Below, piece after piece: positions 1 to 64,000 of a DNA stretch of 64,000 bases. How positions within the stretch are numbered: the stretch's first letter is position 1; every line of letters starts with the position of its first letter. A program made the translations under genes and the position numbers. This DNA is from Eledone cirrhosa (taxonomy: Eukaryota): the NCBI GenBank assembly GCA_964016885.1, contig OZ024740.1:84568001-84632000 (forward strand), read 5' to 3'. The notes under the pieces are model-generated. The model saw nothing but the letters and a program-made list of their open reading frames with translations. It was not told where the DNA came from and searched no databases.

Positions 1-1634
1 GGGAAGGAAGAGGATTTTTTTCTTTTTTGGCTTCTTTTTCTTTTTTTCTTTTTTCCTGATACCGTTTCCCACTCTTCGTCGTCACAATCTGTCTCCAGTT
101 GCGATAGGTCGGGGAGTGGAAAATCCTCCGCAGGCGTTGGTTTAGGTTGTGGCGTGGTGGATGGTGTAGGCGCTGGTGCTAGTTCTGGCGCGTTGGGTGG
201 TGGTGTTGGTTTTGCTACTGTTGTTGGGGTTGTTGCTGTTACAATTGCTTCTGTTGTTGCTGCTACAGTTGTTGCTGCCATTTCTGCTGCTGGTGGTGTT
301 GATGGTTGAGTCACTGGGGTGGGTAAGTGAGGTAGCCTCAACCTTTTAGCCTGAGGGCAGAAAGCCCTTAGGTGGGTTCCTTCGCCACAAACGACACACC
401 TAGGTCTTCTTCCCTCGACGAATACGGTGAGGTGGCTGCCGTCATAGAGGTCTATTACCTCTGGGATCTCCTCAATGCTTTTTTGGTCCGCTTGGGTCAG
501 GAGCTCCATCCCAGATCCGAACCAGTTCTCCTGCTTTTCTTTCGCTATTTCGATTATCTTGGTGTTGGCCTCGATGCCAGCGAAGACGGCAGCCATTAGC
601 CAGGGAATTTCGATAGCCGGTGGAACGTGGGTCACCCTGATCTTCACGAGTCTCTGGCCACAATAGCTTGGGACGAGTGTGAAGTCGTCACTTCTTAATG
701 GGCTCATGGAGTGTTCTCTAGCCTCCTCTGATGTTTCAAAGAACACGTCTACGGTTCCATACGTCTGCCCACGTCTGATGTGGGTTTTTCTTTCCCACAC
801 ATGTCCCAAAGCTTTTTGGATTTGGGACTCGGATGCCCGTTCCACTCGGCGCGATTTTATGTTAATCGTCCGATAAGACATGGTGCATAGGCGCCGATGC
901 TCCATTTTATTAGGTGGGGGCTGAGTCTGACCCTGTACCCTTCTTTCTTTACCATTCTCTTGGCTTCATCTAGTTCCTCCTGAGTTACCTGGATTGCTTC
1001 GCACTTTTTTGCTACTCTGGCAAAAGACAGAGTGGTTTTCTTATTCTTATTGTTGTTATTGCTGTTGTTGTTATCGTTATTTTTGTTATTGTTATTTTTA
1101 GTTTCAGTTGTAGTGGTGGTGGCGTCAGTGGTGTTCGGTGTAGAAGAGTCCATTCTAGTCCATTCTGGGTGAATCCATTTCGATATCACGAGATAATTTA
1201 TTTTTTCTTTTGTTTCTGTTGTCGCTGTGGTGGGGGTGGGGTGGCTGCTTCAACACCTGTAGTCATTGGTAATGGCGGGAAATGAATGTTTGCATGAGAC
1301 AAATTTAAATTATTGCTACTTCTTATATTTTTAGTGTTGGCAAACGTAGTAACATTTACAATGGTGGTGTCGGTGTGAGGTGTTATTTTGTGAGGAAGGT
1401 GTGACTGTGAGTTGTCCATGATTTTTTCAAAGAAATTTTTGTTTGATAATTATAAAAGTTTAAATTTTGGGCTCAAGACCCCAATCATTTTGAGTGTCCT
1501 TTTCAGAAAACAATGTATGTGCACTTATATACAGTTAACAATAAAAAAAATGTCCATAAATGGCAATTTTAAACAACTGAAAACAACAAACCTTTGCGGA
1601 ACTCACGATAATACGATTTCCTACGTAAGTCGCC
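1..1634 (-). mobile_element. Tx1-clade LINE, subfamily B, 5' part (5' UTR plus disrupted ORF1), running off the window start
   Basis: The reverse complement matches the copies at 36511 and 44900 (5' end GGCGAC(T/C)TACGTAG, ORF1 pieces LSFARVAK and the zinc knuckle CVVCGEGTHLRAFC). The 5' end abuts (ATT)n at 1635-1700. Confidence 0.9.
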
Positions 1635-1655
1635 AATAATAATAATAATTATAAC

Positions 1656-1700
<45 letters not shown>
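1635..1700. repeat. (AAT)n microsatellite flanking the Tx1 5' end
   Basis: Read directly from the sequence. Confidence 0.95.
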
Positions 1701-1701
<1 letters not shown>

Positions 1702-2476
1702 GGGAAGGAAGACACACGTGGTGGATAGAAAGTCGTGAAATCGCTCCTGTAAGTTTTGAATTTTTAACATATTTAAATCATTTGTGAAATAACAATTCTT
1801 AGTACAAATGTTACGTAAAGCATCTGGCTTGAGCCCCAAAAAAATTCGGACCCAAAATATATTGTTATAAGGCTCAAATATTCAACTTTGTATTGTACAT
1901 TGTATATTCAAAAAAGAAAATGGCTATAAATGGAAGAAGAAGAACCCCCCCCCCTCCTCTGTCTACACTATATAGAACAGCCAAACAACAGCAATTTCAC
2001 CAACACCAGAAACTAGATACACCACCTACCCCATCACCCCTCTATGTACACTAAACACAACAGCCAGATAACGGCAACTTCACCACCACCACAACCAATC
2101 TCAACATAATAATAATAATGATAATAATAATTACTATTATTATTGTCCCAAGTTTTAACAAAATGTTTAATTCCAACATTAAGGGAATTTATGTCAACAC
2201 ATGTACGCGACTAACCCCATAGATTCACCGAACGGACATCAGTAACGACAACGCCATCACTACAGTCACCGCCGCCGCCGCCCATCCATCATTACTACCA
2301 CTATCCCATCACCGCCACCACCTCTCCTTCATTGCTACCACCGTTACCCCCCCCCCCCCACTACCTTCTGTTAACTTACGAAAGGGGAGGATGGCGATAT
2401 CACTAGACAATATTGATAAACAAGATTAATATTTAATTTTGGATCAGGAATGTTGGAGTTGAAAATGGCAAAATGA

Positions 2477-3132
2477 CTAAACGACTACTTATTATTTCAC
2501 CACCAATACCACCACCACTGCCACGATGAAAACTCTGGTCAAATCGACTCAAATTTATACCCCAACTACAACACCATCACTACAGTAATACGACCACTTC
2601 ACCACCACTACTAAACGACTACAGATTACTATTTCACCACCAATAACACCACCACTACCACGATGAAAACTCTGGTCAAATCGACTCAAATTTATACCCC
2701 AACTACAACACCATCACTACAGTAATACGACCACACCACCACCACTACTAAACGACTACAGATTACTATTTCACCACCAATAACACCACCACTACCACGA
2801 TGAAAACTCTGGTCAAATCGACTCAAATTTATACCCCAACTACAACACCATCACTACAGTAATACAACCACACCACCACCACCACTGCCTCAGTATCGCT
2901 ACCGCCGCTATTCTCTCCCACTGCCTCCTACTGGTTGCTGCTAGCACAGCACCACCACCACATTGTAGAATTCCTACTAAAAGAGGACACCATCACTACA
3001 GTAATACGACCACATCACCACCACCACTGCCTCAGTATCGCTACCGCCGCTGTTCTCTCTCCCACTGCCTCCTGCTGGTTGCTGCTAGCACAGCACCGCC
3101 ACCACATTGTAGAATTCCTACTAAAAAAGAGG
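2477..3132 (+). repeat. Composite tandem repeat: about 3 x 135-137 bp units followed by 2 x about 140 bp units
   Basis: CTAAACGACTAC recurs at 2477, 2611 and 2748. ACCACTGCCTCAGTATCGCTACC recurs at about 2881 and 3024. Confidence 0.85.
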
Positions 3133-3399
3133 AAGGCATCAAAATATATAGATAGACTCAAAAGAAAAAACAAAGATCAAAATCAAAGCAGCACAGCAAC
3201 AACAACAAAACAAATAAACAAAAAAAAAAAAACAACGTAAAGAAAATAAGAATGAAGAGAGAAACAAACGGACGGACAGAGAAAGGAAGGGAAAAACTAA
3301 GTCAGACATTCGAACACTACATTACAATGAAACTTATGCTTATTCATTTTTGGGGCTTTTTCTGCCTGTTTGTTTGTTTGTTTATTTGTGTTCGTCTAC

Positions 3400-4705
3400 A
3401 GCGTGATAATGCCACACAAGAGCCACGTGGAGCGACGCAACCACCGGAGACGGTGAATCCACCGGTGGTTATGTAACCATACATTCGCCAATCCTCGATA
3501 AGAGTGTTTAAATGTCGAACCTAAACAGTTCGAATAACGGTGAAATGGAGACTAGAACGTCATGTGACAGACTCTCACCCAACAGGTGCTCCCTGGCTCA
3601 GCAGCAGGGACCTGGCTGTCAACCAAATACTGCTGGTGTCGGAGGAAGAAGAAGAAGGAAAGGGACCAGAACCAACTGGACGAAAGAATTGAATAGAACT
3701 GTTATGCAATGTTACCTGAAAAGTAACCCCAAGGAGGGGGCTATAGGAAACGAATGCATAACATCTGGAACGAGATTGGTCTATTTAAATTAGATGAACA
3801 AAAATTGGCCGGGCAGGCTCGGGTAATAAGAACTAATGGGTGGATAAGCGAGCTGGAACTGGAGGAACTGAGCAGAGAGATTAGCTTGGAGATGGAGGGT
3901 GGAGTATGCCAGGCAGACGAGCCAGTGGGAAATGAAGGTGAAGAGGTCGAGAGAACGGAGGAACCACCCGAAGCAGACAATGATCTGAATACTGAGATAA
4001 ATAATACCTGGAACAGAGATACGGCCACTGAGGAGATGAATGCTGACGGGCTAGGACAAGATTTGGTTGACATCCTAAATTTAGTGGTAGATGAATTGAA
4101 CAATGATAATGGGAGATCTATGAACCTAAGATTTGTAGACAGGAAAAAGTTAAAAGAAACAACAGCTAAGGTAAACAAAGTCATCCCATACCTTGAGGCG
4201 AGGAATCTTCACCAGTGCAACAATATCCTCAAAGCAACAGCAAATACGGTGAGGAAACTACTTGGTATAAAAGCGAGAGGAAACAACAGACAAGAAAGAG
4301 CAAAGCCTTGGTGGAAGAAACGACTGAGTGGTCAAATCAGGGAAATGAGAAATGACATTGGAAAGCTTGAGTCCCTACTGAATGGGACACTAAAAAACAT
4401 AGACACTAAAAACAGGCTGGAAATAAAGTACAAAACTAGGAGGAAAAAGCTAAATATTATCATAGAGGAACTGAAGCAACGCATTGTAGCAAAGAGTGCA
4501 AAAATCAGGCGATACGAGAACAGAGTCAGTCAGTATAAACAGAACCGCATGTTCGACAACAACCAGAAGATGCTGTTTGGACAGCTTGGGAGGAAAGAAA
4601 GAGGCAACGACTTGATCCCTGGGGTGGAACAAACTAAAGCATTCTGGAGAGGAATATGGGAGCAGGATGTTAGACATAATGACCAGGCAGTGTGGATTGA
4701 GACAG
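3400..4705 (+). mobile_element. R4/Dong-clade retrotransposon, N-terminal part only (family 1)
   Basis: ORFs 3512-3793 and 3754-4725 carry Dong-like N-terminal motifs (WTKELNRTVMQCY, EQKLAGQARVI, PWWKKRL, FWRGIWE). The piece stops at a TAA-rich junction. Confidence 0.75.
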
Positions 4706-4725
4706 TAATAAATAATAATAAATAA

Positions 4726-7713
4726 TAAAATGAAGACAATGAGATCGTAAATGATAAAGAAATGAATGAGAATGAACTTGCCAACTTGAAGGATGAAATT
4801 ATGATCGAATGGATGAGAATGAAAGAATCTGACATGGGGGAACGAGACACTCTCCCTAAGATCCAGAACTCCAAACAGAACCAAAAGATAATACACAAGA
4901 CTAACATAATTCTCAAAAACATTATCATCACAAACAAACTAAACATTACTGATTTAAATCATCTCTATTATGCATCGGCTAAAGTCACCACTCACTTATG
5001 TGGAGTGAAAATGAAAAAACAAAGGAATTCCCACAAGAAACCTACTTGGCAAGAGAACATCAATCGTCAAATAAACCTTCTCCGATCTGACATAGAAATT
5101 TTAACAAACTACAAAGTAGGTGAACATGTTAAACAAACTAAACTTAGAACATTGCAAAAAAAAATACAGTATAAAATCAACAAGTGACATAGACATGCTG
5201 ATAGAAATAATCAAGCAAAAAGTGTCGGCCAAAGCTGCTCGTATAAGGCGCTTTGAAAAACGATCTAGATTCTATAAGGACAATAATATGTTCAAAAACA
5301 ACCAAAGAAACTTCTACAGAAAAATTGGCAAGTCACCAATAACTGCTAAATCAATACCACCCAAGGAGGAAGTGCAAGAATTCTGGGAAAAGATCTGGGC
5401 CGAAGAAAAAGTTCATAATATACATGCCCCATGGATAGACAGACAAATGAAAGATACAGCTCACCTTGAGGAACAAATATGGGAAAATCTAACAGTTGAA
5501 CAGTTGCGTTTGGCTCTTAGAAAAACCAGCAAAAGGAAATCCCCAGGAAAAGACAAAATACCAAGTTTTGGATAAATGCCTTCACAGAGTCTCATGAGCT
5601 GTTAGCCCAACTTTACAATGAAATAGTTAAGGAGCCAGAAAAGATACCATCATGGCTAGTTAACGGCATTACATTCCTGCTTCCGAAGAATGATGAGACA
5701 AACAATCCCAAAAATTACAGACCGATAACTTGCTTGACCACAATGTATAAAATTTTAACATCAGTCCTAACTGAATATACATATGACCACCTGATAACAA
5801 ATGACCTATTTCCCAATGAGCAGAAAGGGTGTAAACGAGGCTCATATGGCTGTAAGGATCAGCTTTTGGTTAACAAAATGATACTGGAAGATTGTCATAA
5901 TAGACACAAAAATCTATCAATTGCTTGGATAGATTATAAAAAAGCATTCGATAGTTTGCCAAACAGTTGGATTGAAAAATGTTTAGAGATTTTCAAAATA
6001 TCCCCCGTTGTCAGGAGGTTCCTGTCATTCAGTATGAAGACATGGAAAACGACACTCCTTTTGAATAGTGAAACAAAATCACTGGAAGCTGGAGAAGTTA
6101 ATATTAATTGTGGAAGGGTTCAGGGTGACTCTTTATCACCACTTTTATTCTGCATCGCACTTATACCATTAAGTAAAATGCTCAATGAAACAAAACATGG
6201 ATATAAAGTCTATGACAAAACCATTAATTACTTGTTCTACATGGATGACCTGAAACTATTTGCAAAAAATGATGAACAATTGCAAGGGCTATTATCCACT
6301 GTGGAGTAGAATTGAATGCAAGGAATAGGATCGATGCCATAAACACGCTTTCCATACCAGTAGTAACCTACAGTTACAATGTCATCAACTGGTCAAGCAC
6401 AGAGATCCGTAGGCTCGATACAAAAATTAGAAAATTCTTAACCATGCACAGAATGCATCACCCTAAGGCAGATACAGATAGAATATATCTCCCTAGGAAA
6501 GAAGGAGGGCGTGGGTTAATCCAGTTAGACATTGCGTTGAAAACTGCAACAATTGGATTATCTACATATCTAAGGGAATCACATGATTGGATGATCAAAC
6601 TCGTTTGAAACACGAAAGCATCAAAAGATCATATTCCATTACAAAAGATGCACAAAGATACAGTAATGGACTACAAATTTCAGAAGTCCCATTTACTGCT
6701 GAAATGGAAAACACAGAAAAAGCAAAGCAGGTAAAAGTAACTGCAAAGAAAGAACTGCTACAGAAACTGGCTAAGAAATGGCAAGAAAAGCCTCTGTATG
6801 GAAAATACCCAGAAAGAGCTAACAATCCTGATGTTGACAAAACTTTAACCCATCAGTGGTTGGCATCCTCTGGACTGAAATCGGAGACTGAAGGACTGAT
6901 TATAACAGCACAAGATCAGTGTCTGCCTACAAGAAATTACCAAGCTAACATAATTAAAAATGGATGCAACCCATTATGCTGTGTATGTAAAAAACAACCA
7001 GAGACCATTGATCATATAATTTCAATGTGCAGTCCTATAGCTCCAACCGAATACCTAAACAGGCATGACAGAGCTGCACGATACATACATTGGATAATGT
7101 GTAAGCATTTTGACCTGCCTCATCAAAAGAATTGGTGGGAGCATCAACCACCTCCCATACTTGAAAAATATCACATCTCAATCTTGTGGAACTTTAGCAT
7201 CCAAACAGACCGAAAAATAGATGCAAACAGACCTGATATAATACTGAAGGACTTTAAAAAGAGGGTATGCCTGCTAATTGATATGTCCGTTCCAATAGAC
7301 AAGAATGTATCTATAAAAACATTTAAAAAATTGAGCAAGTATAAGGACCTGGAGATAGAAATTGGAAAAATGTTGAAATTGAGAACTAAAACAATACCAG
7401 TAGTTGTAGGCGCTCTCGGAATGATACCTAAGGGGTCTAATGATTACTTATCGCAAATCCCAGGAAACCCGCGTATAGGAGAAATACAAAAGATAGTACT
7501 AATGGGGACTGCCTATATACTAAGGAAGATTCTGTCAATATAAGTACATCACAAGTCTAAACACCTAAAGATGCATGCGTGTGTATGTATGTTCTTTCTT
7601 GAACATGGCCGACCTTGTTGTCTCTTGAGGTCACTGGTTGTGAGTTGGTGACAACTCGTATGAACATAAAGCAAGATAAATGCAACTATAATAATAATAA
7701 TAATAAAAATAAT
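4726..7713 (+). mobile_element. R4/Dong-clade retrotransposon (family 2), 5'-truncated, RT plus CCHC plus restriction-like endonuclease, decayed, with a (TAA)n tail
   Basis: Motifs NYRPITCL, WIDYKKAFDS, QGDSLSPLLF, YMDD, CxxC...H...C, RHD, NRPDII...LIDMSVP and KYKDL. Frameshifts at about 5160, 5570 and 6600, an internal deletion at about 6305, and a TAA tail at 7689-7713. Confidence 0.88.
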
Positions 7714-8522
7714 GCTTTCTTTATTAACCACAAGGGTTTACACAAATTAAGACATTAAGGAGAATACAGGACAATACAGGACGGTACAAATGGGCATTTC
7801 TGCGTGTAAAAATACAAAAACAGAGAATGTAACAGAAAAGAAACAATGAAAAATGTCCCAATAGAGGGGGAGACTTCCGAGGGCCATAGTGAAGAAAGCC
7901 CATTAAAAAAGCCACGGTGACCCTGACCACCAGGGCAAGTGCCTTCTCCCAGTTTTCCACCTTCAATTCACAGGCACATACTCAGAGTAGGCCCATTCAC
8001 TCGGGCCATTATTGCCTCTCTCACCCATCTTTCAACAAAATGCTGGGAAGGCAGCACTTCCCTCTTCACCCTGATTTTCCTTTTCAGGTAAAGCCTGAAG
8101 AAGTTAATGAGGGCGTCACCGAAGAGGAAAGTACGCACCTTCAACCCTTTCAGACGTGTCGACCATATGACCTCTTTTACCATGGCCACCGGGCAGATAA
8201 AAACTTCCTGCCCTTCCCGGCCAAAGGAAGGCGGCAAGGCAATCCTCACGATGGACTCAGCTGATAGCAGGATCCGTCCTACACGTGACAGCACGTGCTC
8301 GACATAAACCCACAAGCCATCAATGCTCAGATACTGGACGAGTGCGTGCAGGACGGTTTCGTGACCCTGCGCGCATCTCGGACAGGGTGGCTGACGACAC
8401 TTCCATGACTATAGAGTTTATCCCGAACTGGCAAAGCTCCTCGGTAGCACTGTCAGGCCAGGAATTTCTGGAAGTTGTCCATGGGCCTCGGCTCCAAAGT
8501 TCTCCCGAAAAGAGTGGCTAGT
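7714..8522 (-). mobile_element. Tx1 subfamily B, 5'-truncated 3' fragment
   Basis: ORF 7968-8315 closely matches the ORF2 C-terminus at 49907-50374. The 3' UTR ends AACCCTTGTGGTTAATAAAGAAAGC(ATT)n. Confidence 0.9.
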
Positions 8523-8716
8523 TGATAATAACGGTTTCTACTTTTGGCACAAGGCCAGCAATTACCCAGTACATTACTGGTACTTTATTTTATCGACCCC
8601 GTAAGGATGAAAGGCAAAGTTAACAGCAGTGGAATTTGAACTCAGAATGTAAAGGGCCATAACTCTATACTACAAAGCAGGGTGTCGGACACTACCGGTA
8701 CTGCCAATCCACTGCC
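8523..8716 (-). mobile_element. tRNA-derived SINE (ATT-tailed family)
   Basis: A-box-like TGGCAGTACCGG, B-box GAGTTCAAATTC, body GGGGTCGATAAAATAAAGTACCAGT, and 3' end GGCCTTGTGCCAAAAGTAGAAACCGTTATT. Confidence 0.85.
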
Positions 8717-8738
8717 TTTTAATAATAATGATAATAAT

Positions 8739-11700
8739 GGTTTCATTTATTGGCCACAAGGGCCGACATATAGGTGACAATACAGTAGAAGGGGGCAGTG
8801 GGAGTTTTACACAAAAGTCGAGTAAAAATAGGAAAGCAATAACAAGAAACAAGAAAGATACAACAATTAAAATTCCCTAATAGGGGGGATAACCATCCAG
8901 GGGTGAGTCAGGTACCCCACCAATCCTGAACCACACGAGGCTTCGGGGGCACCCGGGAAAGGCATCCCTCTCCTTCTCAAATTCACCAGCCTACAGCTGT
9001 ATGATCAGAGAAGGCCCACTCACACGGGCCATTCTCGCCACATTCACCCACCTTTCAGCAAATGTACGGGGGGGAGCAGCACTTCTCTCTCCACCCTCAC
9101 CTTCCTTTCCAAGTGAAACTTGAAAAGTTTGATGAAGGATTGGCCGAAGCGTCTGTGTTCAGTCATTTCAACCTGGTCTACCATACAACCTATTTCGCTG
9201 CTGCCACCAGACAGAAGAAAATTACCTGTCCTTCCTGGCCACAAGAAGGCGGCGGGTCGATCTTCACTATGGACTCGGCCGATAGCTAGATCCGTCCTAC
9301 ACGCAAAAACAGCTGTTCGACATAACTCCACAAATCAGTAATGCACGGACACTGGACTAGTGCGTGCAGAATGGTTTCGTCGCAATGCGCGCTTCTCGGG
9401 CAGGTCCGTCTGACAGCACTTCCGTTTATCTCAAACCGGCAGTGTTCCCTGGTAGCACTGCCAAGCGAGGGATTTCTGGAAGTTACCCATCGTCCCCAGC
9501 TCCAAAGTTCTCCGGAACAGACTGGTTAGATCGACTTCGTCGACGTCCAGGTCCGCTCCAAGTGCCTCGTCGCACACTCCCACCACTAATCCTCTATAGA
9601 ACTCGAGAGTGGCAGTTCCACTGACCGCATTGCCTACTTGATAGAGAGCAGTGAGTGCCTGGCAACATTCCAGATGCCAGTCACCCAGTCTCGGTCTCTT
9701 CTTGACACAGGACTGCAGCTCAGTCGAAGAGACGAGCTGTGGAAAGGCTCGTCTGACAAACGACGACCACACCTGTTCACCATTTAGGCAGAATATCAGG
9801 AGATGCCGCAACTTCAGCGCATGTCTGCGCATCTTTAGCCACGGCATGCCCAGTCCTCCACGTAGAGGGTGCTGGCAGCAGATGGACCGCCTCACCAACC
9901 GAACCCGTCCCCTCCAGAAGAATTTAAAAAGGAGCCGTTCCAACTTGGCGAGGTGCGAACGGGGGCAAGGCACAACGGTCCGCTACCTCCGCCCAACCTT
10001 TCAGTGATAGCTTCCTCACAACCCATTTCTGGGTGAGACTGGCTACCCTGCTCTTCACCTCGTCCCAATTCTTATCCACCGAAATGTCTTGTTCTCGTCT
10101 TTCCTTATCAGCGTCACTACACTCCAGATCACAAAACTGGGAATACTCCGTTCTGCTGCCAGTTGCAGTAGAGAGCTTCGGGGAGATCGGAGAACAAGTC
10201 TGACATATTTACATAAACCTCGAGGACAAACCAACCAAACCGGGTGGGTTGCGCCTCGTATAGCCGATAAGGGGCATCCTCAATTTCGGCTGAAGTTATC
10301 AGCCTTTTACAGCGCTCAGCGTCGGCCGTCGAGAGGCGCGGCAAGCCGTTGAGGTAGGGACTGAAGTCCGCTACCGTCTCTGACCCGCCACTTCCCCCGA
10401 ACAACCGAGAAAGTGCTGGCGAAAGGCCTTACACATTCGCCTGGAATCGCTCAGCTCGTGACCGTCTCGGTCCGTCAAATACCGAATTGTGTTTTTATTA
10501 CCACGTTGTGCCTCTGTCAGGCGGATCCAATGAACAGCTTTGGTTCCCTTGTTTCTCAGAGCACGCGCCTTAGCTCTGACAATGCAACCTTTGTGTTTCG
10601 CATTGAAGAAATGGTCTAATGCCATTTTCGCCGCTAACACGTCCGTTGCAATGCCACTACAAATAGCCTCGTCTAACTTAGCTACCAGCTCCCCCTCCTT
10701 TCTATTTTTCTCTAACGCTACTTCTTTGCTAAACCCTATCGAAATTACTCTAATCTCTGTTTTGAGATTCTGGTTTCGCTGACGGCAATTACATCCATTT
10801 CTAGAGACCTGAGGTCGTTGAACAGGTGGCCTTGCTTCCAGGGCGACCCCAGGCATCGAACAATTAAACTTTCCACTCTTAATATGGCCATATTGGGAGG
10901 CTAAAAGAGAGAGGAAAGGTTTACTTATCTCCCGGGGTCTTGCGAAGGTCGGGTGGTTCGACCTCCATTGTTGGTAAGGTTTCTTTTGGCAACCCCTTTA
11001 AAAGTCTGGATGTGGGTTTTACGTTCGGGGTTCCCACGTCCCGAGGAAAGCTCTCTTGAATTCCTTTGTAGGAATCGAGTGACACTAGAAACCAATCTTC
11101 TGGCACGTGAAATGTGTTCGATTCAAAAATTTCCTTACTCTGTTTGAATTTCTTTACTTCGTTCTACGAAGGCCATCAATTCCTTGTTGGCTCTTATGAC
11201 AAGCACGAAGTTTTGTATGTTTTGTTGGTGCGCTTTTATTTGTTTGCGTGACTGTGGCAGTGATGGTTTTGTTGGTGTTGTAAGTGCGGTGTCTGTATTT
11301 TCAGTTGTTTGTGTGTGTATTTGTTCTTGTGTCTGTTTAGGTTGTTTGCGTTTGGGGAATTCTGGTGATGGTGATGGTGGTGTTGATGTTCATGTTTTGG
11401 GGAAGATGTTTGCGTGAGTGGTGTCTGCATTTTTATTGTGGGTGTTTTCGTGCTTTGTGGAGTTTATTTTTCTTTGTGTGTTTTCTTTTTTGCTTTTTGG
11501 TTTTTCTTCATCTTCACTACTGGAAGATAAGGGGTCTGTGGCTGTGTATGTGTTTATGTTTTTGCTCATGTGTGTATTTTGGGGGGGAATGGGAGAGCTT
11601 TCCTCGTTTCCCCCCTGGGTGACCAATGTTGGTGGTGGCGTTTCCATTGGTGTTGTTGCTGGTGGTTTTGCTGTTGGTGTTGGTGGTGGCCCCGGCATCG

Positions 11701-12758
11701 ACAGCAGTAGAGGTCTTCTCCCCCTTGTACATTTCAGCAGTTGAGGGAAGAAGGCTCGCAAATGGGCTGTTTCTCCGCAAACGAAACAATGCGGCCTTTT
11801 TCCCTCAGTCATTATATGTACCACCGTCCCGTTCTGGAGACGGATGTGGTCAGGGATTGTTTTTACATTCTCGGGCCTGATCTGGAGAAGTATCTCCAGG
11901 TCAACCCAGGACCACTCCTCCCTGGCAGTCCTTGTAACCGCTATCTAGAGGGTATCCGTCCCCTCTACAATCACACATCCCATGAGCCACCACATATCAA
12001 GTCCTGTTGGAATCCTGGGAATGCGGACACGAGCCGTTCGTTTTCCCATGTGGAAGGGGTACATAATAACCTTGCTGGTTTTGCAAGGGGTCATTGCATG
12101 TTTCATAACAAGGGCTTCTGACTTAAACAGCACCGAAATGGTGCCGTATTGTCTTCCCCTCGCTATATATTCGGTCTCATCCCTGATGCACCACAGCACG
12201 GCTTCAATATCTGCCTGGGAAATTAAAGCCGCCCTTTTTGTTTCTGCTGAGATGCATCTAAAATGCACCGTTCTATGCTCCACTGCATCAATGGCTTCTA
12301 TCGTGAGAGTTAAGTTGGCCCAGGTTTGCTCTTGTTTGATGAGTTTTCGGGCCTGTCTTTTGGTTGTCGCTGTTAATACCGTGGTTGGTGTTGTCATTTT
12401 TTTTGTTAAGTTAGTGTTCTCACCGCTGCTGTTGTTTCTGTTGTTGATCATGTTGGTTGTGGTGGTGTATAAGGTATAAATTTTTGTGTTCGCCGTATCA
12501 CTCCTCTCAATATTTAAGCCGCTGTCACACGACAGCAGACTTACCGTTGGTTTTTTTTTCGATAATTTTTGTTAAATACACAAAGTACAAATAATTGGGC
12601 CAAAAGGCCCAAATGTTATAGCGTCTCCCCTTCACAGAGCAAAGACGGAAGTCTAACGAACCTTTTCACAAAATGCAACAATTATTACAAATGAAAATAA
12701 ACTGAAAATTTACCATTTTTACGGAGCTCCAAAAAGACGTCTACACTGTCTGACAGCC
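8739..12758 (-). mobile_element. Tx1 subfamily C, both ends present but with large internal deletions in EN and RT
   Basis: ORF1 pieces include the knuckle CFVCGETAHLRAF. ORF2 starts MAILRVESLIVRCLG at 10891, and the C-terminal HPLRGGLGMPW...NFQKSLAWQCY is present. The 5' end is (ATT)n|GGCTGTC and the 3' end runs into (ATT)n at 8720-8738. Confidence 0.88.
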
Positions 12759-12953
12759 AATAATAATTGTTTCTACGTTAGGCACAAGGCCAACATTTTT
12801 TTTTTTTTTTAATGGAGAGGAAAGTCGATTAAATCGACCCCAGTGCATTACAGCTGCTTTATTTAATCGACCCCGTAAGGATGAAAGACAAAGCTAACTT
12901 CGGCGGGATTTGAACTCAGAACGTAAAGGGACGTAACTATATGCCGCAAAGCA
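12759..12953 (-). mobile_element. tRNA-derived SINE (ATT-tailed family), 5'-truncated
   Basis: Same body and 3' end as 8523-8716. Its ATT tail directly precedes the Tx1-C 5' end. Confidence 0.85.
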
Positions 12954-13513
12954 TACAAGTGATTGACGAGGGTGAATAAACTTTAAAAGCGCATACGATA
13001 ATGTTCCACATTCCTGGATCCGTAAATGTTTCCAAATATACGGAGATTACATTGCAAGTTTACTAGAAATAGTATGTAAACCTTACATGAAGATATTTTA
13101 ATTATTACAGCTATTAATAGAAATACAATGAAAGTATTAGAAAGAAAACCGGGACGAAATGGGTTAGTATGTACAAAATTTGCTATTTGAAAAGCTTCTT
13201 GTCTAAGTTATTCAAGTGAAATATTATGCATCAAAAAGAAATCAATATATCATACAAACACATGAAATCGGATACCATATATTTTAAGTCATAATCATAA
13301 ACTGAAATGAAAAAAGGCAATTGAAATATTATATCTTTCGTTTCCTGTAGTACAATGAGATGTACTCCCATTGGTGAAGTGCCTGTGAGCGACTTGGATG
13401 TAAATGACGTCAATTAGATACGAAATAGACACATAAACAACATCCATTTAAGAAAAGAAAATACATCAACATATATACCGATATGTAAAACAATATTTAT
13501 AATGTTTATTTTT

Positions 13514-13514
<1 letters not shown>

Positions 13515-13544
<30 letters not shown>

Positions 13545-13599
13545 GTATGTAGGTATGTATGTAAGCATATATATATGTATGCATATATGTGTGTGTGTG

Positions 13600-13659
<60 letters not shown>

Positions 13660-13684
13660 CATGTATGTATACATGTATGTATGT
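13515..13684. repeat. (TA)n/(TG)n/(TATG)n compound microsatellite
   Basis: Read directly from the sequence. Confidence 0.95.
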
Positions 13685-16100
13685 TCTTCTGGTTTTATAA
13701 TTTCACAAATGCTTGCCGATAGAGTCGGTTTCTAACAAAGACACGAGACTCTCATTGGAATTTATACAACATCAACTAGGTAGATATGTCTGCATGTCTA
13801 CATGTGTAGATATGGTTGTTATTGTATGTGTGGATGTGGATGTTTTGAGTTGTATGTGCGCATGTGTATATGCTTTGAATCTGTACATGTGTATATGCAG
13901 TTATTAGATCCAAAATTTTTGGAATGTTTTACATATTTTTACTGTTCCATTAATGGATTGTACTTGTAGTTTCCTAACTAGTTGTGTTCTTTCTGTTCCT
14001 GTGAAGCCTAGCTTCTCAAGATTTGTATTGAGGCAGTTACTAACATATCCCAATGCCCCAATAATCACAAGCATAAATCTGAAGGTGTAATCAGGGTGGA
14101 GTATCTGCAGATTTCTCATCAGTTCTGCATCAATATTCTCCTTTTCGCTAATCTTTGATATTATATTGGCATCTGCTGGGCAGCTAACTTCCACTACTGT
14201 GCATGCTTACTTCTCCCTGTCCCATATCATAATATCTGGTCTGTTATGCCTGCATTTTATTGGGGTTTTTACTGGAACATTCCACCAGTACTCTTTCATA
14301 TTATGTACATGGATGTCTTCCACATTGCTGTAGCTTTTAATGTGTTTATTATCGGGGCTATCTTTTTTACGAACTGCATCGTACAGTGTTTTGTCCACTA
14401 CATCATGCCTCATAGGTAGATAGTACCGCGATGACATCTTTGGACAGCTGCTGATGACATGGGTGACATCCTCGATGTTAGTTCTGCAGAGTCTGCACTT
14501 GTTATCACATTTAGGTGTTTTTCCTGCATCCCTATCTCTTTTGTGAATCAGATATTTCGTGTTAATCTCCTGTTCTTGGATTGCAAAAGCGTATCCTTCA
14601 AAGTGGGAGCCAATATAGCAGTTGTTGGTCCAAGATAGACTACTTTCCTTATCTATATTACTCTCACTCTGGAGCTTCCTGACAAGATATCCATGCATGA
14701 TTTTTTGCTGATAAGCATGCAGTTTTTCATCCATGGATTCACTGCGATACTGCTGAGCGACTTCCCTGGGTGTGAGTTTTTGATTATCACACAGGGAATA
14801 TCTCTCGATGAGTTCCTTCCCAACTCTCATGATCTTATCTGTTTCGTGCAGATAGATTTGCTCGAGAAACGGGCTCCTACGCTTCGAGGTTTGTAGATGT
14901 TGTCGGAGAGATATGATGCGACATTCAAATGTTGTCTGGACTGATGTTAGGCCTCTACCTCCATGCTTAAGTTTCAAGTAAAGGCGGTCTATGTCACTGT
15001 TGATGTGGAAGTTTCCGGTGTTGTTCAGTATTTTTTCGAGTTCCAACATCAACTGCTCGGATTTCGACTATCGTCCTATTGAGTATTCCAAACGTTGGTG
15101 TTAGGATAGGCACAGCAAACACATTGTGATCCACTGTTTTGTTTTGCGCAGAGAATTCCGATGACCAGATCTTTCTTAATCGGGTGTAGTATTCCCTGGA
15201 TACGCGTTCTTTATTACAGATACCATTATAGGATATGTTCTCATCTATCCCCAGGTATCTGTAGCAGTGCTCATCAGATATCGGTGAAACTGTTAGGCCA
15301 TTGATGACAATGTTGCTAGATTGGGTTGTTGTTTTTCCCCGCTTTGCAGTCATGTATGAGCATTTATCTTGGCCAAACTCCATTCCTATATCCTTTGAGA
15401 ACGTTGTAACCAGGTCAATATTTTTCTTCATCCCATCCATGTTCTTGGCATAGTGTTTCAGATCATCCACAAAGAAATATGGGTTAGGTTCGTATTTCTG
15501 TCTTCCTATGAGTCAATGATGTATCCTTCACATTTCTTGAGCAGAAAGGACAAGGGGTTTAATGACAAGATGAATAATATCACAGAGAGACTGTCCCTGA
15601 AATATACCCCTGCAATATTTTATTTTATCAGTGAAAATAGAGTCCTCCCTCTCTGCCTTTAACCTTAGGATAGTAGCCCAAGGAGAAGACAGCCTCTCTA
15701 TGGCTCTGACAATAATGTCTGGGACTTTAGCAAGTTGGAGGGCCTCTATCATCCAAGAGTGGGGAACAGAATCGAAAGCTTTCCTGTTGTTCAGCCAGAC
15801 TGTAGCCATATTCCTCCTAAGTTGTCGCACCTCCGACATCGCAGTTTTGTTGATTAGGAGTTGTTCAGCACATCCCCAAACCCCTTTCTTTCCAGCTGCT
15901 GTTTGGTTACGTCTGAATCTTTTATTAAGCACTTTTCTCTCATCTACCTTCTTCAGGTATCGGCGTTTTTCGCTACCAGCTCTCAATTATTGTTTGAGGG
16001 TGATCAGCTTATATTGAAGAGTTCTGGTTCTACTGTTTACCAAATATCGTCTCTATTTTATTTTTCACTCTTTGTTGGTGAGGAGTGAGGTTTTTTTGTG
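13685..16100 (-). mobile_element. R4/Dong-like RLE retrotransposon (family 3), decayed and internally deleted, 3' end at (CATA)n/(CA)n
   Basis: Motifs GCAEQLLINK, KAFDSVPH, GIFQG, FVDDLK, CRLC...H...C, RHD and NRPDIMIWD...EVSCP. Confidence 0.82.
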
Positions 16101-16184
16101 TTTGTTTGCATGTAAGGAGCATTAAATCACATATCCTATGGTCTTTCGTAGGTCAACAATCTTTTTTTCTATTTTAGTTATATA

Positions 16185-16620
16185 CTAGCAGAGGTACCCG
16201 GCGTTGCTCGGGTATTAAATAGCAGTTGTGTATACCATTTATGTCAATACTTCAGTGCTGCTTCGAAAACTATACTTTTACAAAATCATCGGCTTTTTCA
16301 AAAAGGGGGTTCCTGCCCCCAGGGGTCCCCTACTCAATATGTGCCAAATCTGAGAGTTCACATTCATCTGTAGGACAAACGTAGCCCATGTGTCAAGTTT
16401 TGTGAAAATCGGTTGCGAACTCCAGAAGTTATGACGTTTTGTCGCATTGCACTGCAGTACTTCAGTCGACTCCAAGGAAGTGGTTAAAGGGGGTCATCTG
16501 CCGGGAGGCCCTATAATCAATATCTGGAAAAATGAAAGTGCCCATGACCATCCGGAGTACATAAGTAACCTATGTCTTAAGTTTGGTGAAAATACTGTAG
16601 AAATGCAAGAAGTTTATACA
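16185..16620 (-). mobile_element. Non-autonomous Helitron-like element, 3' end
   Basis: On the minus strand, hairpin TACCCGAGCAACGCCGGGTA (16195-16214) is followed by CTAG|T at 16185. The other boundary is uncertain. Confidence 0.7.
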
Positions 16621-16624
16621 TACG

Positions 16625-16806
<182 letters not shown>

Positions 16807-17258
16807 CGTATGTATGTGTATGTCCGTCGGGGTATACGTATGTACTGGCCTAAATCTTCACTATTTACTTTTACTATTTTAATAACCTCTGTCATTTTCG
16901 TTTTCAATTTTATTTACATCATTCTTAAACTCCGGGGCTGGAAATCATTCTGTTATTTTAAATTGAATATTAGTCTAACGACTCCATTTATACCGTAAAC
17001 TTGGTCTTGTCTTTGCATGAAATTGTTCTTCTCGGTCCACATAACGACGTATTATCCTTGCTTTTTTTCCGTTCATTACCAGGGAACGTCTTCACGAACC
17101 AAAATATCGTCTTCCTGTTTTCCTTCGGTTGCAATGTTTCTCGAAATATTTACTTCTGCGTTCACAGATTAAATTTTTTAGTTTCAGAAGATCCCGTTAA
17201 TGTTGAAAGCAGCGATTCTTTGCTTAAACTTTAACCTGTTCTTATAACATATATATAT

Positions 17259-17261
<3 letters not shown>

Positions 17262-17331
<70 letters not shown>
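17262..17331. repeat. (GA)n microsatellite
   Basis: Read directly from the sequence. Confidence 0.95.
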
Positions 17332-17335
<4 letters not shown>

Positions 17336-17574
17336 TTTGTATGGCTTTTGGAGGAAGGAGTGACCAGTAGTACGTTGTTCGGTATTATTACAAAAAGGTG
17401 TAGCAGAGAATCCCGCGTGAACTAACAGCTCGGGAGGAAACTGCTTACCTCGAAGATTCATTTGCCATCGTTCTTGTCAACGCTTTACTTGGTATTTGTT
17501 GGTCTACAGTCAGATGAATGGCGCACAAAGGGTTAATGTTTATTGGCAAGAAGTTTTTTGGATAATAAAAGACA

Positions 17575-18981
17575 GGTTAAAGCGACCTACAATGAGGCCT
17601 GCCTCAGCCGAGCCCCCGCTGCCTACCCGCTGGCCTACCTGTCATATGGAGCCCCGAGCATGCTCCTAGCTGCTTATATGGTCATAACCTCGGCTACTGG
17701 GGTCCAACAGGGCGACCCTTTGGGGCACCTCCTGTTCGCCCTTGGTATTGACCACATCGCCCGGAGTATCACGGCCCTTTCAACGTTTGGTATCTGGATT
17801 ATGCTACGTTGGGCGGGCTCGTACGGACGGTCTGCCATGACATTCAATCAGTGGCCCCTGCCCTGGCGCGAATCGGCCTCCAGGTCAACTCGGCCAAGTC
17901 GGAGGTGGTGAACGTCAGCCTCAATGCTACGAGCTTTGCAGCCTCCGTCTTGGACGCGCGGTCCGTTCCCCGCCAGGTTCAGGTGACCCCAAAGAGGATG
18001 TCCTCATCCTCGGGTCACCGATCCACCCGCCGGCCATCCGCTCCACCATCAGGTCCAGGCTTCAACAGCTCCAGACTCTCACGAGCCGACTGGGCTTGAT
18101 TGACGGCCACCCAGCTCTCTTTCTGCTGAGGAACTGCTTCGCTATTCCGAAGTTCCTCTATACACTCTGCAGCGCTCTATGCTACACCCAGACATCTCTC
18201 CTCGCTGACCTCGATACTTGTATCCGAGCAGCAGCCGAGGGGATATGCAACGTCAAGTTTGACGACATAGGGTGGCAACAGGCCACTTTACCGGTCAGGT
18301 ATGGCGGCCTTGGCCTCCGGTCCCCGATCTCACTAGCTTTGCCGGCGTATCTTTCATCGGTAACTTCGTGCCGCGTCCTCGTCAGCAGGGTTCTTCAAAA
18401 CACAACAGAACCCTCTGTGTTCAGAGAACGTGAGGCCGCCTGTGACACGTGGGACCTTCTGGGACTTAGCCCAGTAGACGTCCCTCCTCCTTCTCCCCCT
18501 GTTGACGTCAAGTTCCCCCAACGCACTTGGGTTGCCATCCAGTGCAGCTTGGCCTCAGACAGGCTCACGCGCCAGCTCGACCAGCACCACCTTGCTTGTT
18601 TTCGTGCGGTCTCCAAACCCCACAGTGGTGCCTGGCTCCATGCCCTGCCCTCCTTCTCCACTGGCACGCAGCTAGACAACCATAGCCTGCGAATCGGCGT
18701 TTCCCTGAGGCTCGGCCTCCGGATCTGCCAGCCACACCAATGTCGCTGCGGTTGCACCGTGGACTCTTTCGGCCTCCACCCGCTTTCCTGTCTCCACAGT
18801 GCCGGCCGCATTCCACGCCATGCTCCCCTCAACGAGGTCATTAAGTATGGCTTAGACGCTGCAGGCTTCCCTTCCCAGCTCGAGCCGGTGGGGCTGGATC
18901 GAGGGGACGGCAAAAGGCCAGATGGCATGATAATCTTCCCGTTCCGCGGTGGCAAATCCCTCGTCTGGGATGCCACTTGCA
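17575..18981 (+). mobile_element. CRE-clade RLE non-LTR retrotransposon fragment (RT C-half, zinc finger, RLE)
   Basis: Motifs GVQQGDPLG, VWYLD(Y), QATLPVRYGGLG, SGAWL, CRCG...H...C, RH...N and KRPDG...VWDATC. The fragment is GC-rich, frameshifted and truncated at both ends. Confidence 0.8.
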
Positions 18982-19010
18982 CCGCCTTAGATATATATAT
19001 ATATATATAT

Positions 19011-19452
19011 CTAAGGCGGGTAAAATTCCCGAGATCGATGGACGAGTTCTCTCCAGCGGCCTCTGTCCCTCATTATCGCTGCCATGTCCTGCGTCTCCAA
19101 CAGACCAGTGTCTGTCCTTAGGGCATCAACATACGTTAACCTTGGTCTTCCTCTTCTAGTGTGTCCATGTAGAGGCTCCCAAAGGAGCACTGAGTGCAAT
19201 GTCAACTCTGGATGTCGGTGAGCATGTCCAGCTAACCTCAGTCTCCTCTGTGTCACTTTTGAGCTGACTTTTGCTGTAGTGGAGTCTGTGCTGCTGTATG
19301 GGTCTGAGACTTGGACACTGACCAAGAAACTCACTCAGATGGTGGATGGGTGCTACACGAGAATGTTGAAGATGACTCTTAACATTAATCAGTATACACT
19401 GAGGATGAAAAACTCAGAGCTGTATGGGAGCATCCCAAAAGTCAGCTCAAAA

Positions 19453-19456
<4 letters not shown>
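19011..19456 (-). mobile_element. RTE-clade LINE 3' fragment with a 5' inversion, set in (TA)n
   Basis: Plus strand 19273-19456 encodes VESVLLYGSETW...KVSSKV. Minus strand 19272-19011 continues [16 protein letters not shown]...GRPRLTY...PP*. (TA)n lies on both sides. Confidence 0.8.
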
Positions 19457-19502
<46 letters not shown>

Positions 19503-19505
<3 letters not shown>

Positions 19506-19622
19506 AGGCGTGTGGCTGAGTGGTTAGAGAATTGGATTCGCAATCGTGAGGTTGTGAGTTCAATTCCTGGACCGGGCGATGCGTTATGTCCTTGAGCAAG
19601 ACACTTTATTTCACGTTGCTCC
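19503..19622 (+). mobile_element. tRNA-derived SINE, second family, 5' part
   Basis: A box TGGCTGAGTGG, B box GAGTTCAATTCC, then TCCTTGAGCAAGACACTTTATTTC. Homologous to 51338-51657. Confidence 0.75.
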
Positions 19623-19804
19623 TTCTACCTGGAGTTGCGACCGATAGATAGTATTAGCAATTGGAAAGACCAACGGAAACATTGTTTCCTCGGTCCGATT
19701 TGACGAAAGTCGATCGTCCCTAATAAAAATGTTTAAAAAAATATATATATATATGTGTGTGTGTGTGTATGTATGTATATATATATATATAAATATATAT
19801 GTAG

Positions 19805-20135
19805 AGGTTATATTTAATTTGTTGGTTTACAACAAGCTAAAAATATTTTTATAACTGATATAAAGCACTCAACAAATTATTGGAGTAAATATACAATATA
19901 TTAACAAATGGAAACTATATTTATAAAACCATATTTAGTTTAGATATCCAGGAAGCTCCAACCGTTAAGGTTGCATTTTTTCAAGGTATGTCAATATTTA
20001 TTTATAAAACTAATCTGTATTGTATTTTATCTGATGAAAGCGCACCATAATTTGTCTTGGTGGCCCTTGAAATATGTATAATAAAATAAATATGGTTTTA
20101 TAAATATAGTTTCCATTTGTTAATATATTGTATAA
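19805..20135. mobile_element. Penelope-like pLTR remnant in inverted arrangement, flanked by (TA)n
   Basis: About 19890-19937 is the inverse of about 20087-20133. Both are homologous to 58260-58510, and the remnant contains a hammerhead motif. Confidence 0.65.
20023..20088 (+). ncRNA. Minimal type I hammerhead ribozyme (PLE type)
   Basis: Stem I TATTTTAT/ATAAAATA, core CTGATGA (20031-20037), imperfect stem II, GAAA (20069-20072), a very short stem III and an AUA triplet. Confidence 0.72.
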
Positions 20136-20248
20136 ATATATATGTGTGTGTATATATATACATATATTTTTGTGTATATTTATATATCTGCATATGTGTA
20201 TATCTATATATGTGTATATGTGTATATCTATATATGTGTATATGTGTT

Positions 20249-20317
<69 letters not shown>

Positions 20318-20340
20318 ATATATACATATACAAACACATA

Positions 20341-20388
<48 letters not shown>

Positions 20389-20399
20389 TGTGTGCGCGT

Positions 20400-21822
20400 G
20401 TCTGTGTGTGAATGTAGCGAAGATAATACGTCAGAATGACGTTATGCAGACATCTAGGCATACAGACAGATATTATAAGAGCGCGACGGAGATGGATAAC
20501 CGGCGCCTAACACCCTTTAACAACAGAAATTGAAAAAAAAAAGCGGCAGTTAATATCTTTAGACCGCAAGGAATATATAAATGCAAGTTTGAAGTCAATA
20601 GGAGTAGAGATATGGATTTGTATAGACTTTGCAAAAATGAGTACACACAGACAGCACCAGTTTTATATATATAGACTAGCAGAAATCCACCCCTGGGCGG
20701 TTTTCTACTAGTCTATATATCTAAAACAGAGAATGTCTGTCTGTCTGTCAGCTCACTAAAACTTGAGAACCATCCAACCGATTGTTTTCAAACTTTAGAC
20801 ATGTAATACTTATGGTCTTGTGAGTGTTTTGAGCAAAAATGATTTCAAATTTTCAATGCCCTAGGAACCGCATTAGGCGATTTAGCGTTCTCTCTATATA
20901 ATTCTTAGTCTTTCTTTTTAGATAGATACATAGATATAACGTTGCGCCCTTATAATATCTGTCTGTATGTCTGGCTGTCTGCATTACGTCATTATGACGC
21001 GCTCAGTGTGTGTGTGTATATATATATGTATCGTAATGCAGACAGCAAGACATAGCTTTCCTTCCCCTCTTCCAGCGTCTCTCTCTCTCCCTCCCGCTAT
21101 CCCCCTCTTGTAGTCTGTCTCTTTCTTTCACTCTCACTCTCTCTCTCTACGCGTCGGACAGACAGACAGAGAAATTGCTGGTTATATATTATAAGGAGAC
21201 TAGCAGAAAACCACCCGGTGGGCGGTTTTCTGCTGGCAAATCTAGTGTATATACTGATATTGTTGAGATTTGGATGAGAAATCTTTTCGGCACCACATGT
21301 TCACCGTCTCTCGGTGTGTCTTTTATGCATGTATAAATATATATGTTATCTATACAGTGAAATCTTTGAAATAAATATATGTTAAAACGAGAAAAAGAGA
21401 TTAGTGACGGAAATATAAACGTTATGATACATAAACGTTATGATATAACGATGGAAATATATAAACGTTTACGATAAAACGATGGGAATAAAAACTTTTA
21501 TATATAATGATAAGCCGAAGCACTCGTAAGCCGAAACACTCGTAAGTCGAAACACTCGTAAAGCGAAACGTATAAATAAAGATTAATGTAATGAATTTGA
21601 AAAGCATAGAGATTTGAAACCGCGTCTATTTGTTTCCTTGGCATTTTTTACAGACGGACAGACAGACAAACAAACAGAGAAATGCCCATTATATATTATA
21701 AGTAGATGAATTTGAAAAGCATAGAGATTTGAAACCGCGTCTATAGGTGTGTAAATTTCAGACGGACAGACAGACAGACAAACAAACAGAGAAATGCCCA
21801 TTATATATTATAAGTAGACTAT

Positions 21823-21850
<28 letters not shown>
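20400..21850. mobile_element. Cluster of non-autonomous Helitron-like elements and termini
   Basis: TC(TA)n...(TGTC)n 5'-type ends at 20675(-), 20712(+), 21199(-), about 21707(-) and 21819(-). Hairpin plus CTAG 3'-type ends at 20676-20711, 21200-21245 and 21823-21846. Confidence 0.65.
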
Positions 21851-29439
<7,589 letters not shown>

Positions 29440-29796
29440 AGGTGCCAGATTCTAATGGTTAAAACCTGTTAAATAATTATAGCACAAACATATATATACG
29501 AGGATCTCCCACACAGATTCCCACATGTATGATATAAAAACACTTGCCTAAATCCACTTCCAACGCGATGCTTTCTCTGGTCGAAATGGTTTCAATGTGA
29601 ACTTCTTAACTACGGAAACATTACACGCAATCATGATTATCATGTTTTAAAATTTACAAAATTATAAAAGCGTAAATTAGAAGATAAAATGTTTACCTCA
29701 AACCAAAAGGTGTAAACTTTGTTTCAAAGCCAGAAGAGATCAGTGCTCGAGAATTCTATTAAAATACATTCTAAAAATTTCTTTAAAGAACATTTA

Positions 29797-29955
29797 TAAT
29801 TGTTTCTACTTTTGGCCCAAGGCCAGCAATTATCCAGTGCATTACTGGTACTTTATTTTATCGACCCCGTAAGGATGAAAAGCAAAGTTAACCTCGGCGG
29901 GATTTGAACTCAGAATGGCAAGGGCCGTAACTCTATGCGTCAAAGCATGGCGTCC
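29797..29955 (-). mobile_element. ATT-tailed SINE, 5'-truncated
   Basis: Matches the family body and 3' end. Confidence 0.82.
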
Positions 29956-30370
29956 TTAATAATCTAGAAGAATCACTTTAGCGTGAAATTATCGAACATA
30001 GATTTTCATTCTATAGATTAAATTTTTTTTCCATTTTTGTATGCGTATAATGCGTGTGTTTACTTACATGGACGTAGTATAGTCAAATGTTTAAGACGTT
30101 TGTTTCACTATAAAAAGGTACTGAGTTCGATCTATGGGTAGTATATTAGGCACGTGGTATTTAATGTTTTGGTGTTAATCAGCCACTCCACGCCTCCATT
30201 GTGCTCTTTTCCTACACTCTAAACATCACTCCAAAACTTATTACTTTTATCCGCATCAGGGATTAAATCACCATTCCTAACCATGCCATTTAGGAATGAT
30301 AATTTACTCCTTGATGCAGATGAAAGTAACAAGTTTTGGAGTGATATCTAGAGCGTAGGAAAAGAAGCGT

Positions 30371-30702
30371 TGCCTTTCATCCTTACGAGGTCGATAAAAT
30401 AAAGTACCAGTAATACACTGGGGTCGATTTAATCGACTTTCCCTTTCCCAAAAAATTGTTGGCCTTGTGCCTAAAGTAAAAACAATTATTATTATCATTA
30501 TTATTATGACAGTGGATTGGCAGTATCGGTAGAGGGTCAGATGCCATGCTTTGACGCATAGAGTTACAGCCCTTGCCATTCTGAGTTCAAATCCCGCCGA
30601 GGTTAACTTTGCCTCGCATCCTTACGGGGTCGATAAAATAAAGTACCAGTAATGCACTGGGTAATTGCTGGCCTTGTGCCAGAAGTAGAAATAATTATTA
30701 TT
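30371..30702 (+). mobile_element. Two head-to-tail ATT-tailed SINEs (3' fragment 30371-30507, near-full copy 30508-30702)
   Basis: A box TGGCAGTATCGG and B box GAGTTCAAATCC in the second copy. Each copy ends GGCCTTGTGCC...(ATT)n. Confidence 0.87.
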
Positions 30703-33700
30703 GGTCTGTTCTGACGCCTTTTTGCTCGCTCCCAGTAAGTCGCTTTATTTACCTGTTATAATTATTTGTTGTTTAATTTTTCTTGTTGTGTAAGGGGTAT
30801 AAGCCCTTGGACTTTGCCCTGTGAAGGGGAAAGTATAATATTTGGACTTTTTGGCCCAAATATTTGAACAATATTTGAACATTTTACTTTTAAAAATAAA
30901 AAAAAACCTGGCTGGACCACGCCCCCCAGCAAAATGTCTGCTGTCGTGTGACAACGGCGTAAAAGTTGAGAGGAGTGTTACAGAAATTGATACAACAAAC
31001 ACCACCACAAACAACGTGAACAAAGACAACAACACTGAGAACACTAATTTTTAAAAAATTACCATACCAACTACAACAATAATAGCGTCAACCAAAATAC
31101 AGACAACAGAAAAAACTGACAACAAATGCCACAACGATATTAACACCACTCACAAGAAAATAAACAACGACAACACCAAGAGCAACAATACAAATTGCAC
31201 TGAAAACAACAAAAACGGTGGCACCAAAAATACAACAAACTACAACAGTGATAACAGCAACAACAGCAACAACACCGTTCGTAGCACTAGCAACAGCAAC
31301 AACACCAACAACAAGACCAGTAGCGGCAGCAATAATGGTGCCGCTGAAAAAGAGGCCACTTCTTTCGCAGGTGTGGCCCGAAATATAGAGACAGTGCTAG
31401 TAACTGAGGAGGAGATGGCAGTCACAAGAGCCATGGTGACAAGAAATGACAATAGAGTTTCCCTACAACCTCCACCCGATTTCTTCAAAGACCAGCAGTT
31501 CCGCACGGTGACTTACCGCACCGTAAGCAAAATGTCACATCGGGTGGAGAGAGCCACGGAGGCTCAAATCCAAAAGGCCTTGGGGTGCGTCTGGGCGCGC
31601 AAAACCCACATCACCCGAGGCAAAAAGTACGCCACAGTAGACGTACTTTTCGTCACCCAAAGAGGCGAAATCTCACTCTTTGGAAACCCTAAAGAGGGAG
31701 GAGATAGTCTTGGTGCTCTCCTACTGCGGGCAGAAAATTGTGAGGGTCAAAGTGACCCAGGTCCCGCCCGACGTACCCATACCTTGGCTGTCCGCGTCTT
31801 TACTGGCTGGAATCGAGGAAAAGACCACCATACTGCAAATACAGAGAATGGGAAGAGAGAACTGGTCAGGAATAGGCATGCAAATGCTAATCCAGACTGT
31901 CCAGGGGTACATCGAGGCCATCCCAGACATCATAACCTCGAAGAAGGGCTCCAACTCCCTATAAACATGGAAGGAAGGCGCCGAAAGTGCTATCTCTGTG
32001 GGCAGAAGGGTCACCTCAGGGCCTTCTGCCCGCAGAAGACAGCCAAGAAGAGCCCCCCCCCCCCGCTGCTTCCGACGCCTGATCCGCTACTACCAAGAGC
32101 AGTGCAGGCAACAGAGGCAGAAGACCCTTCCATGGTGAATAGGAGGGCAACGTCCGTGGCACCCTTACCAAGGCCACGGACAACTAAAGCAGCGGCAGCA
32201 GTGGCGGCAACACCAAGAGTCGCAGTAGTCACACCGGCGGCAAAATCGCCGGAGCGGGCTCCATTACCACCACCAACAGCAGTGGATCTCATACCCCTCC
32301 CAGACGCCACGGAATATGACATGGAGTATAAGGCGGGAGGGAAGTGGCAAACGGTCTGCCACAAAAAAAACAAAAGAGGAAAAACCCCTTAGCTTCACCC
32401 TCCAAAAGTGAAGGCAGACAAAGAGGGGTAAAGGCTGCAAGGAGACTTGCAGCAACACCACCACCATCACCATCACAAGCATTTCTTCCAACAACAACCA
32501 CACCACCACCAGCATTACCAAAATCACTAACATCGCAAACACAACAAAACACACGCACCCAACAGCAACAACAAGAAAACAGCAACAAAATCATCCCTCC
32601 CCCAAAAAGTATACAGCCATAAACATGGCAAATAAAGAACTCATACAACATATAAAGCAGCACACAGACATCACAGAAAAAAACTACTACACTACACCAA
32701 CACCAAGAACTCTCCCGACAAACATAAACATCATTGAAATCAAAATAGAACAGTACAAACTTTTAAAACAAAAATTACCCAACGTAGTTGGAGACTTCAG
32801 AGGGCCGGTTACCAAGAGGATATACACTGACATCCTCTTGGAAACACCCATGACCAGCCAAAGGGACGGTTCTACTGTCCCTTCACCACACGATCAAGGT
32901 AAGTGATCCTTTCTCACTTGCCCCGTTTCTCATCCAACATGGCCGTACTTAGAATAGTCAGTATAAATGTACGTGGCCTGGGGTCATCTAGGAAGCAGAG
33001 TCACCTGCTCAACGACCTCAGGTCACTAAACATAGATGTGGTGGCCATTAGCGAGACCAGAATCTCCGAAGCACGAGCCTTCGCACCAATCTTCGGCGGC
33101 TACGATGTATACGCATCTCCCAGCCGTCTAGGATTGGGGGAAGGGGTGGTAAAGCTTTTTCAGAGAGGCTTGGACCCAGAAGCTAAGTCTGTGGTGCTGG
33201 ACGTGACCGGCAGCGAAGGCAATGTTTTCAGGCTAGTAGCCGTCTACGCCCCAACAGGGGCAGGACGGCCAGATTTCTTCAGACGTCTAGAGACCTTTCT
33301 TGGAACGTCCCGCTCTTTAGTGTTAGTGGCCGACTGGAACGGTATCTTAGATACACGCTGGGATTATGTGGGGCTAGTAGACAGGACAGGAGGTGTAAAA
33401 GCCTCAACAACCTGCTCAGACGTGTTGAACTGTCTGACAGGTATAGACTGGATTATTCGAATCTGCCAATGTGGACATGGGCAAACCACATCGGGTCATC
33501 CATATCGTATTTAGGAGTATTCTGTAGAGAAACAGATAAAGCTAGTGTAAGTTGTCCACAATTTAAAGTAGTCGACTACTCGGACCACATATTTGTGATC
33601 TGTGAAGTTCACTTAAATGGACTCCATAGGCAAGGGCCTGGCTATTGGAAGCTGAACGCGTCGTTCCCGGCGCGCAAAGCTTACAGAGACCGGATTAGAG

Positions 33701-36444
33701 AATTAGTTAAGCGTGCGTTGACGGGTGCGATCGTCAACAACAGGTGGTGGTTTACCCTGAAAAGGGCTATTAGAGTAGAATCGATAAGGTTTAGCAAAGG
33801 AGTAGTGATAGAGGAAAATAGAGTAGAGGGAGAGTTAGTTAGAAAGCTAGAAGCGGGGTATAGGACAGGCATCGCAACCGACGTGCTTGCGGCGAGATTG
33901 GCACTCAATTCTTCAACGCAAAGCATGAAGGCTGCATTGTCAGAGCTAGAGCGCGTGCTCTAAGACACGAGGGGACGAAAGCCGTTCAATGGGCCCGGTT
34001 GGTAGAGGCGCGATGTGGCAACAAGTCCACAATTCGGTCTTTGCCTGATCAAAACGGGCGCATGTTGCTCGAACCCGAGCAGATGTGTGCGGCTTTTCAA
34101 CAGCACTTTGCTCAATTGTTCGGGAGCGGCGGCGGGCCGGATCGGAGTATGGACTTCGGTGCATACCTCGACGGACTGCCGCGGCTCTCGGCGGCCGCAG
34201 CGCAGTGCTGTGAAAAGCCGATAACAGATGAAATACGGGAAGCGATGTCTAACTGCACGAGGGGTAAATCGCCAGGTTTGGATGGTCTACCCTACGAGCT
34301 TTATGCGTATATGTCAGACTTGTTCGGCGACCTCTTGGCAGATGTCTACTGCAACTGGCAGTAAAACGGGAGCATTCCCAGTTTTGTGAGCCGGGGAGCG
34401 ATGGCGCTGCTGATAAAAGACCCGAACAAGGGGGACGTTATAGACAACTTTAGGCCCATAACTCTGCTAAACGCAGGGTTTAAGATTTTGGCCAATGTGT
34501 TAGCAAAGAGAATAGGCGCTTGTCGTCGGTGATCTGGTGGGAGAGGCGCAGACATGCGCCATTCCGGACAGATCAATCCACGACAACCTCCAGCTCATGC
34601 GATACATCATAGAGAGGGTGGTTAAGGAACCTGGCACGGGTGGGACCCTGATCAACTTGGTCAATCTAAAGCATCTGATAGGGTCGACCATCAGTACCTG
34701 GCTGCGCTCTGTCCGCCAGGGTTTCCCCCTCTCGTCCTTCTTGTATGTACTGGCCCTCGAGCCGTTACTTCACAAATTGGAGACGATGAGGGGGGTCCCA
34801 CGCGAACTGGGATGCGGGAGATCCGTATCAGCTTACCCGACGACGTCACCGTGGTGGTGTCGAGCACCAAACACGTCCAGATGGTCGACACTGCTCTCAA
34901 GGAATACGAAACGGTGACAGGACAAAGATAAAACAGGAAAAGTCGGTGGGCTTGCAACTCGGCACCTGGAGAGGCAAGTCAATGCCGTCCGACAGCGTCG
35001 TGGGGCGCTGGACGGAAGGACCGGTTAAATTGCTCGGGGTCTGGTTCGGTCCGGACCTCCAGATGGAGAAAACCTGGAGCGAGATGACGAGCAGGGTAGC
35101 CTCTCACCCAGAAATGGGTCGAGAGGAGGCTGTCTCTTTAAGGACTGGCGGAGGTGGCGAATGCCTACATAGCGTCCGTCATCTGCTACCGCCTGACCGT
35201 CATACCTTGCCCCGCCCAACTCTGACCAAAAGGGAGCGCCTTCTCTTCCGCTTTTTGTGGAAGCGACGTTCTCCCATGGTCAGACGATCCATTTGCTGTC
35301 ACCACCCGTTGCGTGGAGGACTAGGCATGCCGTAGCTGATGATGCGCAAACATGCGCTGAGGCTGCGAATCTCTGGTGTTTCCTTGACGGTGAATAGGTG
35401 TGGTCGCCGTTTGCCAGACGCGCTTTTCCCCAGCTCGTCTCCTTGACGGAGCTGCAGTCCTGGATCAGGAAAGACTGAGGGATAGTGCTTGGAAGCTGGA
35501 ATGTCTCCATGCGCTCACCGCCCTCTACCAGCTGGACACTAGTATCGCTGGAACATCCACCTCGGCGTTCTATAGAGGGCTAGTGGAGGGAAAGAGTGAC
35601 GACGTTCTCGGGGAGACCCTGGGCGTCGAAGATGATCAGCTGTTCGCTCTCTTCAAGAGAACTTTCAGACCGGGGCCTATGGACAACTTCCAGAAATCCC
35701 TGGCCTGGCAGTGCTACCGGGGAGCGTTGCCGGTTCGGGATAAGCTCTACAGGCACGGAGGTGCTGTCAGACGAGCCTGTCCGAGATGCGCGCAGAGCGA
35801 CGAAACCGTCTTTCACGCACTCGTTCTGTGCCCGAGGATTGCTGACTTGTGGAGCTATGTCGAACAGCTGCTGTCGTGTGTAGGACGGATCCGGTTATCG
35901 ACTGAGTCCATTGTGCAGATAGTCCCGCTATCCTCCTTTAAAGGGGAGGAAGGGCAGGCAGTTTTCATCTTCCTGGTGGCCATGGCGAAAGAGATTATGT
36001 GGTGGACAAGGTTGAAAGGGTTGAAGACGGACACTTTCCTTTCTCAAGTTTCACTTGAAGAGTAAAATCAGGGTGGAGAGGCAAGTGCTGTCTTCTAGTA
36101 AGTTTGTTGAAAGGTGGGTGAAAGTGGTGAGTCTGGTCCGGTTAAACAGGCCCGCTCTGAGTATGCGCTTGTAGACTGAGGAGTGGGAAAACAGAGAGGG
36201 CGTTTGCCCTGGTGGGTCAGGTTGGCCGTAGTCTTGTTTGTGTGGTTTTCACCGCGAGTGACCCTCGCAGGTTTCCCCCTTTTGGGGGAATTTTTGTTGT
36301 TTGAATTTTTTTTTATTTCTATCCCGATTTCTATCTTGTTATAACCTATTTACACGACCAAAACTCACTTTGTATCGTCCTGTACTGTTCTGTGCCGTCT
36401 GTAATGTTTTTTTCGTGTCAACCCTTGTGGCCAATAAAGAAACC
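30703..36444 (+). mobile_element. Tx1 subfamily A, full-length but decayed (ORF1 knuckle; ORF2 with APE, RT and C-terminal zinc finger)
   Basis: CYLCGQKGHLRAFC, ORF2 ATG at 32939 (SINVRGL, SETRI, VYAP, DWN, SDH, GYWKLN), KSPGLDGLPYE, RQG.PLS and CPRC...H...C. The 5' end is (ATT)|GG and the tail is (ATT)n at 36445-36510. Confidence 0.92.
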
Positions 36445-36510
<66 letters not shown>

Positions 36511-39500
36511 GGCGACCTACGTAGTAAATCGTATCATCGTGAGCTCCGCAAAGGTTTGTTATTTTCAGTTGTTTAAAATTGCCATTTATGGAAAATTATT
36601 ATTGTTAACTGTATATAAGTGCACATACATTGATTTCTGAAAAGGACACTTTAAAATATTGGGGCCTTGAGCCCAAAATTTAAACTTTTTATAATTATCA
36701 AACAAAAATTTTTCTTTGAAAGATAATGGATAACTCAGAGTCACTCCTTCCTCACAATCCAACACCTCACACCGACACCACCATTGTAAATATTGGTACG
36801 TTTGCCAACACTGGAGTTGTAAGCAGTAGCAATATTTGAAATTTGTCTCAGGCAGACGTTCATTTTCCGCCATTACCAATGACTGCAGGTGTTAAAGCCG
36901 CCACCACCACCACCGCGACAACCACCACCCCCACCACCACAACAGAACGACAACAGAAACAAACAAAAAATAATTTAACTCGTGATATCGAAATGAATTC
37001 AACCAAAATGAACTCTTCCACACCGAACACCACTGACGACACCACCACCACAACTGACACTAAAATTAACAATAGCAAAAATAACGATAACAACAACAGC
37101 AACAATGAAATTAAGAAAACTACCCTGAGTTTTGCCAGAGTAGCAAAAACGTGCGAAGCGATCCAGGTAACTCAGGAGGAATTAGAAGAAGCCAAAGGAA
37201 TGGTAAAGAAAGCTTCGGGACATGTGTGGGCAAAGAAAACCCACATCAGACGTGGGCAGAAGTATGGAACTGTGGACGTGTTCTTTGAAACACCACATGA
37301 GGCCAGAGAACACTCCATGGCCCCATTAAGAAGTGACGACTTCACACTCATCCCAAGCTATTGTGGCCAGAGACTTGTGAAGATCAGGGTGACCCACGTT
37401 CCACCGGCCATCGAAATTCCTTGGCTAATGGCTGCCGTCCTCGCCGGCATCGAGGCCAACACCAAAATAATAGAAATAGCAAAAGAAAAGCAGGAGAACT
37501 GGTCCGGATCTGGGATGGAGCTCCTGATCCAAGCGGACCAAAAAAGCATTGAGGAGATCCCAGAGCTAATAGACTCACTGATGGCAGCCACCTCAACTTA
37601 ATCGTCGAGGGCAGAAGACCTAGGTGTGTCGTTTGTGGTGAAGGAACCCACCTAAGGGCTTTCTGCCCTTAGGCTAAAAGGTTGAGGCCACCTCTCTTAC
37701 CCCCCCCCCCCAGTGACTCAACCATCAACACCACCAGCAGCATAAATGGCAGCAAACAACTGTAGCACCAACTGTAACAGAAACAACCCCAGCAACAGTA
37801 GCAAAACCAACACCACCACCACCCAACGCCCCAGAACTAGCACCAGCGCCTACACCATCCACCACGCCACAACCAAAACCAACGCCTGTGGAGGATTTTC
37901 CACTCCCCGGCTTATCTCAACTGGAGAGAGATTGTGACGACGAGGAGTGGGAAACGGTATCAGGAAAGAAGAAAAAAAGTAACCAAAAAAGAAAAAATCC
38001 TCTTCCCTCCCCTCCAAAAACAAAATACAGAGGGAAACAAATAAATTATCAAACAAGAAAGTTAAGACAGATATGCCACCATCCACACCAGCATCACCAA
38101 CCCCATCACCACAAACACCAACACCATCTTCCTGGACCCAGAAGGTAAGTTAGTGGTGCTAGAACGTGACCAGCGGAGACGGGCAAGCTTTCAGGCTAGT
38201 GGCCGTCTATGCCCCGACAGGAGCAGGGCAGCGTGATTTCTCCCGGCGTCTGGAGACCTTTCTTGTGGGCGACTGAAACGGGATCTTAGATGCACGCTGG
38301 GACTGTGTGGGATTAGCGGATAGGGGAGGAGGGTGCAAGAGCCTCACCAACCTGCTCTGGCGTTTTGAACTGTCTGACAGGTACCGATTGTATTTCCCGA
38401 ATGTGCCAATGTGGACTTGGACAAATCGCATAGGGTCATCCAGATCATATCTAGATAGAGTAATTTGTAGAGAAATAGATAGGTCTAGCATAGGCTGTCC
38501 ATAATATAGTCAGCTGTCCATAATATAGTCAGCTACACGGACCACAAATTCGTGATCTGTGTGCTTGACTTAGATAGGCTTCATAGACGAGGACCCGGCT
38601 ACTGGAAGCTAAACGCGTCCTTACCAGCGCGCAAGGCCTACAGAGACCGGATTAGCGAACTAGTTAAGTGGGCGTTGACGGGGGCCATCGTCAACAACAA
38701 GTGGTGGTTTGCTCTGAAAAGAGCAATTAGAATAGAGTCCATTAGGTTTAGTAAGGCTTTAGCAATAGAGAAAAATAGAGCAGAGGGAGAATTAGTTAGA
38801 AAACTAGACGAGGCGCTTAGCAAAGACATCGCGACCGACGTACTTGCGGCGAAATTGGCCCTTGACCAATTCTTCAATGCAAAGCACGAAGGCTGCGTTG
38901 TCAGAGCTAGGGTGCGTACTCTCAGACACGAGGGAATGAAAGCCGTTCAATGGGCCCGAGTGGCGGAGGCGCGTCGTGGCAACAAAGCCACGTACCGGTC
39001 TTTGGTGGACCACGACGGGCGCATGCTACTCGATCCCGGGCAAATGTGTGAAGCTTTTAAGCGACACTTCGCTCAGTTGTTCGGGGGCAGCGGCGAGCCG
39101 GATCGAGGGATGGATTTTAGTGTCTAACTCGACGGTATGCCGCAGCTCTCGGCCACTGAGGCGGAGTGTTGCGAAAAGCCGATAACAACCGCTGAAGTAC
39201 GGGAGGCAATGACTGGCTGCACAAGGGGTAAATCGCCTGGTTTAAATGGTCTGCCCTATGAACTTTACGTACAAATGACAGACTTGTTCGGAGGCCTCTT
39301 GGCGGACGTCTACTGCAACTGGCAACAGAAGGGGAGAATTCCCAGCTCTGTGAGCCGAGGAGCGGTGGCGCTGCTGAGAAAGGATCCGAACAAGGGGGAT
39401 AACATAGATAATTTTAGGCCCATAACTCTGCTAAACACAGAGTTCAAGAATTTGGCCAAGGTGCTAGCAAAGAGGTTGGCGCTTGTCGTTGGTGGTCTAG

Positions 39501-41523
39501 TGGGAGAGGCGCAGATATGCGCCATTACCGACAGATCCACGACAACCTCCACCTCATGCGATACATCGTAGAGACGGTAGCTAGGGAACCTGGCACGGCT
39601 GGGTCCTTGATCAATTTAGATCAGTCGAAAGCTTTCGATAGGGTCGACCATCGTTCCTAGCGGCAGTCCTGAGGGCGGCTGGCTTTGGGCCCGTCTTCAG
39701 AGGCTGGATCGCTGCCATGCATAGCGACATCTGCTCTGTGGTGAGAGTGAACGGTAACCTTTCGGAACCGTTCAACATCATTCGCTCGGTCCGCCAAGGA
39801 TGTCCCCTCTCGTCCCTCTTGTACGTATTGACTCTCGAGCCATTACTGCACAAACTAGAGACGTTGAAGGGCGTCCGGCGCGAACTAGGATGCGGAAGAT
39901 CCGTGTCAGCATATGCGGACGATGTCGCCGTAGTGGTGTCGAACGCCAAACACATCGAGGTGATCGGCACTACACTAAGAGAATACGAAGCGGTGACAGG
40001 AGCAATGATCAACCAGGAAAAGTCAGTGGGCCTGCAGCTCGGCACCTGGAGAGGCAGGTCCATGCCGTCCAACAGCGTCGTCGGGCGCTGGACGGACGGA
40101 CCGGTTAAATTGCTAGGGGTCTGGTTCGGTCCGGACCTCCAGACGGACAAAAACTGGGACGAGGGGACGAGCAGGGTGGCTTCTCTCACCCAGAAATGGA
40201 CGGAAAGGAAGCTATCCCTGAAAGGTCGAGCGGAGGTGGCTAACGCGTACATCGCGTCTGTCATCTGCTACCGCCTGACCGTCGTACCTTGTCCTAAGCC
40301 CCGCCTGACTGCGCTGGAGCGTTTGCTCTTTCGCTTTTTGTGGAAGGGACGCGCTCCGATGGTCAGGTGGTCTATCTGTTGTCAACACCCGCTATGTGGA
40401 GGGCTGGGCATGCCATGGCTGATGATGCGCAGACACGCGCTCAGGCTACGACATCTCCACCTCTACCTCGACGGTGATCAGGTGTGGTCGCCGTTTGCTA
40501 GACACGTCTTTTCCAGCTCGTCTCCTTGACGGAGCTGCAGTCCTGGGTCAAGCGAAGACCGAGAGGGAGCGCTTGGAGACTGAAATGTCTTCAGACGCTC
40601 ACAACCCTCGACCAATCGGGCAATGTGATCGGTGGAAACTCCACCTCGGCGTTCTGTAGAGGATTAGTGGAGGGGAAGAGCGACAACGTACTTGGGGAAA
40701 TTCTAGGCGTCGACGAAAATCAACTAGCCAATCTCTTCGGAAGAACTTTCGGGCCAGGGCCTATGGACAACTTCCAGAAATCCCTGGCCTGGCAGTGCTA
40801 CCGAGGAGCCTTGCCAGTTCGGGATAAACTCTACAGGCATGGAGGTGCCGTCAGCCGGGCATGTCCGAGATGCGCGCAGGGCGACGAAACCGTCCTGCAC
40901 GCACTCGTCCAGTGTCCGAGAATTGCTGACTTGTGGGTTTATGTCGAACACCTGCTGTCGCGTGTAGGACGGATCCGGCTATCAGCTGAGTCCATCGTGA
41001 GGATTGCCCCGCCCTCTTCCTTTAGCCTGGAAGGGAAGGCAGTTTTTATCTCTCTGGTGGCCATGGCGAAAGAGATAGTATGGTGGACACGTTTGAAAGG
41101 GCTTAAGACGAGCACTTACCTCTTCGTTGATGCCCTGATTGACTTTTTCAAATTTCATTTGAAAAGGAAAATCAGAGTAAAGAGGGAAGTGCTCTCTTCC
41201 CAGCATTTTGTTGAAAGATGGGTGAGAGAAGCAAGAATGGACCGAGTGAATGGGCTTACTCTGAGTATGTGTCTTTAAATTAAAATTGGAAAACTGGGAG
41301 AGGGCACTTGCCTTGGTGGTCAGGGTCACTGTGGCCTTTTAATGGGCTTTCTCCACAAATGTCCCTCGGAAGTTTCCCCCCTATTGGGGAATTTTTCATT
41401 GTTATTTTTATTACATCCTCTGTTTTTTTTACACGCAGAAAGGCCCATTCGTACCGTCCTGTATTGTCCTGTACTGTCCTTAATGTCTACTTTATGTAAA
41501 CCCATGTGGTTAATAAAGAAAGC
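36511..41523 (+). mobile_element. Tx1 subfamily B, both ends present, with internal deletions
   Basis: Collinear with 44900-50623. RQGCPLS and YADD are present. Deletions lie at about 37210 and 38128, and the (ATT)n tail is at 41524-41535. Confidence 0.92.
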
Positions 41524-41535
41524 ATTATTATTATT

Positions 41536-43247
41536 CTTTGAGTCTCAGTCATTGATGTTAGTTAACTGGAAAGTTTGTTGAAATGAATATCAAGCCACTA
41601 CCTGCAGCCTCAGATATTCAGGACGTATCGGAGGGTTCTTGCTGTTCCCAGCAAGCATGCCTTTTGAAGCGTTCCAAAAAGCGTGAAGGGGCCAATTTTC
41701 TTTAACCATCCCTGGAAACTTTTTGAGATAGTCCCTAGTGCGCCTATGACAATCGGGATCACTTTGACTTCATGGCAGTTCCAAATCCTTTTTACCTCCC
41801 ACTTTATGGTATTGGTTAATTTTCTCCCTCTCCTTCTCTTGCACTCTCGTGTCGAATGGGCAGGCCACATCCACAATCAGGCACGATCTTTTTTCTTTGT
41901 CCACAACCACCAGGTCAGGTCTATTGTGTTCCAGTTTCTTGTCCGTCTGTATCCTAAAATCCCACAGCACCTTCACCTGATCGTTTTCTATCACCGACTC
42001 TGGCTTATGCTCATACCACTTCTCAGAATGTGGTAAATTGTTTACTTTGCATAGGTGCCAGTGGTTCACCCTGCCCATCACATCATGTCTCCAGCCCTTA
42101 TAGTGAGTCTGGGCTAGGTGTTTACACTCGGATACAATGTGAGCCACAGTCTCCTCTCTCCACAGATCCTGCACAGTGGGCTAGCCTCCTCCTTGTAAAT
42201 ATGGTGTTTCACCCACTTCGTTTTGAGGGCCTGCTCCTACGCAGCCATTAACATTCCTTCTGTAGCCTTTTTAAGGTCTCCTCTTTTCAACCAGTTCCAT
42301 GTCTGTGGATCTCTAAATTCAGATTTCTCAAAGAAGGTACTATGAAGGGATTTTTCCTGAAGGCTGCTCTTTCTCCTTGATGTTATTTCCTCCTTGGACA
42401 TCCCCTGGTCTATTGTCCCCTCCTTCAGTACAGTTCTGAGCATTGGCTCCTTACTATCAGTCACGTATTTGTGTAGGTTGTTTTTCTCCATCTTAACACA
42501 GTCCTCTATGCTGATAAGACCTCTTCCACCTTCAGATCTCCTTAAGTAGAGTCTATCGACATCACTCCTCTTGTGGAACATATTGTAGATAGTCAATAGC
42601 TTCCTAGTCTTCCTATCCATTTCTTTTTGTTCAGCAACATTCCATCTCAGAATTCCCGCACTGTACCTAATAATAGACACAGCTCGGGAATTTACTGCAC
42701 TTATGGCATTCCGACTGTTCAGATGTGACTTTAATACGCTCCTTACTCTACGAATGTATTCAGTTCTTATCAATTCCTTCATTTTTTTGTTCTTGATGTC
42801 ATCAGCCTCCAGAACACCCAAATACATGTATCGTTCTTCAGAGTCAATTTCCTTTATCATCTCACCTGTTGGTACCTGGATTCCGTTACTTCTGCTCAAC
42901 TTACCCCTCTTCATCACAATGACTCCACACTTACTAATACCAAATTGCATACATATACCATTGCTGAAAATACGGACAGTGTCAACAAGCACATCCAACT
43001 CCTTCTCACTCTTCCCGAAGAGCTTAAGATCGTCCATGAAGAGGAGGTGATTGATGGTAAGCCCTCCCTTTCCCAACCTGTATCCTGCTCTCACTTTTCG
43101 CAGTACACTGGTCAGGGGCATCAGGGCAAGGACAAACAACAGAGGGGACAGACAATCTCCCTGGAAGATACCTCTCTTGATCTTCACGCTTCCCAAGGAT
43201 TCTCCAGTTGATGTTAACTCTGTTTCCCAGGACTTCATACTTTTGCA
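41536..43247 (-). mobile_element. R4/Dong-clade retrotransposon, 5'-truncated (RT C-half plus RLE), with a (TAA)n tail
   Basis: Motifs GIFQGDCLSPLLF, FMDD, CRIC...H...C, RHD and NRPDLV...IVDVACP. The 3' end joins (TAA)n at 41524-41535. Confidence 0.88.
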
Positions 43248-44872
43248 CCAGACACATCCAGATGCTCGGCACCACTCTCAAGGAAAACGAAACGGTGACA
43301 GGAGCAAAGATAAACCAGGAAAAGTCGGTGGGCTTGCAGCTAGGCACCTGGAGAGGCAAGTCCATGCCGTCCAACAGCGTCGTGGGGCGTTGGACGGACG
43401 GACAGGTTAAATTGCTCGGGGTCTTGTTCAGACCGGACCTCCAGATGGAGAAAAACTTGAACGAGGTGACGAGCAGGGTGGCCTCCCTCACCCAGAAATG
43501 GGCTGAGAGGAAGCTGTCCCTGAAAGGCCGGGCGGAAGTGGAGAATGCGTACATCGCATCCGTCATCTGCTACCGCCTCACCGTCGTCCCTTGCTCCAGC
43601 CCAACTCTCACCAAAATGGAGCGCCTCCTCTTCCGATTTTTGTGGAAGGGACGCGCTCCCATGGTCAGACGATCCATCTGCTGTCAACACTCGTTTCGTG
43701 GAGGACTGGGCATGCCATGGCTGATGATGCGCAAACTTGCGCTGAGGCTGCGACATCTCTGGTGCTTCCTTGATGGTGAACGGGTGTGGTCGCCGTTCGC
43801 CAGGCATTTTCCCACAGCTCGTCTCCTTGACGGAGCTGCAGTCCTGAGTCAGAAAAAGACCGAGGGATAGCGCTTGGAAACTGGAATGTCTCCAGGCGCT
43901 CACTGCCCTCTCCCAGTTGGGCTCCAGTATCGGTGGAACATCCACCTCGGCGTTCTATAGAGGACTAGTGGAGGGGAAGAGCGACGATGTTCTCGGAGAG
44001 ATCCTGGGCGTCGAAGAAGATCAGCTGCTTGCTCTCTTCCGGAGAACTTTCAGCCCAGGGCCTATGGATAACTTCCAAAAATCTCTGGCCTGGCAGTGCT
44101 ACCGGGGAGCGCTGCCGGTTCGAGATAAGCTCTACAGGTACGGAAGTGCCGTCAGCCGAGCCTGTCCGAGATGCGCGCATAGCGACGAAACCGTTGTGCA
44201 CGCACTCGTTCAGTGCCCGAGCATTGCTGACTTGTGGAGCTATGTCGAACAGTTGCTGTCACGTGTGGGACTGATCCGGTTGTCGACTGAGTCCATTGTG
44301 CAGATGGTCTCGCCGTCTTCCTTTGAGGAGGAAGGGCAGGCGGTTTTCATCTGCCTGGTGGCCATGGCGAAAGAGATTGTGTGGTGGACAAGGTTAAAAG
44401 GATTAAAGACAAACACTTTCCTCTTCGGCGAATCCCTGATTAACTTTTTCAAGTTTCACTTGAAGAGGAAAATCAGGGTGGAGAGGCAAGTACTGCTTTC
44501 TAGCAAGTTTGTTGAAAGGTGGGTGAATGTAGCGAGAATGGTCCGAGTGAACGGGACCACTCTGAATATACGTCTGTAGTTTGAGAGATGGAAAAATTGA
44601 GAGAGGGCGCTTGCCCTGGTAGTCAGGGTGGCCGTGGTCTTTTGTGTGGTTTTCGCCACGAGTAACCCTCGGAGGGTTCCCCCCTATTGGGGAATTTTTC
44701 ATTGTTTCAATTTTCATTTTATTGTTTATATATATATATATATGTTTTATGTCTTTTTTCTTTTCTTATATAAATAATAAAAATATTTACACGCACAAAA
44801 CTCACATCATACCGTCCTGTTCCGTCTGTGATGTTTTTCTTGATGTCAGCCCTTGTGGCCAATAAAGAAATC
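43245..44872 (+). mobile_element. Tx1 subfamily A-like, 5'-truncated 3' part
   Basis: KINQEKSVGL...CPRC. The 3' UTR resembles 36180-36444 and the (ATT)n tail is at 44873-44899. Confidence 0.9.
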
Positions 44873-45108
44873 ATTATTATTATTATTATTATTATTATTG
44901 GCGACCTACGTAGTAAATCGTATCATCGTGAGCTCCGCAAAGGTTTGTTATTTCCGTTTGTTAAAAATTGTCATTTATGGAAAATTTTTATTGTTAACTA
45001 TATATAAGCGCACATACATTGTTTTCCGAAAAGGACACCCAAAAAGATTGGGGCCTTGTGCCCAAAATTTAAACTTTTATGATTATCAAAACATTTATTT
45101 GAAAAAAA

Positions 45109-47100
45109 ATGGCTAATTCACCACTGCACCAAGCAGCTGAAAGCCTTTCTCACAAATTAACACCTCACACCGACACCACCATTGTAAATGATTATACGTC
45201 TTCCAACACAAGCAATTTAAGCACTAGCAATATTTTAAATTTGTCTCAGGCAGACATTCATTTCCCGCCATTACCAATGACTGCAGGTGTTAAAGCTGCC
45301 GCCACCACCACCACCGCGACAACCACCACCCCCACCACCACCGCGACAACAGAAACAAAAGGAAAAAATAAATGAACTCGTGATGTCGAAATATTTTCAA
45401 CCAAAATGGACTCTCCCAAACCGACTTTCAATGACGTCACCACCACCACAACTGAAACTAAAATTAATAATAACAAAAATAACGATAGCAACAACAACAA
45501 CAATGACATTAAAAAAACCACCCTGAGTTTTGCCAGAGTAGCAAAACAGTTCGAAGCATTTACGGTAACTCAGGAGGATTTAGAAAATGCCAAACAAATG
45601 GTAAAGAAAGATGGGTACAGGGTCAGCCTTACCCCCCACCCACCCCCACCCCCCACCTAATAAAATGGACCATCGGCGCCTATGCACTGTGTTGTATCGA
45701 ACAATAAATGTAAAATCGCGCCGAGTGGAACGGGCATCCGAGTCCCAAATCCAAAAAGCTTTGGGACATGTGTGGGCAAGAAAAACCCACATCAGACGTG
45801 GGCAGAAGTATGGAACCGTGGACGTGTTCTTTGAAACACCAGAGGAGGCTAGAGAACACTCCATGGCACCATTAAGAAGTGACGACTTCACACTCGTCCC
45901 AAGCTATTGTGGCCAGAGACTCGTAAAGATCAGGGTGACCCACGTTCCACCGGCCATCGAAATTCCTTGGCTAATAGCGGCCGTCCTCGCCGGCATCGAA
46001 GCCAACACAAAGATAATAGCAATAGCAAAAGAAAAGCAGGAGAACTGGTCCGGATCTGGGATGGAGCTCCTGATCCAAGCGGACCAAAAAAGCCTTGAGG
46101 AGATCCCAGAGGTAATAGACCTCACTGACGGCAGCCACCTCACCGTAATTGTCGAGGGCAGAAGGCCTAGGTGTGTCGTTTGTGGTGAAGGAACCCACCT
46201 AAGGGTTTTCTGCCCTCAGGCTAAAAGGTTGAGGCCACCTCTCCTACCCACCCCAGTGACACAACCATCAACACCATCAGTAGCAGAGATGGCAGCAACA
46301 ACTGTAGCAGCAACAACAGAAGCAACTATAACAGCAACAACCCCAGCAACAGTAGCAAAACCAACACCACCACCACCAGCAAAACCAACACCCAACGCGC
46401 CAGAACTAGCACCAGCGCCTACACCATCCACCACGCCACAACCAAAACTAACGCCTGTGGAGGATTTTCCACTCCCCGGCCTATCACAACTGGAGACAGA
46501 TTGTGACGACGAGGAATGGGAAACGGTATCAGGAAAAAAAAAAAGAAACCAAAAAAGAAAAAATTCTCTTCCTTCCCCCTCCAAAAACAAAATACAGAGG
46601 GAAACAAATAAATTAACAAACGAAAAATTAGGACAGATATGCCACCATCCACACCAGCATCACCAACCCCATCAACCCAAACACCAACACCATCACCATC
46701 ATTAACCCCAAGACCACCATCACCTACACCACAAAAGTCACCAAAATGCGAAACAGAAACAAACCCACAACAAACGCAAACAAAACAAAACAACCAAAAC
46801 GATACACACTACACAGCATTAAATTTGAACAACAAGCAATTATTACACTACATCCAACACAACACCAGCATCACAGAAAAAGACTACACAACAACCCCAA
46901 AATTCACACCACCTCCACACATACAAATCACTCGCATCACACAGAAAACGTACATGACACTAAAACAAAAATTCCCCAAAGACATCGTAGACTTCTGACA
47001 AGCACTCTCCAGGAGAATTTATAAGGACATCCTTCCTGAGGAGGCCACAAGCAGTGAAAAGGATGGAAAAACCGTCCTTCCCCTACGAGAAGTAAGGTAA
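45109..47100 (+). pseudogene. Tx1 ORF1 (gag-like, CCHC zinc knuckle, T/N- and P/T-rich linkers), frameshifted
   Basis: ORF pieces 45109-45375, 45406-45660, 45611-46705 and 46639-46998. CVVCGEGTHLRVFC and WETVSGKKKR are present. Confidence 0.8.
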
Positions 47101-47134
47101 GTGGTCTTTCCCATCTTTTCCACTCCTTTTCAAC

Positions 47135-50100
47135 ATGACCTCACTCAGAATAGGCAGCATAAATGCACGTGGCTTGGGGTCGTCATAGAAGCAGGGCCAC
47201 CTGCTCAACGACCTCACGTCACTAAACATAGATGTAGTTGCCATCAGCGAGACCAGAATCTCCGAAGCACGGGCCTTCGCACCGATCTTCGGCGGCTACG
47301 ATGTGAACGCATCTCCCAGCCCTCCGGGATCGGGGGGAGGAGTTGCTGTGCTTTTTCGGAGAGGTTTGGATCTTGCCATACGGGCCATCTTCCTGGACCC
47401 AGAAGGTAAGTTGGAGGTGCTGGGCGTGACCAGCGGAGAAGGGCAAGCGTTCAGGTTAGTGGCCGTCTATGCCCCGACAGGAGCAGGGCGGCCTGATTTC
47501 TTCCGGCGTCTGGAGACCTTACTTGGAACGGCCCGCTCTTTAGTGTTAGTGGGCGACTGGAACGGGATCTTAGATGCACGCTGGGATTGTGTGGGATTAG
47601 TGGATAGGGAAGGAGGGTGCAAGAGTCTCACCAACCTGCTCTGGCGTTTTGAACTGTCTGACAGGTACCGAATGGATTTCCCGAATGTACCAATGTGGAC
47701 TTGGACAAATCGCATAGGGTCATCCAGATCATATCTAGATAGAGTATTTTGTATGGAAATAGATAGGTCTAGCATAGGCTGTCCACAATTCAAGATAGTC
47801 AGCTACACGGACCACAAATTCGTGATCTGTGTGCTTGACTTAGATAGGCTTCATAGACGAGGACCCGGCTACTGGAAGCTAAACGCGTCCTTATAGGCGC
47901 CTAAGTTAAAATCGCTACAAGCGACCGACGTACTTGCGGCGAAATTGGCCCTTGACCAATTCTTCAATGCAAAGCACGAAGGCTGCGTTGTCAGAGCTAA
48001 GGTGTGTGCTCTCAGACACGAGGGGATGAAAGCCGTTCAATGGGCCAGAGTGGCGGAGGCGCGTCGTGGCAATAAAGCCACGTACCGGTCTTTGGTGGAC
48101 CACGACGGGCGCATGCTACTCGATCCCGGGCAAATGTGTGAAGCTTTTCAGCGACACTTCGCTCAACTGTTCGGGGGCAGTGGTGGGCCGGATCGAGGGA
48201 TGGACTTTAGTGTCTACGTCGACGGACTGCCGTGGCTTTCGGCCACTGAGGCGGAGTGTTGCGAAAAGCCGATAACAACCGCTGAAGTACGGGAGGCAAT
48301 GACTGGCTGCACAAGGGGTAAATCGCCTGGTTTAGATGGTCTGCCCTATGAACTTTACGTACAAATGCCAGACTTGTTCGGAGGCCTATTGGCGGACGTC
48401 TACTGCAACTGGCAACAGAACGGGAGAATTCCCAGCTCTGTGAGCCGAGGAGCGGTGGCGCTGCTGAGAAAGGATCCGAACAAGGGGGATAACATAGATA
48501 ATTTTAGGCCCATTACTCTGCTAAACACAGAGTTCAAGATTTTGGCCAAGGTGCTATCAAAGAGGTTGGCGCTTGTCGTTGGTCGTCTGGTGGGAGAGGC
48601 ACAGACATGCGCCATTCCCGACAGATCCATCCACGACGACCTCCACCTCATGCGATACATCGCAGAGAGGGTAGCTAGGGAACCTGGCACGGGTGGGTCT
48701 TTGATCAATTTAGATCAGTCGAAAGCCTTCGATAGGATCGACCATCGTTACCTAGCGGCAGTCCTGAGGGCGGCTGGCTTTGGGCCCGTCTTCAGAGGCT
48801 GGATCGCTGCCATGCACAGCGACATCTGCTCTGTAGTGAGAGTGAACGGTCACCTTTCGGAACCGTTCAACATCATGCGCTCGGTCCGCCAAGGATGTCC
48901 CCTCTCGTCCCTATTGTACGTATTGACTCTCGAGCCATTACTGCACAAACTGGAGACGTTGAGGGGGGTCCCGCGCGAACTAGGATGCGGAAGATCCGTG
49001 TCAGCATATGCCGACGATGTCACCGTAGTGGTGTCGAACGCCAAACACATCGAAGCGATCGACACTACACTAAAAGAATACGAAGCGGTGACAGGAGCAA
49101 TGATCAACCAGGAAAAGTCAGTGGGCCTGCAGCTCGGCACCTGGAAAGGCAGGTCCATGCCGTCCAACAGCGTCGTCGGGCGCTGGACGGACGGACCGGT
49201 TAAATTGCTAGGGGTCTGGTTCGGTCCAGACCTCCAGACGGACAAAAACTGGGACGAGGTGACGAGCAGGGTGGCTTCTCTCACCCAGAAATGGGCCGAG
49301 AGGAAGCTATCCCTGAAAGGTCGAACGGAGGTGGCTAACGCGTACATCGCGTCCGTCATCTACTACCGCCTGACCGTCGTACCTTGGCCTGAGCCCCGCC
49401 TGACTGCGCTGGAGCGTTTGCTCTTTCGCTTCTTGTGGAAGGGACGCGCTCCGATGGTCAGGCGGTCCATCTGCTGTCAACACTCGCTACGTGGAGGGCT
49501 GGGCATGCCGTGGCTGATGATGCGCAGACACGCGCTCAGGCTACGACATCTCCACCTCTTCCTCGACGGTGATCAGGTGTGGTCGCCGTTTGCTAGACAC
49601 GTTTTTCCCCAGCTCGTCTCCTTGACGGAGCTGCAGTCCTGGGTCAAGCGAAGACCGAGAGGGAGCGCTTGGAGACTGGAATGTCTTCAGGCGCTCACAG
49701 TCCTCGAACAATCGGGCAATGTGATTGGTGGAAACTCCACCTTGGCGTTCTATAGGGGATTAGTGGAGGGTAAGAGCGACGACGTACTTGGAGAAACTCT
49801 AGGCGTCGACGAAAATCAACTAGCCAATCTCTTCGGAAGGACTTTCGGGCCGGGGCCTATGGACAACTTCCAGAAATCCCTGGCCTAGCAGTGCTACCGG
49901 GGAGCTTTGCCAGTTCGGGATAAACTCTACAGGCATGGAGGTGCCGTCAGCCGGGCATGTCCGAGATGCGCACAGGGCGACGAAACCGTCCTGCACGCAC
50001 TCGTCCAGTGTCCGAGCATTGCTGACTTGTGGGTTTATGTCGAACACCTGCTGTCACGTGTAGGACGGATCCGGCTATCAGCTGAGTCCATCGTGAGGAT

Positions 50101-50374
50101 TGCTCTTCCCTCTTCCTTTAGCCGGGAAGGGCAGGAAGTTTTTATCTGTCTGGTGGCCATGGCGAAAGAGATAGTATGGTGGACACGTTTGAAAGGGCTG
50201 AAGACGAGCACTTACCTCTTCGGTGATGCCCTGATTAACTTTTTCAAATTTCATTTGAAAAGGAAAATCAGGGTAGAGAGGGAAGTGCTCTCCTCCCAGC
50301 ATTTTGTTGAAAGATGGGTGAGAGAAGCAAGTATGGCCCGAATGAATGGGCCTTCTCTGAGTATGTGTCTGTAA
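47135..50374 (+). pseudogene. Tx1 ORF2 (AP endonuclease, reverse transcriptase, C-terminal zinc finger), with nonsense codons and a deletion
   Basis: SINARGL, GGGVAVL, VYAP, GDWN, YLDR, TDH, NFRPITLLN, DQSKAFD, RQGCPLS, YADD and CPRC...H...C. Confidence 0.9.
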
Positions 50375-50622
50375 ATTAAAGGTGGAAAACTGGGAGAGGG
50401 CACTTGCCCTGGTGGTCAGGGCCACTGTGGTCTTTTAATGGGCTTTCTCCACAAATGTCCCCCGGAAGTCTCCCCCCTATTGGGGAATTTTTCTTTGTTA
50501 TTTTATTTCATCCTCTGTTTTTTTTACACGCAGAAATGCCCATTTGTACCGTCCTGTATTGTCCTGTACTGTCCTTAATGTCTACTTTATGTAAACCCTT
50601 GTGGTTAATAAAGAAAACAAAA

Positions 50623-50668
<46 letters not shown>

Positions 50669-50681
50669 TGTATATGTGTGC

Positions 50682-50725
<44 letters not shown>

Positions 50726-51337
50726 TGCTGATAGAATAACTTCGTGTTGGTTCCTCAACACCATTTTCCTTATCCACGGGTTTAAAATGTGTTGAATATA
50801 TTTGATGGTAAACATTTTAAAATCTCTAGTTGTTTTTCACTTTCTGAAGTTTCATGGTTACATTTAACTAATTGTCTTAATGTTTCCAAGGTAAAATCGC
50901 TACAAGCGAAATGAGAACTTATAATATAAACAATCTTCTTTCAGTTCTAAAATGGCTGGATATGCAATAGAAAATATAAAGTTAGATGTTAAGTTAAATT
51001 ATTCAGAATACGTAAATAAAGCAAGATATTTAATATGGTTGCAGAGTTTCAAATTTTACCAAATCTAATTAAATATATGTAGAGATAATTATTTCTCATT
51101 TCAGCAAGTGAAATACAAATTGTTGTAAGGAAACTATCAAAGTTATGTACAGAAAAAATGAATCCAATTATAAGAAAACAAATAAAATAAAAGTTTTTGA
51201 TAGTTTTCTCTTCTTAATTTTGTATGGCGGTGGAATTATACTTAAATAATAAAATATTTGTATGCTACAGCAAATATTTTGATGTCAAACTACCATGCTA
51301 TCTACAAAGCAGTAGAATATAACTGCATTAGAAATGT

Positions 51338-51657
51338 GGAAGGTGTGTGGCTTAGTGGTTAGAGAGTTAGATTTACACGCGTGAGATCCTTATTTTGATT
51401 CCCGGACTGCGGATGTGCAGTATCCTTAAGCAAGACACTTTATTTCCAGTTCAGTCAGCTCTAGAAATTAGTTGCAATGTCACTGGTACCAAGCTGTACT
51501 GGCCTTTATCTTTCCCTTGATCAACATCAGAGGCGTGGAGAGGAGAGACTGGTATGCATGGGCGACTGCTGGTCTTCCACAAAAACACCTTGGAGAGGGA
51601 ACTTTCTAGGTGCAAAGCCAATGACCATTTGTGACCTAAGGAGGTCTTTACCCTTTT
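51338..51657 (+). mobile_element. tRNA-derived SINE, second family, near full length
   Basis: TGGCTTAGTGGTTAG A box and TCCTTAAGCAAGACACTTTATTTC. The head is homologous to 19503-19622. Confidence 0.72.
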
Positions 51658-54473
51658 AAAAATGTGTCAAATCAAGTTAAACATTGTTGGAATATCAGTA
51701 GCCTTCATGTGAAATGTATTACTTTTCCTAATTTATATGAAACATTCTACTATTTATCTTTATCAAATTTGCAATTATAATTTCTAAAGGTACAAAGTAC
51801 TGGGGTCAGCGATACAGTACCTGACTTAATAGCCTTGGTACTAAATTTGCCTTCAGTTTCATTCTGAGTCGAGAGTTGTTTAGTTTGCATGTAAATAACG
51901 CTTGTGTGGGAAGTGTTAATGCATAGTTAATGTTAGTATAATCTACATATGAATGCGTATTGTAAGAGGGAACAGCTGACTGAACATAGATATATAGAAA
52001 TAAGAATCTGGGTGACATTACTGACTACATGGATCTATGTAAGATACAGTGGTTATCATTTAGTAGGGGGCTTGTTTCAAAGTAATAAAATTAATGTCAT
52101 TTTCTTTTTTATAGCAACTTTTCTTAACTTTGAGACGTTGGGGGTGAAAAACAGATCGAGGTTATTCGGAGTGTCGGTGACTATCAAGTATACCAGTAAG
52201 ATTGAATACTAATTAGTACGAAAACTTGAGCCTAGCAAAGGATTCAGTTGCTGCCCTGTAATAATATGCCAGAGAGAGAAGTTCTGACGTTACTAATGCT
52301 GATAAATTCACTTAATATTGTGGTGAGATACAGATTTTTAACAGAGGAAGGGAGATATCCAGTATAAGGAATGTAAGGCATTGGATCTAATGATTTATGC
52401 CTATCTTCCAATAAATTATCAATTCAGTTTTATCCTGTTACCATCTCTAGTGGGGTTGTTATACAAAAATCAAAACGCCCCCAATTTTCTATGGGTGCTC
52501 TTTTACTGTTTGGAATATATTGAGGATATTAAAGTTCTGGAATGCCTAGTCGGTTCAGGTTTCCCATCTCCTGGGTGATGATTTTCTGACTGGAAATACA
52601 AGAGGCAAAAAGGCTAGAAACGCGGTAGAAGAGAAAATAAGAAAAGATAGAAGAAAACAGATTGATCAGTTGTGTATTGCTCTTCATTGACTTACTTGTG
52701 AATACAACGTCTCTCTCTTTGAATTATATCTTTCCCTGAAACGTCGTTCCTCCTGCGTAGTATCATTTATTCCTGTCTATATTTTAGATTTATTGTTGCG
52801 ATTTCAAACGCCATTTTTCTTCGGTGTCGAGCAGGTTATTTAATCAATATGTAGATAAAGGTGACTTTACATGCTGCAAAAGATTTAATCCAATGCTCCA
52901 CTAATTTTACAGCTCTATTATCTTTCTAAAATGTTGAGGATAATTTCAAGAGAACATTTGTTGCATTTCAAACAATTTAGAAGCCTATGTTTCTTAAAGT
53001 GATCCATAAAAGATCATGTTTCCTGTCTTTATTAATTTTTTCGTCACAGTTGCTAATCATAATTCATCGTTGATGATGAAATAATAATCGTTATGATGTA
53101 AATCCTTATTTTATTCTATATAAACATTTCAATACGAAAGCAATGGTGATTCAACAGAATATTGAATATTAGCTGAGAACCAATAATTTTTGTATTGCCA
53201 TCAGCATTGCATTATGTCGAAGACATTTAATTCTCAAATGATCCAACTACACAAAGTAACTGTAAATAGCTAATATGTACAATGCACAACTAATGGATTA
53301 GTATGCATGTACACATGATGAGAGTTGGCACTGTATGAATTATTTAGAATAACGTAAGAAGGGGATTAGCGAAGCATCTGAGATCGACTGAAGTAAACCT
53401 AAAAAGGCAGAATTCCAGACGATATAAGCTTAAAAGCTTCTTTGATTAACATTTCCCAATTGTTTCTAGATATGCGAGCCACTGAATTTTCCATTCGCAA
53501 GATGTGTTCCACTTTTTGTTTTATTTCTTACAGTTTTTATCTTGGTTTACTGAAATCAAATACCCATTCCGCTACATTATAAAACAAGTCCTGAACAGAT
53601 CTAAAATTTAAAATCTCATATAAATCATCGATAAGGATGAAAATAATATGCTCCAAAGATATAACTACAATGCTGTCACATTATTCAATATCAGCATAAA
53701 ACTTTGCAAGATTATAAGTCTTACACAATGCATGTGCATATTTATATTTTTTTAATGGAGTCAAATGTCTGTAGAGAATCAATTAGAGCTATAAGAAATA
53801 GCATTGCGTATGTGCTTTATTGACGAGGAAATCATATTCTTTGTTTCACTCATTTTTAATATAAATGGAATTGTATTGTTAAATGCATCGTATGATGAAA
53901 ATTCTTAGGGAAATTCCCAAATGCAAGGAACTGTGTTGCAAATATAAAACCTTATGTAATACATTTATGTTTCAATGGCAGAAACAATAGTTTATTTCCT
54001 TTCTATATTTAATATCGAACATCTCTAATGACATGACCTGCTTTACAGATGATTTAGTGAATTTAAGGAAATCATTAAAATTTCATTTTAAAACGCCCAG
54101 CAGTAGTTACATGTTCAATAATTCACCCGCATAAAATTGATTTTAATCTATTCGTTGTTTTATTTGTTCAATAAATAAAACAGCCAATTCTAGAAAACAA
54201 AGCAAAATTACATTTACTTGCAGAACATGCTGTTGATTTTAACGAAAATCACTGTTCTCAACGAAGACTATTCACAAATATTCACTGTTAATATATACAT
54301 ACTGTTGGGTGTACAATGTGTACATGTCTTTTTCTTTAATGTGAATTTGCATCTAACTGTGCGGAAAATTGATCAAGCAAACAAGAGACTAAAATTAAAA
54401 TAATGTCGGTAGATTAATGAGTAATATAAATAGTAAACAAATCATACATAAACCTATATATGTAATATTTACT

Positions 54474-55104
54474 TTCCGTGGGGAAGGAATATAGAGATCT
54501 ACTGAAAATATTTCGTATATCGCCTCGTCTGTAACCAAAAGATCAACTAATATCTTAAAATAATTCTCCTTGCATATTTATAAATATCAATCTGAAATCA
54601 GAATCTCGATTAGCCTAGAAGTAGTTTATAGTTAAAGTCACAGAGAGTTCTCGACTAGTCCATTACTGACAAATTCACTTCAGTCATTTGAATAGAGCAT
54701 GAATAGTAATCAGTATAGTAATCATTTGTACCTAACCTATCAAGGAAAGTTATATGAATTCATTCCATGATAGACAATAAGACGGTAGACTTGGCAGAGT
54801 CATTAGAACGTTTATTTAGGTATCTAAAATAATTTTTCGTGTTCCTTGCCTTTCAAGTGGAAATCCTACCAGGGACACGTTTGCTTTTCATCAATTCGGA
54901 GTCGGTAAATAAAATGATTCTCCAAGAGAACTCTCTGTGACTTTAACTATAAACTACTTCTTGGCTAATCGAGATTCTGATTTCAGATTGATATTTATAA
55001 ATATGCAAGGAGAATTATTTTAAGATATTAATTGACCTTTTGGTTACAGACGAGACGATATACGAAATATTTTCGGTACATCTCTATATTCCTTCCCCAC
55101 GGAA
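54474..55104. repeat. Long inverted repeat (arms about 180 bp, spacer about 270 bp containing an old SINE head); foldback or MITE-like
   Basis: 54474-54652 is the reverse complement of about 54926-55104 with few mismatches. Confidence 0.85.
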
Positions 55105-56012
55105 TTTGTAATAAATTGCCTTTATTTTACAACGTTGTGTATATTTTAAAGCCCTGTAGGCTTACGGAGCTCAAATCCCGCCAAATACCACAGAAACATG
55201 TGGCCTTGCAAGACTGGCGTCCCTATAATTAAGATATCTTTACTATAATGGGGAATCTTAGGAGATCTCCTGTGATATGAAATGCAGACCAAACCTAAAC
55301 AACAACCAATAAGACATTTATAAGGTAATGACTCATTGCTTAGATCCATGAATCATTTTCAATTTCAATATTATTCTTTCTATCCTTTGTTGTGGGCTTA
55401 TCACTTGTTTACATAACTAGTGCTCATGAGTCTAAAACGATATCATAAAACCAATAGACCAAATGCCCAAAGGCATATATAAAATCAATATTCTGTTGCA
55501 GAATAAACTCTTATATTTTTTAAGAGGAAAGGGTGAATAAGAAGTGTATTGTCTAGCATGTACGTCATACATGTAATTCTGTGTTAAATGGAGGTTATAG
55601 TATTTTGCAAGCACACGTCTACTCAGACAAGAGAGCATTTCAAGTAATCAGTTCATTGATATGAAACTCACAGATTTATTCTTCTTTGTCAAACCAGATA
55701 GTAAAACTGAAGATGCTGTAACTACTGCAGAATATACGCATTTCACACTAAGCAGCACATCGCACTTTGTGCCCATGAATTATTTATCAGTCTTGTTTAA
55801 AAAGGAATTTATCTGATAATAATGTTACAAGGAAGATATCTAGTGCTCAAACAAAAATAGAAGCAATAGTTAATTATGTGCTTACACAGTATTCTCTCAA
55901 TACTGCACTGAAGGAAATGAGATAGCGTAATGTGAAATTGTTTGAGGTGACCTAATTGCAATTCAATAAAGCTATTTCCTGTAATTATTCAGTACATTGA
56001 CTAGAATAATAA

Positions 56013-56402
56013 TTGTTTCTACTTTTTGGCACAAGGCCAGCAATTTCCCAGTAATGTACTGGTACTTTATTTTATCGACCTCGTAAGGATGAAAGGCAAA
56101 GTTAACCTCGGCGGGATTCGAACTCAGAATGACAAGGGCCGTAACTCTATGCGTCAAAGCATAGCGTCCGACCCTCTACCGATACTGCCAATTCACCGCC
56201 TTGACTAGAATAATAATTGTTTCTACTTTTGGCACAAGGCCAGCAATTATCACAGTGTATTACTGGTACTTTATTTTATCGACCCCGTAAGGATGAAAGG
56301 CAAAGTTAACCTCGGGGGGATTTGAACTCAGTCAGTAAAGGGACGTAACTGTGCTGCAAAGCATGGCGTCCGACCCTCTACCGATACTGCCAATCCACCG
56401 CC
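56013..56402 (-). mobile_element. Two tandem ATT-tailed SINEs, each bounded by the same 14-bp direct repeat
   Basis: GACTAGAATAATAA occurs at 55999, 56203 and 56408. A and B boxes are present in both copies. Confidence 0.9.
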
Positions 56403-56962
56403 CTCTAGACTAGAATAATAAGGATTTACAATCACAATTTATTGCGTTCAAGAGCAATCCAAATTAGACTGAAGATATAATCACTATTTATATAAAGAAA
56501 ACTCAGAATTAAAATGGTCTCACTGAGAAATGTTTTCATTGACAGATGATGACTGCATCATAATATTGGTGGAGGCTGACGTAAGGGATGATAGAAGTAT
56601 TTCTTTGTAAATATGAGGAAAATGTTTCAAAGGAGATCATTAAATGAACTAAGTTGACCAGTGCATATTCTAATCAATATGTGTTCATCATGCTGCGGAA
56701 TAAATGGATATTGTTATTGGAAAGATTGTCTGTAAACTTTATCAATAGTTTCACATGTATGCAGTTAAACAGAGCAGCTTAAGAAGCATTGGGATTTTGT
56801 TTGAGTTGATTCCTGGAAGAGTTTCTCACCTATTAAATCCCAGTATTTGTTTCATTATTTAAAAAGAATTCTTCTTTCTATCACAAAACCAACAACACGG
56901 TGTAACTAGAAAAAGTAATTGAGAATAAAATTAGTGAAGTTATCTGTCACATGCACTCACTA

Positions 56963-57053
56963 AGGCGATGAATTATCAGAGTCGTTAGAACGTCGGATAG
57001 AATGTTTTGCGGTATTCGTTCCGGCTATCTGAGTTCAAATCCCACCGAGATCA
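56963..57053 (+). mobile_element. Old tRNA-derived SINE head fragment
   Basis: GGCGATGAATTATCAGAGTCGTTAG...CTGAGTTCAAATCCCACCGAG. Confidence 0.55.
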
Positions 57054-57273
57054 AGAATTTACTACATGATAATTCTTGTCAGCTGTACTCTACTGACACA
57101 ACGCAGTAATATCAATTCTCAAACACAATGGGGAATAAGACTGTAGCTAAATGAATAACCATATTTAGCCCTAAGTAATATCTTCAAAAGAAGAGCCGTT
57201 CCATGTAGGGAGGTGTTGACCCTATAAACATACTGACCACTGACTCAACTGTAATAAAACTATTAAATCCTAC

Positions 57274-57337
57274 TATAGAATTCCAGTAATATTTAAGAGC
57301 TGTTTAATCAGCTCTTAAATATTACTGGAATTCTATA
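57274..57337. repeat. Perfect inverted repeat, 29-bp arms and 6-nt spacer
   Basis: TATAGAATTCCAGTAATATTTAAGAGCTG tttaat CAGCTCTTAAATATTACTGGAATTCTATA. Confidence 0.95.
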
Positions 57338-57959
57338 AGAATCCAGCTTCTATAGTTCTCGTCAGAAGCGAAAGGGGTGAGTAGTCTTGATAAACGCTAA
57401 TGAGTGAAAAACAGGACTGTCGATTACTCTCCTTTGCTTTTGCCGAGAACAAGTAAGTGACATAGTCACTACTTTAAAATTCATAGCGAATGGTCTTCAA
57501 AATGTTTTTAATTAAACATATAGTATATTGCCAAATATACTATACATACATTCATGTATACATTCATGTATACACCTCATATATATATATATGTTTGTGT
57601 GTGTGTGTTGGTGTGTGTGTGCGTGTGCGTGTGCGTGTGTGTATGTGTGCATGTATGTATGTATTTATATATAAATATATAGTGAGAATGAGAGAAGTGT
57701 GCACAAGATTCAATATCTCCTTGCATCTATATTTGTACAGCGTAAAATCACATGAGAGCTTTTAGTGTTCCTCTATGGGAAGAATGACAACACAGTTAAA
57801 CCACAATAACTATGCTAATATACAATAGGATATACCAATATAAAACCATGTGATCTGATATGACCAATGAAAATAGGCCATTGAACAAAATTATTTCCAT
57901 TTTTGCCTCTGAACTGAATCACCAGCTTAGTTCAAATAAATAAATAACATAACAGACGG

Positions 57960-58208
57960 CTGATTGCTATGAGCTCTTAAATGACTAACAAGACCGGCAC
58001 GAGAAAATCAACCTTTCCGCAGATGTTACAGACATACTCCGACTGGATATTTTCCGAGTCTGAGTCTACATCACCTTTCCGAATGCTTTTTACCTCAAAA
58101 CTATCGCAATCATCATAAACCAGATTTCTCCAGCCAGATAGAATCTCTGCCACGTCTTTCCAATCCTCAACACTAATACCAAGTGTCTTCAGTTTGCCTT
58201 TGACAATG
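57960..58208 (-). mobile_element. RTE/BovB-like LINE C-terminal fragment with a C2H2-like zinc finger
   Basis: Manual translation with one frameshift gives KGKLKTLGISVEDWKDVA...WRNLV...FE...YVCNICGK...SRAGLVSHLRAH. It is not in the supplied ORF track. Confidence 0.65.
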
Positions 58209-58220
58209 TATATAAATATA

Positions 58221-58262
<42 letters not shown>

Positions 58263-58388
58263 AAGTTTTATTTAAATTGTTGGGTTACAACGAGTAAATA
58301 TTTATAACTGATATAAAAGCACTCAACAAGTATTTGGAGTATATTTACGATATTAAATAAATGGAAACTATATTTATAAAACCATATT

Positions 58389-58454
58389 TATTTCATTATA
58401 TATATTTCAGGGATATCATATTAAAAATATGGTATGCCTTCTTCAGACAAAATA
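58389..58454 (-). ncRNA. Minimal type I hammerhead ribozyme in the PLE repeat
   Basis: Minus strand reads TATTTTGT CTGAAGA (stem II) GAAA TATATA TA ATGAAATA. Homologous to 20023-20088. Confidence 0.68.
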
Positions 58455-58710
58455 CAATATAAACAGTCTTATAAATAGATAGATTTGACATACCTTTTAA
58501 CTTCAACTTCCATTTAAAAAGTTGATTTGGTAGTGAAAAATGTTAGGGACAGTTATAAAAAGAAAGAAAGAAAAAAGCGAAGAAAAAGAAGAAATGCATG
58601 CAACTAAATAGAGAGAGATAGATATAGAGAGATAGATAGAGAGAAGAAATTCATGTAAAGAAACAGAGAGAGATATATAGAGAGAGGAAAAAATACAGAG
58701 GGAGATAGAT

Positions 58711-58742
<32 letters not shown>

Positions 58743-59103
58743 AAAAATAGAGAGAGATAGATATAGATAGAGATAGAGAGAAAGAAAATAGGTAGTTGGG
58801 CACCAGTTGAATGACGTATCAATGATATATTTATTTATTTATTTATTTATTTAGTTCTAGTATTAAGGTAGAGAGAGATATATGTGGTTAGGAGAGAAAA
58901 CAGCCGTTACATAGAGAGAAAAGAAAAATATCCAGACATAAACGAGGCAGATTTAAAACATTATGTTTCATCAATGTAAAAATATCAATTCGTATGAATT
59001 AGGTATTATAATGTAAATATCAGTATTCATGAATGAGACACGTATCAATAATGTGTGAAAAATAATGATCATATGTCTAGTTTAAAATTCCTAGGTTTAT
59101 ATC

Positions 59104-59184
59104 AGAGTTGAGATAAAAACTGAGATAAAAAACTGAGATAAAAAACTGAGATAAAAAACTGAGATAAAAAACTGAGATAAAAAA
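59104..59184. repeat. 13-bp minisatellite (GAGATAAAAAACT) x about 6
   Basis: Read directly from the sequence. Confidence 0.9.
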
Positions 59185-62089
59185 CTTCAAAAAAAAAAAA
59201 AAAATTGAAATACATAAGTATATATGCACTTTCATGAAAAAAGAAAAGAAAAAGAAAATAGAAGGTTATCCCAGATTCGATACTATAGACTTCCATGTGA
59301 ATTTACGTGATCAACTCTGCAAATTCCTATTTCACATGAAAACATTCTCATTGTGCTATAAAAATTCTAGTATACATATATGTGTACATACACACAAATA
59401 TATATAGAGTCTACATTAATTTTAACAATACTATTCTTGTCTTTACTCTACATGATTATCGTTCAAGCATAAATAGAGAACAGATATCAATATATCAATA
59501 AAAATATCAAAAAATTAAAAAATATTAAAAATAAAACACAGTATGCCCCGCAAATCAACCACAGAGATCAACCCTTCAAAGTTAATTGACAATATATTGC
59601 CAAGTTCGTTATAAGCATCAGAATCAAAAGCAAACAAAACCAAAATTATTTACCAAATCCTGTCTAGCAGAAATCATTCCAAAAGTTTAGGATACCCATT
59701 TGATCTACAGATGGTCTTATATTTAATATAGAAGTTTAGCTAGTGTAAAATTTATTCGATATATTTGGAGCTTCAGCTTTTAGGGTAGTTTAATTATTCA
59801 TGAAGAATGTTTAAAAAAAAAAGAAATCGAAAGATTTATCGGCGAGTTTCATAAATAATTATAAATCAAAGTAAATATACTACATTTTAAATTTATATTT
59901 ATATTTAAAAGTTGAGTTCAATCTATGTCTGCAGCAACTGAATAAATTTGTCCGTAAATTAAGGGAATTTTTAGATTTTAGTATAAAGAATATCTCCTCC
60001 GCGCAGAGGTCACATGTCTCAGAGGATGAATTAAAAGGAATCCCTCTTGAGACTATATTCCAAGCCGTCGAATATCCAACGTTATCATGCTTAAGTTGCC
60101 AGAGTAAGCCTGATAGTGATGTTGAAGATTTTTTGCTTGGATCTGTGAAAGAATTCTTGTGGTTATTATAGCGAAGTTTAAATTCTGTCGAGGTGGAACC
60201 AACATAGTTAAAAGAATTTAAGTCCGTTTTAACATTACAGTTGTATATTATATTTTTAACTAAGCAATTGTTATTTAACGGAGATTTAGATCTATCTCTA
60301 CAGTTACATTTGTTTACTTGGATATTATTTATGCTATTATCGGTATTTTGGCTAGGTTTTAAATTCCTATTATTTATTCTATTAATATTTTGTGCTAAAT
60401 TTTTGGTGGATGAGTAAGTTAATTTTATAGTATGTCTATTGAAAATTGAGTGATACCTATGTGTTCTAGGGAAGCGATTATCAAGAGCATTAAAAAATAG
60501 TTTAGCGATGTGGGTTTTAATGTTTAGTGAGAAAGGGGGGGGCAAACCATATTATATTCCTAGTTCTATTTCTTTTTTGGCTTTTGGAATTATTGTAATG
60601 CTTTCTATTATAGTTAAAGTTGTTGCCGTAATTAAAATTGTTGTTATTTTGGTTAGTTTGTCTATTATTATCTATGTACATAATTTTATCACTATATCCT
60701 GCTCTAGCTAACGCTTCATTGTAATACTGGGCTTTTTCGTCGAAAATCTTTTTATTAGATGAGATTCTAGAGATACGTTTTTGAACAGAGTTTACTATAG
60801 TATTTTTAACAGATCTGGGGTGGTTAGAGTTAAAACTGACATAGTTTAAGTTTTCATTCAACTTGTGAAATGGATAGTGAAGACATGTGTTGAGATTTAA
60901 TGTTACATCTAGGAAATTGACTATTCTATGGTTATTCTCAATTTCTATTTTTAGATTAAAGTAATTAAAAAATTGTGTAATTTGTTTTCTTTTTCTATTT
61001 AGTTCAGAGTTATTATTTTCAATAAGTAAAAGCATGTCATCTCTATATAAACCTCCGGTAGCACCGGGTATTTTCCTATGCAGCGAATTGATTATAAATA
61101 GGCCCACAAGGTCAGTTACCTGAGCTGAGTCGGATGATCCCATAGTAATGTCGAAATTGTTATCTCTATCTGCTCTGGTCCATAGTTGGTCATTAAATTC
61201 TATCAATGTTTTCCTAGCCGATAATATAATGTGCATTTCATTGCTAGTTAGGTCTGTATGTTTGAATGCGTAATTTAGTGCCTTATTTAGTAGATTAGGG
61301 GTAATAGATGAATAATAGTTAGCAATATCTAGTTGAATAAATTTATTATTATTGTTATATTTAATTTCTTTAAACCACTCAATAACCTCTCCAGTTCCCT
61401 TCCACAAGCTCAAGTTAGGTAAACAATTCAAGTTTTTAATTTGCTGTATCACCCTGTCTAGAATGTTTTTGCTTAGTTTACCCAGGTCAGATTTTGATGG
61501 TGCCATCAATCTGACTGGCAGGTCATTTTCAAAATTTCTTTTGTGATCTTTCATATTGATCTTCGGTTTCCTGGGCACGAAAGGTTGTGTTCTGTTCTCA
61601 ATTTCCAACTCATGCATTATACAAGATTCCTCAACATTCATTTTCTCAAGCTCGGCCTTATCTGCTACCTTGTACTTTTTCCTCAGTTCTTTCAGTATGA
61701 GGCCATTATACATGTCTTTTTGCACTCTATAGAGGTTGTTGGTCTTGTCAGATTTCACCAAGATCTTCTCAGTTTTCTCTAAGCTCTCAATATTATCCTT
61801 AATGCCTTTCAGATATTCCTGGCCTTTGAAGTTTCTCTTGAATTGGACTCCTTGTATGATAGAAATTATATCGTTTTCAAAGTCAAATAAAAGTTTGTTG
61901 GGGGGTGGATTTTTTTTAGATTTGAAAACTTTGTCTAAGTCCGAGACATTTTCATTTATATTAGATTTATCAAAGTGGAATGCCCGCCACCTGATTCTCC
62001 TTATAAAAGAGTCCGATTTATCTATTAATTGTTTAATAAAGTCTTTGTTTCTAGGTAGAGGTATGTCTTTTAAATGTCTTTTAATATCG

Positions 62090-62150
<61 letters not shown>

Positions 62151-62209
62151 GTGTGTGTGTGCATACATACACATACACATACAGACACACGCGCGCGCAC
62201 ACACTCACT

Positions 62210-62264
<55 letters not shown>

Positions 62265-62601
62265 GGAAAAAATGAAACGAAATTTGATTTCCCACTCTTA
62301 GTACGGCTGTTACTTAAATACAAGTATGTACACGTACATACATATATGTATACAGACGTACAGTAGTATGTATATATACATACATGCACACATACATATA
62401 TATGCACGTATGGGTTCACCGAACATTTATTATAATGCTCGGTGTGTTTGTAAACAAACATCCCGTATTAAGCCGTAGTGTCTAGCAACCATCGTTGCTC
62501 GTTTGTTCAACACTGACAAAGGAACGCTGTACTAGTTATATATATATATATATATATATATGGAGGAAGTTATAGTTCACTTGAAGCATTGTGTAATGAG
62601 G

Positions 62602-63043
62602 TATAAACGTTTGTATATGTATAATAAAGCCAAAACAATGCAGGTATGGACATAGAATAAAGAATGCAAATGCAAAAGATATTGTTGACAATTAGTCTTT
62701 TACCTTAGATTTATTTAAGTGTCCTTAATTTTCGAGATAATATCTCTTTTTCGGAGGGAAGTAAAGCGGTTAAACCAGTGTTCTAAATATCTTGCCAAGT
62801 CATGCTGACAGGAAATGGTATAGAGTCTCTATGCCATTTCCTGTCAGCATGACTTGGAAAGCTATTTAGAACACTGGTTTAACCGCTTTACTTCCCTCCG
62901 AAGAAGAGATATTATCTCGAAAATTAAGGACACTTAAATAAATCTAAGGTAAAAGACTAATTGTCAACAATATCTTTTGCATTTGCATTCTTTATTCTAT
63001 GTCCATACCTGTATTTTTTTGGCTTTATTATACATATACAAAC

Positions 63044-63050
<7 letters not shown>
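62602..63050. repeat. Near-perfect spacerless palindrome, arms about 225 bp
   Basis: Centred at about 62826 (GGTATAGAG T CTCTATGCC). The arms match with few mismatches. Confidence 0.93.
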
Positions 63051-63117
<67 letters not shown>

Positions 63118-63209
63118 ATAATAATAATAAATTTGAAGACTAAAATCCAAAGAGGGCTCGATAAGGATATATGTTTATCAGATTGTTTTAATAAATATAT
63201 ATAAATATA

Positions 63210-63285
63210 TATATACAATATATTAACAAATGGAAACTATATTTATAAAACCATATTTATTTCATTATACATATTTCAAGGGCCA
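63210..63285 (-). mobile_element. Fragment of the hammerhead-bearing PLE repeat (3' half of the ribozyme only)
   Basis: Near-identical to 58345-58412 and to the reverse complement of 20061-20133. Confidence 0.7.
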
Positions 63286-63289
63286 TATA

Positions 63290-64000
63290 TATATATATAT
63301 ATATAAAATTGTAGTTCCTTTCTGTTTGTTTGTTCACGAACTCCTCCTATGGTTTTTGAGCAAGACCCCCATAACCATATATATTCTGAAACTACATTAC
63401 CCAGGGTACTTGAATAAATATATTTCATTTTAATCAAAGGGTTCCCCGGGGGGCACAAATCCCCGCTGAAAATGTTTTCACTTCGATTTATATGAAATTT
63501 AAACCATAGGTAAATGACAAGATATGATGCGTATTCACAAAATTTCAGCAAATTTCAATAATATTAAGACACCCTAATAGGGGTTAAACCCACTATAGTG
63601 AAAATTTTGGAAGCCCATAACTTGAGTATTGGAACCTCTATTATCACGAGGTTTTTCTATTAATTAAACGTAAATCAACAAAAAAATCACTTCTCTTTTA
63701 TAGTAAAATTTGGCTAATTCAGACATTTTTTTCAGACATCCCTTATGCCACGGAAAAGAAAATCCAGTTAAGCAAATAATCCACATGCAAAAATGATGAG
63801 GCTTCGTCGTCAATCTGAAAGCTGTGATGCAAGGGAAGAACGACTTTCTAGCCAAAGACAGAGGCAAACAGAGTCTCGGAAAAATGAAACCTTTGGTGAG
63901 CATCAAGAAAGACAGATAGATTTCGCCTTATAGTTGCAAGAAGAAATGACTCTGAAGAAGAAAGACAACAGCGTTTAATTTCTGATGTGTGAAACGCAGC
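63290..64000 (+). mobile_element. Probable Helitron 5' end with a degenerate RepHel N-terminus, running off the window end
   Basis: (TA)nAAATTGTAG...(TGTT)n 5'-type end. From ATG 63745 it reads MPRKRKSS*...RLRRQSESCDAREERLSSQRQRQTESRKNET, repeats like those in the Helitron at 27200-27400. Confidence 0.6.

Follow-up and report, generated by a model that had tools for sequence, protein, structure and literature searches.

LINEs of the octopod Eledone cirrhosa that carry an APE endonuclease and likely belong to the Tx1 clade appear to insert in one orientation into pre-existing (ATT)n microsatellites, by a predicted nick in the AAT strand followed by pairing of 3' AUU units of the element RNA. 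We give this reading as a whole a probability of roughly 70%; that the elements target (ATT)n in earnest we regard as close to certain. The target is strand- and phase-specific, is present before insertion and is duplicated by it, and the elements lack poly(A) and end in a conserved stem-loop. Strand-specific (ATT)n targeting, with each insertion regenerating a target for the next, had been proposed from a sequence-only reading of one stretch of 64,000 nucleotides (the window) of this 3.0 Gb genome, and it is supported by genome-wide junction counts, by 5'-truncated copies and by interrupted target-site duplications.

Trains of elements separated by ATT runs

The main train of the window (30371-50668) is made up of the following features.

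30371..30508, +, 5'-truncated SINE with an ATT-rich tail
30509..30702, +, SINE, target of element A; 3' stem-loop TGGC-CTTGT-GCCA at 30669-30681, then GAAATA and (ATT)3
30703..36444, +, family A LINE, full length (5,742 bp); ORF1 and ORF2 degraded; ~90% identity to another A copy
36445..36510, +, (ATT)22 array, spacer between A and B
36511..41523, +, family B LINE, 5,013 bp, with internal deletions
41524..41535, +, (ATT)4, 3' junction common to B (+) and a Dong-like element (-)
41536..43244, -, 3' part of a Dong/R4-like LINE ending in (AAT)n; RT, CCHC and PD-(D/E)xK-type endonuclease
43245..44872, +, 3' part of a family A' LINE; its left edge is an ATT-free fusion to the Dong-like element
44873..44899, +, (ATT)9 array, spacer between A' and B
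44900..50623, +, family B LINE, near full length; ~200 bp internal deletion; 96-97% identity to another B copy
47189-50374, +, ORF2 of this B copy (APE-RT-zf-RVT), with two stops
50624..50668, +, (ATT)15 array, 3' of the train

A second group of elements lies near the start of the window.

1..1634, -, family B 5' part, running off the window; preceded by an array at 1635-1700
1701..7689, +, Dong/R4-like LINE, full length, (AAT)n on its flanks; opposite in orientation to the two adjoining B copies
7714..8526, -, 5'-truncated family B copy, starting directly after a SINE's GTTATT tail
8527..8716, -, SINE inserted after the family C tail
8739..12758, -, family C LINE, degraded, inserted after a SINE tail
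12759..12954, -, SINE upstream of family C

On re-reading, each of the five 5' ends (1634-, 12758-, 30703+, 36511+, 44900+) begins with GG directly after ATTATT, and the six 3' ends (7714-, 8739-, 36444, 41523, 44872, 50623) run into (ATT)n a few bases past AATAAA without poly(A), both as originally described. The GG start holds for these five ends and does not extend to the lineage, in which several loci start with GAATG and a sister family described below with TTTCTG. Sequences starting GAATGC(T/C)ATGG after ATT runs and continuing into an A-like ORF1 were seen at L031:6300-8001, L067, L078, L185, L187 and L224 and are likely a further ATT family.

The earlier map was accurate for the Tx1-like elements and their junctions, but it overlooked the opposite-strand Dong-like element at 1701-7689(+) between two B copies and the reversed Dong/R4-like element at 41536-43244, which splits B from A'. 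At 43244, where that element meets A', ATT is missing and the break falls inside both elements, which is most simply a later deletion.

Neighbours in a train are different families, 75-90% alike, so that we read trains as serial insertions. A segmental duplication or an assembly artefact, which the sequence-only reading had raised against itself, might be suspected in a repeat-rich region where no contig of four public runs spans the train; given that the train members are divergent families and that thousands of sites in differing surroundings show the same kinds of junction, we attach next to no probability to it. Of 87 sampled 5' ends, 20 lie downstream of another Tx1-like tail, 24 of a SINE, 17 of a Dong-like element and 20 of other DNA, with 6 unscored. 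Head-to-tail trains are common and not obligatory.

ATT junctions across the genome

The 21-nt start of family B occurs exactly 2,308 times in the whole genome, and 2,209 of these occurrences (95.7%) directly follow ATTATT. In 400 kb of background, sampled as 40 evenly spaced 10-kb genomic pieces, ATTATT precedes 0.106% of positions, which excludes chance. Family-B starts without ATTATT directly upstream are a minority. For sequence-specific Tx1 families Kojima asks for more than 20% of flanks of one type; here a single type makes up the above 95.7% of B starts, and the targets are ATT and TATC rather than the (TC)n or (TTC)n of Kibi and Koshi.

At loci outside the window, taken as the best 30 of 40 matches and thus leaning toward the copies most like the query, ATTATT directly precedes the start in 28/29 B, 25/29 A and 23/29 C loci. 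Most of the misses differ by a single base in the array or in the start, and two C loci have no 5' end. At the other end, the shared 3' motif is followed by ATT at 8,936 exact ends genome-wide and by a non-A base at 1,703, of which 1,316 are the TATCTA of the sister family; these genome-wide 3' counts cover ATT ends and non-A ends. Among 120 local 3' ends, 103 enter at least two ATT units at once and none has poly(A).

The repeat is present before insertion

Copies that have lost their 5' ends bear directly on the origin of the repeat. Among 30 B loci chosen by their 3' end, 8 begin inside the locus: 6 directly after at least four ATT units, one at an internal deletion and one fused to an A' end. 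Truncated B copies therefore start directly after ATT runs in 6/7 cases. For A', with four internal rearrangements set aside, 6 of 8 truncated copies start after ATT runs, one nearly does and one is fused.

Target-site duplications are legible where the array is interrupted by other bases. Interrupted arrays duplicated on both sides were seen by eye at L212 (17 bp), L136 (17 bp) and L153 (18 bp), and also at L287 (21 bp), L290 (17 bp), L258 (14 bp), L265 (13 bp) and L283 (14 bp). Duplications of 13-21 bp are thus present in eight informative ATT copies, and every one begins at the element's last unique base, in a fixed phase. They are absent in six other resolved copies (L257, L261, L270, L276, L280, L289) of a set of 40 that were picked out of 143 for an interrupted 3' array; there the interruption has no 5'-side duplicate, either because the duplication was shorter or because the site mutated afterwards. 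Of these 40, about 10 partial copies have no ATT at their apparent 5' boundary, the 5' end of about 11 is not traceable, and many tails were changed by later Dong or SINE insertions. An attempt to reconstruct empty sites from SINE duplications gave no information, since most upstream SINEs lay in ATT arrays or the LINE was rearranged. Contigs of four public runs over 41400-53000 yielded no joint readable as an empty allele; the joints belong to other copies.

Truncated copies start after ATT, and arrays that contain interruptions occur in duplicate; the repeat is therefore target DNA that predates the insertion rather than a tail or an artefact. It might instead be that the element itself supplies (ATT)n as its tail and 5' leader, and that read-through or duplication builds the trains, the targets being self-made; the 20/87 5' ends that follow another element's tail would fit. 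This account is contradicted by the interrupted duplications, which carry unique host bases, and it sits poorly with the truncated copies that follow ATT too, with upstream flanks that differ (20/87 being unrelated DNA) and with train neighbours from different families. We consider it very unlikely. Arrays are often longer than the duplication, and some array growth at or after insertion is therefore likely.

Domains and lineage

The window elements match Pfam APE (PF03372), RT (PF00078) and zf-RVT. They have the two-ORF architecture of the L1 group (L1/Tx1), with an N-terminal APE, RT and a C-terminal CCHC/zf-RVT in ORF2. An ORF1 with a zinc knuckle is a feature of the Tx1 clade, and A and B both carry one (CxxCxxxxHxxxxC; the zf-CCHC match, E=0.001, is under the Pfam cut-off). 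Among solved structures, human L1 ORF2p is the best match to homolog P0009, at 235 bits vs 61 for R2, and ORF2 has its nearest named relatives in Argonauta hians (69%) and a cuttlefish (46%). In a quick RT tree with no named Tx1 or L1 sequence among its rows, the cephalopod clade (100) falls with turtle and teleost sequences (SH-aLRT 92) and is separate from a group of mostly ~1,270-aa proteins, somewhat nearer human L1. The ATT and TATC families are likely Tx1, as judged with a tree that holds no named Tx1 reference. The APE hairpin loop of the turtle protein P0267 resembles the Tx1L graft in 2v0r. Metagenome scans for flanks of relatives outside the Eledone cirrhosa genome found nothing; family-B-like pieces are present in public sequencing runs of three other organisms, and no RNA data set was among the matches listed, which is evidence in neither direction.

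A sister family at TATC repeats

A family with ~72% identity to B in ORF2 DNA ends in TATC instead of ATT (L291-L310, e.g. L306:1181-7000). All 20 of 20 copies run into TATC at the 3' end, as do the 1,316 exact ends counted genome-wide, and TATC-type sequence precedes the 5' end of 5/5 full-length and 11/15 truncated copies. Duplications, judged by eye, are ~10-16 bp. The ORF2 frame of L306 is intact (1,172 codons). Several divergent TATC relatives with trains of their own were also seen.

Between the ATT and TATC groups the RT is 73-81% identical and the APE ~60%, with catalytic motifs unchanged. RT trees unite the TATC families in a single clade (99/95), whose sister group is the C-like ATT families, at 86/76 in a careful tree of 21 rows and at SH-aLRT 99 in a quick tree of 77 rows. 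Holding the ATT families and the Argonauta row to one group gives a tree that is rejected at p-AU 0.006; that group was named after the first tree was seen. The TATC lineage is thus likely nested within the ATT families, and a single switch from ATT to TATC would be the simplest reading.

The betaB6-betaB5 hairpin loop of the APE reads N[R/C]IG in ATT families vs N[R/H]SG in TATC-type rows, and two further APE surface stretches also differ. According to the available text of PMC1950540, this loop affects the target selectivity of L1-EN, loop flexibility may count more than loop sequence, and Tx1L-EN is highly sequence-specific in vitro. The loop difference would represent one evolutionary event and is only a lead on target choice.

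A 3' stem-loop in common with an abundant SINE

Every family ends in a 3-4 bp stem with a CTTGT-type loop (CUUGU in RNA): AACC/GGTT, GGCC/GGCC or TGCC/GGCA, and TGGC/GCCA in the SINE, whose 3' end also reads GAAAC-ATTAT. Over 4 bp and ten related rows, with the structure drawn from those same rows, 3/4 pairs show changes in both partners, and pairing holds in 87.5% of cells; none of 500 shuffles reaches the covariation score, and slid controls are lower. On this small stem and these ten rows, LINEs and SINE have in common a 3' end with a conserved stem-loop, which is one mark of a stringent SINE/LINE pair.

The SINE is abundant (62 matches in 400 kb). Among 23 near-full SINEs from random samples, 15 are flanked on both sides by identical repeats of 9-20 bp, most of which begin ATTA; one or two of the 15 may be chance. 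(ATT)3 stands on either side in 0/23, and insertion is at short ATTA(T) sites. The SINEs do stack in the ATT trains of the window, as described earlier, but the SINE is not ATT-specific. A search for another LINE with the SINE's exact tail led nowhere: of 149 such tails in 1.77 Mb, 146 have the SINE upstream and the other three look degenerate or truncated. The SINE is plausibly a passenger of the ATT/TATC LINE lineage, a candidate partner with looser targeting. In L263, near 6970-7000, a SINE body is joined to a family-B 3' end exactly at the common CCTTGTG motif, as would follow if the template had been switched, or the two had recombined, at the stem-loop.

A model of insertion, and how much of it is pairing

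In the mechanism that we favor, ORF2p would bind its own RNA at the conserved 3' stem-loop with its CUUGU-type loop. The APE would nick the AAT strand, plausibly at a T/A step as in L1, and the freed 3' end would anneal to the few read-through AUU units just past AAUAAA, so that reverse transcription would start inside any poly(A). A second nick 9-21 nt on would produce the duplication and leave ATT on both sides. Later LINE copies, SINEs and opposite-strand Dong-like elements could then reuse the ATT, with slippage lengthening the array, and one branch likely switched to (TATC)n. The nick, annealing and second nick are modeled on established TPRT and on the L1/Tx1L endonuclease work in the available text of PMC1950540.

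A loosely specific APE could also suffice if only paired nicks were completed, in which case targeting would be real and set almost wholly by RNA-DNA pairing, and the switch from ATT to TATC would have needed no enzyme change. The SINE speaks for such a scheme, since with the same stem-loop and a short ATTAT end it inserts at ATTA(T) with 9-20 bp duplications; its looser targeting suggests that RNA pairing adds to array specificity, and should it be moved by the same enzyme, nicking by itself could not account for that specificity. Some TATC targets have fewer than two repeat units (L293, L295, L308), and the APE of the two groups keeps its catalytic motifs at ~60% identity. Yet the phase of the duplications is fixed, each starting at the very last unique base, the hairpin-loop residue follows the target, Tx1L-EN is highly specific in vitro (PMC1950540, available text), and the SINE's partner LINE is a candidate only. 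We find pairing as almost the sole determinant rather unlikely, and prefer an AAT-strand nick acting together with AUU pairing.

Dong-like elements in the same arrays

Dong-like elements, with a restriction-like endonuclease, use the same ATT arrays on the opposite strand. Their 5' ends follow AAT runs in 18/20 cases and their 3' ends enter AAT in 73/74. The translations of 1701-7689 and 41536-43244 contain a C-terminal CCHC and PD-(D/E)xK motif, and the target is (TAA)n; the label Dong/R4-like is given from motif and target rather than from a tree. These RLE motifs rule out Tx1 or RTE for the opposite-strand elements. In the 5' region of the full-length element, 137-144 bp tandem repeats lie at 2476-3126 of the window.

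Relation to known systems

Microsatellite-targeting Tx1 elements are known, and the targeting seen here is well supported; its main value is the likely in-genome target switch together with the LINE/SINE stem-loop. The Tx1 targets given in the available text of PMC4494074 and PMC3812793 are (TC)n for Kibi, (TTC)n for Koshi and (TTCC)n/(TTTC)n for crocodilian families. All are APE-RT LINEs of the L1/Tx1 group with microsatellite-specific insertion, as here; they use pyrimidine tracts, whereas the present families use (ATT)n or (TATC)n, in a cephalopod host and in thousands of copies. Unlike Kibi and Koshi, they also include a close sister pair with different targets inside one genome.

Dong (R4 clade) is described at (TAA)n in Bombyx, Anopheles and Biomphalaria (PMC3812793; PMC3774820, available text). 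It uses the same microsatellite, and Dong-like elements occur here in the same arrays; they have a restriction-like endonuclease and AAT on their own strand, whereas the ATT families have an APE and ATT. Tx1L of Xenopus and the crocodilian SINEU/Tx1-Mar target DNA transposons (PMC1950540; PMC4494074, in the portions available). They resemble the present case as sequence-specific Tx1 systems with target-site duplication, tandem copies by sequential insertion and a proposed SINE passenger, but SINEU is tied to Tx1-Mar by a common target, and the SINE here by a 3' stem-loop without strict targeting. The closest likeness for that stem-loop, with its compensatory changes, is in UnaL2 and the stringent pairs of monocot L1 (PMC3747384), where UnaL2 also ends in a repeat instead of poly(A). 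The L1-clade pairs in the available text of that source come from plants and an alga, with no animal Tx1, whereas the present one is animal and likely Tx1.

In Octopus vulgaris, L1-Tx1 and Dong-R4 are reported to have been recently active (13 families, 421 insertions; PMC13282606). In its available text the word 'target' occurs 0 times, and the likeness is by description, not by sequence. Across the available text of the literature covered (including PMC4640811, PMC4758252, PMC3531059 and PMC8967140) we found no ATT- or TATC-targeting Tx1 and no cephalopod case; Repbase/Dfam, Kojima and Fujiwara 2004 and the targets of the Kojima 2015 tree lie outside that scope, and Repbase/Dfam or Kojima and Fujiwara 2004 may already list such families.

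How APE-type LINEs choose a microsatellite is described as not well understood (PMC3812793, available text). The ATT and TATC sister families offer a natural pair for how elements likely choose and switch targets, and since the groups sit on different repeats and one TATC ORF2 is intact, exchanging domains and 3' ends between them can directly tell the part of nicking from that of RNA pairing. The finding explains why LINEs, SINEs and microsatellites cluster locally in a 3 Gb octopod genome, and it gives the abundant SINE a candidate LINE partner; ATT/TATC microsatellite markers in octopods may often be element junctions. Somewhat doubtful, but conceivable, is a larger picture in which an octopod Tx1 lineage, poly(A)-less and stem-loop-dependent, would have passed from (ATT)n to (TATC)n by few changes (loop Ile to Ser plus new read-through repeats), would drive the dominant octopod SINE as a stringent pair, and would share its microsatellite with opposite-strand Dong in a self-renewing microsatellite-transposon ecosystem.

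Other elements in the window

An Rfam scan of 29500-51000 gave sub-threshold miRNA matches only, and ARAGORN found no tRNA. At 13650-16000 (-) lies the 3' part of another LINE, whose C-terminus looks RLE-like to the eye and which stops near an (ATAC)/(CA)-type repeat, not AAT. Helitron-like ORFs at 22927-28574 (-) match PIF1 helicase and, weakly, Rep and Ulp1/C48 peptidase in Pfam, and two long open frames at 59880-62208 (-), of 563 and 223 codons, have no Pfam match. Inverted repeats or palindromes at 30205-30365, 54474-55104 and 62530-63117 are possibly MITEs or non-autonomous DNA transposons. At 55997-56421 (-) a tandem SINE pair encloses a duplicated non-microsatellite target, ATTATTATTCTAGTC, with the same stacking logic as that of the LINEs.
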